Positions 1 through 52,744 of a stretch of 52,744 nucleotides of DNA are shown piece after piece (positions within the stretch are counted from its first letter, which is position 1; the number at the start of each line of letters is the position of its first letter). Source of the DNA: an uncultured Gammaproteobacteria bacterium. GTDB lineage: Bacteria > Patescibacteriota > Patescibacteriia > Patescibacteriales > UBA12465. Location: the NCBI GenBank assembly GCA_964394905.1, contig CAYMZF010000002.1, positions 1 to 52,744 of the forward strand, in the 5' to 3' direction. Below the pieces are notes generated by a model. That model was not told where the DNA came from. It was given only the letters and a program-made list of their open reading frames with translations, and did not search any database. The position numbers and the translations under genes were made by a program.

Positions 1-25
1 ATTTTTTTGCTTATTTTACAAAAAA

Positions 26-34
26 TGTTATAAT
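26..34 (+). promoter_or_regulatory. candidate extended -10 promoter element (TGTTATAAT) upstream of pilin-like gene
   Basis: TG-n-TATAAT motif at 26-34, about 48 nt upstream of the ATG at 82. Sequence motif only. Confidence 0.35.
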
Positions 35-81
35 AATTTATAGTATAAAGTGGTTAATTTAAAAAAGTTAATTTTAAATAT

Positions 82-522
82 ATGACCAATGTTTTTCATT
101 GTCAAAAAAAAGCCTTTACCTTAATTGAATTATTAGTGGTTATAGCTATTATTGGTATTTTAGGTAGTTTAGCGGCTATATCTTTACAAAGTGCTCGTTC
201 TCGAGCTCGAGACGCTAAAAGGGTATCAGATATAAAGCAAATTCAAATCGCCTTAGAATTATATTACAATGATTATAATGAATATCCGACTAGCATTGCC
301 AATTCTATTTCTTATGGTGACACTATTTATATGTTGGTCGTGCCTACCGCTCCGACTCCAGCCGATGGTAATTGTGATAATATAAACAATGCCTACATTT
401 ATGCCACTCAAGGAGATGATTATAGTTCTTATACGATTTCTTTCTGTTTAGGTAATGATACCGGAGGTTTATTGGCTAATACTAATAAGGCTATTCCCGG
501 TGGAGTAATTTCAATTCCTTAA
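82..522 (+). CDS. type IV pilin / pseudopilin-like protein with prepilin-type N-terminal cleavage-methylation motif
   Basis: N-terminus MTNVFHCQKKA-FTLIELLVVIAIIGILGSLA is the classic class III signal (FTLIEL plus hydrophobic helix). It is followed by SARSRARDAKRVSDIKQIQIALELYY, typical of GspG/PilA-like proteins. Confidence 0.85.
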   Translation: MTNVFHCQKKAFTLIELLVVIAIIGILGSLAAISLQSARSRARDAKRVSDIKQIQIALELYYNDYNEYPTSIANSISYGDTIYMLVVPTAPTPADGNCDNINNAYIYATQGDDYSSYTISFCLGNDTGGLLANTNKAIPGGVISIP

Positions 523-550
523 AAAGTTATTTTTTATTTATATAAAATTT

Positions 551-575
551 AAACCAAGGTTATCCTTGGTTTTTT
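551..575 (+). terminator. intrinsic terminator after pilin-like gene
   Basis: AAACCAAGG-ttat-CCTTGGTTT hairpin (9 bp) followed by a T-run. Confidence 0.7.
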
Positions 576-586
576 ATAATCACATA

Positions 587-1492
587 ATGAAAAATAACGA
601 TGAAACAAAATTTTATATTGCTTTTAATTGTTTAATGAATTTTACTTATAAACGCTATGGATTATTATTAACCGGTTTTGGTTCTTTATCTAAAGCATTT
701 TCGGCTAATGCTTCGGATTTAATTAAAGTCGGTTTAAAACCGGATATTGTTTTTGATTTTATAAACAAAAGAAAAGAATTTGATTTAGAAAAAGTTTTAG
801 AAAAAATAGATCAAGAAAAAATTAAAGTTTGTTTAATTATTGATAGTGATTATCCACAACTATTAAAAAACATTTATTCTCCACCACCTATTTTTTATTA
901 CCGAGGTAATTTAAAAATTAATTGGAATTTATCTTTAGCCGTAGTTGGTTCGCGCCAATATAGTTTTTATGGCGAAAAGATTATTAACAATTTTGTTCCT
1001 GGTTTGATAAGGAACGATATTGCCGTTATAAGCGGTTTAGCGGTTGGAATTGATTCTTTAGCCCATAAATCCACTTTGGAAAATAAAGGCCAAACAGTGG
1101 CTGTTTTGGGCTCAGGATTGGATTATTACAGCCTTTATCCCCGAAGTAATCGAGATTTAGCTGAAAATATTGTAAATAATGGGGGTTTATTGTTATCAGA
1201 GTTTCCTTTGGGAACACCAGCTTGGGCCTATAATTTTCCTCAAAGAAACAGAATTATTGCCGGTTTAAGTCCGGCTACTTTAGTGGTGGAAGCCGGTATT
1301 AAATCAGGTTCTTTAATAACGGCCAGATATGCCTTGGACGAAGGGCGAGAAGTTTTAAGTATACCGGCTGATATTTTTTCAGATTTATATAGCGGTAATA
1401 ATACTTTAATAAAAGACGGAGCTCAAGTTATAAATAATATTACTGATATATTAGATATTTTTGATATTACTCCTAAATTATTGAAACCCTAA
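587..1492 (+). CDS. dprA: DNA processing protein DprA (Smf family)
   Basis: Rossmann-like DprA core: VVGSRQYSFYGEKI, ISGLAVGIDSLAHKS, VAVLGSGLDYYSLYP, FPQRNRIIAGLS, VVEAGIKSGSLITARYALDEGREV. The ORF track starts at a TTG (566) that lies inside the upstream terminator hairpin, so I prefer the ATG at 587. A TATAAT at 575-580 sits only 6 nt upstream of that ATG. Confidence 0.88.
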   Translation: MKNNDETKFYIAFNCLMNFTYKRYGLLLTGFGSLSKAFSANASDLIKVGLKPDIVFDFINKRKEFDLEKVLEKIDQEKIKVCLIIDSDYPQLLKNIYSPPPIFYYRGNLKINWNLSLAVVGSRQYSFYGEKIINNFVPGLIRNDIAVISGLAVGIDSLAHKSTLENKGQTVAVLGSGLDYYSLYPRSNRDLAENIVNNGGLLLSEFPLGTPAWAYNFPQRNRIIAGLSPATLVVEAGIKSGSLITARYALDEGREVLSIPADIFSDLYSGNNTLIKDGAQVINNITDILDIFDITPKLLKP

Positions 1493-1586
1493 AAAACATG
1501 TTTTATATAGTTTTTATAAAATTTGTGTTTTTTTGATTTTAATATTATAATTGTTTTATAAAAAAATATCTTTTATTTTTAAATAT

Positions 1587-3785
1587 ATGGACTTAATAAT
1601 AGTAGAGTCGCCCACTAAAGCCAAAACAATTTCTAAATTTTTAGGTAATGGTTATATAGTGGAATCATCTTTTGGTCATGTTCGTGATTTGCCAAAAAGT
1701 GAATTGGGTATTGATTTAGAAAATAATTTTATCCCTAAGTATATAGTTCCCAACAAATCAAAAAAAAGAGTGGCTGAATTAAAGAAATTAGCCAAAAGTG
1801 CTAATTCTGTTATTTTAGCATCTGATGAAGATCGTGAAGGAGAAGCTATCGCTTGGCATTTAGCTAATATTTTATCTTTAGACGATAAAACCGCCAAAAG
1901 AATAGCTTTTCACGAAATAACCAAAGACGCTATTTTAAAAGCTATTAGTAATCCTAGAAAAATAGATCAAAAAATGGTTGATGCTCAACAAGCTCGAAGA
2001 ATTTTAGATCGTTTGGTCGGTTATAAATTATCACCATTTTTATGGAAAAAAGTAGCTAAAGGATTATCGGCCGGTCGAGTTCAGAGTGTTGCCGTTAGAT
2101 TAATAGTAGAACGAGAACGAGAAATTAAAGCTTTTATTCCTCAAGAGTATTGGGACATTGAATCAATTTTAAAAAAGGACAAAAATTCTTTTTCGGCTAA
2201 ATTAATAAAAATCAATGACAAGGTTATTAATAAATTTTATTTTAAAACCGAGACTGATACTGACAGTGTTATAAAATCTTTAAATCAAGGTAAGTGGGAA
2301 GTAAAAAATATTGACAGCAAAGAAAGCAATAAAAATCCCTTGCCTCCTTTTATTACTTCAACTTTACAACAAACCGCCAATCATCGTTTAGGATATAGCG
2401 CCAAACAAACTATGATGATTGCTCAAAAATTATATGAGTTGGGTTTTATAACTTACATGAGAACTGATTCGTTTAATTTGGCGGAAAAATTTAGAACTGA
2501 AGCCAGCGAATATATTAAAAATAAATTGGGTGATAAATATTTACCAAATGGAGGTCGAGCTTTTAAAAATAAAGATAAAAATGCTCAGGAAGCTCATGAA
2601 GCTATCCGTCCAACCTTGGCTTTTAATGAACCGCAAACTATTGCCGGTAAATTAGATAAAAATCAATTTAAACTTTATCAATTAATTTGGCAACGAACCT
2701 TGGCTTCGCAAATGTCAGCCGCTATTTTAGATACAGTAACGGTTGATATTAAAGCCGGAGAAAAAAATGAATATTTGTTTAGAGCTAATGGTCAAACCAT
2801 AAAATTTAACGGTTATTTAGAAATTTATCCGGAAAAAGTTAGCGAAAATGAATTACCGGAATTAAAGCTAGGTGATAATTTAGACTTGGAAAAACTAAAT
2901 AAAAATCAGCATTTTACTCAAGCTCCGGCTCGTTATTCCGACGCCAGTTTAGTTAAAGAATTAGAAAAACATGGTATTGGTCGGCCATCAACTTATGCTC
3001 CGACCATTGCTACTATCATTGAAAGAAATTATGTTAATCGGGATGATAAAAAAAGATTATTTCCAACTGATATCGCTTTTGTTGTAATTGATTTATTAGT
3101 GGCTCATTTTCCTGATATTGTTGATTACAAATTTACCGCTGATATGGAAAATGATTTAGATGCTATTTCGGTCGGTAAAAAAGAATGGACGCCGGTTATT
3201 AAGAATTTTTGGGAACCGTTTAATGAAAATTTACAAAATAAATATAAAGAATTAGATAAACAAAATTTTATGCCAGAAGAAGAAACCAATGAAGTTTGTG
3301 ACAAATGTGGCGCCAAAATGATTGTAAAAACTGGTCGCTACGGAAAATTTTTAGCTTGTAGTAATTTTCCCGAATGTCACAACATTAAATCAATGAAAAA
3401 AGGGGAAGCCAAAGCCCAGGTTGATAGCCCGGAGTTAATAGAATTGAAAGAAAAATATAAAAATATAAAATGTGATAAATGTGGAGCTGACATGGTTGTT
3501 AGAATGGGTAAGTTCGGACCATTTTTAGGTTGTAGCGCTTATCCTAAATGTAAAAATTTGCAAAATATCGGCTCAGATGAAGTTGATATTAATTGTCCGG
3601 TATGTAAAACCGGTAAAATTGTTAAAAAATTTAGTCGGCGAGGAGTTTTTTATGCTTGTAATAATTATCCTAAATGTAAAAATGCTTATTTTGCCAAACC
3701 AACAGGTGAAAAATGTAAAAAATGTGGTGCTTTAATGGTAGCCGATAAAGAAGGAAGTAAATGTTCTAATAAAGAATGTGATTAA
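1587..3785 (+). CDS. topA: DNA topoisomerase I with C-terminal zinc-ribbon repeats
   Basis: MDLIIVESPTKAKTI Toprim start, DEDREGEAI, and the active-site region ITYMRTDS. Four C-terminal C4 zinc ribbons of the type CDKCGA..CSNFPEC. The ORF is open from 1551, but the canonical N-terminus begins at the ATG at 1587. Confidence 0.93.
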   Translation: MDLIIVESPTKAKTISKFLGNGYIVESSFGHVRDLPKSELGIDLENNFIPKYIVPNKSKKRVAELKKLAKSANSVILASDEDREGEAIAWHLANILSLDDKTAKRIAFHEITKDAILKAISNPRKIDQKMVDAQQARRILDRLVGYKLSPFLWKKVAKGLSAGRVQSVAVRLIVEREREIKAFIPQEYWDIESILKKDKNSFSAKLIKINDKVINKFYFKTETDTDSVIKSLNQGKWEVKNIDSKESNKNPLPPFITSTLQQTANHRLGYSAKQTMMIAQKLYELGFITYMRTDSFNLAEKFRTEASEYIKNKLGDKYLPNGGRAFKNKDKNAQEAHEAIRPTLAFNEPQTIAGKLDKNQFKLYQLIWQRTLASQMSAAILDTVTVDIKAGEKNEYLFRANGQTIKFNGYLEIYPEKVSENELPELKLGDNLDLEKLNKNQHFTQAPARYSDASLVKELEKHGIGRPSTYAPTIATIIERNYVNRDDKKRLFPTDIAFVVIDLLVAHFPDIVDYKFTADMENDLDAISVGKKEWTPVIKNFWEPFNENLQNKYKELDKQNFMPEEETNEVCDKCGAKMIVKTGRYGKFLACSNFPECHNIKSMKKGEAKAQVDSPELIELKEKYKNIKCDKCGADMVVRMGKFGPFLGCSAYPKCKNLQNIGSDEVDINCPVCKTGKIVKKFSRRGVFYACNNYPKCKNAYFAKPTGEKCKKCGALMVADKEGSKCSNKECD

Positions 3786-3817
3786 GTTTAAATTAAAAAT
3801 TTAAATTGATAATAAAC

Positions 3818-3847
3818 AAAAAAACAGGTAATCGTACCTGTTTTTTT
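3818..3847. terminator. bidirectional intrinsic terminator between convergent topA and trpS
   Basis: A7-CAGGTA-atcg-TACCTG-T7. A perfect palindrome with an A-run on one side and a T-run on the other. Confidence 0.75.
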
Positions 3848-3863
3848 GTATATAGTTTTATCG

Positions 3864-4862
3864 TTAATCAAAATAATTTAATTTCATGTTTTTTTTAACC
3901 TTTTTTAGAGTTTCACTGGTTTTAATTCGAGCTTTTTTAGTACCGGCTTTTAATATTTTTTCTACTAATTCCGGTCGATCTTCATAATATTTACGACGTT
4001 TTTGAAATGGTTTTAAAAACTCAATAACATTTTCCGTTAATTCTTTTTTACATTGAACGCAACCTCTTTGGCCGTTTTGACATTCTGTTTTTATATTTTT
4101 TAAATTGGAAGAATTAAACATTTTATGATAAGAGAAAACCGTACAAACTTCCGGCCGTCCTTTGTCGTTCAATTTTATTTTTTGTTGATCGGTTAATGCC
4201 TTTTTTATTTTAGTTTCTATTATTTCCGGTTTATCGGCGATATAAATGGCATTGTTTAAACTTTTGCTCATTTTATTATTGCCGTCCAAACCTTTAACTC
4301 GGCCGAAATTTCCCACTAAAGCCTCAGGAATTTTTAGAGTATAACCGTAAATACTATTAAATTTTTTAACAATATCTTTAGTTTGTTCCAGCATCGGCAA
4401 TTGATCTTCGCCCACCGGAACTAAATCAGTATCAAAAGCCGTTATATCGGCTGCTTGGCTTACGGGATAGCCTAAAAAACCATAAGTGACGCTATTTTTA
4501 AACAGATCTTTTTTTTGTTCTATCTCTGTTTTAACAGTCGGATTTCTTTGCAAACGGGAAATAGTTACTAAGTTAGAATAAAAAACAGTTAATTCGGCTA
4601 TTTCCGGAATCATAGATTGAATAAAAATAGTTGCTAATTTAGGATCAACACCAACGGCCAAATTATCTAAAACAACTTCTTTTACATTTAGTCTGACTTT
4701 GTCGGGATCGGTAAAATTATCAGTTAACGCTTGAACGTCAGCCACCATTATATAAGTGTCATATTCTTTTTGTAATTTAACGCGGTTTAAAAGAGAACCA
4801 AAAAGATGTCCGATATGAAGTTGTCCGGTTGGTCGATCACCGGTAAGAATTATTTTTTTCAT
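3864..4862 (-). CDS. trpS: tryptophan--tRNA ligase
   Basis: Class I synthetase motifs: HIGH-type (GQLHIGHL) and KMSKS (NKMSKSL). Size of 332 aa and VKLQKEYDTYIMVADVQALT resemble bacterial TrpRS. Confidence 0.85.
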   Translation of the reverse strand: MKKIILTGDRPTGQLHIGHLFGSLLNRVKLQKEYDTYIMVADVQALTDNFTDPDKVRLNVKEVVLDNLAVGVDPKLATIFIQSMIPEIAELTVFYSNLVTISRLQRNPTVKTEIEQKKDLFKNSVTYGFLGYPVSQAADITAFDTDLVPVGEDQLPMLEQTKDIVKKFNSIYGYTLKIPEALVGNFGRVKGLDGNNKMSKSLNNAIYIADKPEIIETKIKKALTDQQKIKLNDKGRPEVCTVFSYHKMFNSSNLKNIKTECQNGQRGCVQCKKELTENVIEFLKPFQKRRKYYEDRPELVEKILKAGTKKARIKTSETLKKVKKNMKLNYFD

Positions 4863-4868
4863 GTTCGT

Positions 4869-5231
4869 TTATTTTTGTTTATTTTTTGTATTTTTTTTCT
4901 TAAATTTAGTTTTGTTATTATTGGAATTTTCAGAGTCTTCTTTAAAACGTTCTTCTTGTCGATTTTCTTTCTTTTTGTTAAAGAAATCAACAGCTTTATC
5001 AATTAAATTACTTAAAAGAAAAAGATAAGAACTGCTTTGTTTTATTTTACTTTTAATTAAATCAACTAAATTGTTGATTTTATCAACACCGCCTTCTATT
5101 TGCTGACTGATTTTATTAATTCTCTTTAAGTTGGCGATTAAATAATATAAAGCCACACAAAGAAAAATTACTAAAACCACTACGGAAACAGAAACGGATA
5201 TATTTAAAATATCCCGACTGGTTTCAAACAT
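4869..5231 (-). CDS. small membrane-anchored coiled-coil protein with lysine-rich tail (DUF948-like, tentative)
   Basis: One N-terminal TM helix (VSVVVLVIFLCVALYYLIANL), then a helical region and a K/N-rich tail. The family assignment is from memory of the DUF948 pattern only. Confidence 0.5.
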   Translation of the reverse strand: MFETSRDILNISVSVSVVVLVIFLCVALYYLIANLKRINKISQQIEGGVDKINNLVDLIKSKIKQSSSYLFLLSNLIDKAVDFFNKKKENRQEERFKEDSENSNNNKTKFKKKNTKNKQK

Positions 5232-5262
5232 AAAATTGTTGTTAATTTTTATTTAAAAGAGA

Positions 5263-7701
5263 TTAAAAATCTCTGATATGAGCGGAAAATTTTTCTTGTA
5301 AAACTTTTATCAAACCTTTTTGAATCTGATCTACTTCTTCATTATTTAAAGTTTGATCGTCGGATTGATAAACAACATGAAAAGCCAAGCTTTTTTTATT
5401 AGTTTCTAAATTTTGACCGGAATAGACATCAAATAGCTCAACTTTTTTAATTAAGGGATGAAATTTTTTTATTTCTTGACTAATATCATTATACAATATT
5501 TTTTGATCTATAACAAAAGCCAAGTCTCGATTAACGGCCGGAAATTTAGGAATGGCTTGATATTGTTTTATCGGTCCGTTGGTTATGGCTATTAATAATG
5601 TTTTTAAACTAATTTCAGCATAAGCTACTTGTTTTTTAATGCCGTTTTTATTTAGAACCTCATTATTAAGACTGGCTAAATAACCAATTTCTTTTCCATT
5701 TAAAATTATTAAACATTTTTCTTTATTATCGGCCCAAGCAATAATTGATTCGGTTGGATAAAAATCAATTTCTTGACCATTAGAAATTTCTAGACCGGCA
5801 TTAAAAATAATATTTTTTAAAGTGGCAAAAACCTGTTTGGAATTTTCCGACAATATTAAACCAATTTTTTTTTCTTGATAAGGTAATTTTTCCGAAGACT
5901 TATTATCTTTATTGGGACCACCGGCAATATTTAAAAAAACGTTTTCAATTTCAAATAAAGAAATTTTATCGTATTTAGCTTGATTGTTTTTTATATTAGC
6001 CAGTAAATTAGTAATTAATGTCTGTCGAAGCATAGTATGTTGCGATGACAACGGGTTTAATAATTTAATATAATTTTTAGAATCTAAATTAAGTTTTAAT
6101 AATTGTTCTTCGTTAACATAAGAATAATTATAGGTTTCTGTCATTTTATAACTAAAAGCTAAAATTTTCTTTATTTTTTTACTCAATTCCATTTCGGGAT
6201 CTTTTTCCGGCGGTATTATTTTGTCTTGTGGCATAACAGGAATTATATTATTATAACCGTAAATTCGAGTTATTTCTTCAATCAAATCTTCTTTTATTTG
6301 TAAATCTTTTTTTCTCCACGAAGGAATTATTATTTCCCAAGTCTCTCCGGTAGAGGTGGCCGGAATAATATTTTTTATTATTAAGCCCAAACTTTCTAAG
6401 ATTTTTTTTATTTTTTTATCGTCAATTTTTTGTCCGATAAATTTTTCCGCCCAAGCTAAATTTAAAGAAATAGTTTTTTCTTCATTTTTAAAAGTTCCTT
6501 CGTCAATAATATCATTTTGAAAAATGGCTTGAGGACATACTTGTTTTATTAATTCACTAGCTTTTTCTAAAGCTATAAGACATAGATTAGGATCTAATCC
6601 TTTTTCAAAACGAATAGCCGCATCGGTTCTAATATTTAAACGGCTACCGGTTTTTCTAATGGATACGGCGTCAAAATTAGCCGATTCAAGTATAATTGAA
6701 GTAGTAGTGTTATTAATTTCACTGTTTTTACCGCCCATTATTCCGGCTAAAGCGATAGCTTTTAAATCCGAAGCGATTACTAAATCATCCTCAATTAATT
6801 TTTGTTCTTTATCATCTAAAGTTATTAAAGTTTCATTTTTATCAGCTCGTCGAACAGTTATTTTTTTTATATTTTCGGAATCAAAAGCGTGAAGCGGTTG
6901 GCCGATTTCCAACATAACATAATTAGTGATATCAACAATATTGTTAATTGGGTTTAAACCGACAGCTTTTAGTTTATTTTTTAACCAAGATGGAGATTCT
7001 TCTATTTTGATATTATCAATTTTTAAAGCAGTATATTTTTTACATAAATTTTTAGCTTTAATATCCACCGTTATATTTTCAATTTTGTTTTTACTTTTTT
7101 TTATTTTTATTTTTTTGGTTTCATAGTCCTTTAATTTTTTATCAAAAATAACGCTTAATTCTCGGGCAATTCCATAATGGTTCCATAAGTCCGGTCGGTT
7201 AGAAATTGATTTGTTGTCAATTTCTAAAATAGTTTCGTCTAATTTTAAATAATCGCCCAAAGATTGTCCGATTTTAGCCGGTGATTTTAAAACCATAATA
7301 CCGGTGTGATCGGAACCCAAACCTAATTCGTCTTCGGCACAAATCATTCCATTTGATTCCACGCCTCGAAGTTGGGCCGGTTTAATTTCTAATCCATTTG
7401 GTAAAATTGCTCCAATTTTAGCTAGGGCTACTAATTGACCGACAGCAACGTTAGGTGCTCCGCAAACAACTTGAAGATTGTTTTCTTCTCCACTATCAAT
7501 TATAGTAATTTGAAGTTTATCGGCTTGAGGGTGTTTTTTTACTTCTAAAACTTTAGCTACAATTACATTTTTAAATTGATCTTTGCTTTGGCTTATTTTT
7601 TCAACTTCAACCGTATGATCGGTTAATTTATTTTTTATATCTTCAGGATTGATATTTGATAAATTAACGAATTCTTTTAACCAGTTTAATGAAATATTCA
7701 T
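5263..7701 (-). CDS. pheT: phenylalanine--tRNA ligase beta subunit
   Basis: N-terminal tRNA-binding OB domain (VVAKVLEVKKHPQADKLQ), B3/4 and B5 regions, and a C-terminal anticodon-binding-like domain. It lies immediately downstream of pheS. Confidence 0.93.
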   Translation of the reverse strand: MNISLNWLKEFVNLSNINPEDIKNKLTDHTVEVEKISQSKDQFKNVIVAKVLEVKKHPQADKLQITIIDSGEENNLQVVCGAPNVAVGQLVALAKIGAILPNGLEIKPAQLRGVESNGMICAEDELGLGSDHTGIMVLKSPAKIGQSLGDYLKLDETILEIDNKSISNRPDLWNHYGIARELSVIFDKKLKDYETKKIKIKKSKNKIENITVDIKAKNLCKKYTALKIDNIKIEESPSWLKNKLKAVGLNPINNIVDITNYVMLEIGQPLHAFDSENIKKITVRRADKNETLITLDDKEQKLIEDDLVIASDLKAIALAGIMGGKNSEINNTTTSIILESANFDAVSIRKTGSRLNIRTDAAIRFEKGLDPNLCLIALEKASELIKQVCPQAIFQNDIIDEGTFKNEEKTISLNLAWAEKFIGQKIDDKKIKKILESLGLIIKNIIPATSTGETWEIIIPSWRKKDLQIKEDLIEEITRIYGYNNIIPVMPQDKIIPPEKDPEMELSKKIKKILAFSYKMTETYNYSYVNEEQLLKLNLDSKNYIKLLNPLSSQHTMLRQTLITNLLANIKNNQAKYDKISLFEIENVFLNIAGGPNKDNKSSEKLPYQEKKIGLILSENSKQVFATLKNIIFNAGLEISNGQEIDFYPTESIIAWADNKEKCLIILNGKEIGYLASLNNEVLNKNGIKKQVAYAEISLKTLLIAITNGPIKQYQAIPKFPAVNRDLAFVIDQKILYNDISQEIKKFHPLIKKVELFDVYSGQNLETNKKSLAFHVVYQSDDQTLNNEEVDQIQKGLIKVLQEKFSAHIRDF

Positions 7702-7723
7702 ATTATTAATTTATTTAAAATTA

Positions 7724-8752
7724 TTAAAATTGTTTTAAAAATCGCAAATCACCGCTATGTAAAAGTCTAGTATCATCAATTTTATATTTAAGCATAACTA
7801 AACGATCTAGTCCGAAACCGAAAGCAAAACCAGAATATTTTTCCGGATCAATTCCGGCATTTTTTAAAACTTCGGGATGAATCATTCCACAACCGACTAT
7901 TTCCAACCAACCGGTGTGTTTACAAACTCGGCAACCTTGACCTTGGCATAAAAAACAAGTGTATTCACCATTACTGCCCGGTTCAACAAAAGGATAATAT
8001 TTTGGTCGCATTCTTAATTTAGTGTTTGGTCCGTATAATTTTTGGCCGACTAATTCCAAAAAAGCTTTTAAATTAGAAAAGTTTATATTTTCTCCGACCA
8101 TTAAACCTTCTAATTGATAAAAAGTATGTTCATGTCGAGCATCAGTGGCTTCGTTTCTAAAACAACGACCGGGTATAATGGCTTTTAAAGGAGCACCATA
8201 TTTTTCCATAGCTCTAAGTTGCATGGGGGAGGTTTGGGTTCTCATTAGCATATCATATTCACCTTCTTTATTTTTAGAATCAATAAAAAAAGTATCTTGC
8301 ATTTCTCGAGCGGGATGATGTTTGGGAAAATTTAAAGCAGTAAAATTATAATAATCACTTTCCAGTTCGGGGCCGTTTAGAACCATAAAACCCATTGAGG
8401 TAAACAGATCTTCAATTTCTTCTTGAGTGATAGTTACGGGATGAAGATGACCTTTTTCGGAGATTTCTCCGGGCAAGGTCGGATCTATTAGATCTGATTT
8501 ATTGTCATTTTTGCTTATTCTGTTTTTAGTTTCAATGATTTTTTCATTAATTTCTTGTTTAATGGAATTAGCTAAAGTTCCAATTTCTTTTTTTAAATCC
8601 ACATCTAAATTTTTTATGTTTTTTAACAAAGAATTAAATTCGCTTTTACGGTTTAAATATTTATCTTCCAATTCTTTTAGGTTATCTTCAAACTGTATTT
8701 CATCCAGACTTTCCAAAATTTCTTTTTTTAATTGTAATAATTTATTTTTCAT
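7724..8752 (-). CDS. pheS: phenylalanine--tRNA ligase alpha subunit
   Basis: Class II motifs: HPAREMQDTFF, FRNEATDARHEHTFYQLEG, GFAFGFGLDRL. Confidence 0.95.
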   Translation of the reverse strand: MKNKLLQLKKEILESLDEIQFEDNLKELEDKYLNRKSEFNSLLKNIKNLDVDLKKEIGTLANSIKQEINEKIIETKNRISKNDNKSDLIDPTLPGEISEKGHLHPVTITQEEIEDLFTSMGFMVLNGPELESDYYNFTALNFPKHHPAREMQDTFFIDSKNKEGEYDMLMRTQTSPMQLRAMEKYGAPLKAIIPGRCFRNEATDARHEHTFYQLEGLMVGENINFSNLKAFLELVGQKLYGPNTKLRMRPKYYPFVEPGSNGEYTCFLCQGQGCRVCKHTGWLEIVGCGMIHPEVLKNAGIDPEKYSGFAFGFGLDRLVMLKYKIDDTRLLHSGDLRFLKQF

Positions 8753-8756
8753 ATTT

Positions 8757-9131
8757 TTATTTTTGTTTGTTAATTAAAAGATATTCCGTTATTGATAATA
8801 TTATTATTAATATTATAATATTTATCCACGAAAACAAATGTTCGCCTAACATAAATAAAGTGGCGGTTATTAAAACGGAGAATAAAAAAGCCTGGCGGAA
8901 AGATGTGTTGACTATATGAAAATCTAAAACTTCTTTCATAGTTTTTTTTCTGATAATAAATCCGATTAAAGCCAAGGTTCCGCTTAAAGCTAAAAATAAA
9001 GAAAAATAGAAAAAAACAAAACCCACCCAATTAGTAACTTTAGGATCAATGGAATTCATTAAAAAAATGAAAATTCCCCATGATAACAAGGTTAATCCGG
9101 CCATTGATAATAAATATTTCTTTAATGACAT
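8757..9131 (-). CDS. hypothetical multi-pass membrane protein
   Basis: 124 aa with four hydrophobic segments. No recognisable motif. It is in an operon-like position upstream of pheS. Confidence 0.6.
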   Translation of the reverse strand: MSLKKYLLSMAGLTLLSWGIFIFLMNSIDPKVTNWVGFVFFYFSLFLALSGTLALIGFIIRKKTMKEVLDFHIVNTSFRQAFLFSVLITATLFMLGEHLFSWINIIILIIILSITEYLLINKQK

Positions 9132-9151
9132 ACTTTATATATTAAATTTAT

Positions 9152-11767
9152 TTAAAAACTTATTTTTTGTAATTCGGTTTGATAGGTTGTTAATTTGTCT
9201 TTTTCTTTTTGAACTAAATCACTTGGAGCTTTATCAATAAATTCACGGTTAGCTAATTTATTTTCTATAAGACTTATCATTTTTTTTAGATTTTCAACTT
9301 CTTTGGCCCGGCGAATTTTTTCCTTGGTTTCGTCTATAGCTCCTATTAAATAAATTTCAATTTCACCTATGTTTATGGCAATAACATTTTCTTTGGAAAA
9401 AACGGAATTTTCGGTGATAAACTCAATTTCAGAAATACCGGTTTTTAGATTAGTAATTAAATGTTGTTGGTTTTTTATAATTTTTTCTTTTGTTCTATCC
9501 AGTATTAAAGCTTTTATTTTCTGAGCCGGTTCAACTTTATTGGCAAAACGAGCGTTTCTGATGGTAATAATAATTTCTTTTATTAATTCAAAATCTTTTT
9601 CTTCTGAGTTATATGATAAATTTTGCGGTTGAGGCCAAGGAGCAATCATTAAAGTTTCGGGTTCTTGTAATTCTTGCCAAATAACTTCAGTTACAAAAGG
9701 GATGAATGGATGCCATAATTTTAAAACATTTTTTAATAAAAATATTAATAGTTTATTATTATTGTCATTTTTTTCAAACTTTTTAGCTTCTAAATACCAA
9801 TCAGCCAAATCATTCCAGGTAAAATCTTTTAATTTATCACCCGCTAAAGCGAATTGATATTCTTTCAAATTTTTTGTTGATTCAATTATTAAATTATTAA
9901 AACGATTTAATATCCATTGGTCGCTTAAAGTTAAGTTATTAGGATCGTAATTATCGGAAAAATCTTTAACGTTTGATGTTATAAATCGGCTGATATTCCA
10001 AAGTTTATTTACAAAATTGCGACAGCTTACAAGTTTTTCGTCGCTATTACGCATGTCATTTCCGGGAGTATTACCGATTAACAATGATAATCTTAAAGCA
10101 TCGGTACCGAATTCTTTTATTACATCCAACGGATCAATTCCATTACCTTTAGATTTACTCATTTTTTTACCGTTTTTATCTAAAACGGTTCCATGTAAAT
10201 AAACTTTTTCAAAAGGAATTTCTCCTAAAGCAAAAAGTGACATTATAACCATGCGAGACACCCATAAAGTAATAATTTCATAACCGGTTTCTAACATTTG
10301 AGTGGGGTGATATTTTTTTAATTCCCTCGATTTAATACCATTTTTAAAATTATCGGGCCAACCTAAAGTTGAAAAGGTCCACATACCGGAAGAGAACCAA
10401 GTATCTAAAGTATCAGGATCTTGAGTCCAACCCTCATCTTGCGGTTGTTCATAACCGACATATATTTTGTCTTCTTTATACCAAACCGGAATTTGATGAC
10501 CAAACCAAATTTGACGACTAATACACCAGTCATGCAAATTAGAAGTCCAATCTAAATATCTTTTAGCGAATCTTTCGGGAATAAATTCAATTTGTTTGGT
10601 TTCGGCCACTTCTAATGCTTTTTCTTTTAATGATTTATTATCTAAACGTTCCAATTTTTTGTCAACATTAACAAACCACTGTTTGGACGGTAAAGGTTCA
10701 ATCGGTGTATCACAGCGATAACAAATTGATAAATTATTGTTAATTTCTTCTTCTTTTTCTATTAAGCCTTGTTTTTGTAATTCAGTTATTATCATAGCAC
10801 GAGCTTCTAAAGCAGTTTGACCGGAAAATTTACCAAAACCTTCTCTTATCAGTCCTTGTTCATTTATAACTTTAATACTGGGTAAATTATTTTTTTGAGC
10901 CATTTGAGAATCAACTATAGAATGAGCCGGAGTTACACCTAAAGCTCCGGTACCAAAGTTCATATCAACACTAATATCGGAGATTATTTTTATATTTAAT
11001 TTTTGTCCGCAAAATTCAGTGGCAATAGTTTGTCCGATATATTTTTTGTAGCGTTCGTCGCGCGGATTAACGGCAATGGCCGTATCACCTAATTTTGTTT
11101 CGGGACGAGTAGTGGAGATAGCAATTGGAAAATTAAGATTATATTTAAAAGTATAAAATTTAGCTTGTTGTTCTTTATATTCAATTTCATCATCGGCTAA
11201 AGTTGATTGACAACGCGGGCACCAATTTATTACTCGTTCACCACGATAGATAATTTCATCATTATACATATCAATAAACATTTTTTTAACCGCTTCTTGT
11301 CTGGGTTCATCTAAAGTAAAAGCTTGGCGACTCCAATCAAGGGAGGTACCCATTTTTTTTGTTTGATTTAAAATAGTGCTTTGAGTTTCATTTAAAAATT
11401 CCCAAACTTTGGTTAAAAACTTTTCTCGTCCTAAATCATGTCGAGTTTGATGTGTTTCCGCAAATATCTTTTTTTCCACTACGTTTTGTGTGGCAATGGC
11501 GGCATGATCAGTTCCGGGAATCCAAAGAGTTCGATATCCGGTCATGCGATGAAATCTGACAAATAAATCTTCAATAGCTAACATTGAAGCATGTCCGATA
11601 TGAAGTTTGGCGGTGATATTGGGTGGGGGTAAAACTATAGTATAATTTGGCGCGGTTTCAGGCAAATTTAAATTATCAGGGTTAAAATAACCTGATTTTT
11701 GCCATTTTTCATAAATTTTATCTTCCCATTCTTCTGGGTTATAGATTTTTTCCATTTCTTTTTTCAT
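9152..11767 (-). CDS. valS: valine--tRNA ligase
   Basis: PPPNITAKLHIGHA (HIGH), KMSKSKGN (KMSKS), an editing-domain insert, and a C-terminal coiled coil. Confidence 0.95.
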   Translation of the reverse strand: MKKEMEKIYNPEEWEDKIYEKWQKSGYFNPDNLNLPETAPNYTIVLPPPNITAKLHIGHASMLAIEDLFVRFHRMTGYRTLWIPGTDHAAIATQNVVEKKIFAETHQTRHDLGREKFLTKVWEFLNETQSTILNQTKKMGTSLDWSRQAFTLDEPRQEAVKKMFIDMYNDEIIYRGERVINWCPRCQSTLADDEIEYKEQQAKFYTFKYNLNFPIAISTTRPETKLGDTAIAVNPRDERYKKYIGQTIATEFCGQKLNIKIISDISVDMNFGTGALGVTPAHSIVDSQMAQKNNLPSIKVINEQGLIREGFGKFSGQTALEARAMIITELQKQGLIEKEEEINNNLSICYRCDTPIEPLPSKQWFVNVDKKLERLDNKSLKEKALEVAETKQIEFIPERFAKRYLDWTSNLHDWCISRQIWFGHQIPVWYKEDKIYVGYEQPQDEGWTQDPDTLDTWFSSGMWTFSTLGWPDNFKNGIKSRELKKYHPTQMLETGYEIITLWVSRMVIMSLFALGEIPFEKVYLHGTVLDKNGKKMSKSKGNGIDPLDVIKEFGTDALRLSLLIGNTPGNDMRNSDEKLVSCRNFVNKLWNISRFITSNVKDFSDNYDPNNLTLSDQWILNRFNNLIIESTKNLKEYQFALAGDKLKDFTWNDLADWYLEAKKFEKNDNNNKLLIFLLKNVLKLWHPFIPFVTEVIWQELQEPETLMIAPWPQPQNLSYNSEEKDFELIKEIIITIRNARFANKVEPAQKIKALILDRTKEKIIKNQQHLITNLKTGISEIEFITENSVFSKENVIAINIGEIEIYLIGAIDETKEKIRRAKEVENLKKMISLIENKLANREFIDKAPSDLVQKEKDKLTTYQTELQKISF

Positions 11768-11850
11768 GATTTTTTATTGTTTTTCCTTTTAAATTATAGC
11801 ATTATATTATCAAAAATAACACTCTTGGTCAATTATTTAATCTGTCAATA

Positions 11851-11879
11851 TTGACTATTTTTTTAAATCAATATATAGT
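11851..11879 (+). promoter_or_regulatory. candidate sigma70-type promoter for the DHH-family gene
   Basis: TTGACT-N17-TATAGT, with the -10 ending 32 nt upstream of the ATG at 11911. The -35 overlaps the palindrome GTCAATATTGAC. Confidence 0.45.
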
Positions 11880-11910
11880 ATTTAATTAACATTTTTTAAT
11901 TGTAAGTCAG

Positions 11911-13167
11911 ATGGAAACCGGTCAACAATTTTTTAATTTAATTGAAAAATCAAAAAATATTTTAATAAGTTTTCCGATTGATTGGAGCGGAGATGCTATT
12001 TCAGCCTCTTTGGCTTTGTTTTTATTTCTTAAAAAAATAGGAAAAAACGTTGAAATTGGAGCCGAGCACATGAAAAATGCCAATAATTTTAAAATACCGA
12101 CTGAATCTTTTAAATTTTTACCGGCATTTTCGGAAATAAAAGATTCTTTGGAAAACTTAATGAAATTTATTGTTTCGGTTGATTTAAAAAATGCTAAAGT
12201 CAGTCAAATAAAATATGTTATTGAAAATAATAAACTTAATTTTATAATTTCACCTAAAGACGGTTTTTTTACCGAAGAAGATCTTAGCTCTAATATGGGT
12301 GGTTTTAAATATGATTTAATTATTACGGTTGATAGTTGTGATTTAGAATCTTTGGGCAAAATTTATGACAGTAATATTGATTTTTTTTATAAAACCCCGA
12401 TTATTAATATTGATCAAAGTCCGGAGAATGAAGAGTTCGGACAACTTAATATTATTGACTTAAAAGCGGTAGCCGTTACTGAAATAGTTTTTAATTTATT
12501 ATCCAGTTATAATAAAAAATTGATTGATGAAGATATCGCCACTTGTTTATTGGCCGGAATAATTTTTAGAACTAAAAGTTTTAAAACTTCCAATGTTACT
12601 CCTCGGGTTTTAGATACTACTTCCAAATTAATTGAATTGGGAGCTCGACGGGAAGAAATTGTAGCTAATCTATATCGTTCTCGCAGTTTAAGTACTTTAA
12701 AATTATGGGGACGAGTTTTAAATAATTTATCAACCAGTGAAGACAATAGTATTATTTGGACAACTTTATTTAAAAATGATTTTCAAATATCTAAATCTGG
12801 TGAAGAAAACTTACAAGATGTTATTGATGAATTAATTATCAGTATTCCAACAGCTAAAGTTATTGTTGTTTTTTATTCTTTAAGTGAAATGTCGGTTTTA
12901 GATGAACAGTATATGACCAGTGACGACAAACGGGAATTTAATGATAAAACCATTGTTATTCATAATAGTCTTGATGGTCTTGATAAAATTTTTAGAACCA
13001 ATGTTACTGTTTGTTCGGTAAAAAATATTGACGCTTTGGAATTGATAAAAAATTTAAAGCCGGAAGGCACTAAAAAAATAGCTCAATCTTCAATTAATCG
13101 TCCACTTAAAGAAGTGGAAAAAGAAGTAATCTCAAATATAAAAAATCAGCTTGAAAAAATATTTTAA
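11911..13167 (+). CDS. DHH/DHHA1-family phosphoesterase homolog (NrnA-like) with degenerate catalytic motifs
   Basis: The overall NrnA-like layout is present: ILISFPIDWSGDAISASLAL, LIITVDSCD, IINIDQSPENEEFG, LLAGIIFRTKSF. However, the DHH motif reads DQS and the GxxTDTGxF motif reads IFRTKSF. Confidence 0.65.
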   Translation: METGQQFFNLIEKSKNILISFPIDWSGDAISASLALFLFLKKIGKNVEIGAEHMKNANNFKIPTESFKFLPAFSEIKDSLENLMKFIVSVDLKNAKVSQIKYVIENNKLNFIISPKDGFFTEEDLSSNMGGFKYDLIITVDSCDLESLGKIYDSNIDFFYKTPIINIDQSPENEEFGQLNIIDLKAVAVTEIVFNLLSSYNKKLIDEDIATCLLAGIIFRTKSFKTSNVTPRVLDTTSKLIELGARREEIVANLYRSRSLSTLKLWGRVLNNLSTSEDNSIIWTTLFKNDFQISKSGEENLQDVIDELIISIPTAKVIVVFYSLSEMSVLDEQYMTSDDKREFNDKTIVIHNSLDGLDKIFRTNVTVCSVKNIDALELIKNLKPEGTKKIAQSSINRPLKEVEKEVISNIKNQLEKIF

Positions 13168-13230
13168 TAATGTTAATATTTTAAATAGTTAAACGGAATT
13201 ACCAGATAAAATGGCTGGTTTTTGTTTTCC

Positions 13231-13304
13231 GGGTGTATAGCTCAGTTGGTTAGAGCGCTACGTTGACATCGTAGAGGTCTCCCGTTCGAGTCGGGATATA
13301 CCCA
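13231..13304 (+). tRNA. tRNA-Val (anticodon GAC)
   Basis: Cloverleaf read by eye. Acceptor GGGTGTA/TATACCC, D-loop AGCTCAGTTGGTTAGAGC, anticodon arm CTACG-ttGACat-CGTAG, T-arm CCCGT-TCGAGTC-GGGAT (last pair T-T). No encoded CCA. Confidence 0.9.
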
Positions 13305-13320
13305 CTGGAGCTAAAATTTT

Positions 13321-13394
13321 GGGCATATAGCTCAGTTGGTTAGAGCACCGCCCTTATAAGGCGGGGGTCGATGGTTCAAGTCCATCTATGCCCA
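13321..13394 (+). tRNA. tRNA-Ile (anticodon UAU)
   Basis: Acceptor GGGCATA/TATGCCC, anticodon arm CCGCC-ctTATaa-GGCGG, T-arm GATGG-TTCAAGT-CCATC. The anticodon TAT reads AUA. Confidence 0.85.
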
Positions 13395-13398
13395 CAAT

Positions 13399-13827
13399 AT
13401 GGTAAATTTATTTAAAAAAAATAAAACCAATTCTTATAAAATTTCAACTTTTAACGAAGCTGAAGAAGCTTCTTTTAATTGGTTGGGTGAAGAATTAGCT
13501 GAGGGTCAATTGTTGGTGGATGTTTATCAAACTCCCGACAATATTATAGTTAAATCAACCATTGCCGGAGTTAAGCCGGAAAATTTATTCATTTCTCTTA
13601 ACCATGATATTTTAACTATCAAAGGTAAAAGAGAACATGAAAATTCGGTTAACGATGATGATTATTTACTTCGAGAATGTTATTTTGGTTCTTTTTCTCG
13701 AACTGTAATTTTACCGGAGGAAGTTGATAATAAAAAGATTGAAGCCGTTTTAGAAAACGGAGTATTAACTGTAGTTTTAGAAAAAATGTATAAAGACCAT
13801 CAAGTTAAAGTAAAAATCAAGTCATAA
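13399..13827 (+). CDS. Hsp20/alpha-crystallin family small heat shock protein
   Basis: Alpha-crystallin domain: LLVDVYQTPDNIIVKSTIAGVKPENL...ILTIKGKRE...GSFSRTVILPEEVDNKKIEAVLENGVLTVVLEK. Confidence 0.88.
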   Translation: MVNLFKKNKTNSYKISTFNEAEEASFNWLGEELAEGQLLVDVYQTPDNIIVKSTIAGVKPENLFISLNHDILTIKGKREHENSVNDDDYLLRECYFGSFSRTVILPEEVDNKKIEAVLENGVLTVVLEKMYKDHQVKVKIKS

Positions 13828-13831
13828 TTTT

Positions 13832-14056
13832 ATGGAAAAGGTTTTTGTTATTATTAAATTTTCCGAGGAAAATGTTGTTTTGTATAACGATGAATTAAAT
13901 CGAGAGTTTTTATGGTTGCGAGAATTTTTACCGCCTGATTCTAAAGTCGGCGATAAAATAAATTTTTTAATTTCGCTTGACGATATTGAAACGGCTAAAA
14001 GAAAACAACAAGCTCGGGATGTTTTGAATGAAATTTTAACAGTTGAAGAAAATTAA
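13832..14056 (+). CDS. small hypothetical protein (DUF3006-like, tentative)
   Basis: 74 aa, tightly coupled to hsp20 (4-nt gap). The pattern VFVIIKFSEENVVL...LPPDSKVGDKI resembles DUF3006 from memory. Confidence 0.5.
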   Translation: MEKVFVIIKFSEENVVLYNDELNREFLWLREFLPPDSKVGDKINFLISLDDIETAKRKQQARDVLNEILTVEEN

Positions 14057-14081
14057 TTTTTTATTTTAAAAGTCAGGTTTT

Positions 14082-16025
14082 ATGAATATTAAAACCAAAA
14101 AAATTATTTTTATAAGCATAGGCATTGTATTATTATGGCTTGTTTTTTTATTGGTCGGTAATTTTGTTTATAATAAAAAATGGGCTAATACTATTTATCC
14201 TAATATTTATTTAAATAATGTTAATTTAGGCGGTTTGAATAAAGCTGAAGCTAAAGATGTTATTAATCAAAAAATAAACGATTTTGAAAAAACAGGAATA
14301 AGGATAAACTTGAAAAATAGGGAAATTATTTGGAATAATACCGTCTCATCTTTAGATCCGGATTTAGCCATTCAACCGGTAGTTTTTGATGTTGATAAAA
14401 CAATAGATCGGGCTTATCAATTTGGTCGTCAAGGAAATTTATCGGATATATTTTTTAAAATTAATTCTTTGTTTTTTAAAACTCAAGTAGAAATAAATTT
14501 TTCAATTAATGATGAAAATATATTAAAAATTTTAAATGATAATTTTTCTGATTTAGAAATATTTACTAATAATGCCAAACTAAATTTTAAAGAAGAAATA
14601 AAAAACACCGATAATACTACCACTTTAACTTTCTTTATTGAACCGGAAAATTCCGGTAAAGAAATTGATGATAATGTTTTTTTAACAAAATTTAAAAACA
14701 ATTTATCTTTACTGAAAAATGATCAAATTAATTTGAATTTAGTTGATAAACAACCGGAAATAACTTTAGCTATGTCTCAGGGTTTAGAAATAGAAGCGGA
14801 GAATTTATTAAACTTAGCTCCGTTTAATTTAATTTATCAAGATAAAAACAAAACTTTTGTTGTTAGCCAAATAGAATTGGCTTCGTGGTTAAATTTGGAA
14901 CCACAGTATTTACAGAACAAAATTATTTCAACTCAGGTCGGTTTAGATGATGAAAAAATTATTAAATTTTTTGATGAAAAAATAAAACCCGAAGTTAATC
15001 AAGAACCGGTTTTACCAAAATTTGAATTTAGTAATAATAAAGTTAGCTCTTTTGAATCCGGTACGGACGGTTTAAAAATAAATTATGAACAAAGTATAAA
15101 TAATATAAAAAACGCTTTTTATCAACGTAATATGGAAAATGTTGTTTTAACGGTAGAAGTTGATCCGGTTCAAAAAATTAACAGCGTTAACGATTTAGGA
15201 ATTGAAGAAATAATCGGTACGGGTCATTCTAATTTTTCCGGTTCATCGGCTAATCGTCGTCATAATATAAAAACCGGGGCTAGCAAACTTAGCGGTTTAA
15301 TTATTAAACCCGGTGAAGAATTTTCTCTTCTTAAAGCATTGGGAGAAACAGATGCTAAAGCCGGTTATTTACCGGAGTTAGTTATTAAAGGGAATAAAAC
15401 AACTTTGGAATACGGTGGAGGTTTATGTCAAATTGCTACTACGATGTTTAGAACCGCTTTAGCTTCCGGTTTACCAATTACCGAACGGCGTAATCATTCT
15501 TATCGGGTTTCATATTATGAACCGGCTGGAACGGATGCCACTATTTATATTCCCAGTCCTGATTTAAAATTTAAAAATGATACGGGTAATAATATTTTAA
15601 TTCAAACTCGTTTTGAAGGCACTAATGATATTTATTTTGATTTTTGGGGGAAATCAGATGGTCGAACAGCTACAACCACTTATCCGGTTATTTATAATAT
15701 TGTTAAACCGGCTCCGACCAAGATTGTTGAAACTACTGAATTGCCGGTGGGAGAGAAAAAATGTACCGAAAGCGCTCATGCCGGAGCTGAAGCCTATTTT
15801 GATTATACGGTCATATATAATGCTGGAACAGATAATGAAAATAAAGTTGAAACTAGATTTAGTTCTAAATATGTTCCATGGCAAGCCGTATGTCTCTTAG
15901 GAGTTGAAAAAACAAGTGAAGCGACCTCCACTTCTATGACTGCTTCTACTTCTACTCTCAATACTACTTCAATTAATACAGTTTCAACCAGCACTAGTCT
16001 AATTGCCACTACTACAACTGAATAG
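14082..16025 (+). CDS. VanW-family protein, TM-anchored, with Ser/Thr-rich C-terminal tail
   Basis: N-terminal TM helix. VanW core: RRHNIKTGASKLSGLIIKPGEEFSLLKALGE, YGGGLCQIATTMFRTALASGLPITERRNHSYRVSYYEP. The C-terminal ~45 aa are almost only S/T. Confidence 0.85.
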   Translation: MNIKTKKIIFISIGIVLLWLVFLLVGNFVYNKKWANTIYPNIYLNNVNLGGLNKAEAKDVINQKINDFEKTGIRINLKNREIIWNNTVSSLDPDLAIQPVVFDVDKTIDRAYQFGRQGNLSDIFFKINSLFFKTQVEINFSINDENILKILNDNFSDLEIFTNNAKLNFKEEIKNTDNTTTLTFFIEPENSGKEIDDNVFLTKFKNNLSLLKNDQINLNLVDKQPEITLAMSQGLEIEAENLLNLAPFNLIYQDKNKTFVVSQIELASWLNLEPQYLQNKIISTQVGLDDEKIIKFFDEKIKPEVNQEPVLPKFEFSNNKVSSFESGTDGLKINYEQSINNIKNAFYQRNMENVVLTVEVDPVQKINSVNDLGIEEIIGTGHSNFSGSSANRRHNIKTGASKLSGLIIKPGEEFSLLKALGETDAKAGYLPELVIKGNKTTLEYGGGLCQIATTMFRTALASGLPITERRNHSYRVSYYEPAGTDATIYIPSPDLKFKNDTGNNILIQTRFEGTNDIYFDFWGKSDGRTATTTYPVIYNIVKPAPTKIVETTELPVGEKKCTESAHAGAEAYFDYTVIYNAGTDNENKVETRFSSKYVPWQAVCLLGVEKTSEATSTSMTASTSTLNTTSINTVSTSTSLIATTTTE

Positions 16026-16048
16026 ATATTTTTCTAAAATAAAAAAAA

Positions 16049-16159
16049 CCGACTTAAACGGGATAGGCAAGAAAATTTCTTTTAGGAGTTTTAAAGCAAA
16101 TGCCTTAGAGACCCTGAAAGAAAATCCCATGCTTGTCGTGCCTGACCCGTTTAAACCGG
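16049..16159 (+). ncRNA. candidate rod-like structured RNA (or unusually elaborate terminator) between convergent vanW and tsaD
   Basis: A 111-nt imperfect hairpin. 16049-16062 pairs with 16146-16159 (12 of 14), 16064-16072 with 16136-16144 (8 of 9), and 16076-16086 with 16113-16123 (11 of 11 including one G-U). There is an apical stem with loop AAAT at 16098-16101. The hairpin is flanked by A8 and T6. Three G-U pairs favour the + strand. Confidence 0.4.
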
Positions 16160-16245
16160 TTTTTTAATTGTTAAAACATAACTGTTAAATATATCATACA
16201 AATAAAAATATGTCAATAGTAAACTTAACTATTTTTTATATTCTT

Positions 16246-16273
16246 AAAAAACCCTTATTTTAAAGGGTTTTTT
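16246..16273. terminator. terminator of tsaD (palindromic, usable in both directions)
   Basis: AAAAAACCCTT-atttta-AAGGGTTTTTT, overlapping the tsaD stop codon. Confidence 0.7.
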
Positions 16274-17315
16274 ACTTAAATTCGAGGTTGGAATTAACTT
16301 TTATATCTTTATAGGTTTTAAACTTTTTTTTATTTTTTAAAAAATGATAGGTTCCGGCCATAGCAATCATAGCGGCATTATCACCGGTATATTTAAGTGA
16401 CGGAAAAATAAAATTAATATTTTTAAAATTTTTTTTAATTCGTTTTTGAAATTCATTTTTTAATTCCTGATTAGCTGAAACTCCGCCCACCAACATAATG
16501 GTTTTAACTTGATATTTTTTAGCCGCCTTTAAAGTTTTACTTATTAAGACATCAATCGCGGCTTGTTGGAAAGAATAACAATATTGAGGAATTTTATTTT
16601 TCCAATTTTTATCTTTTTTTAATTGATAAAGTAAAGCAGTTTTTAAACCGGAAAAAGAAAAATTAAAGTTAGGTGAAGTTATCATCGGACGAGGTAAATG
16701 AATTTCTTCCGGATTTTTAACATTGTTTATATATTCTTTAGCTTGTTTTGCTATTATTGGTCCGCCGGGATAGCCAAGACCCATCATTCGAGCGGCCTTG
16801 TCAAAAGCTTCACCGGCGGCATCATCTAAAGTTTGTCCAATAATTTGATAATGTAGATGATCCTTCATTAAAGCTAAAATATTATGACCACCTGAGACGG
16901 TTAAAATTAAAACCGGCCAAATTATTTTCTTTTTATTTTCTATAAAAGCAGAATAGATATGGCCCTCAATATGATTAATGGGAATTATCGGTTTGTTCCA
17001 AACATAGGCTAAACTCTTGGCTGTTTCCGTAGCTGAAATTAAAGAAGTTATAAGTCCCGGGCCGGCGGTAACGGCAATAGCTGAAATTTGGCTTGGTTTT
17101 ATTTTAGCTTGTTTAATACTTTGATCAATTACCGGCAAAATATGAACAACGTGTTCACGGGCGGCAATTTCCGGCACGACTCCACCATATTGTTTGTGGA
17201 TATTAATTTGAGAGGAAACAATATTGGATAAAATATTAAAATTGTTATAATCGAATTTTATAATAGCGGCGGCGCTTTCGTCGCAACTGCTTTCAATTCC
17301 TAAAATTATTGGCAT
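16272..17315 (-). CDS. tsaD: tRNA N6-adenosine threonylcarbamoyltransferase TsaD (Kae1/Gcp family)
   Basis: ILGIESSCDESAAAI, GGVVPEIAAREH, HIEGH, SGGH, GDNAAMIA motifs. Confidence 0.93.
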   Translation of the reverse strand: MPIILGIESSCDESAAAIIKFDYNNFNILSNIVSSQINIHKQYGGVVPEIAAREHVVHILPVIDQSIKQAKIKPSQISAIAVTAGPGLITSLISATETAKSLAYVWNKPIIPINHIEGHIYSAFIENKKKIIWPVLILTVSGGHNILALMKDHLHYQIIGQTLDDAAGEAFDKAARMMGLGYPGGPIIAKQAKEYINNVKNPEEIHLPRPMITSPNFNFSFSGLKTALLYQLKKDKNWKNKIPQYCYSFQQAAIDVLISKTLKAAKKYQVKTIMLVGGVSANQELKNEFQKRIKKNFKNINFIFPSLKYTGDNAAMIAMAGTYHFLKNKKKFKTYKDIKVNSNLEFK

Positions 17316-17369
17316 ATTTTTTTGTTTATAACTATAGTTTAACTGAAGTTTTAATTAAAAACAAGATTA

Positions 17370-17398
17370 TTGACAAGATTAAGAATTAAATATAAAAT
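17370..17398 (+). promoter_or_regulatory. candidate sigma70-type promoter upstream of tRNA-Glu
   Basis: TTGACA-N17-TAAAAT, with the -10 ending 55 nt upstream of the tRNA 5' end. Confidence 0.5.
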
Positions 17399-17400
17399 AA

Positions 17401-17430
17401 AAATGCTTTTAGTTAATGCTAAAAGCATTT
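17401..17430. other. perfect 12-bp hairpin between the promoter and tRNA-Glu
   Basis: AAATGCTTTTAG-ttaatg-CTAAAAGCATTT, followed by TAGTTTTTT. It looks like a terminator, but it sits between a promoter and the tRNA. Confidence 0.5.
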
Positions 17431-17452
17431 TAGTTTTTTATGTGACTTTATT

Positions 17453-17524
17453 GGCCCCTTCGTCTATCGGTTAGGACACCAGGTTTTCAACCTGATAAGA
17501 TGGGTTCGACTCCCGTAGGGGTCA
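17453..17524 (+). tRNA. tRNA-Glu (anticodon UUC); integration target of the island
   Basis: Acceptor GGCCCCT/AGGGGTC, anticodon arm CCAGG-ttTTCaa-CCTGA, T-arm TGGGT-TCGACTC-CCGTA (end pairs T-A, T-C mismatch). No encoded CCA. The 3' 44 nt belong to the 80-nt direct repeat. Confidence 0.88.
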
Positions 17525-17560
17525 CATTATAAAATAGGTTTTAAAACCTATTTTTTTGTT
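17481..17560. repeat. left copy of exact 80-nt direct repeat (attL-like)
   Basis: Identical to 22589-22668 by direct comparison. Covers tRNA-Glu from the anticodon stem to the 3' end, plus 36 nt downstream including the tRNA terminator hairpin. Confidence 0.95.
17531..17557 (+). terminator. tRNA-Glu terminator (duplicated in the right repeat at about 22639-22665)
   Basis: AATAGGT-tttaaa-ACCTATT followed by T7. Confidence 0.6.
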
Positions 17561-17695
17561 ATACTTTTTTAAATATTAGATTTAATAGTTATAAGATTTT
17601 TATTTTTATTTTTTATATTTTACTAGCATGCTTATAAAATGTAATAAAATTTGATTTTTGATAAAATTAGTGTTATTTTAATAGTGATAATTAAA

Positions 17696-17821
17696 TTTGC
17701 CTAAACTTCTCTTGGGAGCATGGCAAAAAGTCCACGAAAGCAAAAATGGTCTTCTGACCGGTTTTTAGCTTTCGTGGCGCATATCTAAAAGATGTGTTAA
17801 TCGTGTCGGGGGACCTTTTTT
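17696..17821 (+). ncRNA. candidate structured RNA / structured 5' leader at the left edge of the island
   Basis: A locally GC-enriched ~125 nt in otherwise very AT-rich DNA.
- Stem TTTGCC (17696-17701) with GGCAAA (17722-17727).
- A long nested hairpin: CCACGAAAGC (17732-17741) with GCTTTCGTGG (17768-17777), extended by A5/T5 and GGTC-ttct-GACC.
- Hairpin CATATCT-aaa-AGATGTG (17780-17796).
- A short GTC-gggg-GAC stem followed by T6 (17816-17821). Confidence 0.4.
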
Positions 17822-17840
17822 GGTTTCTTACATTAATAAT

Positions 17841-17951
17841 ATGGATAATTTGGTAACAACTATTATCGAGTGGGTGTACATAATACTCTTATTTTTAGTT
17901 TTTGGACAAGTCTATAAAACATACGACGAGTATAAAAAAATAAAATTATAA
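17841..17951 (+). CDS. candidate 36-aa hydrophobic peptide (type I toxin-like)
   Basis: My own translation gives MDNLVTTIIEWVYIILLFLVFGQVYKTYDEYKKIKL: one TM helix plus a charged tail. It starts 20 nt after the T-run of the structured element. It is too short for the ORF track. Confidence 0.3.
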   Translation: MDNLVTTIIEWVYIILLFLVFGQVYKTYDEYKKIKL

Positions 17952-18037
17952 AAATATCAACTACTGGATTTATAGCCATCTCAATTCTGTTTTTATTATT
18001 ATCGTATTCTTTTATTTACAAACCATATTTTACAAAA

Positions 18038-18232
18038 ATGGGACAAATAATAAGAGAAACAAAAAGAGAACAAAAACTCGAGAAAAAAACTCTATATTAT
18101 GCTTGCGGTTTGCCAAAGGATAATAAACTTTATTTAAAATTATTAAAAGAGTGTAAAGAACTAGAAGTAAGAGCAGAATATGAGTCAGATTATCAAGATT
18201 GTGCTCCTAATTATATGGGTGGTTGTGATTAA
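18038..18232 (+). CDS. hypothetical 64-aa protein (four Cys, Lys/Glu rich)
   Basis: ORF only, with no recognisable motif. Located in the island. Confidence 0.35.
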   Translation: MGQIIRETKREQKLEKKTLYYACGLPKDNKLYLKLLKECKELEVRAEYESDYQDCAPNYMGGCD

Positions 18233-18292
18233 TTTTTTTCTTTTATTTATTTTTCTCAATAGTACTTAATTTTTTTAATCTTCGTTAATTTT

Positions 18293-18314
18293 TGGACACA
18301 ATATGGACACAATT
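18293..18314. repeat. tandem 11-nt direct repeat TGGACACAATA/TGGACACAATT
   Basis: Two adjacent copies, with a related AGGACAGAAAT 11 nt downstream. They sit in the 425-nt non-coding stretch upstream of the zinc-ribbon cassette. Confidence 0.6.
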
Positions 18315-18657
18315 TTTTATGTTCAGGACAGAAATAATATTTTATGAGAGATTTATTATATTTAACTTTTAAGTTGAGGGGGGAAGTTAATAAAAGATTT
18401 TATTTAATACTTTTTAAAAATATGTTATTATTAAAGTAATACTATTTGGTTAGTTCATGTAATAACCAGTTATACTCAATTTAAAAATACTTTTCTAATA
18501 GAGAATAAGGAACGATAGGCTTTTAAATAGAAATAAATTTGTTTTTTATTTATTTAAAGGTTAGCATAAAGTATTTTCTCTGTTCTGCTACAAAAAAGAT
18601 TTATTTATAAGAAGAAAATAAATATAGTACAATTATAAAATATTAATCATTAAACCT

Positions 18658-19188
18658 ATGTTTTGTGTAAATTGCGGAAGTAAAATAGAAGATGGTTCAA
18701 AATTTTGCCACAATTGCGGAATTAACATTAATATTGATTTATCTACTCCTAAAAATGTAAAGAAAACTGAACAAGTTATTAAAACCAATGTAAAAACAGA
18801 TAATACAAGAGAGTCAGCGGAAGAATATCAAGCAAAAACAAATATTAAGAGCAAAGAAGAAGCAAAAAAATATCTAAACCAATTGAGGGTACTATTTTGG
18901 ATTGTATTTTTGAGTATTGTTGTAATACGTGTTTTAGGTGAATTAGAAAGCGAGCTAGTTGCCATTTTGTCTATACCTTACATAGGGCTATTGATTTATT
19001 TTATTGTTTTTTCAGTCAAAGTTCTAAAAGCTGAAAAATTATCAAGTGTTAATGCGTTATGGTGTATATTTTTTGCTCCGATTAGCTGGTTGTATATTTA
19101 TCCGTTAATGGCTGATCCACTCAAGATAATTCTGGAAGAAAAACAGCCACCAATTCGTTTAAACGAGACAGAAAAAAACAAAAGATAG
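18658..19188 (+). CDS. zinc-ribbon membrane protein (N-terminal CxxC-N11-CxxC, Lys/Glu linker, about 3 TM segments)
   Basis: MFCVNCGSKIEDGSKFCHNCG, then hydrophobic segments VLFWIVFLSIVVIRVL, LVAILSIPYIGLLIYFIVFSV and ALWCIFFAPISWLYIYPL. Confidence 0.8.
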   Translation: MFCVNCGSKIEDGSKFCHNCGININIDLSTPKNVKKTEQVIKTNVKTDNTRESAEEYQAKTNIKSKEEAKKYLNQLRVLFWIVFLSIVVIRVLGELESELVAILSIPYIGLLIYFIVFSVKVLKAEKLSSVNALWCIFFAPISWLYIYPLMADPLKIILEEKQPPIRLNETEKNKR

Positions 19189-19295
19189 TTGAAGTTAATA
19201 AAAAATTTTAGAGAAATTTCTGGATATTTACCGGTGTTGTAGTTGGTATTTTTGCTGTTAGTTTAATTGTAATATTTTTATTAAATTAAAAAAAT

Positions 19296-20198
19296 ATGTT
19301 TTGTAAAAATTGTGGGAAAGAATTAAATGAAAATCAAAGATTTTGTATCAGTTGTGGTGTTAAATTTTCAGGTATAAATAAAGAAGAAAAAGAAGCACCA
19401 AAAGTACAATTTAAACCTGTTTCACAAAATAAAAAATTGTGGAGTGCTAGGAAAATTATTACAATTCTTGTAATACTCGCAATAATAGGAATTGGCATTT
19501 ATAATAGCCTAGATGAAGATGTAATTATTAAAAATAATGAGGGATTATCAAATTTTGATTCGGGAAATAGTCAGGTTGCAATAAATCAATTTCAACAAGC
19601 AAGCCAAGATGCAGTATCTAATGAAAATAAAATAAACTCTCTAAAAAATCTTGCTTTTGTATACACTACAGAAGGACAGAATGAACAAGCACTTAGTACT
19701 TTTAAAGAGGCATTAAATTTAACAAAAGTTAATTCTTTTGATTATTATTTAATTTCTGGTGAAATTGCTTTATTAGAATATAAACCAAATTCAGCAATTT
19801 TAAGTTATAATAAGGCATATGAGCTTGATTCAAATAATTTTCAAATAAATAATTCTCTTGCTTTATTTTATCTAGACCTTGAAGAAATTGCACCTCAGTA
19901 TACAGATTATTCTAAAGCATTGACCTATGCAAAAAAAGCATATGAATATGATTCTGAAAAATCTGAAATTTCTAAACAAAATTTAGCAATAGCATATTAT
20001 TTTAATGATAATTTTGATCAAACAATTTCTTTATTATCTACAACAAACCTTACCCAACACCCATATGCCGCTTTTTGGTTAGGACTTTCTTATTTAGAAA
20101 AAGAAGATGAAATAAATGCTCGAATTAATTTTCAAAAAGCTATAGAGGGTGGTGCAGAAATGCCACAAGAAATAATTAATTATTTAAATTCTAACTAA
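19296..20198 (+). CDS. zinc-ribbon / single-TM / TPR-repeat protein
   Basis: MFCKNCGKELNENQRFCISCG, then a TM helix at about aa 54-69 (IITILVILAIIGIGIY). After that come repeated TPR-like helices (ALSTFKEALNL, AILSYNKAYELDSNN, ALTYAKKAYEYDSE, ARINFQKAIEGG). Confidence 0.8.
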   Translation: MFCKNCGKELNENQRFCISCGVKFSGINKEEKEAPKVQFKPVSQNKKLWSARKIITILVILAIIGIGIYNSLDEDVIIKNNEGLSNFDSGNSQVAINQFQQASQDAVSNENKINSLKNLAFVYTTEGQNEQALSTFKEALNLTKVNSFDYYLISGEIALLEYKPNSAILSYNKAYELDSNNFQINNSLALFYLDLEEIAPQYTDYSKALTYAKKAYEYDSEKSEISKQNLAIAYYFNDNFDQTISLLSTTNLTQHPYAAFWLGLSYLEKEDEINARINFQKAIEGGAEMPQEIINYLNSN

Positions 20199-20204
20199 AA
20201 TAAT

Positions 20205-20579
20205 ATGTTTTGCGAAAAATGTGGAAACAAATTAAAAGAAAATCATAAATTTTGTACTGAATGCGGACATTTAAATTTAGATAAACAAGAATTTAAAAAA
20301 ACTTCCTCAAATATTTTGGAACAAAAATGGTGGTTTCGTTTAGCTAAAGTTTTATATATATTTTTATACATACCTTTGCCATTTGTTATAATTGAGGTTT
20401 GGTCAGATAACACTCCATCTCATTATTATTATGATGATTCATATAGTGAGGCATTTTGGTACTCATTACTTACTTTAGTTGTTTGGGTTGTTATCTTAAG
20501 ATTAATAAAAATTACTTTTCTTTACATAGCTTTTGGAAAAAAACCACAATGGAAAAAAGAATTTAAAAAAATTTTATAA
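20205..20579 (+). CDS. zinc-ribbon membrane protein (two TM segments)
   Basis: MFCEKCGNKLKENHKFCTECG, then WWFRLAKVLYIFLYIPLPFVIIEVW and AFWYSLLTLVVWVVILRLIKITFLYIAFG. There is a 6-nt gap to the upstream gene. Confidence 0.8.
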   Translation: MFCEKCGNKLKENHKFCTECGHLNLDKQEFKKTSSNILEQKWWFRLAKVLYIFLYIPLPFVIIEVWSDNTPSHYYYDDSYSEAFWYSLLTLVVWVVILRLIKITFLYIAFGKKPQWKKEFKKIL

Positions 20580-20581
20580 AT

Positions 20582-21040
20582 ATGATTATTTTCGGCTGGG
20601 GATACCAGACAATAAAAAACATTGGCCCAACATTTAAAAATCGTTGTAGTCACTGCAATAATGAAGATTATTGGATACTTACAAAATATATTACTTGGTT
20701 TACTTTGTTTTTTATTCCAGTCATTCCTTATTCGATTAAATATTTTTTAAGTTGCCCAATTTGCCAGTATGGCATAATTCTTGATAGTAACCAATTGGAG
20801 CAAATTAAACCAATTGCAGAAGCAAATCAATTGTTAATTGATGGAAAAATAACAGAAATAGAATATAAAGCTAAAGTTGAACAACTAGATAGCGAGGTAC
20901 CATCGGTTGAGGGTGAAGTTATTAAAGAGAAGTTTTTAAATAATACAGGAGAAACTAATAAATTTTGTTCTGAGTGTGGTACAAAAATAACCGAAGGCAC
21001 AAAATTTTGTGGTAATTGCGGCGCAAAAATTTTTAACTAA
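20582..21040 (+). CDS. membrane-embedded split zinc ribbon + SHOCT-like helix + C-terminal zinc ribbon protein
   Basis: C22xxC25 and C58xxC61 flank a hydrophobic hairpin (YITWFTLFFIPVIPY). LLIDGKITEIEYKAKVEQL resembles a SHOCT motif. The C-terminus is FCSECGTKITEGTKFCGNCG. There is a 2-nt gap to the upstream gene. Confidence 0.8.
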   Translation: MIIFGWGYQTIKNIGPTFKNRCSHCNNEDYWILTKYITWFTLFFIPVIPYSIKYFLSCPICQYGIILDSNQLEQIKPIAEANQLLIDGKITEIEYKAKVEQLDSEVPSVEGEVIKEKFLNNTGETNKFCSECGTKITEGTKFCGNCGAKIFN

Positions 21041-21045
21041 AAAGT

Positions 21046-21912
21046 ATGTTTTGTATAAAATGTGGAAACGAGATAAAAGAAAGCTCAAAATACTGTACAA
21101 AGTGTGGTAGTGAATTTTTAAATGACAAAAAAATCAAATCTAAATCAAAATTTTTTGCAAAAAGAAAATTGCTTTATATTTTCGGGGGTTTATTTATTGT
21201 TGCAATAAGTTTATATTTTTTAAATTCATTTTTTAGTACATCAAATAGTAATAATTATGATGTAGCATCTTCCGTTGTGAATATTTATTGTGAAGGTAAG
21301 GATGATGAAGAGATTATTAGTGGATCAGGAACAATATTTTCTGAAGACGGCTTGGTATTAACCAATGCTCATATAATTCCAGAAAGTGCAAAAGATGATA
21401 TTTATATTGATGACACACTATGTTTTGTTGTTTTGCCAGACCCAGTCACTGGTGCACCCGACGAAATTTATTATGCCTATCCAATATTAGATGAAAATCT
21501 AAGTGATGAGTATGATTTAGCTTTTTTACAAATTCATGATGTTTTTTATGATGAAGAAGAAGGATTGTATTATGGCGAATTTCCTAAAAAATTTCCTGCT
21601 TATGTAGATAAAAAACAATGTAGTAGTGATAGTGTAAAACTTGGTGAACCAGTAAAAATATACGGATACCCCGCAATTAGTGGCGGATATGCTCTTACAA
21701 TCACGGACGGTGTTGTTAGTAGTTTATTAGTTGATGAGGGTTTAATAATAACCTCTGCAAAAATTAGTTATGGTAATTCTGGGGGGTTAGCAGTTGATCA
21801 AAATGGATGTATGATTGGAATACCTTCAATGGTAACTGGAGATGAAAACGAAAGTTTGGGCGTAATCATTTCAAACGATTTAATAAATGAATTTATTGAT
21901 AAAATCAAATAG
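21046..21912 (+). CDS. zinc-ribbon / single-TM / trypsin-like (S1, Trypsin_2-type) serine protease
   Basis: MFCIKCGNEIKESSKYCTKCG, a TM helix at about aa 41-58, and an intact catalytic triad context: LTNAH109I, EYD157LAFLQI, YGNS245GGLAV. Confidence 0.85.
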   Translation: MFCIKCGNEIKESSKYCTKCGSEFLNDKKIKSKSKFFAKRKLLYIFGGLFIVAISLYFLNSFFSTSNSNNYDVASSVVNIYCEGKDDEEIISGSGTIFSEDGLVLTNAHIIPESAKDDIYIDDTLCFVVLPDPVTGAPDEIYYAYPILDENLSDEYDLAFLQIHDVFYDEEEGLYYGEFPKKFPAYVDKKQCSSDSVKLGEPVKIYGYPAISGGYALTITDGVVSSLLVDEGLIITSAKISYGNSGGLAVDQNGCMIGIPSMVTGDENESLGVIISNDLINEFIDKIK

Positions 21913-21954
21913 ATTTTTTGGTTGGGGCAATTTACCTATAATAGCGTGTATGCG

Positions 21955-21986
21955 ATTTGGGTTTTTATGAAAAAAATCACCCAAAT
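21955..21986 (+). terminator. hairpin downstream of the protease gene (possible terminator)
   Basis: ATTTGGGT-N16-ACCCAAAT with inner T5/A5 pairing. It is followed by a T-rich stretch rather than a clean T-run. Confidence 0.35.
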
Positions 21987-22021
21987 TATTTGTTTCCTTA
22001 ATTATTAACTATTAAAAATAT

Positions 22022-22237
22022 ATGGAAAAACAAAAAAATTCTAGTACTATTAAAAAAACAATTTTCTTTGTTATATGTGCATTTTTAGTTATTGGTACTT
22101 TAGCTGGTAAAAATCTTAAATATATTACTGATTGGAGTACATCGGAATTAGTAGGTTTTAATATTTGGTCACTAATCGCCATTTTTGGCGGTGCTTATTT
22201 GATATATTTAGGTGTGAAAATAATTAATCGTTTGTAA
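22022..22237 (+). CDS. small two-TM membrane protein
   Basis: 71 aa with two hydrophobic helices (TIFFVICAFLVIGTLAG and IWSLIAIFGGAYLIYLGV). It is the last ORF of the island. Confidence 0.6.
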   Translation: MEKQKNSSTIKKTIFFVICAFLVIGTLAGKNLKYITDWSTSELVGFNIWSLIAIFGGAYLIYLGVKIINRL

Positions 22238-22588
22238 CTTCATATACATACGAACGTTTATTAAAATATTCCTTTTATTTTTTGGGCTATTACTCAATTG
22301 TCTTAAATTTTTAATTTTTTATTAATTAAAAAAGGGTAATAAGGAGTTTTTTACTACGTTTTAAAAATGATTTAATTATAGTGAGTTGTTAAGAATGTTA
22401 GATAATGAAGAAGAATAAAAATATAAAAAATAATTATTAAAAATGTCTCAAAAATTTTTAGAATTTCATATAAAAGCAAATGATTGTTTTGGTATTTTAG
22501 CCACTATATTAAGTTTAATTAGCCAAAATATAGAAAAAAATAAAAGTAGGAGTTTAAATTTAAAAGTATTAAAAAGTATTCCTCTAAT

Positions 22589-22668
22589 AGGTTTTCAACC
22601 TGATAAGATGGGTTCGACTCCCGTAGGGGTCACATTATAAAATAGGTTTTAAAACCTATTTTTTTGTT
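22589..22668. repeat. right copy of exact 80-nt direct repeat (attR-like; orphan 3' part of tRNA-Glu)
   Basis: Identical to 17481-17560. No tRNA 5' half precedes it. Confidence 0.95.
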
Positions 22669-22714
22669 TATAAAAATGATATAATTATGGCAGATTATAA
22701 TTAATAAATGAGTT

Positions 22715-23509
22715 ATGAAAAAAACAATGTTAATAAAAATAATTACCGCCATTTCTTATGTATCTATGGTTGTAATAAATATGTTAGCCAATATCTTACC
22801 CTTTAATGACAGAACTACCGGAGAGATATCAAATCTGTATCCCAATCTTTTTGCTCCGACCGCTTTAACTTTTTCTATTTGGGGACTTATTTATTTAGTA
22901 TTGGGTATTTATGTTTTATATCAATTTGGTCTTTTTCAAAAAAATAAGGGTCGAGATAAAAATAAATTATTTTTAAATATTGATCTTTACTTTATAATAA
23001 CTTGTTTGGCTAATATGTTATGGATGTTTTGTTGGCATTATGATTTTATCGGACTTTCGGTTATTTGTATAATTATTTTATTATTAGCTTTAATTAAAAT
23101 TGCTCAAATTTTAAAAAAAGAAAAATTTTCTTTTAAAGAAGAATTATTCATGGCCATGCCTTTTTATGGTTATTTCGGTTGGATTACTGTAGCAACTATC
23201 GCCAATATTTCCGTTTTTCTGGTAAGTATAAACTGGAATGGCTTCGGTTTAGCGGAAAATTATTGGACGGTTATAATGTTAATAATTGGAGCTATTATTG
23301 GAAGTATAGTAATGATTAGAGAAAAAACTTTATCATATGGAATAGTTATGATTTGGGCTTATTTAGGTATTTGGCTTAAACATATTTCTCATGCTGAATT
23401 TAATAGTAGATATCCCGAGATAATAATTACCGCAATTGTTTGTCTAGCTCCATTTTTAATAATTGAAGGATACTTGTTGTGTAAAAAATATGATAAACGT
23501 TTAAGATAG
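22715..23509 (+). CDS. multi-pass membrane protein, TspO/MBR-related (tentative)
   Basis: 264 aa with about 7 hydrophobic segments, rich in Trp and aromatic residues. The motif NDRTTGEISNLYPNLFAPTALTFSIWGLIYL resembles the long TspO-like family from memory. Confidence 0.55.
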   Translation: MKKTMLIKIITAISYVSMVVINMLANILPFNDRTTGEISNLYPNLFAPTALTFSIWGLIYLVLGIYVLYQFGLFQKNKGRDKNKLFLNIDLYFIITCLANMLWMFCWHYDFIGLSVICIIILLLALIKIAQILKKEKFSFKEELFMAMPFYGYFGWITVATIANISVFLVSINWNGFGLAENYWTVIMLIIGAIIGSIVMIREKTLSYGIVMIWAYLGIWLKHISHAEFNSRYPEIIITAIVCLAPFLIIEGYLLCKKYDKRLR

Positions 23510-23570
23510 ATAATTAAATTATAAAAAAATAGACAATTAAAAATTGTCTATTTTTGTTTGTCAAATATAA

Positions 23571-24632
23571 TTATTTATTTATTAAGAAATTACAAATATC
23601 TCCGTCGCGAACAACATAGTCTTTACCTTCGGTTTTAATTAAACCCAATTCTTTAGCTTTAATATCACCGCCGACTTCAACAAATTTTTCCCAGTTAATA
23701 ACTTCGGCGCGAACAAATCCTTTAGTAAAATCAGTATGAATTTCTCCGGCAGCTTGAGGAGCTTTAGTTCCGGTTTTAATAGTCCAAGCCCGGGTTTCGT
23801 CTTTTCCGGTGGTAAAAAAAGTTTCCAAACCTAATAATTTGTAAGAAGCTGAGATTAGTTTATCCAAACCGCTTCGGTTAATTCCTAATTCTTTCATGTA
23901 TTCGGCTTGTTCTTCTTCAGGAAGATTGGAAATTTCTTCTTCCATTTTAACGTTTAATCTGATTATCTCGCCGTCCCAAGAAAAATCAGTTTCTTTATTT
24001 AAATCATCCGAATTAAGAGCATAAATTATTGGTTTTAAAGTTAATAAGCTTAAGCTTTTAATAAATTCTTTTTCTTCTTCCTTTATTTCTAAATTTCTAG
24101 CCGCTTGACCGTCGTCTAAAACTTTTTTTATTCTTTCTAAAATTTCTTTTTCTTTGATAGCATTTTTATCGTTACCGTGGGCGTCTTTTATAGTTTTAGC
24201 TAATCTTTTTTCAACGGTTTTTATATCGGCAAAAATTAATTCCATAGTGATAGTTTCTTGATCGTCGATCGGATTGATTTCTCCGTTAACATGAATAACA
24301 TTTGGATCTTTGAAGTCTCGAACCACTTCGCAAATAGCATCGCATTCTCTAATGTGAGACAAAAATTGGTTGCCTAATCCTTCGCCGTCATGAGCTCCTT
24401 TAACTAATCCGGCGATATCAGTAAATTCAATAAAGGTCGGAATAATTTTAGCCGGTTTTGATATTTCAGCAATTTTTTCTAAGCGACTGTCCGGAACCTT
24501 TACCACTCCGACATTAGGATCAATGGTACAAAAAGGGTAATTGGAAGCTTCTACTTTCTTTTTAGTTAATACATTAAATAAAGTTGATTTGCCGACATTG
24601 GGTAGTCCGACAATTCCAATTGATAGTGACAT
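23571..24632 (-). CDS. ychF: ribosome-binding ATPase YchF (Obg-like)
   Basis: [16 protein letters not shown]-loop, DIAGLVKGA, a coiled-coil insert, and a C-terminal TGS-like region (YVVRDGDI). Confidence 0.93.
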
Positions 24633-24841
24633 ATTTTAATTTTAGTACATTCAAATTATTAATAAATCCTTAGTTTGATTTATTGTATAATATTTATTAA
24701 AAAATAACAATAATAAGAAAAAAACGATTAAACTTTTTAAACTTAAAAAAATATGATATAATAATTTCACCTTTTAATAATATTAATTATTGGTTCACTT
24801 TTAATAATTTTTTAAAAATATTTTTAGTGACTAACAATTTT

Positions 24842-25177
24842 ATGAATAAACCTTTAGATATTAATAAAGATAATTTTGAGACGGAAGTTTTAAAATCGGA
24901 TTTGCCGGTTTTAGTGGATTTTTGGGCTCCATGGTGTATGCCTTGTAAAATGATGGCTCCGGTTTTAGAAGAATTAGCTACTTTAATGGATGGGAAAATA
25001 AAAGTAATGAAGGTTAATACCGAAGATTCGGCTAATCAGGAATTAGCTTTAAGATATGAAATTCAAAGTGTTCCTAGTATGATGTTGTTTAAAGACGGAC
25101 AGTTAATTTGGGAATTTATCGGTATGCATTCCCGAGACTCTTTAGCTCAAGAAATCGAAGAGCATTTAAAAAAATAA
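24842..25177 (+). CDS. trxA: thioredoxin (active site WCMPC)
   Basis: VLVDFWAPWCMPCKMMAP and SVPSMMLFKDG. The ORF track begins at the GTG at 24827. The ATG at 24842 gives the usual spacing to the active site. Confidence 0.88.
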   Translation: MNKPLDINKDNFETEVLKSDLPVLVDFWAPWCMPCKMMAPVLEELATLMDGKIKVMKVNTEDSANQELALRYEIQSVPSMMLFKDGQLIWEFIGMHSRDSLAQEIEEHLKK

Positions 25178-25186
25178 TACAATTTT

Positions 25187-26107
25187 ATGATTTATGATTT
25201 AATAATTATTGGAGCCGGTCCGGCCGGTTTAACAGCTTCAATTTACGCTTCCAGATACAAAATTAATCATGCGGTAATCGGAGAAATTCCGGGCGGTTTA
25301 ATTTCCGAGGCACATAATGTTTGTAATTTTCCGGGAGAAATAGAAATTAGCGGTTTTGATCTAATGACTAAAATTAAAAACCATGCTCAAAGCTTGGGAG
25401 CGGAAATTATGACTATGGAAAAAATAGTAAAAATTGAACACAACAATAATAATTTTAATCTAATCACCGAATCAAAAAAAACTTTAGAAACTAAAAATAT
25501 TTTATTAGCCACCGGAACTAAACGTCGTCAATTAAATTTACCGGAAGAAAAAAAATATATTGGCAAAGGTTTAGCTTATTGCGCAACTTGCGATGCTATG
25601 TTCTATAAAAATAAAATTGTTGGAGTGGTCGGAGGGGGTAATAGCGCTTTAACCTCAGCTTTGTATTTATCGGAAGTGGCCGAAAAAGTCTATTTAATAG
25701 TAAAAGGAGCTGAATTTAATGGTGAAATGGTTTGGGTAGAACATGTTCTAAACAATAAAAAGATTGAAGTCCTTTTTAATAATGGAGTGGAAAAATTAAA
25801 TGGAGAAATTAAATTAGAATCAATTGATTTAAGTGTTGATTATCAGGATAATAATAATTTAAAACTTGACGGTTTGTTTGTGGAAATCGGTACCGAACCG
25901 GATAAATTATTAATTGAACAATTAGGCTTAATAACCGATAAAAATTATATAGTAGTAGATAAGGAACAAAAAACAAATCGATTGGGTGTTTGGGCGGCCG
26001 GAGATATTACCACTAATTCGGCCGGTTTTAGACAAGTTATTACCGCTTGTAGCGAGGGAGCAATTGCGGCTTTTAGTATTTTTTCCGAGCTACAAAAAAA
26101 TAAATAA
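25187..26107 (+). CDS. trxB: thioredoxin-disulfide reductase
   Basis: DLIIIGAGPAGLTASIYASR (FAD), redox centre CATCDA, VVGGGNSAL (NADPH), and GVWAAGDI. Confidence 0.92.
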   Translation: MIYDLIIIGAGPAGLTASIYASRYKINHAVIGEIPGGLISEAHNVCNFPGEIEISGFDLMTKIKNHAQSLGAEIMTMEKIVKIEHNNNNFNLITESKKTLETKNILLATGTKRRQLNLPEEKKYIGKGLAYCATCDAMFYKNKIVGVVGGGNSALTSALYLSEVAEKVYLIVKGAEFNGEMVWVEHVLNNKKIEVLFNNGVEKLNGEIKLESIDLSVDYQDNNNLKLDGLFVEIGTEPDKLLIEQLGLITDKNYIVVDKEQKTNRLGVWAAGDITTNSAGFRQVITACSEGAIAAFSIFSELQKNK

Positions 26108-26150
26108 TGTTTTGTCGTTTTGTACTATAATATTATATTTGATTATATAA

Positions 26151-26180
26151 AAAAATCTCATTCTTTCAAATGAGATTTTT
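26151..26180. terminator. bidirectional terminator between convergent trxB and the thioredoxin-fold gene
   Basis: AAAAATCTCAT-tctttcaa-ATGAGATTTTT. Confidence 0.7.
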
Positions 26181-26212
26181 TAGTTGGGAAGTATTTTTAA
26201 AAGTGATTATTT

Positions 26213-27256
26213 TTATTCACCAAAACCATAACTTGGTTCAGTTGTTGATAATTGAGTTTGACAAGATTCGGGAGCGGTAGTGAAAGCGGAACAGACTAAG
26301 GTTAATAAACTTTGAGAGTCACGAGCAGAACTAACTGATTCTCCGTTAATAACTAAAGTCGGTGATCCTTCAACGCCATATTTGTCATTATCTTCTTGAT
26401 AAATCGGAAATATTGGATAAGTATCATTTAGCCAAGTTGATTTATCGTTGTAACTTTCACTGATTTTGTATTCTTTATCAGTTTTATCAACGCAATTGTC
26501 TATATTGTTTTTATTAATACCGGTTTCGGTTAAACAATCTTCGGATTTACCGCTTTTTACATAACAACTTAAATAACTAAGTAATTTATCGTTGTTTTCT
26601 TTTTGAATACAATATTGAGTCATTTCTTCGTCTAATTCAGCTTTTTCATGCATAGCATAAGTGTTAAATTTCAATGTAAAATCAACCGAATCTTTTAAAG
26701 TTTCTAAAACTGAGATTAAACCTTTTTCCATTTGAGTTCCGTAAGGACATTCACTCATGACAAATAATTCAATAACCGGTTTATCATTTTTGTTGGTAAC
26801 TTCAGTCGCCTCACTGGTGGAAGAATTATTTAAACTGTCTTCATACTCTTTAATATTAATTGATTGAGGAAAAAATAATTCACCGTCTTGACTAATATAG
26901 GAATCAATTAATTCTCCGGTTCCAGCATCACCTAAGTCAATGGATAATTTATACAAACCGTATTCTTTTGTTATTTCTTTAATAGTAGCTTTAGTTCCCG
27001 GTAACATTAAATTATTATTAATAAATTCTTCGGCCATAACCTTGGCATCATCAATATTTAAATCATTTTTTTTCGGAGAAAGTTTAAATACTAATAGACC
27101 TAAAATTAACAAGACTATCGCTGAAATAATAATAAAAATCAGCTTTTTTTTATTTATTTTTTTGCCATCATTGTCATTTTCCTTTTTTTCTTCTTTTTCA
27201 ATTTTAATTTTTTTAGAATCCTCTTTTTTTTCGGATTCTTTTTTTTCTTTATCCAT
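26213..27256 (-). CDS. TM-anchored extracytoplasmic thioredoxin-fold (DsbA-like) protein, CPYG in place of CxxC (tentative)
   Basis: K/E-rich N-terminus and one TM helix (LIFIIISAIVLLILGLLVF). The segment VIELFVMSECPYGTQ looks like a thioredoxin-fold active-site position. There are several further Cys residues. Confidence 0.55.
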   Translation of the reverse strand: MDKEKKESEKKEDSKKIKIEKEEKKENDNDGKKINKKKLIFIIISAIVLLILGLLVFKLSPKKNDLNIDDAKVMAEEFINNNLMLPGTKATIKEITKEYGLYKLSIDLGDAGTGELIDSYISQDGELFFPQSINIKEYEDSLNNSSTSEATEVTNKNDKPVIELFVMSECPYGTQMEKGLISVLETLKDSVDFTLKFNTYAMHEKAELDEEMTQYCIQKENNDKLLSYLSCYVKSGKSEDCLTETGINKNNIDNCVDKTDKEYKISESYNDKSTWLNDTYPIFPIYQEDNDKYGVEGSPTLVINGESVSSARDSQSLLTLVCSAFTTAPESCQTQLSTTEPSYGFGE

Positions 27257-27378
27257 AGTTTTATTATTTAAAAAATACTTTTAATTTCTAGTATTTTTTA
27301 AAATTAAATATAAAAAACAAATTAAAGCTATAAAAGCCTTATGATTATTGTAACAATTTTTTTAAAAAATAACAAGTT

Positions 27379-28761
27379 TTATTTCTTTTTAAAAATAACA
27401 AAAATGAGTGTAAATATAATAAAAATTATTAAATAGGTTAATATAATTTTATTTCGTTGTTGATTATTTGTTTTCCAAAAGCCGTCATTTAAAGTTTGAC
27501 TGTCGGCTGTTTTTGCTTCTTTTTTGTCTTCTCCAGTATCTAAATTTTTTATATGATCAGAATTAATGGGAATTATTTGAAATGAAGAAGATGATGGGGT
27601 AAAAGCTAATAAACCGGTAATTAAAAAATTTTGTCCGACTATCAATTTTTTTCCGGATATTTTTGTTCCGGGTTTTATTTTAATTAGAATTTCATCTTGG
27701 CCGTCATTTAAATAAATTTCTCCGTTGGAATTTTGGGTAATTTGTCCTTGAACTGTTTTTAAATTATCGGCTTGTGTGTCGGTAAAATTGTTTATATTTT
27801 CTATAGTGGTTGTCGGTAAAGAATTGGCGGAAGAAACAATTTTTATATCGGTTATTTCTTTAGTTTTTATTTTAAAAGAAAATTTATTGTTTTCAGTCAC
27901 GGCCACTTCGCCTTGAATTTGTACTCGGTCGCCAATTTTTAATTCTGGAAAAAGTTTATTGTAATTGTATATTTTTAAACCGTAAATATTAGGATCATTT
28001 TCGTATTTATCATGGATATAAAAATATTGAGCACCTAAAACTTTCGGCAAGACACTTACCAAGCCTTCAACCATTATTAAGCTTTTATTACTAAGTTTTT
28101 TTATATCTTTTAAACTTACAGTTTGATAATTTTTGGGGTTGACTTTGTCGGTTTGTGAATAAGTTTTTGAATCAGTTGAGGTAGTTGTTTCTTGGTAATT
28201 GGAAATAGTGATAATTTCATTTTTAGAATTTACAATAGTAATATTGTTTGATTCGATTATAAACTTGGTGTCAATTTGAGAATCAGGATTTGATCTTTTT
28301 AAACTTTGATTATTTTTTAACAATACTAAATCATCAAAAATAATTTGATCGCTGATGTTCTTATCAGCATCATATAAAATTAAAGTATTATTGGATGACA
28401 GAGAATTAGAATTGGAATAATTTAAGTCCGATCTAATACTGGAACCAAAATTGGGACTGGAGATTAAAAAATAAGACTTGGGCGGAATGATTCCAATAAA
28501 CTTTTTATTGGACACTAAAATACTCTCGGTTCCACTAACGGTCTTTTTCTTTAATGAATAGTTTTTTAAATCAATCGCCGAATCGCTTTGATTATATAAT
28601 TCCACAAATTCATTTTTAACGTTATCGTCTTGACCCGTCATTACTTGATTTATAATAATGGAAGAGACTTTGGCGTGAGAAAAAGTCGGATACAAAAATA
28701 TTATTGATAATAAATTAAAAAAGATTAAATAAAACCAAAAAAATAAAGCTGATTTTTTCAT
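27379..28761 (-). CDS. secreted/anchored lamin-tail-domain (LTD) protein with OB-fold-like repeats and C-terminal TM anchor
   Basis: Signal-like N-terminus. LTD-like segment IINQVMTGQDDNVKNEFVELYNQSDSAIDLKNYSL...ILYD. Two OB-like segments (SLIMVEGLVSVLPKVLGAQYFYIHD...GDRVQIQGEV and LKTVQGQITQ...FLITGLL). C-terminal TM helix. Confidence 0.6.
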   Translation of the reverse strand: MKKSALFFWFYLIFFNLLSIIFLYPTFSHAKVSSIIINQVMTGQDDNVKNEFVELYNQSDSAIDLKNYSLKKKTVSGTESILVSNKKFIGIIPPKSYFLISSPNFGSSIRSDLNYSNSNSLSSNNTLILYDADKNISDQIIFDDLVLLKNNQSLKRSNPDSQIDTKFIIESNNITIVNSKNEIITISNYQETTTSTDSKTYSQTDKVNPKNYQTVSLKDIKKLSNKSLIMVEGLVSVLPKVLGAQYFYIHDKYENDPNIYGLKIYNYNKLFPELKIGDRVQIQGEVAVTENNKFSFKIKTKEITDIKIVSSANSLPTTTIENINNFTDTQADNLKTVQGQITQNSNGEIYLNDGQDEILIKIKPGTKISGKKLIVGQNFLITGLLAFTPSSSSFQIIPINSDHIKNLDTGEDKKEAKTADSQTLNDGFWKTNNQQRNKIILTYLIIFIIFTLIFVIFKKK

Positions 28762-28846
28762 AAAAATAATTTAAGAATAAAACAGCTTTATTTTATATAG
28801 ATAGAGGTAAATTCAACTATAATTACAATTAAAATTTAACTAACTT

Positions 28847-29620
28847 TTATTTAACTTTATTTAAAATTTCTTTTAAGTCCGGATCAATGTCAATTATAAT
28901 ATCCTGTTGTTCTCCGGATGGATCAATAAAATTTAAATGATTAGCCATTAAAAAAATTCTGGTAATATTTAATTTCTTATTTTGTAATTTACTTTTTTTA
29001 TTACCATATAAATTATCACCTAAAAGCGGATGGCCGAAAGCTGAAAAATGAACTCTAATTTGATGAGTTCGTCCGGTTTTTATACTTACTTTTACTAAAG
29101 TAAAATTGATTAATTTTTTTATAACCCAAAATTCAGTGATGGCCGAACGTGATTTAGCCAAGGCTTCCAGGTGTCCTTTAGCGCGATTAGATATTTGATC
29201 ATCATCTAATTTTTCTAACTTATCTAAATTTTTTATAGTATTAGGAATAGCGGCCATTTTATAGCCTTGACTGGATCGACTGATAGGAAAATCAATTATA
29301 CCTTCGTCGCGATCAAGTTTTCCATTTACCAAAGCCAAATATTCTTTTTTTATTTTTCGGTTTTTAAATTGATCTTTAAAATATTCAAAAGCTGTATTAT
29401 TTTTAGCTATAATCATTAAACCGCTGGCTTCTTTATCTAAGCGATGAACAATTCCGGGACGCAGAGAATCTTCTCCGACCCCTTTTAATTCCGGATATTT
29501 TTCTGTTAAATAATCAACTAAAGTTTTTTCGGTAATACCCGGGCCACCATGAACAATTAAATTAGCCGGTTTGTTTATAACTAAGTAATTGGAGGTTTCT
29601 TTTACAATTTGAATATTCAT
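28847..29620 (-). CDS. RluA-family pseudouridine synthase (no S4 domain)
   Basis: HRLDKEASGLMIIAK catalytic Asp motif, KEYLALVNG, and GRTHQIRVH. Confidence 0.88.
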   Translation of the reverse strand: MNIQIVKETSNYLVINKPANLIVHGGPGITEKTLVDYLTEKYPELKGVGEDSLRPGIVHRLDKEASGLMIIAKNNTAFEYFKDQFKNRKIKKEYLALVNGKLDRDEGIIDFPISRSSQGYKMAAIPNTIKNLDKLEKLDDDQISNRAKGHLEALAKSRSAITEFWVIKKLINFTLVKVSIKTGRTHQIRVHFSAFGHPLLGDNLYGNKKSKLQNKKLNITRIFLMANHLNFIDPSGEQQDIIIDIDPDLKEILNKVK

Positions 29621-31065
29621 ATATTTTTTTTATCGGGTATAATAATTTTTAAATCATCTTTGGTTATACCTTTAAATACATATAATAGCAAGAAGTAAAT
29701 AATTATGGCCAGTAATATTATTAATAATAATATTGAACCGTTTTGATATAAATAACGAGGAACGGCTGACATAAAAATAGCCATACCTAAAGCGGCTAAA
29801 AGTGATTGTCCGACAATTTTTAAATTAGGTTTAAAGCCAGTATTTTTTTTAACGCACAAATAACTGCCGATTAAAATGGCCAAATTACTATAAACCGTTA
29901 CAATTGAAGCTCCGATATAAGAAAATTTTGGAATTAAGATAAAATATAAAACCACAGAACTAATCATGGTAAAAACATATAACCAAATAACTTTTTTTTG
30001 TTTATCAATCGCAATAATTAAATGAGAAAAAACACAGCTGATAAATAATAGTGAAGTGGATAACATTAAAATTTGTAAAGACAAACCGCTATCGGCAAAA
30101 CTTTCTCCGGCGATTAAAGTAATAACTTCTTTAGCCGTAAATTGAGTTCCGACAATTAAGGGGATAGCTAAAATAATCATAAAATCAAATGATTTTTGGG
30201 CTAATTTTTTAAAGAAATCTAAATTTTTATTTATCCAATTAAGAGTAAAAAGCGGTAACATCACTCCCACAAACATATAGGGAATAGTACTGATAACTTC
30301 AATGGTTCGATAAGCGGCTCCGTAAACGCCGACATCCTTTATATTTTTAAACAGGGATAATATAATAACGTCGCTTTTTTGATAAATTAAATTTAAAATT
30401 ATAGTAATGGCTAAAGGCCAAGAATTTTTTAAAATTTTTTTCCAAACGGTAAAATCAAATTCAAATTTTATTTTAGCCGATTTTTTTCCAAACAACCAAT
30501 TGATTAAAAAATTAATAAAAGCGCTGATAACCGAAGCCCATAAAACTCCAGACAACCCATAATTTAATTTTATAAAAACAAAAATTGTTATAACTAAAAA
30601 TATTTTACTTATTACTTCGGCTAACATCGCTCTCTGCATTTGCAAAGTTTTTTGGAATAAACCAATTAAAATTTGGTTAAGAGCCGGAAAAATATAAATC
30701 AAAGTGGCAATGGCTACGCCAATTTTTATAGTTTCACCGTACGGAAAAAAGAAAATACAAATCGGAGCTAAACCCAATAGGATTAAGGCTGAGAAAAAAC
30801 GGATGGAAAACAAGTTAGAAAGAGTTTTGTCTACATTTTTTTCATTGGGATCACTTATCATTTTAGTGGTGATAAGATTTAATCCCAAATCGGCTGACAT
30901 AGCAAAAAATGAAACAAAAGTGATGACCGTTGAATATTCACCAAAACCTTCGGTTCCCAAATATCTGGTCATAATAGCCAAAGAGATAACTCCCAATAAA
31001 GTTGACAAAGCTTTACCGATAATTTGAACCATAGTATTGTAAGCGATTTTTTTCTTAAGTTCCAT
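29617..31065 (-). CDS. MOP-superfamily flippase (Wzx/MurJ-like polysaccharide or lipid-linked oligosaccharide transporter)
   Basis: 482 aa with about 12-14 TM segments. The N-terminus has the typical NTMVQIIGKALSTLLGVISLAIMTRYLGTEGFGEY pattern. There is a 4-nt overlap with the downstream rluA-family gene. Confidence 0.7.
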   Translation of the reverse strand: MELKKKIAYNTMVQIIGKALSTLLGVISLAIMTRYLGTEGFGEYSTVITFVSFFAMSADLGLNLITTKMISDPNEKNVDKTLSNLFSIRFFSALILLGLAPICIFFFPYGETIKIGVAIATLIYIFPALNQILIGLFQKTLQMQRAMLAEVISKIFLVITIFVFIKLNYGLSGVLWASVISAFINFLINWLFGKKSAKIKFEFDFTVWKKILKNSWPLAITIILNLIYQKSDVIILSLFKNIKDVGVYGAAYRTIEVISTIPYMFVGVMLPLFTLNWINKNLDFFKKLAQKSFDFMIILAIPLIVGTQFTAKEVITLIAGESFADSGLSLQILMLSTSLLFISCVFSHLIIAIDKQKKVIWLYVFTMISSVVLYFILIPKFSYIGASIVTVYSNLAILIGSYLCVKKNTGFKPNLKIVGQSLLAALGMAIFMSAVPRYLYQNGSILLLIILLAIIIYFLLLYVFKGITKDDLKIIIPDKKNI

Positions 31066-31124
31066 TTGTTTTTTTTATAAAAATAGTATATAATTTTAGT
31101 ATATAAAAATATTATCACAATTTT

Positions 31125-31574
31125 ATGAAAAAAGCGAAAAACATTTTTTTATCACTTTCTTTTCTTTTTCTGACAATTTTTTTAACAGCTGACAGTAACC
31201 TATTAAATTTAAAAAGTGCTCAAGCCAGTTCTTTGTGGGAGTCACAAAATGGTATGACCGAAGTAGGAAGTGCTTTCGGTGAAAGTGCTGACCCGGAAGA
31301 TATTAGATATAAAGTGGTAAAAATTATTAATATTGTTTTATCAATTTTAGGAATTTTATTAGTTGTTTTAATTATTTATGCCGGTTTTTTATGGATGACA
31401 GCCGGGGGTAATGAAGATCAAATTAGCAAAGCTAAAAAAATAATGATTAACGCTATTATTGGGTTAGTACTAATACTTTTTGCTTGGTCAATAACCTATT
31501 TTATTATGATGCGTTTAAATGCTATTAATATAGGTGATCCTAATTATCGTAATCCCAATCCGATGTCTTATTAA
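31125..31574 (+). CDS. small secreted two-TM protein, TrbC/VirB2-type T4SS-pilin-like (tentative)
   Basis: Signal peptide, then IINIVLSILGILLVVLIIYAGFLWMTAGGNEDQISKAKKIMINAIIGLVLILFAWSITYFI. This pattern is typical of the T4SS-pilin family that is abundant in CPR genomes (recalled from memory). Confidence 0.5.
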   Translation: MKKAKNIFLSLSFLFLTIFLTADSNLLNLKSAQASSLWESQNGMTEVGSAFGESADPEDIRYKVVKIINIVLSILGILLVVLIIYAGFLWMTAGGNEDQISKAKKIMINAIIGLVLILFAWSITYFIMMRLNAINIGDPNYRNPNPMSY

Positions 31575-31675
31575 CTAACAGATATTGTCTTTTTTTAAAA
31601 AATTTGTTAATATATATTTATAAAGCTAATTGATGATACAATTAGCTTTTAATTTAATAAAATAAAAGAAAAATT

Positions 31676-33001
31676 ATGTCAGAATTAATAAATGCCATCA
31701 AACAAGTGTGCGATGAAAAAAAGATAGAATATGATTTAGTGCTTTCGGCTATTGAGGCTTCTTTGGCGGCGGCTTATCGTAAGGATTACGGCAATAAAAT
31801 GCAAAATATCAAAGTTGATTTTAACCCTGAAACCGGAAAATCAAAAATTTATGACGTAAAAACCGTTGTTGAAGATTTATCGGCGGAAGAACAAAGAGAA
31901 TTTGATGAGGCTGAAAAAAATCGTGAAGCTAATTTAGAAAATAAAAATAAGGAATTTAATCCGATAAAAAAAGAACAAACAATAACGGAAACATCTGAAA
32001 CTGAAACTGAAAGAAAATTTAATCCTAAAAACGAAATTCAATTAAAAGACGCTGTTTTAATAAAAAAAGATGCTAAAATCGGAGATGAAATCATTTTTGA
32101 TTTAGAAGAACCAGACGGTTACGGACGAATGGCGGCTCAAACCGCTAAGCAAGTTATTATTCAAAAACTTAGAGAAATAGAAAAAGAGACTGTTTTTAAT
32201 GAATTTAAAGATCAAGAAGGAGAAGTTATTAATGGTATTATTCAGAGAATTGAAGGTCGTTTAGTTTTTGTAGATTTAGATAAAGCTATCGGAATTTTGC
32301 CTTTGGACGAACAAATTATGGGAGAACGATATAATATTGGTAATCGTATTAAAGTTTATGTAAAAGAAGTTCGTTCCGGAATTCGCGGAGCTGAAATTAT
32401 TTTGTCTCGTAAATCAGAGGAAATTGTTAAACAAATATTTATTATGGAAATTCCCGAAGTAGCCAATGGCTTAGTGGAAATAAAAAACGTAGCTCGAGAG
32501 GCCGGATCCAGATCTAAAGTAGCGATTTTTTCCGATTCGGAAAACATTGATCCGGTTGGATCTTGTGTCGGTCAACGAGGTGTTCGTATTCAAACTATTA
32601 TTAATGAATTAGGCGGTGAAAAAGTTGATATTATTGAATATAGTGATGATCCGGCTAAATTTATCAGTAATGCTTTAGCTCCGGCTAAGATTTTGGGAAT
32701 TGATATTGATATAAAAAACAAAAAGGCCGTTGCTAAAGTAGCTGTTGATAAATTGTCCTTAGCTATAGGAAAAAACGGTCAGAATGTTCGTTTAGCCGCT
32801 CGTTTGACGGGTTGGAAAATAGATATAATCTCTAGTGAAGGCGAGGAATTGGTAAAATTTGAAGAAGTGGTTGGCGATGATGATAATAAAGTTGATGATA
32901 TAAAAATTGAAAGAATAGTTCCAGACGAAGGAAATGAAGTTGAAAAAGAAGAAATTAAAGAAATTAAAAAGGAAAAAAAATCTCGAAAGAAAAGCGAATA
33001 A
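31676..33001 (+). CDS. nusA: transcription termination/antitermination factor NusA
   Basis: N-terminal domain (with an acidic insert), an S1 domain (VINGIIQRIEGRLVFVDL), and two KH domains (GSCVGQRGVRIQTIINELGGEKVDII and AIGKNGQNVRLAARLTGWKIDI). Confidence 0.93.
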   Translation: MSELINAIKQVCDEKKIEYDLVLSAIEASLAAAYRKDYGNKMQNIKVDFNPETGKSKIYDVKTVVEDLSAEEQREFDEAEKNREANLENKNKEFNPIKKEQTITETSETETERKFNPKNEIQLKDAVLIKKDAKIGDEIIFDLEEPDGYGRMAAQTAKQVIIQKLREIEKETVFNEFKDQEGEVINGIIQRIEGRLVFVDLDKAIGILPLDEQIMGERYNIGNRIKVYVKEVRSGIRGAEIILSRKSEEIVKQIFIMEIPEVANGLVEIKNVAREAGSRSKVAIFSDSENIDPVGSCVGQRGVRIQTIINELGGEKVDIIEYSDDPAKFISNALAPAKILGIDIDIKNKKAVAKVAVDKLSLAIGKNGQNVRLAARLTGWKIDIISSEGEELVKFEEVVGDDDNKVDDIKIERIVPDEGNEVEKEEIKEIKKEKKSRKKSE

Positions 33002-33075
33002 AAAATAGTTTATATAAAAATTAAAATTAATTTTTAGTTAATTTAAATTAATAATTAACTAAAAGAAAAAAAGTT

Positions 33076-35061
33076 ATGACTGAACTTTTCATTATAGCCA
33101 GTGCAATAGCGGCTTTGATTGTCGGGGTAATTTTAATTAGAGTAATTATGAAATTACCTAAAGGGGATGATAAGATGCAAGAAATTGCTAAAGCTATTCA
33201 AGCTGGAGCAAAGGCTTTTTTAAATCGACAGTACAAAACTGTAGCTATTGTAGCTGTTGTTTTGTTTGTTGTTATTTCCGTGATTCCTTCTTTGGGTATT
33301 GAGACAGCTTTAGCTTTTTTAGTTGGAGCAGTTTTATCGGCTTTAGCCGGTTATATCGGAATGAATATTAGTGTTAGAGCTAATGTTCGAACTGCAGAAG
33401 CGGCTAAAAGTGGTTTAAAAAAAGCTTTAAACGTAGCTGTAAAAGGTGGAAGTATTACCGGATTATTAGTGGTCGGTTTAGCATTACTGGGAACTTCAGT
33501 TTTTTATTTTATCACTAAAGATTTATCTTCTTTAATTGGTTTTGGTTTTGGAGGATCTTTAATTTCAATTTTTGCTCGTTTAGGAGGAGGTATTTATACC
33601 AAAGCAGCTGATGTTGGAGCTGACTTAGTCGGAAAAGTTGAGGCTGATATTCCGGAAGATGATCCTCGTAATCCGGCGGTTATTGCTGATAATGTCGGAG
33701 ATAACGTTGGTGATTGTGCCGGTATGGCCGCTGATTTATTTGAAACTTATGCCGTTACTACTATTGCCGCTATGGTTTTGGGAGATATATTTTTACCGGG
33801 ATCTAATGCTATTATTTTATTTCCTTTAGTTTTAGGAGCTGTTTCTATTTTTGCTTCAATTATTGGGATTTTCTTTATTCGTTTAGGAAAAAAACAAAAT
33901 ATAATGCAAGCTTTATATAAAGGATTGATAGCTGCAGGAGTAATTTCTGCTATCGCTTTTTATCCGGTTACTAAGTTTATGTTAGCCGGAAATTTAGTTT
34001 TTAATTCTATTCATATTTATGTTTGTGCTTTAATCGGTTTAGTCGTTACCGCTTTGATGGTTGTTATAACCGAATATTATACTTCCACTAAATATAGTCC
34101 GGTAAAAAGTATAGCTGAAGCTTCAACCACCGGACACGGAACTAATGTTATTGCCGGTTTGGCTGTTTCTATGAAATCAACTATGTTACCGATGTTGGTG
34201 ATTGTCTTAGCTATTTTAGGAGCTTATAGTTTATCCGGTATTTATGGAATTGCCATTGCTGCTGTAGCGATGTTGTCTATGGCTGGAGTTATTATTACTA
34301 TTGATTCTTATGGACCGATTACTGATAATGCCGGAGGTATAGCTGAAATGGCTGAGTTAAGTGAAGAAGTTAGAAATATCACTGATCCGCTTGATGCCGT
34401 TGGAAACACCACTAAAGCGGTTACTAAAGGTTATGCTATCGGTAGTGCCGCTTTGGCTACTTTAGTTTTGTTTGCCGATTTTACCAATAAAGTTGGTGAT
34501 GGATTTAATTTTAATATTGATAATCCAAAAATTTTAGTCGGTTTGTTTATTGGAGGTTCTTTATCTTATTATTTTGGAGCTTTAGCTATGAAGGCGGTTG
34601 GAAAATCAGCCGGTTCGGTAGTTGAAGATGTTCGAGCTCAGTTTAAAGAAAAACCGGGTATTATGGATGGTTCTCAAAAACCTGATTATGGTCGCACCGT
34701 TGATATTGTTACTAAGTCAGCTTTAAAGGCTATGATTTTACCGGCTTTGATTCCGGTGGTAATTCCAATTTTAGTTGGTTTCTTGTTAGGTGTTGAAGCT
34801 TTAGGCGGGTTACTTATTGGTTCTATTATTACCGGTGTTTTTGTAGCCATTTCTATGACTTCCGGTGGGGGAGCTTGGGACAATGCTAAAAAATATATTG
34901 AATCCGGTCATTTTGGCGGCAAAGGTTCCGATGCTCATAAAGCGGCTGTAACTGGTGATACTGTTGGAGATCCTTATAAAGATACAGCCGGTCCAGCCAT
35001 TAATCCGATGATTAAAATTATTAATATTGTAGCTTTGCTTATTGTTGGTTTGCTTATTTAA
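33076..35061 (+). CDS. hppA: membrane-bound proton/sodium-translocating pyrophosphatase
   Basis: [51 protein letters not shown], and [13 protein letters not shown] motifs. About 15 TM segments. Confidence 0.95.
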
Positions 35062-35081
35062 AAAGCTATTATTTGACTTAT

Positions 35082-35116
35082 AAAATAGGATATATTTATT
35101 TATATATCCTATTTTT
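35082..35116 (+). terminator. hppA terminator
   Basis: AAAATAGGATATA-tttattta-TATATCCTATTTT plus a T. Confidence 0.7.
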
Positions 35117-35130
35117 AGTAAATTATTCTA

Positions 35131-35161
35131 ACTAAAATACAAATGTAATTTGTATTTTAGT
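35131..35161. other. perfect 14-bp palindrome/hairpin upstream of the AAA+ ATPase gene
   Basis: ACTAAAATACAAAT-gta-ATTTGTATTTTAGT. It lies 16 nt upstream of the -35 of the next promoter. Confidence 0.6.
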
Positions 35162-35177
35162 TTGACTTTTATTAATA

Positions 35178-35206
35178 TTGACTTATTTTTTAGTTTAGGG
35201 TATAAT
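35178..35206 (+). promoter_or_regulatory. candidate sigma70-type promoter of the AAA+ ATPase gene
   Basis: TTGACT-N17-TATAAT, with the -10 ending 33 nt upstream of the ATG at 35239. Confidence 0.55.
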
Positions 35207-35238
35207 CAAATTATATTTTAGAATTAAAATATAATTAT

Positions 35239-36447
35239 ATGATTTACAAGCGGAAAATAATTGATGAAATATTAACTTTTATTGATTTAGAAGAAATAAT
35301 TGTTTTACATGGTGCTCGGCAAGTTGGTAAAACTCATATTTTATTATGGTTACAAAATTATTTAGAAGATAAAAAAGAAAACACTTATTTTATTGATTTA
35401 GAAGATTCTAGATTTAAAAAAATTTTAGATTTGGGAACCGACGAGTTTATTAATCATTTAAAAGAAGAGGGAGTTTATCCTAAAGATGAAAAAAAAGTTT
35501 ATATTTTTATTGATGAAATTCAATATTTAGAAAATCCATCAAATTTTTTAAAATTAATAGCTGATCATTATAAAAATATTAAATTAATTGTTTCTGGTTC
35601 TTCCAGTTTTGAAATAAAAAATAAATTTAAAGATTCATTGGTTGGTCGTACAATTAATTTTGAAATTTTTAATTTATCTTTTGAAGAATTTTTATTGTTT
35701 AAAGGTTATAATTATAATCAAAATCAAGTTTTTACAGAAAAGAAAATTGAAGAATTAAAAATGTTATATAAAGAATTTGTTTTATTTGGTGCTTATCCTA
35801 AGATAGCTTTAATTGATGAAATAAAAGTAAAAGAAAAAAGATTACAGCAAATAATTGATACTTATATTAAAAAAGACATAAAAGAATTGGCTAATATTGA
35901 TAATATTGAAAGTTTTAATAAATTAATTGAGATTTTAGCCTCTCAAAGCGGTCAAATAATAAATGTTAAAGAGTTGTCAGATACTTGTAATTTATCAGTT
36001 CCAACTATTGAAAAATATCTTTTTATTTTAGAACAAACGTATATTATAAAATTAGTGAAACCGTATAATAAAAATATTAGAAGTGAATTAGTGAAAGCTC
36101 CAAAAGTATTTTTTTATGATTCTGGCTTGATGCAAATGTTAATCTTTAAAAGTTTAACTAAAGAAATTATTGGTAATGTTTTTGAAACTAATATTTTTTC
36201 AGAATTAATAAAAAAATACAAATCCGATAACATTTATTATTGGAGAACTAAAGATAAAAAAGAAATAGATTTTATTATTAAAGAAAAAAACAATATTATT
36301 CCGGTTGAAGTTAAATTAAATTTTGCCCGAGCTGATTTTTCAGCTATCAATTATTTTTTAAAAGAATATAATTTAGATAAAAATTTTATTATTGCTTTAG
36401 ATGGAAATAAAGATAAAAAAACATATATTTATCCTTGGGAGATTTGA
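35239..36447 (+). CDS. AAA+ ATPase with DUF4143-type C-terminal region (AAA_14/DUF4143 family; C-terminal PD-(D/E)xK-like motif)
   Basis: Walker A GARQVGKT, Walker B VYIFIDEIQ, a winged-helix-like middle region, and a C-terminus KKEIDFII...IIPVEVK (D...E-x-K pattern). Confidence 0.75.
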   Translation: MIYKRKIIDEILTFIDLEEIIVLHGARQVGKTHILLWLQNYLEDKKENTYFIDLEDSRFKKILDLGTDEFINHLKEEGVYPKDEKKVYIFIDEIQYLENPSNFLKLIADHYKNIKLIVSGSSSFEIKNKFKDSLVGRTINFEIFNLSFEEFLLFKGYNYNQNQVFTEKKIEELKMLYKEFVLFGAYPKIALIDEIKVKEKRLQQIIDTYIKKDIKELANIDNIESFNKLIEILASQSGQIINVKELSDTCNLSVPTIEKYLFILEQTYIIKLVKPYNKNIRSELVKAPKVFFYDSGLMQMLIFKSLTKEIIGNVFETNIFSELIKKYKSDNIYYWRTKDKKEIDFIIKEKNNIIPVEVKLNFARADFSAINYFLKEYNLDKNFIIALDGNKDKKTYIYPWEI

Positions 36448-36500
36448 TTTTTTTATTTTTTTGCTATAATAGAATAACTAATAATTATTAATTGTAAAAT

Positions 36501-37787
36501 ATGAAAGTTACAAGAAAAGATTTAGAAAAGTCACAAATTGAACTTACCGTTGAGGTTAGTGTAGAAGAGTTTACTCCTTTTATTCAAAAAGGAGCCGAAG
36601 CTTTGTCTAAGGAAATAAAAATTGAAGGTTTTCGTCCTGGAAAAGTTCCTTTTGAAATTTTAAAACAAAAGGTAGGAGAAATGAGTATTTTAGAAGAAGC
36701 TTCTCGACTTGTTATTAATAAACAAATTTTTGAAGTCATAAAAGAAAATATAAAAGACAAACAAGTAGTTGGAAATCCAGAAATTAGTATTAATAAATTA
36801 GCTCCCGGCAATCCTTTAGAATATAAAATTAAAGTTATTGTTTTACCGGAAATTACTTTAGGGGCTTATAAAGATTTTGCTTTGACTTCTGACAAAAATG
36901 AAGCTCAGGAAAGTGAAATTAATAAAATTTTAGACGACTTAGTGGAAATGCGAGCTACAGAAAAAATTTCTGAAGAAGCTATAAAAATTGGAGACAAGGT
37001 TATTACATCTGTTAATTTATTTTTAGATAAAGTTCCGGTAGAGGATGGACAAAACCCCGAAGCGACAGTTTTGGTCGGAAAAAATTATTTTGTGGAAGGG
37101 TTTGATAAAAATTTAGTTGGTTTAAAAAAAGGCGATACTAAAGAATTTAGTATTGTTTATCCGGAAAATCATTGGCAAAAAAATTTGGCCGGAAAATTAG
37201 TTGATTTTAAAATAGAAATAAAAGAAATTTATAACCGAATAAAACCGGAAATTAATGATGATTTGGCTAAAATTTTTCGTTTTAAAAATTTAACAGAATT
37301 AAAAAATAATTTAAAAAAAACCGTTGAGGACCAAAAAAAGAAAGAAAATGATCAAAAAATTGAAGTAAAAATTCTTGATAAAATTATAGAAAAATCCAAA
37401 TTTGGTGATATTGCTGATGAATTGATAAAAAATGAGTCCGAAATTATGATACGGGAAATAGAACAAAGTGTTACTTCTCAAGGCGGTAAATTTGAAGATT
37501 ATTTAAAGAGTATTTCAAAAAGCGAAGATCAATTAAAATTAGATTTAATGCCCAATGCCGTAAAGCGGGTAAAAAGTGCTTTAATTTTAAAAGAAATCGC
37601 TAAAATAGAAAAAATTGATATAAGTGACGAAGAAGTTCATAAAGAAATTGATACTTTAAAGAATTATTATAAAGATAATGTTGAAGCGATTAAAAATATA
37701 TCTAGTCCCGCTTATCATTCTTATCTAGAAAATTTTCTTTTAAATCAAAAAATAATTGATAATTTAAAAAAATGGAATATCGTTTAG
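36501..37787 (+). CDS. tig: trigger factor
   Basis: N-terminal ribosome-binding domain (GFRPGKVP motif), a central FKBP-like region, and a C-terminal helical arm. Confidence 0.92.
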   Translation: MKVTRKDLEKSQIELTVEVSVEEFTPFIQKGAEALSKEIKIEGFRPGKVPFEILKQKVGEMSILEEASRLVINKQIFEVIKENIKDKQVVGNPEISINKLAPGNPLEYKIKVIVLPEITLGAYKDFALTSDKNEAQESEINKILDDLVEMRATEKISEEAIKIGDKVITSVNLFLDKVPVEDGQNPEATVLVGKNYFVEGFDKNLVGLKKGDTKEFSIVYPENHWQKNLAGKLVDFKIEIKEIYNRIKPEINDDLAKIFRFKNLTELKNNLKKTVEDQKKKENDQKIEVKILDKIIEKSKFGDIADELIKNESEIMIREIEQSVTSQGGKFEDYLKSISKSEDQLKLDLMPNAVKRVKSALILKEIAKIEKIDISDEEVHKEIDTLKNYYKDNVEAIKNISSPAYHSYLENFLLNQKIIDNLKKWNIV

Positions 37788-37817
37788 ATTTTTAAATTTT
37801 CTAAGCGGTTTAATAAA

Positions 37818-38291
37818 ATGAAAATATTAGCCGTTAATAAAAGAGCTACTTTTGATTATCAGGTTTTAGAAACATTTGAAGCCGGTTTAGTTTTGTTTGG
37901 TTATGAGGTTAAATCTTTAAGAAATGGCCAAGCTAATTTGAAGGGTTCTTATATTTCTTTCGGTACCGATCCGCAAAATTCTTCCGAAGCTTTTTTAGTT
38001 AATTCTTATATCCCTTTATATAAACCGGCCGGTGAAATAGAAAATTATAATCCAGAACGTCCGCGAAAACTTTTATTAAAAAAGAAAGAATTGGGTTATT
38101 TAACGGGAAAAATACAGGAAAAGGGCTTGACAGTTATTCCAATTAAGTTATATACTAAGGACAGTTTTATCAAATTAGAAGTGGCAATTGTTAAAGGAAA
38201 AAAATCTTTTGACAAGAGAGAAGATTTAAAGAAAAAAGATATAGAAAAACATATTAGAACTTTAACAAAGCAAAGAGTAAAAAAATTTTAG
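37818..38291 (+). CDS. smpB: SsrA-binding protein SmpB
   Basis: NKRATFDYQVLETFEAGLVLFGYEVKSLR, RPRKLLLKKKEL, and a basic C-terminal tail. Confidence 0.93.
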   Translation: MKILAVNKRATFDYQVLETFEAGLVLFGYEVKSLRNGQANLKGSYISFGTDPQNSSEAFLVNSYIPLYKPAGEIENYNPERPRKLLLKKKELGYLTGKIQEKGLTVIPIKLYTKDSFIKLEVAIVKGKKSFDKREDLKKKDIEKHIRTLTKQRVKKF

Positions 38292-38672
38292 GGGATGACT
38301 TTGGCTTCGATAACGAGATCTTTTTTTAAATATTCAAAGCATGTTGAACGTCATGACAAAATGTTCAAAACATAAGTGTAAAAAACACTATAGCAAAAGC
38401 CGCTTTCTCATGGAAAGTTCCAGCTTTTGTTCCTGTTGTCGCTTAATAAACGCGATAACCATCGGTCCAGTGACTCCTTATGGCTGAAAACCGGTGTCAT
38501 TTATAAGGATAGGCTGAAAATTTTCTTCGTTTTATTGCCGAAAGATTAGAAGAATAGTTATTATCTTGTTTAGCTTAATTTTAGAGATAATAATTAAATC
38601 ATCAATTAAGCTATTTTTGTAAAAGTATTTAAAAAAACTTGTTAGACACGGGTTCAATTCCCGTCATCTCCA
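38291..38672 (+). ncRNA. ssrA: tmRNA (SsrA)
   Basis: The 5' GGGGATG pairs with the 3' CATCTCC, including a G3-U pair. The 3' tRNA-like end is GACACGGGTTCAATTCCCGTCATCTCCA. An internal tag frame GCA AAA GCC ... GTC GCT TAA TAA lies at 38393-38449. The first G is the last base of the smpB stop codon. Confidence 0.88.
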
Positions 38673-38687
38673 CAGTTAGAAATATAT

Positions 38688-38771
38688 GCCGCGATGGCGG
38701 AACTGGTAGACGCGCTGGACTTAAAATCCAGTGATAGCGATATCGTGGGAGTTCGATTCTCCCTCGCGGCA
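38688..38771 (+). tRNA. tRNA-Leu (anticodon UAA)
   Basis: Acceptor GCCGCGA/TCGCGGC, anticodon arm CTGGA-ctTAAaa-TCCAG, a long variable arm, and T-arm GGGAG-TTCGATT-CTCCC. Confidence 0.9.
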
Positions 38772-38782
38772 CATTTATTCAA

Positions 38783-38854
38783 GCGGGTATCGTATAGTGG
38801 CTATTATGCGACCTTGCCAAGGTCGAGAGACGGGTTCAATTCCCGTTACCCGCT
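38783..38854 (+). tRNA. tRNA-Gly (anticodon GCC)
   Basis: Acceptor GCGGGTA/TACCCGC, anticodon arm CGACC-ttGCCaa-GGTCG, and T-arm ACGGG-TTCAATT-CCCGT. Confidence 0.9.
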
Positions 38855-38885
38855 CTATTTCATCTTAAAAAATAATATTTAAAAA

Positions 38886-39449
38886 ATGAGAAGAAAATTT
38901 AGGTTTCCTAAAGTTGATAAAACTAAAATTGAAAAACAATTTAATTACAACGAGAAAATACGAGCGACTGAGGTTTTTTTAATTAACGAAGAAGGAGACA
39001 ATGTCGGAGTAATGCCGACTTACAAAGCCTTAGCTATGGCGCAAGAGGTTGGTTTAGATTTAGTGGAAGTAAATCCTAAAGCTGAAATTCCAGTTGCTAA
39101 AATATTGGATTTAGGCCAGTTTAAGTATGAATTAGATAAAAAAAGTCATAAGCAAAAAGTTTTACAAAAAAAAGTTGAAATTAAAAACATTCGTTTATCT
39201 TTAAGAATTAGTAAACATGATTTTGATGTTCGAGTTGAACAAGCTTATAAATTTTTATTAAAAAACAATAAAACTAAGATTGAATTAGTTTTAAAGGGAC
39301 GAGAAAAACAACATTTTGAAAAAGGACGTGAAATAGTCATGGAATTTGTAAATGATTTAAAAAATCATCCGGAAATTAAAATAGAAGAAGAACAACCCTT
39401 GACAAAGCAGCCCGGAGGGTTTAGTATTATATTAGTTAATAAAAAATAA
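38886..39449 (+). CDS. infC: translation initiation factor IF-3
   Basis: NEKIRATEVFLINEEGDNVGVM, DLVEVNPKAEIPVAKILD, and a C-terminal domain. It is followed by rpmI-rplT as in the conserved operon. The true start codon is uncertain. Confidence 0.9.
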   Translation: MRRKFRFPKVDKTKIEKQFNYNEKIRATEVFLINEEGDNVGVMPTYKALAMAQEVGLDLVEVNPKAEIPVAKILDLGQFKYELDKKSHKQKVLQKKVEIKNIRLSLRISKHDFDVRVEQAYKFLLKNNKTKIELVLKGREKQHFEKGREIVMEFVNDLKNHPEIKIEEEQPLTKQPGGFSIILVNKK

Positions 39450-39504
39450 AAGATTGCTAAAATCAGGTTTTAGATAGCCTGTTTTTTTAGCTTTTTATAG
39501 TTAT

Positions 39505-39702
39505 ATGCCAAAAATTAAGACACATAAAGCTACTAGTAAAAGATTTACTAAAACTGCTACTGATAAAATCAGACATCGAAAATGTGGGCAGGATCATTTT
39601 AATTCTAGAGAATCGGGAAATACAACTAGAAAAAAAAGACGAGATTTAGATGTTAGTAAAACAATTGAAAAGACCATAAAAAACCTAACACCTTATAAAT
39701 AA
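39505..39702 (+). CDS. rpmI: 50S ribosomal protein L35
   Basis: MPKIKTHKATSKRF start. 65 aa and basic. Confidence 0.93.
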   Translation: MPKIKTHKATSKRFTKTATDKIRHRKCGQDHFNSRESGNTTRKKRRDLDVSKTIEKTIKNLTPYK

Positions 39703-39759
39703 TTATTAATTTTTCAAAATACAAAAATACAATTTTTGGTTTTTGATTGAGATACTATT

Positions 39760-40113
39760 ATGCCAAGAGTTAAAAGAGGCACCATGCACGTAAAGGGCCG
39801 AAGAAATCTTTTAAAGAAAGTAAAAGGTTATAAATGGGGCCGAAAAAAATTGATTAAATTAGCTAAGACCGCTCAAACCAAAGCCGGAGCTCATGCTTTT
39901 ATGGATCGTCGTAAAAAGAAACGAACTAATCGCGGTTTATGGCAAATAAAAATAAATGCTTTTGTTAGAGAGCAAGGTCTTTCTTATTCTCGTTTTATTG
40001 ATGCTTTAAAAAAGAATAAGATTGAATTAGATCGAAAAGTTTTAGCTGATTTAGCCGTTAATAATAAAAAAGTTTTGGCTAAAATAGTGGAAGAAGTGAC
40101 TATAAAAAAGTAA
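39760..40113 (+). CDS. rplT: 50S ribosomal protein L20
   Basis: MPRVKRGTMHVKGRRNLLKKVKGY and RKKKRTNRGLWQIKINA. Confidence 0.95.
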   Translation: MPRVKRGTMHVKGRRNLLKKVKGYKWGRKKLIKLAKTAQTKAGAHAFMDRRKKKRTNRGLWQIKINAFVREQGLSYSRFIDALKKNKIELDRKVLADLAVNNKKVLAKIVEEVTIKK

Positions 40114-40142
40114 AATATTTAATTACCGATAAATTTAAAATT

Positions 40143-40361
40143 ATGCAAATACTTAGAATAGCTCAAATTGTCATATCAATTCTTCTTATTATAGTTATTT
40201 TGTTACAAAGTCGAGGAACTGCTTTAGGTGGTGTTTTTGGCGGTAGTAGCTCAGTTTTTTTAACTAAAAGAGGTATCGAAAAAAAACTTTTTATTTTTAC
40301 TATTATTTTAGCAGTATTATTTTTTGTTGTCTCTTTGGCCTCAGTTTTTTTGAATAAATAA
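40143..40361 (+). CDS. secG: preprotein translocase subunit SecG
   Basis: 72 aa with two TM helices and LLQSRGTALGGVFGG between them. Confidence 0.8.
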   Translation: MQILRIAQIVISILLIIVILLQSRGTALGGVFGGSSSVFLTKRGIEKKLFIFTIILAVLFFVVSLASVFLNK

Positions 40362-40384
40362 AATTACTTTATTAAAATTAAATT

Positions 40385-42535
40385 GTGAAAACGATTAATT
40401 CATCTGGAGATCAATTAAATACTTTAGTTAAAAAAGAGAAAAGGGAAAATGTTTTTTTCCGGTTTTTTCGCATTTTTAAAAAGAAAAAAATAAATTCGGA
40501 TGTAGATGAGACTTTAAATGATTTAGATAATAAATTGGTTTATTCTTTGTCACCAAAAAAGATTCCTAATTTTAAACAATTAAAATATACCAAAAAAGTT
40601 TTAAGTCCGATTGAAAAGCTATTATTAAACATTTTTATAATTTTAATTGTAGTTGCATTAATTTTTTTAGGTGTTAAATTTTTAAAAAAACATGTAAATG
40701 CTTATCCAAAAGCGGGAGGAGAATATATTGAAGGAATGGTTGGATCGCCTAAAAATATAAACCCACTTTATGATTCTGCTCGTGATGTAGATAGTGATAT
40801 TAGTCGTTTAATTTATTCATCTTTATTTAAAAGAGATAAAAATGGACTAATAATTAATGATTTGGTTGAAAATTATTCAGTTAGTAATAATGGTTTAGAA
40901 TATACTATTAAGATAAAAGAAAATGTAAAATGGCATAATGGTGAACAATTATCGGCCAATGACGTTATATTTACCTTTGAAGCTATTAAAAATCCTGATT
41001 ACGGTTCTAATCTTCGTAGTGTTTTTTCTGGTGTAAATATTGTAGCCATTGATGATTATTCTTTTAAGTTTGTTTTAACCGAAACTTATCCGGAGTTTAT
41101 AGAATTATTGACTTTTGGAATATTACCGCAAAATTTATGGGGTGATGTTTCATCGGCCAATGCTTTTTTAAACGAATTAAATATTAAACCGATTGGTTCC
41201 GGCCCTTATAAATTTAAATCACTAACTAAAAATAAATCAGGTGATATAAAAGAATTTACTCTAGTGGCTAACACTGATTATTATGATCAGAGTCCGTATA
41301 TCAGTAAATTAATTTTAAAATTTTATAGTAATTATAACGAATTAGTTAGTGCTTTAAATAATAATGAAGTTGACGGATTAAGTTATTTACCACATAGTTT
41401 AAAATCCGATTTAGTTTCGCAAAATTCTTTAAATTTTAATAGTTTAAATTTACCGCAGATAACTTCTATTTTTTTGAATTCTAAAAAAAATTCAATTTTA
41501 TCTGATAATAAAATTCGTCAAGCTTTAACTGAGTTCATTGATCGTAACAAAATTTGTGATGAAATTTTTTCTGGTAACGCCAAAACAGCTTATGGACCAA
41601 TTTTACCAAGCAGTGCTTCGTATAATGATAATATTACAAAGCATGAATATAATTACGAAGAAGCCTCCACTATTTTAAATGAGGCCGGTTGGAATATAGT
41701 TGAATTAAAAGCGAATGAAGTTTCTTTAATTAAAGAAGTTATTGATTTAGAAAAACAAAAAAAAGAGGCTGAAGCGGTTGTAGCGACTTCTACCGAAACC
41801 GCCGTTGAAGATTTAAATAATCAAAATACTGCAGACGAAAAATCAACCAGCAATATAGTCGATATTAATGCCACTTTGGCTACTAGAACCGAAACTTTAA
41901 AAGCGATTGACAATTGGGAAATAAAGAGAAATATTATTGAAACTTTCGCTTTAAATGATGAAGAATTAATAGGTAATTGGAGATACAAAGCCACTAAGGA
42001 CAGTGGTAAACCCTATAATTATTTAACCATTAATCTAACCACAGTTGACTTAATTGATAATATTTCAGTAGCTGAATTTATAAAAACATCTTGGGAAAGT
42101 GCCGGTATAAAAACTTTTATTAAAACTATCAGTTCTAATCAGGTACAATCAGAAATAATAAAACAAAAGAATTTTGAAGCTTTGCTTTTAAGCCAAGTAG
42201 TCGGTAGCGACCAAGATGTTTATTCTTTTTGGCATTCTTCCCAAATAAGTGAAACCGGTTTAAATATTTCCGAATATAAAAACAAAGAAGTTGATAAAAT
42301 ATTAGAGGAAGCTCGAACCTCTTTAAAATCAGATGAGCGAATTGAAAAATATAAAAAGTTTCAAGAACTTTTAAGCGCTGATTCGCCGGTTATTTTTCTT
42401 TATTTTCCGACTTATAACTATATTCAAAATAAAAAAGTAAAAGGTTTTGATTTTGTAAATATTTTAAATCCGGCGGATCGTTTTAATAATATTTCTTATT
42501 GGTATATAAAAGTAGATCGTAAAATTGAATTTTAG
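40385..42535 (+). CDS. TM-anchored ABC-transporter family-5 (peptide/nickel, OppA-like) solute-binding protein homolog
   Basis: GTG start, a basic N-terminus, and a TM helix (LLLNIFIILIVVALIFLGV). SBP_bac_5-like core: GGEYIEGMVGSPKNINPLY, KWHNGEQLSANDVIFTFE, GSGPYKF. There is an acidic insert near aa 450-500. No permease or ATPase gene is adjacent. Confidence 0.75.
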   Translation: MKTINSSGDQLNTLVKKEKRENVFFRFFRIFKKKKINSDVDETLNDLDNKLVYSLSPKKIPNFKQLKYTKKVLSPIEKLLLNIFIILIVVALIFLGVKFLKKHVNAYPKAGGEYIEGMVGSPKNINPLYDSARDVDSDISRLIYSSLFKRDKNGLIINDLVENYSVSNNGLEYTIKIKENVKWHNGEQLSANDVIFTFEAIKNPDYGSNLRSVFSGVNIVAIDDYSFKFVLTETYPEFIELLTFGILPQNLWGDVSSANAFLNELNIKPIGSGPYKFKSLTKNKSGDIKEFTLVANTDYYDQSPYISKLILKFYSNYNELVSALNNNEVDGLSYLPHSLKSDLVSQNSLNFNSLNLPQITSIFLNSKKNSILSDNKIRQALTEFIDRNKICDEIFSGNAKTAYGPILPSSASYNDNITKHEYNYEEASTILNEAGWNIVELKANEVSLIKEVIDLEKQKKEAEAVVATSTETAVEDLNNQNTADEKSTSNIVDINATLATRTETLKAIDNWEIKRNIIETFALNDEELIGNWRYKATKDSGKPYNYLTINLTTVDLIDNISVAEFIKTSWESAGIKTFIKTISSNQVQSEIIKQKNFEALLLSQVVGSDQDVYSFWHSSQISETGLNISEYKNKEVDKILEEARTSLKSDERIEKYKKFQELLSADSPVIFLYFPTYNYIQNKKVKGFDFVNILNPADRFNNISYWYIKVDRKIEF

Positions 42536-42653
42536 ATTTAATCATCCCTAAACTTTAAATAAAAATTTACTCTTTAAATATAAATTTAATAAGAATCTAA
42601 TTTTTTATTTTAGCTTTATTTTAAATGAAACAATGCTAAAATAATTTTTTGTT

Positions 42654-44582
42654 ATGATAGATAAATATCAAGCTTTTTCTCCAGACAATTCTAAAAATGT
42701 TCGGTCTTTTAATTCGGTACCGACTACTTTGAATAATCCGAGATTAGCTCCTCGAAAAAATGTTAATACTTACCATTCTGCCGGAAATTACCAAGCGGTA
42801 GGAGGTTTTCGTAAAAAAAATAATTTCAAAAATCCAGTTAAAAATGTTTCTAAAGAATTACCGGAAATAAAAACTTTTGATAATACCGGCAAATTAAGAG
42901 TTATGGTTTTAGGTGGATTGGAAGAAGTTGGACGAAACATGACGGTAATTGAATATGAAAAAGAAATTATTATTATTGATATGGGTTTACAATTTCCTGA
43001 AGAAGATATGCCCGGAATTGATTATGTTATTCCCAATGTTTCTTATTTGGAAGATAAAAAAGATCGCATTAAAGCCGTCTTTATAACCCATGGTCATTTT
43101 GATCATATTGGTGGTATTCCTCATATTATGGGAGTTATCGGTAATCCGCCGATGTTTATGGGTAAAATGACCGCCGGTTTAGTTCGTAAAAGAATCGCCG
43201 AATTTAAACAAGCCCCAGTTTTAAAAATTAAAGAAATTACTGAATTTGATCGCGTTAAAATTTCTGATAAATTACAAGTTGAATTTTTGCGAGTTAATCA
43301 TTCTATTCCTGATTGTTTTGCTATAATTATAAACACTCCATTGGGCAAGGTTGTTCATACCGGAGATTTTAAAATTGACTTTACTCCCGTTAACGATAAG
43401 CCGGCGGATTTAAATCGTATTGCTCAATTGGGAGCGGAAAATATTTTATTAATGATGTCGGATTCAACCGATGCCGTTCATCTTGGTTATCAAATTTCCG
43501 AGTCGGCTATTGGAGACGAAATGGATAAATTATTTGAAAAAATTACCGGTCGAATTATTATCGGAACTTTTGCTTCTCAGCTAAGTCGTATTCAAAAGAT
43601 TTTTGATTTAGCTAAAAAATATGGTCGTCGAATTTCGCTTCAAGGAAGAAGTATTAATGATAACGTTGAAGTGGCTCATCAAATAAATTATTTAAAATTT
43701 GATCCTAAAATTATAGTTGAAGATAAAGATTTAAATCGTTTGCGTGATGATAAGATTATTATTATCGGTACCGGAGCTCAAGGAGAAAACAACGCCTTTT
43801 TATCTCGTGTAGTAAATAATGAACATCGAGTTATCAGTTTAAGATCAGGTGATACCGTTATCTTTTCATCATCGGTTATTCCAGGTAATGAAAGAACTAT
43901 TCAAAATTTAATGGATATGGTTGTCCGACAAGGAGCTAAAATTATTAACTATAAAATGATGGACATTCACGCTGGAGGTCATGCTAAGCAGGAAGATTTA
44001 AAGTTAATGATGCGTTTAATTCGTCCTCAATATTTTATGCCGATTGAAGCTAATCACTATATGCTTCAAGCTCATGCTGAATTGGCCGAACAAGTGGGAA
44101 TATTTAAAGAGAATATTTTTGTGGCTGATAATGGACAAGTGGTTGAATTTAAAAAGGGTCATAAAGTAATAAATGATAAAAAATTTGAAGTTTTAGGAAC
44201 TTTAACCAAAGAAAAAGTACCGAGTGATTATGTTATGGTTGATGGATTGGGCGTCGGTGATGTATCAGCTATTGTTTTACGTGATCGTCGAGTAATGTCG
44301 GAAGACGGTATGATTGTAGTTATTGTAACAATTGATTCTAAAACCGGTGATTTAATCGGTAGTCCCGATTTAATTTCTCGTGGTTTTATTTATATGAAAG
44401 AAAATCGTGATTTAATTGAAAAGGTTAGATCTAAAGTTAAATTTATCGTTAAAGATAAAAATGATAATACTCCGGCTGATGACGATTATATTAAAAATAA
44501 AATTAGAAATGAAGTTGGTCAATTTTTGTTTGGAGCCACCAAACGACGGCCGATGGTTTTGCCAGTGGTTATTAAAATTTAA
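42654..44582 (+). CDS. rnj: ribonuclease J (beta-CASP metallo-beta-lactamase) with ~80-aa N-terminal extension
   Basis: LGGLEEVGRNMT, ITHGHFDHIGG, HTGDFKID, SDSTDA, and HAGGHAKQEDL. Confidence 0.9.
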   Translation: MIDKYQAFSPDNSKNVRSFNSVPTTLNNPRLAPRKNVNTYHSAGNYQAVGGFRKKNNFKNPVKNVSKELPEIKTFDNTGKLRVMVLGGLEEVGRNMTVIEYEKEIIIIDMGLQFPEEDMPGIDYVIPNVSYLEDKKDRIKAVFITHGHFDHIGGIPHIMGVIGNPPMFMGKMTAGLVRKRIAEFKQAPVLKIKEITEFDRVKISDKLQVEFLRVNHSIPDCFAIIINTPLGKVVHTGDFKIDFTPVNDKPADLNRIAQLGAENILLMMSDSTDAVHLGYQISESAIGDEMDKLFEKITGRIIIGTFASQLSRIQKIFDLAKKYGRRISLQGRSINDNVEVAHQINYLKFDPKIIVEDKDLNRLRDDKIIIIGTGAQGENNAFLSRVVNNEHRVISLRSGDTVIFSSSVIPGNERTIQNLMDMVVRQGAKIINYKMMDIHAGGHAKQEDLKLMMRLIRPQYFMPIEANHYMLQAHAELAEQVGIFKENIFVADNGQVVEFKKGHKVINDKKFEVLGTLTKEKVPSDYVMVDGLGVGDVSAIVLRDRRVMSEDGMIVVIVTIDSKTGDLIGSPDLISRGFIYMKENRDLIEKVRSKVKFIVKDKNDNTPADDDYIKNKIRNEVGQFLFGATKRRPMVLPVVIKI

Positions 44583-44601
44583 TATAATACAAATTTTATA
44601 T

Positions 44602-44631
44602 AAAAAATATCCGGAAACGGATATTTTTTTT
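44602..44631 (+). terminator. rnj terminator
   Basis: AAAAAATATCCG-gaaa-CGGATATTTTTT with a GNRA loop, plus a further T-run. Confidence 0.75.
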
Positions 44632-44825
44632 GTTTTTATTTTAATATAACGATAAGCTCTTGCTTTTTTAAAGTAATTGTTTTATAATAATCTCACAAAT
44701 TAATAAGCCTTTTATAAACATCCCGAATTTAAGGCGGTCGGGAACTTTCTACTTTTTAAAAGAGAAGGTTAAATCATTCTTTTTTTATTTGTAATTAATT
44801 TTATTATAGATAAAAATATTTTTTT

Positions 44826-46043
44826 ATGAGTGATGATAAAAAAGAAAATAGTGTTCTACGCGCTTTATTAGAACAAGACACTATTAAAGTTCCGGGAGTA
44901 AACGATATTGTTGTTGGTAAGGTAATAACCGCTTCTAAGTCCGAAGTTCGTTTAGATATTGGCGGTGTTTTTATTGGTGTTGTTCGTGGTCCCGAATTAT
45001 ATTTTGAAGCTGAAGAATTTGCCAGTTTAAAACCGGGTGATGAAATTGAAGCTACCGTAATCGATGAAGAAAATGAACGAGGAGAATTGGAATTATCATT
45101 TAAGCAAGCCGGTCAGGAAAAGGCTTGGAGTAAACTAGAACAAGCCTTAAAAGATAAAGAAATTGTTAAAGTTAAAGTGGTTGAAGCTAATAAAGGTGGA
45201 TTATTGGTAAAATATTATCAAATTGCTGGTTTTTTACCAGTATCTCAGTTATCTCCAGAAAATTATCCTCGAGTTAATGGTGGTGACAAACAAAAAATAT
45301 TAGAAAAATTAAAATCGTTTATCGGCCAAGAAATTGAAGTTAATGTTATTAATTTAGGTGAAGAATCCGATAAAATAATTTTTAGCGAAAAAGATGTTTG
45401 GAATAAAAAACAAAAACACATAATTGATAAGTATAAGGTTGGTATGATAGTTGATGGTAAAATTTCAGCTGTTACTAATTTTGGTGTCTTTATAAGTTTT
45501 GGCGAGGGGATGGAAGGTTTAATTCATATTTCCGAATTAGCTTGGCAAAGAATTGAATCTCCGGAAAAACTTTATAAAGTCGGTGATATAATTAAAGCGG
45601 AAATAGTTAATCTTGATAATAATAAAATCTTTTTGAGCGCTAAAAAAATTGTTGAAGATCCATGGAAAAAAGCGGTTGAAAAGTATAAATCCGGCGATAT
45701 CGTTAAAGGCCAAGTTTTAAAAGTTAATCCGTTTGGATTATTTGTAAAATTAGATGATGAAATTCATGGTTTGGCTCATATTACCCAGTTAAATATAAAT
45801 GTTAAAGAAAAAATCAGTGATTTATTTAAATCCGGAGATGAACTTGATTTTGAAATTTTATCTATTTCACCGGCTGATCATCGTTTAGGTTTAAAATTGG
45901 TTAAAGAAGGAAAAAAAATAAAGAAAGATAAAATAGATTCAGAAGAAAAAGAGGAAATTAAAGATGAATCAAAAAAGAAAGAAAAAAAAGAAGTTAAGGA
46001 AAAATCGGTAAAAGAGAAAAAAGTTAAGGTTGATAAAAAATAA
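44826..46043 (+). CDS. rpsA: 30S ribosomal protein S1 (four S1 domains, Lys-rich tail)
   Basis: Repeated S1 OB motifs (VVGKVITASKSEVRLDIGG, VKVKVVEANKGGLLV, VDGKISAVTNFGVFISF, VKGQVLKVNPFGLFVKL). Confidence 0.88.
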   Translation: MSDDKKENSVLRALLEQDTIKVPGVNDIVVGKVITASKSEVRLDIGGVFIGVVRGPELYFEAEEFASLKPGDEIEATVIDEENERGELELSFKQAGQEKAWSKLEQALKDKEIVKVKVVEANKGGLLVKYYQIAGFLPVSQLSPENYPRVNGGDKQKILEKLKSFIGQEIEVNVINLGEESDKIIFSEKDVWNKKQKHIIDKYKVGMIVDGKISAVTNFGVFISFGEGMEGLIHISELAWQRIESPEKLYKVGDIIKAEIVNLDNNKIFLSAKKIVEDPWKKAVEKYKSGDIVKGQVLKVNPFGLFVKLDDEIHGLAHITQLNINVKEKISDLFKSGDELDFEILSISPADHRLGLKLVKEGKKIKKDKIDSEEKEEIKDESKKKEKKEVKEKSVKEKKVKVDKK

Positions 46044-46060
46044 TACATATAGCCAAAAAA

Positions 46061-46091
46061 ACAAAGAGCCGGTTATTCGGCTCTTTGTTTT
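46061..46091 (+). terminator. rpsA terminator
   Basis: ACAAAGAGCCG-gttatt-CGGCTCTTTGT followed by TTT. Confidence 0.75.
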
Positions 46092-46157
46092 AATATTATT
46101 TGTTTTTAAGCTTAATTTATTGTATAATATATAAATATAACATTAATTTATTACAAT

Positions 46158-47978
46158 ATGAAACCTTTTTTAAAAAATTCATTCATGTTTTTATTTTCTT
46201 TTTTGGTTATAGCCGCTTTGTTTAGTATTTTTACTCAAAATTCTTCCAAAACTGAAACTATTGGTTTAAATAATTTAGTGTCTTTAATTAATGATGAACA
46301 AATTACCGCTATTGAAGTGATTGATAACACTATAAATTTGACTTTAAATTCTGGTGAAAAGAAAACAGTAAAAAAAGAAAGCACCGAATCTTTTTCTGCT
46401 TTGATAAAAAATTTGGGTGTTGATCAAGAAAAAATGTCAAAAATAAATTTAATCGTTAAAGAAGATAGCAGTTTTAAAACAATGTTAATATCACTTTTAC
46501 CTATTTTAATTCCAGTTATTTTAATAGCCGCTTTTTTAATTTTCATGTTAAAAGGAGTAAATGGTGCTAATTCAAAAGCAATGATGTTCGGTCAATCTCA
46601 GGCTCGTGAATTTGATAATAAACAAAAAAATAAAATTACTTTTAAAGACGTAGCCGGGGCTAAAGAAGCTAAACAAGAATTAAGTGAGATAGTTGATTTT
46701 TTAAAATTTCCCAAAAAATTTTATGATTTGGGAGCTAAAATTCCTAAAGGCGTTTTACTGTTAGGTGGTCCGGGAATCGGAAAAACTTTAATGGCTAAAG
46801 CCGTAGCCGGTGAAGCCAATGTTCCATTTTTAAGTATTTCCGGTTCAGAATTTGTGGAAATGTTTGTAGGGGTGGGAGCTTCTCGGGTTCGATCTCTTTT
46901 TCAAAAAGCAAAAAAAAGTTCACCTTGTATTATATTTATTGATGAAATTGATGCCGTTGGCCGAAAAAGAGGTTCAGGTTTGGGCGGTTCTCATGATGAG
47001 CGTGAACAAACTTTAAATCAAATTTTAGTTGAAATGGACGGTTTTGAACCTAACGTCAGTATTATTGTTATTGCGGCTACTAATCGACCCGATGTTTTAG
47101 ATCCAGCGTTACTTCGTCCGGGAAGATTTGATCGTCAAATTGTAATTGATAATCCTGATTTAAAAGATCGTGAAGAGATTTTAAAAGTTCATGCGCAAAA
47201 AAAACCTTTAGCTAAAGATGTTGATTTAAAATTAATAGCTCAAAGAACTCCGGGATTTAGTGGGGCTGATTTAGCTAATGTTTTAAATGAAGCGGCTATT
47301 TTAGCCGCTCGGCAAAACAAAAAAATTATTGAATTGCCGGATTTGTTTGAAGCTATTGAAAAAGTTATTATGGGTCCGGAGAGAAAGGGTCGAATTATAA
47401 GTGATGACGAAAAGAAAATTACCGCTTATCATGAAGCCGGTCATGCGGTGGTGGCTAATTTTTTACCCAATGCCGATCCGGTTCATAAAATTTCAATTAT
47501 TGCTCGAGGTCAAGCCGGTGGTTATACTTTAAAACTTCCAGAAAATGATAAAAGATTATATTCAAAAAATTATTTTATTGATGAAATTGCTGTATTATTA
47601 GCCGGTCATTTAACTGAGAAAAAAATATTTGGAGAAGTTACTACCGGAGCTACTTCCGATTTGCGTCGAGCGACCGAATTAGCTCGTCGGTTAATAACTG
47701 ATTATGGAATGAGTGAAAAATTAGGTCCAAGAACTTTCGGTGAAAAAGAAGAAATGATTTTTTTGGGTCGGGAAATTCATGAACAACGTGATTATAGCGA
47801 AAAAGTGGCTGAAATGATTGATGAAGAAATTACTAATTTTATTAACGAAGGAGAAAAACGAGCTGTTAATATTTTAAATAAAAACAAAGAACAATTGGAA
47901 AAAGTTGTCGCCGTTTTATTAGAAAAAGAAACAATTGAAAAAGAAGAATTTGATAAATTAGTCGCCGTTAAGAACTAA
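46158..47978 (+). CDS. ftsH: ATP-dependent zinc metalloprotease FtsH
   Basis: Two TM helices, Walker A GGPGIGKT, Walker B IIFIDEID, the SRH region, and zinc site HEAGHA. Confidence 0.95.
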
Positions 47979-48063
47979 ATTAATTATTTTCGTTAATTGT
48001 TATTTGACTAATATCAATTTTTAAATTATACTTAAATTAAATTTTAAAATAAACTTTTAAATT

Positions 48064-48264
48064 ATGTCAGTACCAAAAAGAAGAAAAACACGGTCAGCCG
48101 TTGGCCAAAATCGTTCCCATTTAGCTTTAAAACCTAAAACTTTAAATAGCTGTCCCAAATGCGGTCAAGCTATTTTACCCCATACTGCTTGCGGGTTTTG
48201 CGGAACCTATAAAGGTAAAACCGTTTTAACAATTAAAGATAAAAAAGCTAAAAGTAAAAAATAA
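48064..48264 (+). CDS. rpmF: 50S ribosomal protein L32 (zinc-ribbon form)
   Basis: MSVPKRRKTRS start, with CPKCG...CGFCG. Confidence 0.9.
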   Translation: MSVPKRRKTRSAVGQNRSHLALKPKTLNSCPKCGQAILPHTACGFCGTYKGKTVLTIKDKKAKSKK

Positions 48265-48303
48265 GGCACTGTTTAGTGCTTTATTTTTTTAATATATATA
48301 ATT

Positions 48304-48834
48304 ATGGCTAATAGACATTTATCCCGAACTATCGCTATGCAAACTTTGTTTGTATGGGATTTTAATAATCAAACTAAAAATTTAGATGATATCATTGAAG
48401 ATAATTTTAAAAATTTTGCTCCCGAATTTGATGATGGCGGTTTTGTTAGAGAACTAGTTTTTGGAGTTTTTAATAATTTAGAGGAAATTAATAACTATAT
48501 AAAAAAATATGCTCCAGAATGGCCTTTGGATCAAATTACGGTAATTGATCGGAATGTTTTGCGTTTAGGTATTTATGAATTAGTTTTTTCTGAAAAAATT
48601 CCGCCTAAAGTTGCTATTAATGAAGCGATTGAAGTGGCTAAAAATTTTGGCGGGGAATCATCCGGTAAGTTTATTAATGGAGTTTTAGGATCTATATTTA
48701 ATGACATGCCGGAAGAAGAAAAAACTAAAAGAGAAAAATTATCAACCCAAAAAACAAACAATAATAACGAAGAACAAACAGAAGATAAAATTAAACAAGA
48801 GGAAGTTATCGATAATCAGATTGAAAAAGATTAG
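48304..48834 (+). CDS. nusB: transcription antitermination factor NusB
   Basis: [25 protein letters not shown], and [24 protein letters not shown]. It has an acidic/Asn-rich C-terminal tail. Confidence 0.9.
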
Positions 48835-48931
48835 ATAATAAATTAGTTAAAATATTAATTAATAAAATAAATTATAATTTGCGTTTTTAAATATTTAAAA
48901 TTGAAAATTATAATTTATCTGATTTTATAAT

Positions 48932-49627
48932 ATGAGTAATTTAAAAGATTTAGAAAAAGAAATCAAGGTAAATTTTACTAACCATGATTTGTTGCAACAA
49001 GCCATGGTTCATCGATCGTATATTAACGAACATCCTAATTTTAAAATGGGTCATAATGAAAGATTAGAATTTTTAGGTGATGCTGTTTTAGAAATTATTG
49101 TTACCGAATATTTATACAAAAGTTTCCCCGATAAACCGGAAGGGGATTTAACTAATTGGCGAGCTAGTTTGGTTAATTCTAAAATGTTGTATAAAATAGC
49201 CAATAAATTAAATTTTGATAAATTTTTGTTATTATCTAAAGGTGAATCTAAAGATAGTAATTCCAAAGCTCGACACTATATTTTAGCTGATTCGGTGGAA
49301 GCTGTTATCGGGGCTATTTATTTAGATCAAGGATTGGAAATAGCTAAAGAATTTATTTTAAATAATGTTATAACCAATTTGGATGAAATTATAAAAAATA
49401 AAACTTATGTCGATCCTAAATCTCGTTTTCAAGAAATGTCGCAAGAAATTGTCGGAATTACTCCATCTTATCAAGTTTTAAAAGAAGAAGGTCCCGATCA
49501 TGCTAAAAAGTTTACCATCGGTCTATATTTAAATGAAGAACTTATAACTACCGGTGAAGGTTTTTCTAAACAAGAAGCTCAAACTAAAGCCGCCGAAGAA
49601 GGATTAAAAATTAAAAAATGGTTTTAA
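48932..49627 (+). CDS. rnc: ribonuclease III
   Basis: Signature NERLEFLGDAVL, then DSVEAVIGAIYLD, and a C-terminal dsRBD (GPDHAKKFTI...GFSKQEAQTKAAEEGL). Confidence 0.95.
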   Translation: MSNLKDLEKEIKVNFTNHDLLQQAMVHRSYINEHPNFKMGHNERLEFLGDAVLEIIVTEYLYKSFPDKPEGDLTNWRASLVNSKMLYKIANKLNFDKFLLLSKGESKDSNSKARHYILADSVEAVIGAIYLDQGLEIAKEFILNNVITNLDEIIKNKTYVDPKSRFQEMSQEIVGITPSYQVLKEEGPDHAKKFTIGLYLNEELITTGEGFSKQEAQTKAAEEGLKIKKWF

Positions 49628-49651
49628 TTTTTTAAACACTAATTTAAAAAT

Positions 49652-50860
49652 ATGAATATTGATAAAATATTTGAAGTAGCTATAGAGAAAAAAGCTTCTG
49701 ATATTCATTTGGTTCACGGTTTACCCCCAATTTTAAGAGTTAACGGGGAGCTGTTTTGTTTAAGTGATTCTGGTTTATCCAGTAGTGTTTTTTGTCAAGC
49801 GGATAATCTAAATACTCAAGTTTCTGATTTAATAGAAAAAAATGATGATACCGATCCGACCTCTCCGGCTAAATATACTTTTTCCGAAACCGGAGAAATT
49901 ATAAAAAAGGGATTATTATCCGGCAACCAAGATGATTTATCCGTAATTACTTCCGATAAAATTCATAAAATTGTAAAAAAAATTTTAACGGAAGAACAAT
50001 TAGAAAAATTTTATCGTCGTAAAGATTATGATCTTGGTTATGAATATCAAAATTCTCGTTTTAGAGTTAATTTGTCATATGAAAAAGGTAATTTAAAATT
50101 AGTGGCTCGAGTTATCGGCAATAAACTTCCAACTCTAGAAGAAATTAATATGCCCCCTAAAGTAATTGAATTATTAGGTTTAAAACAAGGTTTAATTTTG
50201 TTAACTGGTCCGACCGGTTGCGGTAAATCAACTTCTTTAGCGGCTATGATTAATTATATTAATAATAACAGAAGTTGTAACATTGTTACTTTAGAAGATC
50301 CGATGGAATTTATTTTTAAACCTAATAAAAGTATTATTACTCAAAGACAATTAGGGGTGGATATGCCTACTTTTTCCAGTGGACTAAAACATGTTTTGCG
50401 TCAGGATCCTAACGTTATTATGGTGGGCGAAATGAGAGACTTAGAAACTATTTCCACTACTTTAACATTAGCGGAAACCGGACATTTAGTTTTAGCAACA
50501 CTTCATACTTGTAATACTTATCAGACCATTGATCGTATTATTGATATGTTTCCGTCTCATCAACAAAATCAAGTTAAATCACAATTATCTTTAATTTTAT
50601 CAGCTGTGGTATCTCAAGTTTTAATTACTAAAAAAGGCGGTGGTCGAGTGGCGGTGCGAGAAGTTCTTATTAATAATAGTGCTGTAGCTAATTTAATCAG
50701 GGAACAAAAAATTCCGCAGATTAAAAGTGTTATTGAAACTCATTATAACGATGGTATGATAAGCTTTGATCGCAGTATCAAGGAATTGTACGAGCAGGAT
50801 TTAATAGATGAAGACGAATTTAATAAATTTTTAAATGCCCGATATATTACCGGAAGTTAA
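49652..50860 (+). CDS. pilT: type IV pilus retraction ATPase PilT-like (with ~55-aa N-domain insert)
   Basis: ASDIHLVHGLPPILRVNG, Walker A GPTGCGKST, Asp box TLEDPMEF, Walker B VIMVGEMRD, His box AETGHLVLATLHT, and GGGRVAVREVL. Confidence 0.85.
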   Translation: MNIDKIFEVAIEKKASDIHLVHGLPPILRVNGELFCLSDSGLSSSVFCQADNLNTQVSDLIEKNDDTDPTSPAKYTFSETGEIIKKGLLSGNQDDLSVITSDKIHKIVKKILTEEQLEKFYRRKDYDLGYEYQNSRFRVNLSYEKGNLKLVARVIGNKLPTLEEINMPPKVIELLGLKQGLILLTGPTGCGKSTSLAAMINYINNNRSCNIVTLEDPMEFIFKPNKSIITQRQLGVDMPTFSSGLKHVLRQDPNVIMVGEMRDLETISTTLTLAETGHLVLATLHTCNTYQTIDRIIDMFPSHQQNQVKSQLSLILSAVVSQVLITKKGGGRVAVREVLINNSAVANLIREQKIPQIKSVIETHYNDGMISFDRSIKELYEQDLIDEDEFNKFLNARYITGS

Positions 50861-51726
50861 TTACTCTTATATATTTTTTTTCCATCACTTATTATTTTAA
50901 TTGTTCCGTCTTGATCTGTACGGAACATTTTTATATTTAGTTTTTCTAAACGTTTTATAATTCTTAAACTAGGATGATTAAAATCATTGTTTTCTCCGAC
51001 CATAATAATAGCTATTTTAGGATTAACCGCTTCTAAAAATTTTTGATTACTGGCTGTAACTGATCCGTGATGGCCTATTTTTATAACATCACTTTTTATA
51101 TTTATCCCAGCGGATAAAATTTCGGATTCCACTTCGTTTTCGGCGTCACCCATAAACAAAAAGGAAGAATGATTACAAGTTAAACGACTAACAATAGAAG
51201 AATTGTTAACATTATCAATTTTTTGTTGATAAATGTTGGTAATTGGATAAATAATATTGAAAAAACAATCCGATTCCAAATTTATAGTTTGATTATAAAC
51301 CGGTAGTAGTAAAGGAATTTTATAATAAGAAATTAATTTTAACAGTTCATTATAAATATTGGATTCATAATCTATTCCATTATATAGAATTTGTTTAACA
51401 TCGTATTTTTTTATAATCGGAATTAGTCCGGTGATATGATCATCATGCGGATGGGTTATAATTATTAAATCAATTTGTTTATTCCACCATGGAATTTCTT
51501 TTTCCAATTCTTTTAACCCTTGCTCGCTACCAAAATCAATAATAATATTTTGTTGATTGGGAGTTTTTATAAAAATGGCATCGGCTTGTCCGGAATCAAT
51601 AAAAGAAATTTCTAAATTATTATTTTTTTTACTAACCTGATAAGTAATTAGAAAATAAAAAATTATTATTATTAAACCGGTAAAAAACAAAATTTTTTTA
51701 AATTTAATTTTATGATTGTTAAACAT
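50857..51726 (-). CDS. TM-anchored ComEC/Rec2-type metallo-beta-lactamase domain protein (no channel domain)
   Basis: N-terminal TM helix. GQADAIFIKTP, IIITHPHDDHITGL, FMGDAE, IKIGHHGS, and NDFNHPS, as in the C-terminal MBL domain of ComEC. There is a 4-nt convergent overlap (TTAA) with pilT. Confidence 0.75.
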   Translation of the reverse strand: MFNNHKIKFKKILFFTGLIIIIFYFLITYQVSKKNNNLEISFIDSGQADAIFIKTPNQQNIIIDFGSEQGLKELEKEIPWWNKQIDLIIITHPHDDHITGLIPIIKKYDVKQILYNGIDYESNIYNELLKLISYYKIPLLLPVYNQTINLESDCFFNIIYPITNIYQQKIDNVNNSSIVSRLTCNHSSFLFMGDAENEVESEILSAGINIKSDVIKIGHHGSVTASNQKFLEAVNPKIAIIMVGENNDFNHPSLRIIKRLEKLNIKMFRTDQDGTIKIISDGKKIYKSN

Positions 51727-51842
51727 TTTTTTTGAAATAATATTTTATAATTTCTATTATAAAAAAAAGTGGTTAAAATAATATTAAATTGTTTTTAAAA
51801 ATAACTTCAAAAATAGTCATTTTAGCCTTTATTTATGGGGTG

Positions 51843-51871
51843 TTGACAAATGTTTTTAAATCGTTTATAAT
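51843..51871 (+). promoter_or_regulatory. perfect consensus sigma70 promoter of the 23S rRNA gene
   Basis: TTGACA-N17-TATAAT at 51843-51871, about 345 nt upstream of the 23S 5' end. No gene lies in between. Confidence 0.7.
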
Positions 51872-52216
51872 TAACACAGTTTTAAAAACTTAGGCTTTAC
51901 GAAAAAAATAACTATGTTTATTTATTTTTTAGTATTAAATAAAATTTAGCGGCTTTAAGCTTTTTTAGCTTATTTTGTGGCCGCTTTAACAGCGGTTTTT
52001 TCTTTTTCAAAAAAAGTTTGCTCCTAAAATAAAAAATTAGAAATTAAAATTTTGCAGATTATCTTTTTAAAAATAATCTTCAAATATTGATATCTAATGG
52101 TATCGTATTGAACCTTAATAATTGAATGATGATTTTATTGTTCTTATGCAATTTCGAAACAATAAAATTTAGCGATAATTTTTAAATTATTTAAAATCAA
52201 AAATGTGAGAGAATCT

Positions 52217-52744
52217 CATTAAGAGTGAATGGTGGATGCCTTGACATAAAAAGACGATGAAGGACGTAGCAGCCTGCGATAAGCTACGGGGAGGTGGCAA
52301 GCAACCTTTGATCCGTAGATATCCGAATGGGGAAACCTACTCTGTTGAAGACAGAGTGCCCTGACGTTAGTTAGGGGGAGCACCCGGTGAACTGAAACAT
52401 CTTAGTAGCCGGAGGAAAAGAAAATAATAATTATTCCCTTAGTAGTGGCGAGCGAAACGGGAAGAGCCTAAACTTTATAAACTGAGCGATAATTAATTTT
52501 ACTTTTGTGAAAGAGATGTCGCGGAAGGGATCAAGCCCATATGTTTATAAGGTGTTGCAAGATAATTACTTTTGTCTCTTGAATAAGACGAGGTAAAGTC
52601 ATAAATAATATTTTTAACCGAATGAGCTGGAAAGCTCAACTATAAAAGGTGAAAGTCCCGTAGGTAAAAAAAATATTACTTTACTGTGATTATTCTTAAG
52701 TAGTGCGGGACTCGAGAAATCCCGTATGAATCTGGGTCGACTAT
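52217..52744 (+). rRNA. rrl: 23S ribosomal RNA, 5' part (runs off the window)
   Basis: Conserved domain I strings: GGTGGATGCCTTG, GACGATGAAGGACGT, CTGCGATAAGC, TCCGAATGGGGAAACC, GTGAACTGAAACATCTTAGTA, AGTAGTGGCGAGCGAAA, GGTGAAAGTCCCGTA. The exact 5' end is approximate. Confidence 0.92.

Follow-up and report, generated by a model that had tools for sequence, protein, structure and literature searches.

A 5-kb island without integrase in a Patescibacterial tRNA-Glu gene, best read as the remnant of a larger integrase-carrying element

In the window (the whole stretch of DNA analysed here, 52.7 kb in length), a segment of 5,028 bp is framed by two exact copies of the 3' part of a tRNA-Glu gene. 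By comparison with related genomes, this 5-kb block is a true insertion of foreign DNA into the tRNA-Glu of a Patescibacteria-type, ultra-small bacterium. It is best read as the stripped-down remnant of a larger integrase-carrying element, a 'hitchhiker' island of an already known kind, here in a host group that is new for it, and its mark is a LOOT, a small structured RNA. With a probability of roughly 0.6, positions 17561-22588 would derive from a family of tRNA-targeting integrative elements of Patescibacteria and be non-autonomous, having no Int, Xis or Rep. The island is a mosaic, in which element-derived left and right ends accompany a cassette that is located elsewhere in relatives. All features are listed in Table 1.

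Table 1. Features of the tRNA-Glu island and its borders (window coordinates)
Feature	Position	Strand	Remarks
tRNA-Glu(UUC), intact	17453..17525	+	ARAGORN; 3' part from 17481 within left repeat
Left 80-nt repeat (attL core)	17481..17560	+	tRNA 3' 44-45 nt, terminator hairpin, T-run
Promoter-like region, predicted	17575..17697	+	homologous to L018 intergenic region, upstream of RNA
LOOT-family structured RNA	17698..17830	+	three hairpins; 3' hairpin and U-tract
Small hydrophobic ORF, 43 aa	17820..17951	+	internal ATG 17841; no family match
64-aa ORF	18038..18232	+	no family match; no relatives among fetched loci
Cassette gene 1, Zn-ribbon (N-terminal) membrane protein, 176 aa	18658..19188	+	Zn_Ribbon_1, 3.9e-8 (Pfam)
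Cassette gene 2, Zn-ribbon and TPR, 300 aa	19296..20198	+	Pfam TPR_12, TPR_2, Zn_Ribbon_1
Cassette gene 3, Zn-ribbon membrane protein, 124 aa	20205..20579	+	
Cassette gene 4, Zn_ribbon_15, C-terminal Zn-ribbon, 152 aa	20582..21040	+	Pfam 8.8e-14
Cassette gene 5, Zn-ribbon and trypsin-like serine protease, 288 aa	21046..21912	+	Trypsin_2, 1.5e-16 (Pfam)
Membrane ORF, 71 aa	22022..22237	+	found in this island alone
Right-end ORF, 65 aa	22443..22640	+	C-terminus runs into att core
Right 80-nt repeat (attR core)	22589..22668	+	orphan tRNA 3' fragment, terminator

The tRNA-Glu insertion site and its empty counterparts

The repeat search returned a sole two-copy family, a direct repeat of 80 nt with 100% identity between its copies. 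From the base composition of the window (about 29% GC), the expected number of exact 80-mers occurring twice in 52.7 kb is ~1e-33, and a chance origin of the repeat is therefore excluded. The repeat begins within the anticodon stem, at base 3 of its 5' arm (AGG|TTTTCAA|CCT). It runs from there through the last 44-45 nt of the tRNA and a further 35-36 nt downstream, which contain the hairpin AAAATAGGTTTTAAAACCTATTTT as well as a T-run. The intact tRNA-Glu was also recognised by Rfam (17453-17524, 53 bits), the relatives with an empty site scoring equally. At the right copy the tRNA 5' half is absent, the bases upstream differ from those of the left copy and ARAGORN makes no call. Repeat search, ARAGORN and Rfam thus agree with the first-pass annotation, which had described an exact 80-nt repeat, an intact tRNA-Glu on the left and an orphan fragment on the right.

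That annotation had read the arrangement as the trace of a site-specific integration event in a tRNA, near its anticodon loop, and had proposed to look for an empty tRNA-Glu site in related genomes. Such sites were found, and they bear out the reading as a true insertion. The sister lineage L022 (91.8% identity) carries a single 80-nt copy, its attB, which is 100% identical to both window copies; the 36 non-tRNA bases of the repeat, identical in L022, match the terminator native to the host lineage. In the outgroup L001/L021 (about 86% identity), the tRNA is joined directly to the right flank. L001 and L021 are 99.95% identical to each other and therefore represent one population. Because the single-copy site, with left and right flank adjoining, occurs in two independent related lineages, the segment is an insertion gained in the lineage of the window, and one gain of the island follows from the topology ((window, L022), L021/L001).

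The anticodon stem-loop is a classic position of the att sites that recombinases make in tRNA genes, and the insertion was presumably made by a recombinase of the tyrosine or serine type. A circular element, whose attP held the 3' part of tRNA-Glu and the terminator, would have recombined with the chromosomal tRNA-Glu by a crossover within the 80-nt identity, most likely in the anticodon-loop region. An intact tRNA would have been rebuilt at attL and the old 3' half displaced to attR.

Element-derived ends and cargo of the island

The left end of the island (17575-17843) is made of a promoter-like region, a LOOT-family RNA and a terminator, and has its homologue in the control region of two Patescibacterial elements with Int, Xis and a primase-helicase Rep, L018 and L029. 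The predicted RNA promoter begins about 15 nt after the core, in the place of an integrase beside the tRNA, and its promoter-like site (TTGATA, 16 nt, AATAGT) is found at 17658-17685. By blastn, window positions 17582-17843 were aligned with L018 positions 10777-10518 (74.5% over 267 nt, E=2e-37). The homology stops 4 nt into a 235-aa gene of L018, the one with which the missing module opens.

The RNA matched the Rfam model RF03000 over its full length (1-121) with 40.1 bits (E=3.5e-5 in a 5.5-kb search), below the gathering score of 46.4 bits, and was missing from the Rfam scan run at the gathering threshold. It is predicted to fold with an MFE of -51.1 kcal/mol (z=-5.96). Over 106 nt it is 83% identical to the LOOT of L029, which scores above the threshold (54.7 bits); the LOOT region of L018, 74.5% identical to the window, reaches 46.3 bits and falls 0.1 bit under it. 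Covariation was calculated on an alignment of five sequences (window, L018, L029, L030 and L010) with a structure derived from one of them. Paired cells make up 80.3% of this alignment and 32-50% of the slid controls; 14 pairs are changed on both sides and the observed score was reached by none of 500 shuffles.

Directly after the RNA comes the 43-aa ORF, whose position corresponds to that of the first cargo-operon gene of L018. At the other end of the island, residues 1-31 of the right-end ORF are homologous to an L029 element gene of 71 aa (52% over 31 aa, pairwise E=2e-11; BLASTP and tblastn).

Spanning about 18566-21936 of the window, the Zn-ribbon/TPR/protease cassette is conserved as a block, which was encountered in at least five different neighbourhoods and beside a tRNA in none of them. 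By this variable location, the five-gene cassette is cargo, foreign to the tRNA-Glu site. Orthologues of gene 1 in L011-L028 are 62-83% identical, gene 2 is syntenic in all relatives and the homologues of gene 5 in Patescibacteria are graded from 94% to 55% identity. Searching for defence systems with PADLOC gave a single match, between the protease domain and the protease part of RT-Protease_XI (1e-10), and none for the other island proteins. The first-pass annotation had mentioned neither the LOOT-like RNA nor the cassette, which makes up most of the island, is conserved in the lineage and lies elsewhere in other genomes.

Missing recombinase and full-length relatives

The earlier statement that the island holds no integrase, resolvase or transposase was confirmed by Pfam scans of its ORFs and of masked frame translations. 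No island ORF matched Phage_integrase, Resolvase, Recombinase, DDE or Y1. No recombinase was detected at E<=1 in the X-masked translations of all three minus-strand frames of the whole island, where the ORFs are all <=57 aa, or of the three plus-strand frames of the ORF-poor ends (17526-18703 and 21900-22702). Thirty of the remaining ORFs in the window with a length of 120 aa or more were also scanned; all are of housekeeping type, with no integrase or transposase among them. Within this scope, neither the island nor the 52.7-kb window contains an integrase, resolvase or transposase, decayed copies included, and no trans-acting integrase or helper element is found within the window. A transposon or insertion sequence finds no support, with no transposase and, as only end-to-end inverted repeat, an AT-rich 38-nt match of 74%; it is also contradicted by the 80-nt duplication, the target-site duplications of transposition being far shorter.

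Exact searches with the 44-nt core returned empty sites only and no attP. For this core, the viral, GTDB-genome and metagenome collections yielded no integrase-bearing element, no attP junction and no second copy of the island, so that the same core next to an integrase, for which the first-pass annotation had advised to look, was not found in them; nor did the collections searched contain a second contig carrying the island.

Full-length relatives indicate what may have been lost. Beyond its 235-aa gene, L018 encodes a 583-aa Rep, an HTH_17 protein and a Phage_integrase. The 583-aa protein belongs to a primase-helicase family, relatives of which have Prim-Pol, PriCT_1 or Toprim domains. Elements retrieved through this protein alone also have a LOOT heading the cargo operon (54.7 bits in L029, 80 bits in L030/L031). 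L031 adjoins a tRNA-Asn and L032 a tRNA-Gly, the 3' end of the recombinase facing or overlapping that of the tRNA. In L029, a small protein of Terminase_2 type is encoded beside Rep, Xis and Int. The contigs of L018 and L029 stop at or just past the integrase, and no full-length relative was observed in a tRNA-Glu or carrying the 80-nt core of the window.

The full-length layout, deduced from L018 with the tRNA position borrowed from L031/L032, would be: tRNA / Int-Xis-...-Rep-...-first divergent gene / promoter-LOOT RNA -> cargo operon / att. Of this layout, the two att cores, the LOOT promoter/RNA/terminator unit and a fragment of a cargo-side gene are still present in the window. Beside the tRNA, exactly the recombination and replication module of L018 is missing as a whole; it starts with the first divergent gene, includes Rep and Xis and ends with Int. 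This Int/Rep module was probably lost by deletion rather than never present. The first-pass annotation had suggested that the recombinase was deleted very recently: the left end, whose homology to L018 stops at the start codon of the module's first gene, supports the deletion, while 'very recently' can only be taken in a relative sense, the 80 nt being also unchanged in a relative 8% diverged and therefore a slowly evolving sequence. Its other suggestion, a satellite-like mobilisation in trans, may still hold, but gained no support from the collections searched. In L018, the Zn-ribbon cassette is found beyond the cargo operon, on the strand opposite to the LOOT. Simple deletion from an L018-like element therefore does not account for the window, and cassette capture or rearrangement must also be assumed. 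The island cannot move alone; only the integrase and excisionase of a related element could excise or move it, and any mobility today is putative.

Alternative origins and comparison with known systems

Homologous (Campbell-type, RecA-dependent) insertion was considered as another origin. A circle bearing 80 nt of tRNA-Glu 3' end and terminator, for example a piece of some neighbouring element that was excised aberrantly together with adjacent chromosome, would leave two exact copies without any integrase. The length of the identity, which includes 36 non-tRNA bases of host lineage sequence (100% in L022), and the absence of an integrase from the island fit this origin, and imprecise excision could yield the mosaic of element-derived ends and otherwise chromosomal cassette. 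However, the identity starts exactly at the anticodon stem-loop, the recombinases of related elements abut tRNA 3' ends, 80 nt are a poor RecA substrate in comparison with a dedicated integrase, and the gain of a tRNA fragment by the circle would still need explaining. We therefore hold this origin to be unlikely.

It is likewise improbable that the island is an active non-autonomous satellite, consisting minimally of 'LOOT plus cargo' and regularly excised, replicated and passed on by a co-resident full-length LOOT-type element or phage. Such a satellite would never have needed a recombinase of its own, and its LOOT RNA may take part in the interaction with the helper. Both att cores are perfectly intact, but intact repeats are expected for a recent dead remnant too because the sequence is slow-evolving. 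The LOOT promoter/RNA/terminator unit is conserved despite the loss of all that lay between it and the att core, a LOOT is also present on a viral (IMG/VR) contig, and the Terminase_2-type protein near Rep, Xis and Int in L029 recalls phage satellites. Against these observations, no helper with the same core, attP form or second island copy was found in any collection searched, no helper lies within the 52.7-kb window, and the cargo cassette behaves as a vertically inherited lineage gene set.

We give little credence to an assembly artefact, in which an empty site and a separate molecule (an attP circle or the locus of another strain) would have been threaded through the shared 80 nt. A de Bruijn graph with k <80 treats 'integrated' and 'empty site plus circle' alike, whereas modern assemblers end with k >80 and need junction-spanning k-mers. 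The contigs of relatives often break at the cassette edges, which indicates a region hard to assemble, and the collections hold no second contig with the island; on the other side, the GC content of the island (0.23-0.30) and its positive GC skew are the same as those of the flanks. Even as an artefact, the island would remain tRNA-Glu-targeting and integrase-less, since its core is identical to the tRNA-Glu site. Least probable of all is an ancestral segment of 5 kb, precisely lost in relatives by recombination between the repeats: 80-nt direct repeats promote precise deletion and every empty site is scar-free, but at least two independent precise losses (L022; L001/L021) would replace one gain, an earlier integration would still be required for the duplicated tRNA half, and the repeats show zero divergence.

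Taken as a non-autonomous derivative of a tRNA-targeting element, the island is best considered equivalent to a cis-mobilizable element (CIME), whose cores may be competent for recombination. Like the CIMEs of Streptococcus and other Firmicutes, it combines intact identical att repeats and cargo genes, has no integrase, excisionase, transfer or replication genes, and shows at its ends a relationship to autonomous elements that carry an integrase (L018, L029). It differs from them in its parent, not a conjugative ICE but a small Patescibacterial element of at least about 10 kb with Int/Xis, primase-helicase and LOOT; moreover, mobilisation by accretion with a helper is only putative for the island, and no helper is known that uses its site.

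Tyrosine integrases, with a crossover in the anticodon-loop region, make tRNA-inserted islands and prophages, such as P4-like elements and many pathogenicity islands. The window island shares with these the duplicated tRNA 3' portion from the anticodon stem, the tRNA regenerated at one end and the empty-site relatives, and differs by the absence of an integrase by the tRNA and by a long identity block (80 nt) reaching through the terminator. With the phage-inducible chromosomal islands (PICIs) and other phage satellites, the likeness is found in the full-length relatives, as in L029 (Int, HTH_17 excisionase-like protein, primase-helicase-type Rep and Terminase_2-type protein in roughly 10 kb). 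The window island would be a defective version, without any of the defining genes. Genes for packaging, for capsid redirection or for a repressor were not identified, and a helper phage is not known.

The most interesting by-product of this analysis is the LOOT link. In the searchable literature we found no description of a LOOT heading the cargo operon of Patescibacterial Int/Rep elements, and the LOOT RNA motif (RF03000) is classed by Rfam as 'Gene; sRNA'. Compared with this motif, the window RNA has a shorter first hairpin and a score under the gathering score, and it shares the conserved boxes UGCCUAAAC...GCAUGGCAAAAA, the three-hairpin architecture and the terminal U-tract.

The repeat at tRNA-Glu and the search for a recombinase

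A repeat search of the window, with the sequences also read directly, found a single two-copy family, formed by positions 17481-17560 and 22589-22668, which are 100% identical over 80 nt. For the 29% GC composition, about 1e-33 exact repeats of this length would be expected by chance in 52.7 kb. The repeat starts three base pairs ahead of the anticodon loop (AGG-TTTTCAA-CCT) of a tRNA-Glu(UUC) and spans the tRNA 3' end and a further 35-36 nt, including the terminator hairpin AAAATAGGTTTTAAAACCTATTTT and its T-run. The right copy lacks the tRNA 5' half. The first-pass annotation had described an exact direct repeat made of the tRNA-Glu 3' part and terminator, with an orphan fragment as right copy, and both points are borne out by the sequence identity, the ARAGORN and Rfam assignments and the missing 5' half at 22589-22668.

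The same annotation held that no integrase, resolvase or transposase is encoded in the island (17561-22588, 5,028 bp), and we reached the same result. No island ORF matched these families in Pfam, and no recombinase was detected at E<=1 in X-masked frame translations covering three minus-strand frames of 17526-22700 and three plus-strand frames of the ORF-poor ends 17526-18703 and 21900-22702. The longest minus-strand ORFs within the island are of at most 57 aa. A decayed integrase in the ORF-free 1.1 kb beside the tRNA (17561-18650) was ruled out, its six-frame translation being blank in a Pfam scan at E<=1. No recombinase was found either among 30 further window ORFs of at least 120 aa, which include DprA, topoisomerase I, several aminoacyl-tRNA synthetases, NusA, H+-PPase, trigger factor, IF-3, RNase J, FtsH, NusB and RNase III. 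To judge by these housekeeping ORFs, by a T4SS-pilin-domain and a lamin-tail-domain protein, by a tmRNA and the beginning of a 23S rRNA, and by the organisms named as sources of the best-matching proteins, the window resembles part of a Patescibacteria/Parcubacteria-type chromosome.

Features of the island, of related integrase-bearing elements and of cassette loci in relatives
Contig	Feature	Position	Strand	Remarks
Window	tRNA-Glu(UUC)	17453-17525		ARAGORN; Rfam 53 bits
Window	LOOT-like structured RNA	17698 to ~17830	+	full RF03000 model match; LOOT at 17698-17800
Window	two tiny ORFs and ~400 nt of non-coding DNA			between RNA and cassette
Window	five-gene cassette	18658-21912		Zn-ribbon N- or C-terminal in each protein (Pfam)
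Window	71-aa membrane ORF			after cassette
Window	65-aa ORF			island right end; reads into right repeat
L018	LOOT	10563-10661	-	46.3 bits
L029	LOOT	2033-2156	+	54.7 bits
L029	gene order			LOOT, cargo, DUF5659, Rep, Terminase_2, HTH_17, Int
L030	LOOT	4518-4644	-	80 bits
L031	LOOT	4536-4662	-	80 bits
L030/L031	gene order			cargo including a Zn-ribbon/DUF805 protein, with LOOT at its head; Rep; serine recombinase; tRNA-Asn; then chromosomal sigma-70 and DnaG
L031	serine recombinase	10892-12514		3' end convergent with tRNA-Asn, overlap ~40 nt
L031	tRNA-Asn	12475-12547	-
L032	serine recombinase	12601-14223		3' end convergent with tRNA-Gly(tcc), overlap 12 nt
L032	tRNA-Gly(tcc)	14212-14286	-
L011/L012	FecR and CHASE2 cyclase			upstream of cassette
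L014	IS200-type Y1 transposase gene	1146-1595		230 nt downstream of cassette protease gene
L015	HD-domain and unknown genes; LemA, NifU, FtsW			upstream; downstream of cassette
L016/L017	Ser_hydrolase and His_Phos_1			upstream of cassette
L018-L020	radical-SAM gene			upstream of cassette
L023/L025	HTH_31 gene			downstream of cassette

The LOOT RNA and related integrase-bearing elements

LOOT (RF03000) is an orphan motif, listed in Rfam only as an sRNA. The window copy scored 40.1 bits (E=3.5e-5) in the sensitive Rfam scan, under the gathering score of 46.4 bits, and its fold reaches -51.1 kcal/mol, with z=-5.96 against shuffles. When it was aligned with four further LOOT sequences, 80% of the cells kept its MFE structure, versus 32-50% for slid partners, 14 pairs were changed on both sides and none of 500 shuffles reached the observed score, the test comprising only five sequences and the pairs being counted on a projected MFE structure taken from one of them. 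Pair counting was used instead of RNAalifold, which mis-predicted the central helix on the raw MAFFT alignment.

The window segment 17582-17843, comprising a promoter-like region, the RNA and a terminator, aligned at 74.5% identity (E=2e-37) with positions 10777-10518 of the Patescibacterial contig L018. On one side of the LOOT unit, L018 carries an operon of secreted or membrane proteins headed by LOOT. On the other side lie a divergent 235-aa gene, a 583-aa protein (Rep) of a large primase-helicase replication family with relatives bearing Prim-Pol, PriCT_1 or Toprim domains, an HTH_17 excisionase-like protein (Xis) and a Phage_integrase (Int) cut by the contig end. As the homology ends 4 nt inside the start of the 235-aa gene and the window att core follows about 15 nt beyond, it is exactly the L018 module 235-aa gene-Rep-Xis-Int (more than 4.5 kb) that is missing in the window. 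At the right end of the island, residues 1-31 of the last ORF share 52% identity with a 71-aa gene of the element contig L029 (pairwise E=2e-11). Judging from these alignments, both island ends probably come from the integrase-bearing element family.

Among five distinct Int/Rep elements examined, all retrieved by Rep homology only, three carry LOOT together with the primase-helicase Rep and a recombinase of tyrosine or serine type, and LOOT there and in the island always heads a cargo operon. These three are the ones with Rep closest to that of L018; LOOT is absent from the two most distant, L032 and L033, which again end at tRNA genes. The overlap between recombinase 3' ends and convergent tRNA 3' ends in L031 and L032 suggests that the attP of these elements, the site of the circular form, may lie inside the recombinase gene end. 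No convincing direct repeats marked the ends of the L018 and L030 elements. In L029, whose LOOT element measures about 9.5 kb, a Terminase_2-type small protein is encoded at 7546-7968 between Rep and HTH_17-Int, and the gene order resembles that of PICI-like phage satellites.

Viral contigs held no relative of the L018 Rep and no match to the 44-nt tRNA part of the core or to a 20-mer of the LOOT subfamily, and the non-cassette island DNA matched no annotated phage or plasmid. For the L029 integrase, 80 related loci turned up in viral contigs, all at most 34% identical and none with the core or a LOOT-like motif, and this lead was discarded. A generic LOOT pattern gave nine matches in viral contigs, only one of them a real LOOT (76.5 bits, positions 1843-1957 of L010, IMGVR_UViG_2711768262_000001). 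It is located upstream of a 907-aa secreted repeat protein in an IMG/VR contig of 10.4 kb with a far higher GC content. Inspected by eye, the ORFs of this contig, a protein of 304 aa alongside several small membrane proteins, point to a filamentous-phage-like element.

No description of a link between LOOT and the Patescibacterial Int/Rep elements was found in the searchable literature. The link places the motif in a host group and a genetic context, offers roles that can be tested, and is the part most worth following. LOOT might even be the signature of an undescribed Patescibacterial family of small integrative elements with Int/Xis and a primase-helicase, located at tRNA genes and possibly phage satellites, of which the island would be a living minimal att-LOOT-cargo-att member relying on full-length relatives to be excised, replicated and transferred. 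We regard this extension as speculative and rather improbable; if true, the conserved LOOT unit beside the att core would be the indispensable part, serving as a regulator or recognition RNA for the helper.

Origin and timing of the insertion

The best reading is that of a defective tRNA island in Patescibacteria, resembling the cis-mobilizable elements (CIMEs), which are flanked by att sites and devoid of their own integrase. Islands with att flanks but no integrase are familiar from Firmicutes, and the window island displays the same state, decayed or hitchhiking, in a host-dependent, ultra-small genome of Patescibacteria type, a setting in which mobile elements have been little mapped. An element of the family, with an attP holding the tRNA-Glu 3' part and terminator, would have integrated by site-specific recombination, restoring the tRNA at attL and moving the old 3' half to attR; the window derivative would be devoid of Int, Xis and Rep, with the Zn-ribbon cassette placed downstream of LOOT. 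The type of recombinase that made the insertion, loss of the module by deletion rather than de novo assembly of a mosaic, and any present-day mobility of the island are matters that we infer. A simple history is argued against by the cassette orientation relative to LOOT, which is opposite in L018, and by the fact that no full-length element is known at this tRNA-Glu core.

RecA-mediated Campbell insertion via the 80-nt homology fits the host-identical terminator part of the repeat, but leaves unexplained both the anticodon-stem boundary and the family's habit of occupying tRNA 3' ends; we consider it unlikely. An active satellite, still mobilised by a helper element, is similarly doubtful, as helper, attP and second copy are all absent from every collection searched.

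The first-pass annotation had proposed to look for an empty tRNA-Glu site in relatives, and three contigs provided one, with a single core copy and joined flanks. An exact copy of the 44-nt tRNA segment of the core is present once in each of three contigs, L001 (DAONEH010000003.1) from a GTDB genome and L021 and L022 from metagenomes. L001 aligns collinearly with window 9662-17560 (87%) and then passes directly to window 22589-22800; the 67-kb contig L021 shows the same direct junction. In L022, a closer relative (91.8% over 2.85 kb), the tRNA is also joined to the right flank, and its single 80-nt copy matches both window copies at 100%. Since these 80 nt are unchanged across 8% genomic divergence, the identical repeats date the insertion only loosely. 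An assembly artefact threading together an empty site and a circle is very unlikely, and even then the element would carry a tRNA-Glu att core and lack an integrase.

Pairwise identities (window-L022 91.8%, window-L021 85.5%, L021-L022 84.6%, L021-L001 99.95%) correspond to the topology ((window, L022), L021/L001). With L022 and L021/L001 both empty, one gain in the window lineage is more parsimonious than two precise losses, which makes an ancestral island with repeated precise loss the least probable alternative. By this comparison the island is an insertion gained in the window's lineage, and empty sites in both sister lineage and outgroup document a clean recent gain. An exact look-up of the flanking proteins TsaD and YchF for the same strain elsewhere returned no record. 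In L022 synteny is broken upstream of tRNA-Glu too (3311-4506 versus window 16272-17366): a 276-aa secreted paralogous-domain protein replaces TsaD, so that the neighbourhood is rearranged on both sides.

The cassette and other window features

The cassette encodes two membrane proteins, a TPR protein, a Zn_ribbon_15 protein and a trypsin-like protease, the homologues of which form a smooth series from 94% to 55% identity in Patescibacteria. The gene block was found in every contig retrieved, with neighbours varying by contig. Homology of the cassette contigs (L011-L028) to the window at the DNA level is limited to about 18566-21936, with 81-87% nucleotide identity overall, and the loci L011/L012, L014-L020 and L023/L025 carry no tRNA genes. 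Many metagenome contigs end exactly at the cassette edges, as if the cassette sat in a strain-variable region. On these comparisons it is a lineage gene set occupying different places in relatives, and its location inside such an element provides a way by which it could be carried to other chromosomal places or other strains. A role as a defence system was not supported.

A tandem decamer, TGGACACAAT A TGGACACAAT, is present at 18293-18313 in the non-coding stretch between a 64-aa ORF and the cassette. The decamer is not enriched in the window, its two matches equalling the shuffled-sequence level, and thus only the tandem arrangement is notable; it could be a putative regulator-binding site.

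Elsewhere in the window, a tRNA-Ile with a genomically encoded UAU anticodon (13321-13395) adjoins a tRNA-Val(GAC), a pair also present in L001. Finally, the lowest GC of the window (0.198, positions 35001-36000) coincides with an AAA_14/DUF4143 ATPase gene (35239-36447), and the region 35001-36447 may be another foreign insertion.

Follow-up and report, generated by a model that had tools for sequence, protein, structure and literature searches.

A horizontally mobile cassette of zinc-ribbon proteins with a TPR and serine protease core, inserted at a tRNA-Glu gene in a Patescibacteria genome

Neighboring genes that attach the same small zinc ribbon to different modules could encode the parts of one system, or could be unrelated membrane proteins that share a tag. 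This question is raised by an array in a Patescibacteria contig (the window, 52,744 nucleotides in all), for which a first-pass annotation had proposed six genes acting as one system. The analysis described here supports a single co-localized cassette, but neither the six-gene unit nor several details proposed for p4. All six + strand ORFs were found where that annotation had placed them:

18658..19188, + strand: p1, 176 aa; zinc ribbon at the N terminus, then a linker rich in Lys and a body of 2-3 TM segments
19296..20198, + strand: p2, 300 aa; zinc ribbon, a single TM helix, then TPR repeats with a predicted outward orientation (Pfam TPR_12, TPR_2 and Zn_Ribbon_1)
20205..20579, + strand: p3, 124 aa; zinc ribbon and a 2-TM hairpin
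20582..21040, + strand: p4, 152 aa; PF17032 (Zn_ribbon_15) followed by two helices and, after a disordered linker, a zinc ribbon at the C terminus
21046..21912, + strand: p5, 288 aa; zinc ribbon, a single TM helix, then a serine protease domain of HtrA/DegS type that lacks PDZ
22022..22237, + strand: a 71-aa two-TM ORF, island cargo outside the conserved cassette

The five ribbon genes, p1-p5, span 18658-21912. Gaps between the middle genes are 6, 2 and 5 nt, as had been reported, with 107 nt between p1 and p2 and 109 nt between p5 and the 71-aa ORF; the small gaps of 2-6 nt suggest an operon. A motif scan found the zinc ribbon CX2C-X10-CX2C in all five proteins, each of which exceeds the 25-bit Pfam gathering score for PF13240 Zn_Ribbon_1 (33.3, 27.6, 28.2, 33.5 and 29.7 bits for p1 to p5), so the shared ribbon stands while its proposed spacing of 10 or 11 residues narrows to exactly 10. 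The common gene start, ATGTTTTGY, does open four of the ribbon genes, though it also occurs by chance at five further + strand sites. The ribbon is joined to a different module in each protein: a multi-TM body in p1, TPR repeats in p2, a 2-TM hairpin in p3, PF17032 in p4 and a PDZ-less HtrA/DegS-like protease in p5. A six-frame scan of the 52.7 kb found one further CX2C...CX2C, at 48151, in an ORF that we take from its sequence to be ribosomal protein L32.

The TPR repeats and the trypsin-like protease with an intact H-D-S triad were both borne out. For p2, Pfam scores are 43 bits (TPR_12) and 42 bits (TPR_2); p5 matches Trypsin_2 at 61.9 bits, its triad (H109, D157, S245) is invariant across 14 homologues, and its protease domain has four invariant Cys. 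The AlphaFold2 model of p5 contains a helix at 36-64, and its best Foldseek matches are HtrA1 and DegS-deltaPDZ (E about 1e-13, TM-score 0.74-0.79 on target); its NCBIfam equivalog score is 50.9 bits against a cut-off of 416. Hydropathy places TM segments at 78-96 and 100-118 in p1, at 49-67 and 88-106 in p3, and at 54-72 in p2, where five K/R precede and four D/E follow the helix. From this type of positive-inside charge bias and from cysteine patterns, the p2 and p5 domains are predicted to face outward. In p4 the second ribbon module was correctly recognized (PF17032, 52.5 bits), with a CX2C...CX2C pair flanking a hydrophobic beta-hairpin. However, the supposed split of this ribbon by the membrane did not hold: the region lies below the TM hydropathy threshold, with no clear TM helix, and the moderate-confidence AlphaFold2 model (pLDDT 72) has long beta-hairpins instead of helices across strands 5-67. 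A SHOCT-like helix claimed for p4 had no Pfam match at E<=1, and a search of its model against PDB folds returned no structural relative.

The p1-p5 operon arrived as cargo of an integrase-less 5,028-bp island at the 3' end of a tRNA-Glu gene. The insertion locus has the following parts:

17453..17525, + strand: intact tRNA-Glu(UUC), the integration target, on the attL side (ARAGORN; Rfam tRNA 53 bits)
17481..17560, + strand: left copy of the 80-nt direct repeat (100% identity), tRNA-Glu 3' half plus downstream hairpin, AAAATAGGTTTTAAAACCTATTTT
17561..22588, no strand: inserted island, 5,028 bp, without an integrase gene, GC 26.4%, CpG observed/expected 0.76
17698..17800, + strand: candidate LOOT-like structured RNA (Rfam RF03000), island cargo outside the cassette
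22589..22668, + strand: right copy of the 80-nt repeat (attR), partial tRNA-Glu 3' half plus hairpin

In a three-way alignment with the empty site, the perfect 80-nt repeat encloses 5,028 bp. The empty site is present in a 92%-identical relative, and at the empty site window positions 17366-17560 are joined directly to 22589-25770. A Logan unitig of 5,088 bp (L001) corresponds to the island plus 30-nt overlaps. The earlier description of a CG-poor island is thus upheld by composition (CpG observed/expected 0.76 versus 1.39 +/- 0.08 in 74 other 5-kb windows) as well as by the repeat and the empty site. The island shares four features with integrative mobilizable elements and tRNA-targeted genomic islands: it sits at a tRNA 3' end, its direct repeats include part of the tRNA, its composition is foreign and a relative has the empty site. 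It departs from them in that its 5 kb contain neither integrase nor excisionase, and a search for recombinase remnants found none; related cassettes have large serine recombinases at their flanks where tyrosine integrases would be usual. At the DNA level, homology to relatives covers only 18627-21919. The 71-aa ORF, which had been thought to close the array, is not conserved in any related locus, its one phmmer match being the same-strain unitig; the conserved unit is therefore p1-p5, five genes rather than six. The LOOT-like RNA candidate is sub-threshold (40.1 bits versus a gathering score of 46.4, E 3.5e-5) and has a fold z-score of -5.96.

If the adjacency were unique to this contig, the idea of one system would lose its footing, but homologues lie side by side in dozens of further genomes and contigs from metagenomes. 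At all 21 species-level genome loci with an orthologous protease, the protease lies within a run of 3-6 ribbon genes, usually in the order p1-p2-p3-p4-p5. A reciprocal search from p2 found the protease in 30 of 35 metagenome loci, and it was absent from the other five. Among 52 complete cassettes, p2 (50) and p5 (47) are core components and p3 (36) a frequent accessory, p4 occurs in 28, and p1 orthologues occupy a variable slot in 19, while 33 more carry a ribbon protein outside these classes, often at the p1 slot; because loci were retrieved via p5 or p2, this sampling is biased. Ribbon genes number from 1 to 7 per cassette (median 5), in many orders. In other cassettes the ribbon is fused to DUF4234-protease, Cys-rich-repeat proteases, soluble domains or multi-TM bodies, so the idea of a shared ribbon with exchangeable outputs holds at the family level. 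Proteases 87-94% identical to p5 lie in cassettes in at least four contexts besides this tRNA-Glu island. Together with the repeat, the empty site, the foreign composition and the serine recombinases near some related cassettes, this marks the p1-p5 operon as horizontally mobile; the operon is conserved across many ultra-small Patescibacteria.

We infer that the cassette most likely, at a probability of roughly 45%, encodes a surface protease complex that is mobile, modular, anchored in the membrane and docked via cytoplasmic ribbons. Its core would be two type-II membrane proteins, the PDZ-less HtrA/DegS-type serine protease p5 and the TPR protein p2, each with its functional domain predicted outside the cell and its 22-residue CX2C-X10-CX2C ribbon in the cytoplasm. 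They would be joined by as many as three or four smaller ribbon proteins, here p1 (multi-TM), p3 (2-TM hairpin) and p4, which has two zinc sites, lacks a clear TM helix and is a candidate hub. The ribbons would serve as cytoplasmic docking elements that gather the subunits into one membrane complex, contact between subunits being our proposal. The TPR subunit may provide substrate recognition or regulation, as PDZ domains do in canonical HtrA proteases, and the complex would then cleave or process cell-surface proteins. Since p1, p3 and p4 are absent from many cassettes and five p2 loci have no protease, any such complex must be modular.

The variable make-up of the cassettes also suits a different and rather unlikely view, in which these are independent, co-regulated envelope proteins that arose as paralogous fusions by tandem duplication and domain swapping and act separately, the ribbon being a generic zinc module at the N terminus that folds fast and sets the N-in topology or stabilizes small membrane proteins. 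Proteins with a PF13240 ribbon, a TM helix and an extracellular part are common in Gram-positive bacteria, with many outputs (PMC3355149). Zinc binding by CX2CX10CX2C was shown experimentally in two co-operonic membrane proteins of Lactococcus lactis, where the site was interpreted as fold-stabilizing (PMC4628341), so the ribbons could be a structural or topogenic tag. Such a tag is widespread, as N-terminal matches to TcaA-type proteins and to phage membrane-protein PHROGs show; the TcaA model is matched weakly by the ribbon-TM regions of p1, p2, p3 and p5 (13-19 bits versus a cut-off of 550). A generic tag would, however, be expected on other membrane proteins, and it is absent from the rest of the window. 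Across loci, ribbon density is 1.46 per kb inside cassettes (95 ribbon ORFs in 65 kb) but 0.017 per kb in flanks (4 in 240 kb), an about 88-fold difference that also disposes of the concern that ribbons are evenly spread. The p2-p5 pairing and gene order persist down to 38-57% identity, and p4 carries a ribbon although it has neither an evident TM helix nor an outside part that would need anchoring. Nor are the ribbons one interchangeable sequence: identity is 0.62 by orthologue, 0.51 by genome and 0.49 in the background. Spacing of X10 is kept in 76 of 77 cases. Ribbons cluster by orthologue rather than genome, and therefore each is individually maintained.

The Lactococcus operon llmg_0524-0525-0526 (Roussel et al., 2015; PMC4628341) resembles the cassette in encoding membrane proteins with an N-terminal cytoplasmic CX2C-X10-CX2C followed by TM helices. 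This likeness is at the level of the ribbon: the host is a Firmicute, only two proteins have ribbons, and no TPR or protease partner or mobile-element link is described. Zinc binding in its two ribbon proteins is nonetheless a precedent that favors the proposed complex. YARHG proteins (PMC3355149) and Staphylococcus aureus TcaA (PF13240/PF12773) follow the same plan, with a small zinc ribbon in the cytoplasm, a single TM helix and an outside domain that varies, but their genes are single and scattered, whereas the cassette has 3-7 genes in conserved order around a fixed TPR-protease core. The ribbon-TM-extracellular architecture is thus already known; the ordered cassette matches no named system, defense model or published description, in agreement with the first-pass annotation.

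Mobility also bears on what a surface protease complex might be for. One possible role is exclusion or defense: the cassette may alter or protect the cell surface in ways that keep out phages, rival elements or other cells, for example by degrading incoming receptor-binding or pilus proteins. Such a role would account for its carriage by integrative elements; we consider it improbable, and a role in surface diversification would be conjecture as well. Consistent with exclusion or defense are the island insertion, the foreign composition, the varied contexts of near-identical cassettes, large serine recombinases within 3 kb of 14 of 96 cassettes, a flanking Y1 transposase at related cassettes, the diversity of additional ribbon modules and the presence of ribbon-TM proteins among phage moron-type membrane proteins in PHROGs. 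In addition, 28 of 87 loci have a small XRE/HTH_3 gene 3-15 nt upstream, heading the cassette as in many accessory modules; this close spacing also speaks for an operon. Against this, PADLOC models hit nothing beyond the generic protease domain and the ribbons, 50,697 phage records and 72,556 plasmids contain no match to the cassette, and the cassette has no nuclease, NTPase or toxin-like effector. Moreover, its proteins are well conserved rather than hypervariable (mean column identity 54-68%), and many cassettes are surrounded by housekeeping genes, no mobility gene being seen near them.

The same XRE gene could instead be an output of signaling by regulated proteolysis, in which p5, after a surface cue, cuts the outside domain of the TPR or other ribbon proteins, and freed or exposed cytoplasmic ribbon segments act, for example, on the XRE regulator or on nucleic acid. 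The resemblance of p5 to DegS-deltaPDZ and HtrA1, partners whose single-pass, N-in topology resembles that of anti-sigma factors, and an earlier proposal that ribbon-TM proteins are membrane-tethered regulators (PMC3355149) fit this DegS-RseA-like scheme, which is nevertheless the least probable of those considered. This window has no XRE gene, nor do about two thirds of the loci, and in neighborhood clustering neither a sigma factor nor a site-2 protease nor any other output gene recurs. The cytoplasmic part is just the 22-residue ribbon and a poorly conserved linker, and p5 has no PDZ sensor domain.

For the proposed surface protease complex, a comparable combination of parts is found in E. 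coli LapB (YciM), a membrane-anchored protein with TPR repeats and a CX2CX10CX2C metal site whose partner is the protease FtsH. All four elements recur in the cassette, but LapB places the TPR and metal site in one cytoplasmic polypeptide and its partner is an AAA+ protease, whereas the cassette has TPR repeats on the predicted outer side, an N-terminal ribbon and an HtrA-like protease. LapB is also mentioned in the L. lactis study (PMC4628341). DegS/HtrA S1C proteases share with p5 the N-terminal membrane anchor, the chymotrypsin fold on the outside (predicted for p5) and the H-D-S triad; p5 differs in lacking PDZ, in its added cytoplasmic zinc ribbon and in having a TPR protein as partner instead of RseA, RseP or sigma. 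Longer p5 orthologues carry Cys-rich C-terminal repeats. In the same phylum, distant HtrA paralogues that do bear PDZ lack neighbors homologous to p1-p4, and several adjoin only an unrelated CX2C protein of ~100 aa on the opposite strand.

Genes p1 to p5 form a conserved mobile operon in which every product carries one predicted cytoplasmic zinc module, and the fixed core of this operon consists of a membrane-anchored HtrA-type protease that lacks a PDZ domain plus a membrane-anchored TPR protein. The six-gene array described in the first-pass annotation was confirmed as a whole by ORF listing, which places all six genes on the + strand, separated (from p1 to p6, in order) by 107, 6, 2, 5 and 109 nt.

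Genes of the array in the window
18658-19188, + strand: p1, 176 aa
19296-20198, + strand: p2, 300 aa (TPR protein)
20205-20579, + strand: p3, 124 aa
20582-21040, + strand: p4, 152 aa
21046-21912, + strand: p5, 288 aa (protease)
22022-22237, + strand: p6, 71 aa

The zinc ribbons previously read in five of these proteins all pass the gathering threshold of Zn_Ribbon_1 (PF13240, 25 bits), with scores of 33.3, 27.6, 28.2, 33.5 and 29.7 bits for p1 to p5, membership also requiring a CX2C-spacer-CX2C motif. A six-frame scan of the 52.7-kb window for CX2C-X(6-20)-CX2C found six occurrences; five are the ribbons of p1 to p5, each with an X10 spacer, and the sixth, at 48151, lies in what, from its sequence, we take to be ribosomal protein L32.

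The TPR module assigned to p2 and the intact H-D-S protease assigned to p5 also stood. In p2, TPR repeats score above gathering with three Pfam models (TPR_12, 43.0 bits against a cut-off of 30.1; TPR_2, 42.0 against 27; TPR_19, 34.9 against 25), and p5 matches Trypsin_2 at 61.9 bits, with H109, D157, S245 (within GNSGG) and four cysteines invariant across 14 homologues. In the AlphaFold2 model of p5 (pLDDT 77.5), the ribbon is followed by a single long helix (residues 36-64) and then by a protease domain whose best solved neighbours are HtrA1 and DegS-deltaPDZ (Foldseek, E about 1e-13). Protein p5 shares the catalytic triad and chymotrypsin-like fold of the HtrA/DegP/DegS proteases (S1C), but it differs from them in two respects: no PDZ domain was matched in Pfam, the protein stopping at residue 288, just past the protease domain, and its best NCBIfam equivalog score (TIGR02037, 50.9 bits) lies below the cut-off of 416. 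Hydropathy and charge bias predict a cytoplasmic location for the ribbons and an external one for the TPR and protease domains.

For p4, the proposed second zinc ribbon was borne out (PF17032, Zn_ribbon_15; 52.5 bits, E 8.8e-14, gathering threshold 28.9 bits), while the SHOCT-like helix had no SHOCT match in Pfam at E<=1 and the supposed splitting of the ribbon by the membrane was not upheld, as the stretch falls below the TM threshold in hydropathy and is modelled as long beta-hairpins. The AlphaFold2 model of p4 places strands across residues 5-67, then two helices (residues 69-104), a disordered linker and the PF13240-type ribbon, which in this protein is C-terminal; comparison with the PDB (Foldseek) gave no match below E 0.3. 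This architecture is common to 281 homologues, and the PF17032-type N-terminal domain is widespread, with 855 cluster representatives at E<=1e-10 in a profile search, many of them ~108 aa long and devoid of the C-terminal ribbon.

The 71-aa p6 had been regarded as closing the array. It has no homologue in related loci, and the DNA similarity of the closest relatives ends at 21919; therefore, the conserved unit is p1 to p5. A candidate terminator 3' of p5, a 9-bp hairpin plus T-rich stretch at ~21953-21990, was rejected because its fold is no better than that of shuffled sequences (z -0.2).

Homologues with the ribbon-TM-protease arrangement of p5 number 612, and their named sources are Patescibacteria, Parcubacteria or Minisyncoccia. 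Contigs encoding homologues that are 87%, 73% and 58% identical have the same neighbouring genes in unrelated chromosomal contexts, and at 21 of 21 independent loci with an orthologous protease, found by scanning a single genome for each GTDB species, the protease is one of 3-6 consecutive ribbon genes on the + strand, usually arranged as p1-p2-p3-p4-p5. In the reverse test, the protease was present in 30 of the 35 metagenome loci that were retrieved by the TPR protein and had enough room. More distant HtrA paralogues of the phylum, which carry PDZ domains, form a separate group (~30% identity) with neighbours that are never homologous to p1-p4; the sole CX2C gene beside several of them lies on the opposite strand and encodes an unrelated protein of ~100 aa. 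Among 52 cassettes (runs of ribbon genes) that are complete on both sides, the median is five ribbon genes; p2 is found in 50, p5 in 47, p3 in 36, p4 in 28 and p1 in 19, and another ribbon protein, unassigned to p1-p5, in 33.

N-terminal zinc ribbons are present on thousands of bacterial membrane proteins. Proteins p1 to p5 might be independent, with a generic ribbon tag in common, a view that is possible although we doubt it. Against it stands the confinement of ribbons to the cassette, with 95 ribbon ORFs in 65 kb of cassette DNA versus 4 in 240 kb of flanks. The first-pass annotation had reasoned that a single functional system would be undermined if homologues were never neighbours in other genomes, or if ribbons were spread evenly; given the conserved adjacency and the cassette-confined ribbons, neither is the case.

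The X10 spacing is kept in 76 of 77 ribbons, and ribbon identity is 0.62 between orthologues across genomes, 0.51 between different ribbons of one genome, and 0.49 in the cross-genome, cross-class background. Concerted evolution within a genome was rejected, since orthologous ribbons are more alike than those within a genome; judged by these identities, the ribbons are old paralogues, each maintained individually, and not gene-conversion copies. At the family level, the idea of exchangeable outputs on a common ribbon gains support from the ribbon fusions of other cassettes, which include DUF4234 plus a protease and proteases with Cys-rich C-terminal repeats; further fusions in such cassettes join the ribbon to a soluble 230-aa domain or, at the C-terminus, to multi-TM bodies.

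In the window, the array lies within a 5,028-bp island (17561-22588) at the 3' end of tRNA-Glu, bounded by a perfect 80-nt direct repeat (17481-17560 and 22589-22668, 100% identity) that contains the 3' half of tRNA-Glu(UUC) and a downstream hairpin. Contig L170, from another sample, provides the empty site, in which the 5,028 bp are missing and an intact tRNA-Glu is followed directly by the hairpin and a 264-aa flank gene; identity to the window is 92% in the right flank and 90% in the left. This site was found via a 93% homologue of the 264-aa flank protein, an exact-sequence look-up having given no match. The island had been described as CG-poor, and its CpG o/e is indeed 0.76 (GC 26.4%) versus 1.39 +/- 0.08 (minimum 1.21; GC 29.4%) in 74 other 5-kb windows. 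ORF listing revealed no integrase between the repeats, and tblastn with nine cassette-linked recombinases found no remnant in the window, matching only the antisense-tRNA stretch. The island thus has the partial-tRNA direct repeats and the empty site in a relative that characterize a tRNA-targeted element, without an element-encoded integrase.

The left 1.1 kb of the island holds small unconserved ORFs and a candidate LOOT structured RNA beside attL (17698-17800, + strand), a full-model Rfam match that is below threshold (40.1 bits versus a gathering score of 46.4) in a GC-richer stretch with a strong fold (z -5.96); no LOOT-like RNA was found in eight related loci. A 64-aa Cys-containing ORF of the island (18038-18232, + strand) matches no family and lacks homologues in related loci; 425 nt of non-coding DNA separate it from p1.

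Besides the tRNA-Glu island of the window, at least four contexts harbour cassettes with a protease 87-94% identical to p5, and one of these cassettes has a Y1 transposase on its 3' side. Neighbour clustering showed that 14 of 96 loci have a gene for a large serine recombinase (Resolvase + Recombinase + Zn_ribbon_recom) no more than 3 kb away, and the 3' end of 8 of these 14 ORFs overlaps an opposite-strand tRNA gene (Glu three times, Ser twice, Asn, Trp and Gln; L008 294-1880, L017 5443-7029, L110 6451-8040, L098 22-1668, L120 2887-4542, L103 8233-9693, L114 1013-2845 and L117 10209-11744). These overlaps suggest a tRNA-targeting integrative element family in Patescibacteria, with the att site inside the recombinase gene. 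No tRNA-derived direct repeats of the window's type were found around other cassettes, and a general enrichment of tRNA genes was rejected (12 of 99 loci within 1.5 kb, about that expected at 0.068 per kb); tRNA-Glu alone looks over-represented near these 99 loci. One 5,976-nt cassette contig, L099, has inverted tRNA-Glu copies at both ends (7-79 and 5898-5970), which may have arisen in assembly or may mark an element bounded by inverted copies of the tRNA gene. In another lineage (L025 8131-10903), a cassette GC of 35% versus 45% in the flanks is by its composition a further sign of a foreign cassette; across loci, cassette-versus-flank CpG bias runs in both directions.

Of the systems studied so far, the L. 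lactis llmg_0524-0526 operon comes closest: it codes for two membrane proteins that also bear the CX2CX10CX2C motif, and it has a cell-wall integrity phenotype. Zinc binding by the motif has been demonstrated for these L. lactis proteins (PMC4628341), and for p1 to p5 it is predicted. Compared by features, p1 to p5 are like Llmg_0524/0526 in their N-terminal CX2CX10CX2C, TM helices and co-operonic paralogues. Proteins that join a ribbon, a TM helix and an extracellular domain are known as well (PMC3355149). In the library searched for papers on PF13240, on PF17032 and on CPR zinc-ribbon, protease and TPR genes, none was found to describe the operon or PF17032. The cassette is novel as a combination and built of known parts.

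The most likely reading, though a tentative one, is that the subunits assemble via their ribbons with p4 as a possible hub, that the TPR subunit takes over the substrate selection or control otherwise expected of a PDZ domain, and that surface proteins are the targets of the complex. We give a probability of about 0.2 to a heteromeric assembly code in which orthologue-specific ribbons and a two-zinc-site p4 hub would link interchangeable outside modules (among them protease, TPR and Cys-rich repeats) in a single membrane machine, a plug-and-play surface protease that would move among episymbiotic Patescibacteria as cargo of a tRNA-targeting serine-recombinase element and alter dealings with hosts, phages or rival elements. 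As mobile-element cargo, the operon might also serve in exclusion or defence, an unlikely role that is weakened by the lack of a match in defence models and in phage and plasmid collections; PADLOC-DB 2.0 and the PHROGs phage library returned only generic ribbon or protease-domain matches, in keeping with the earlier remark that the array fits no named system. A protease with DegS-deltaPDZ among its nearest solved neighbours could act in DegS/RseA-like signalling, and this appears quite improbable, as sigma factor, anti-sigma factor and site-2 protease families do not recur within 3 kb of 96 cassettes. The first-pass interpretation, a multi-subunit membrane complex or a diversifying surface or defence cassette, is supported in part.

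Patescibacteria have tiny genomes and rely on other cells; their surface machinery is of central importance and mostly uncharacterised. The cassette bears on the envelope biology of these bacteria and on the role of N-terminal zinc ribbons, for which an operon with every subunit ribboned and neighbouring genes not is a clean test case. A compact five-gene envelope module that is kept from 94% to ~40% identity, and is clearly horizontally transferred, likely confers a selectable surface trait, and the occupied and empty sites offer a natural with/without comparison in near-identical strains (90-92% flank identity).

At 28 of 87 related loci, the first ribbon gene is preceded, at a distance of 3-15 nt, by an XRE/HTH_3 gene (for example, L017 7444-7665, L099 442-663, L012 18-311 and L104 595-792), the small regulators being of two types (about 73 aa, and 65-81 aa); none was found in the window. 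Occurrence of the cassette across domains was rejected: L032, titled Candidatus Nanoarchaeia archaeon, carries a rearranged cassette (protease-p1-p4), and its genes for a bacterial-type TyrS and PEP synthase make a binning error the probable source of the archaeal title. Other MAG record titles (Gammaproteobacteria, Planctomycetota, Saccharibacteria) are suspected to be unreliable.

The 264-aa multi-TM flank gene (22715-23509, + strand), directly 3' of tRNA-Glu in the empty site, has >4,600 homologues, several named 'tryptophan-rich sensory protein' (TspO-like) and a few with a precomputed PF03073; Pfam gave no hit for the protein of the window. Upstream of tRNA-Glu, L170 (1-1065) has a gene whose product is pilin-like at its N-terminus, versus TsaD on the opposite strand in the window (16272-17315); therefore, a second rearrangement, just left of ~17366, parts the two strains. 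Farther upstream in the window, the 647-aa product of 14082-16025 (+ strand) contains a VanW-like domain that scores under the NCBIfam cut-off (E 7e-20).
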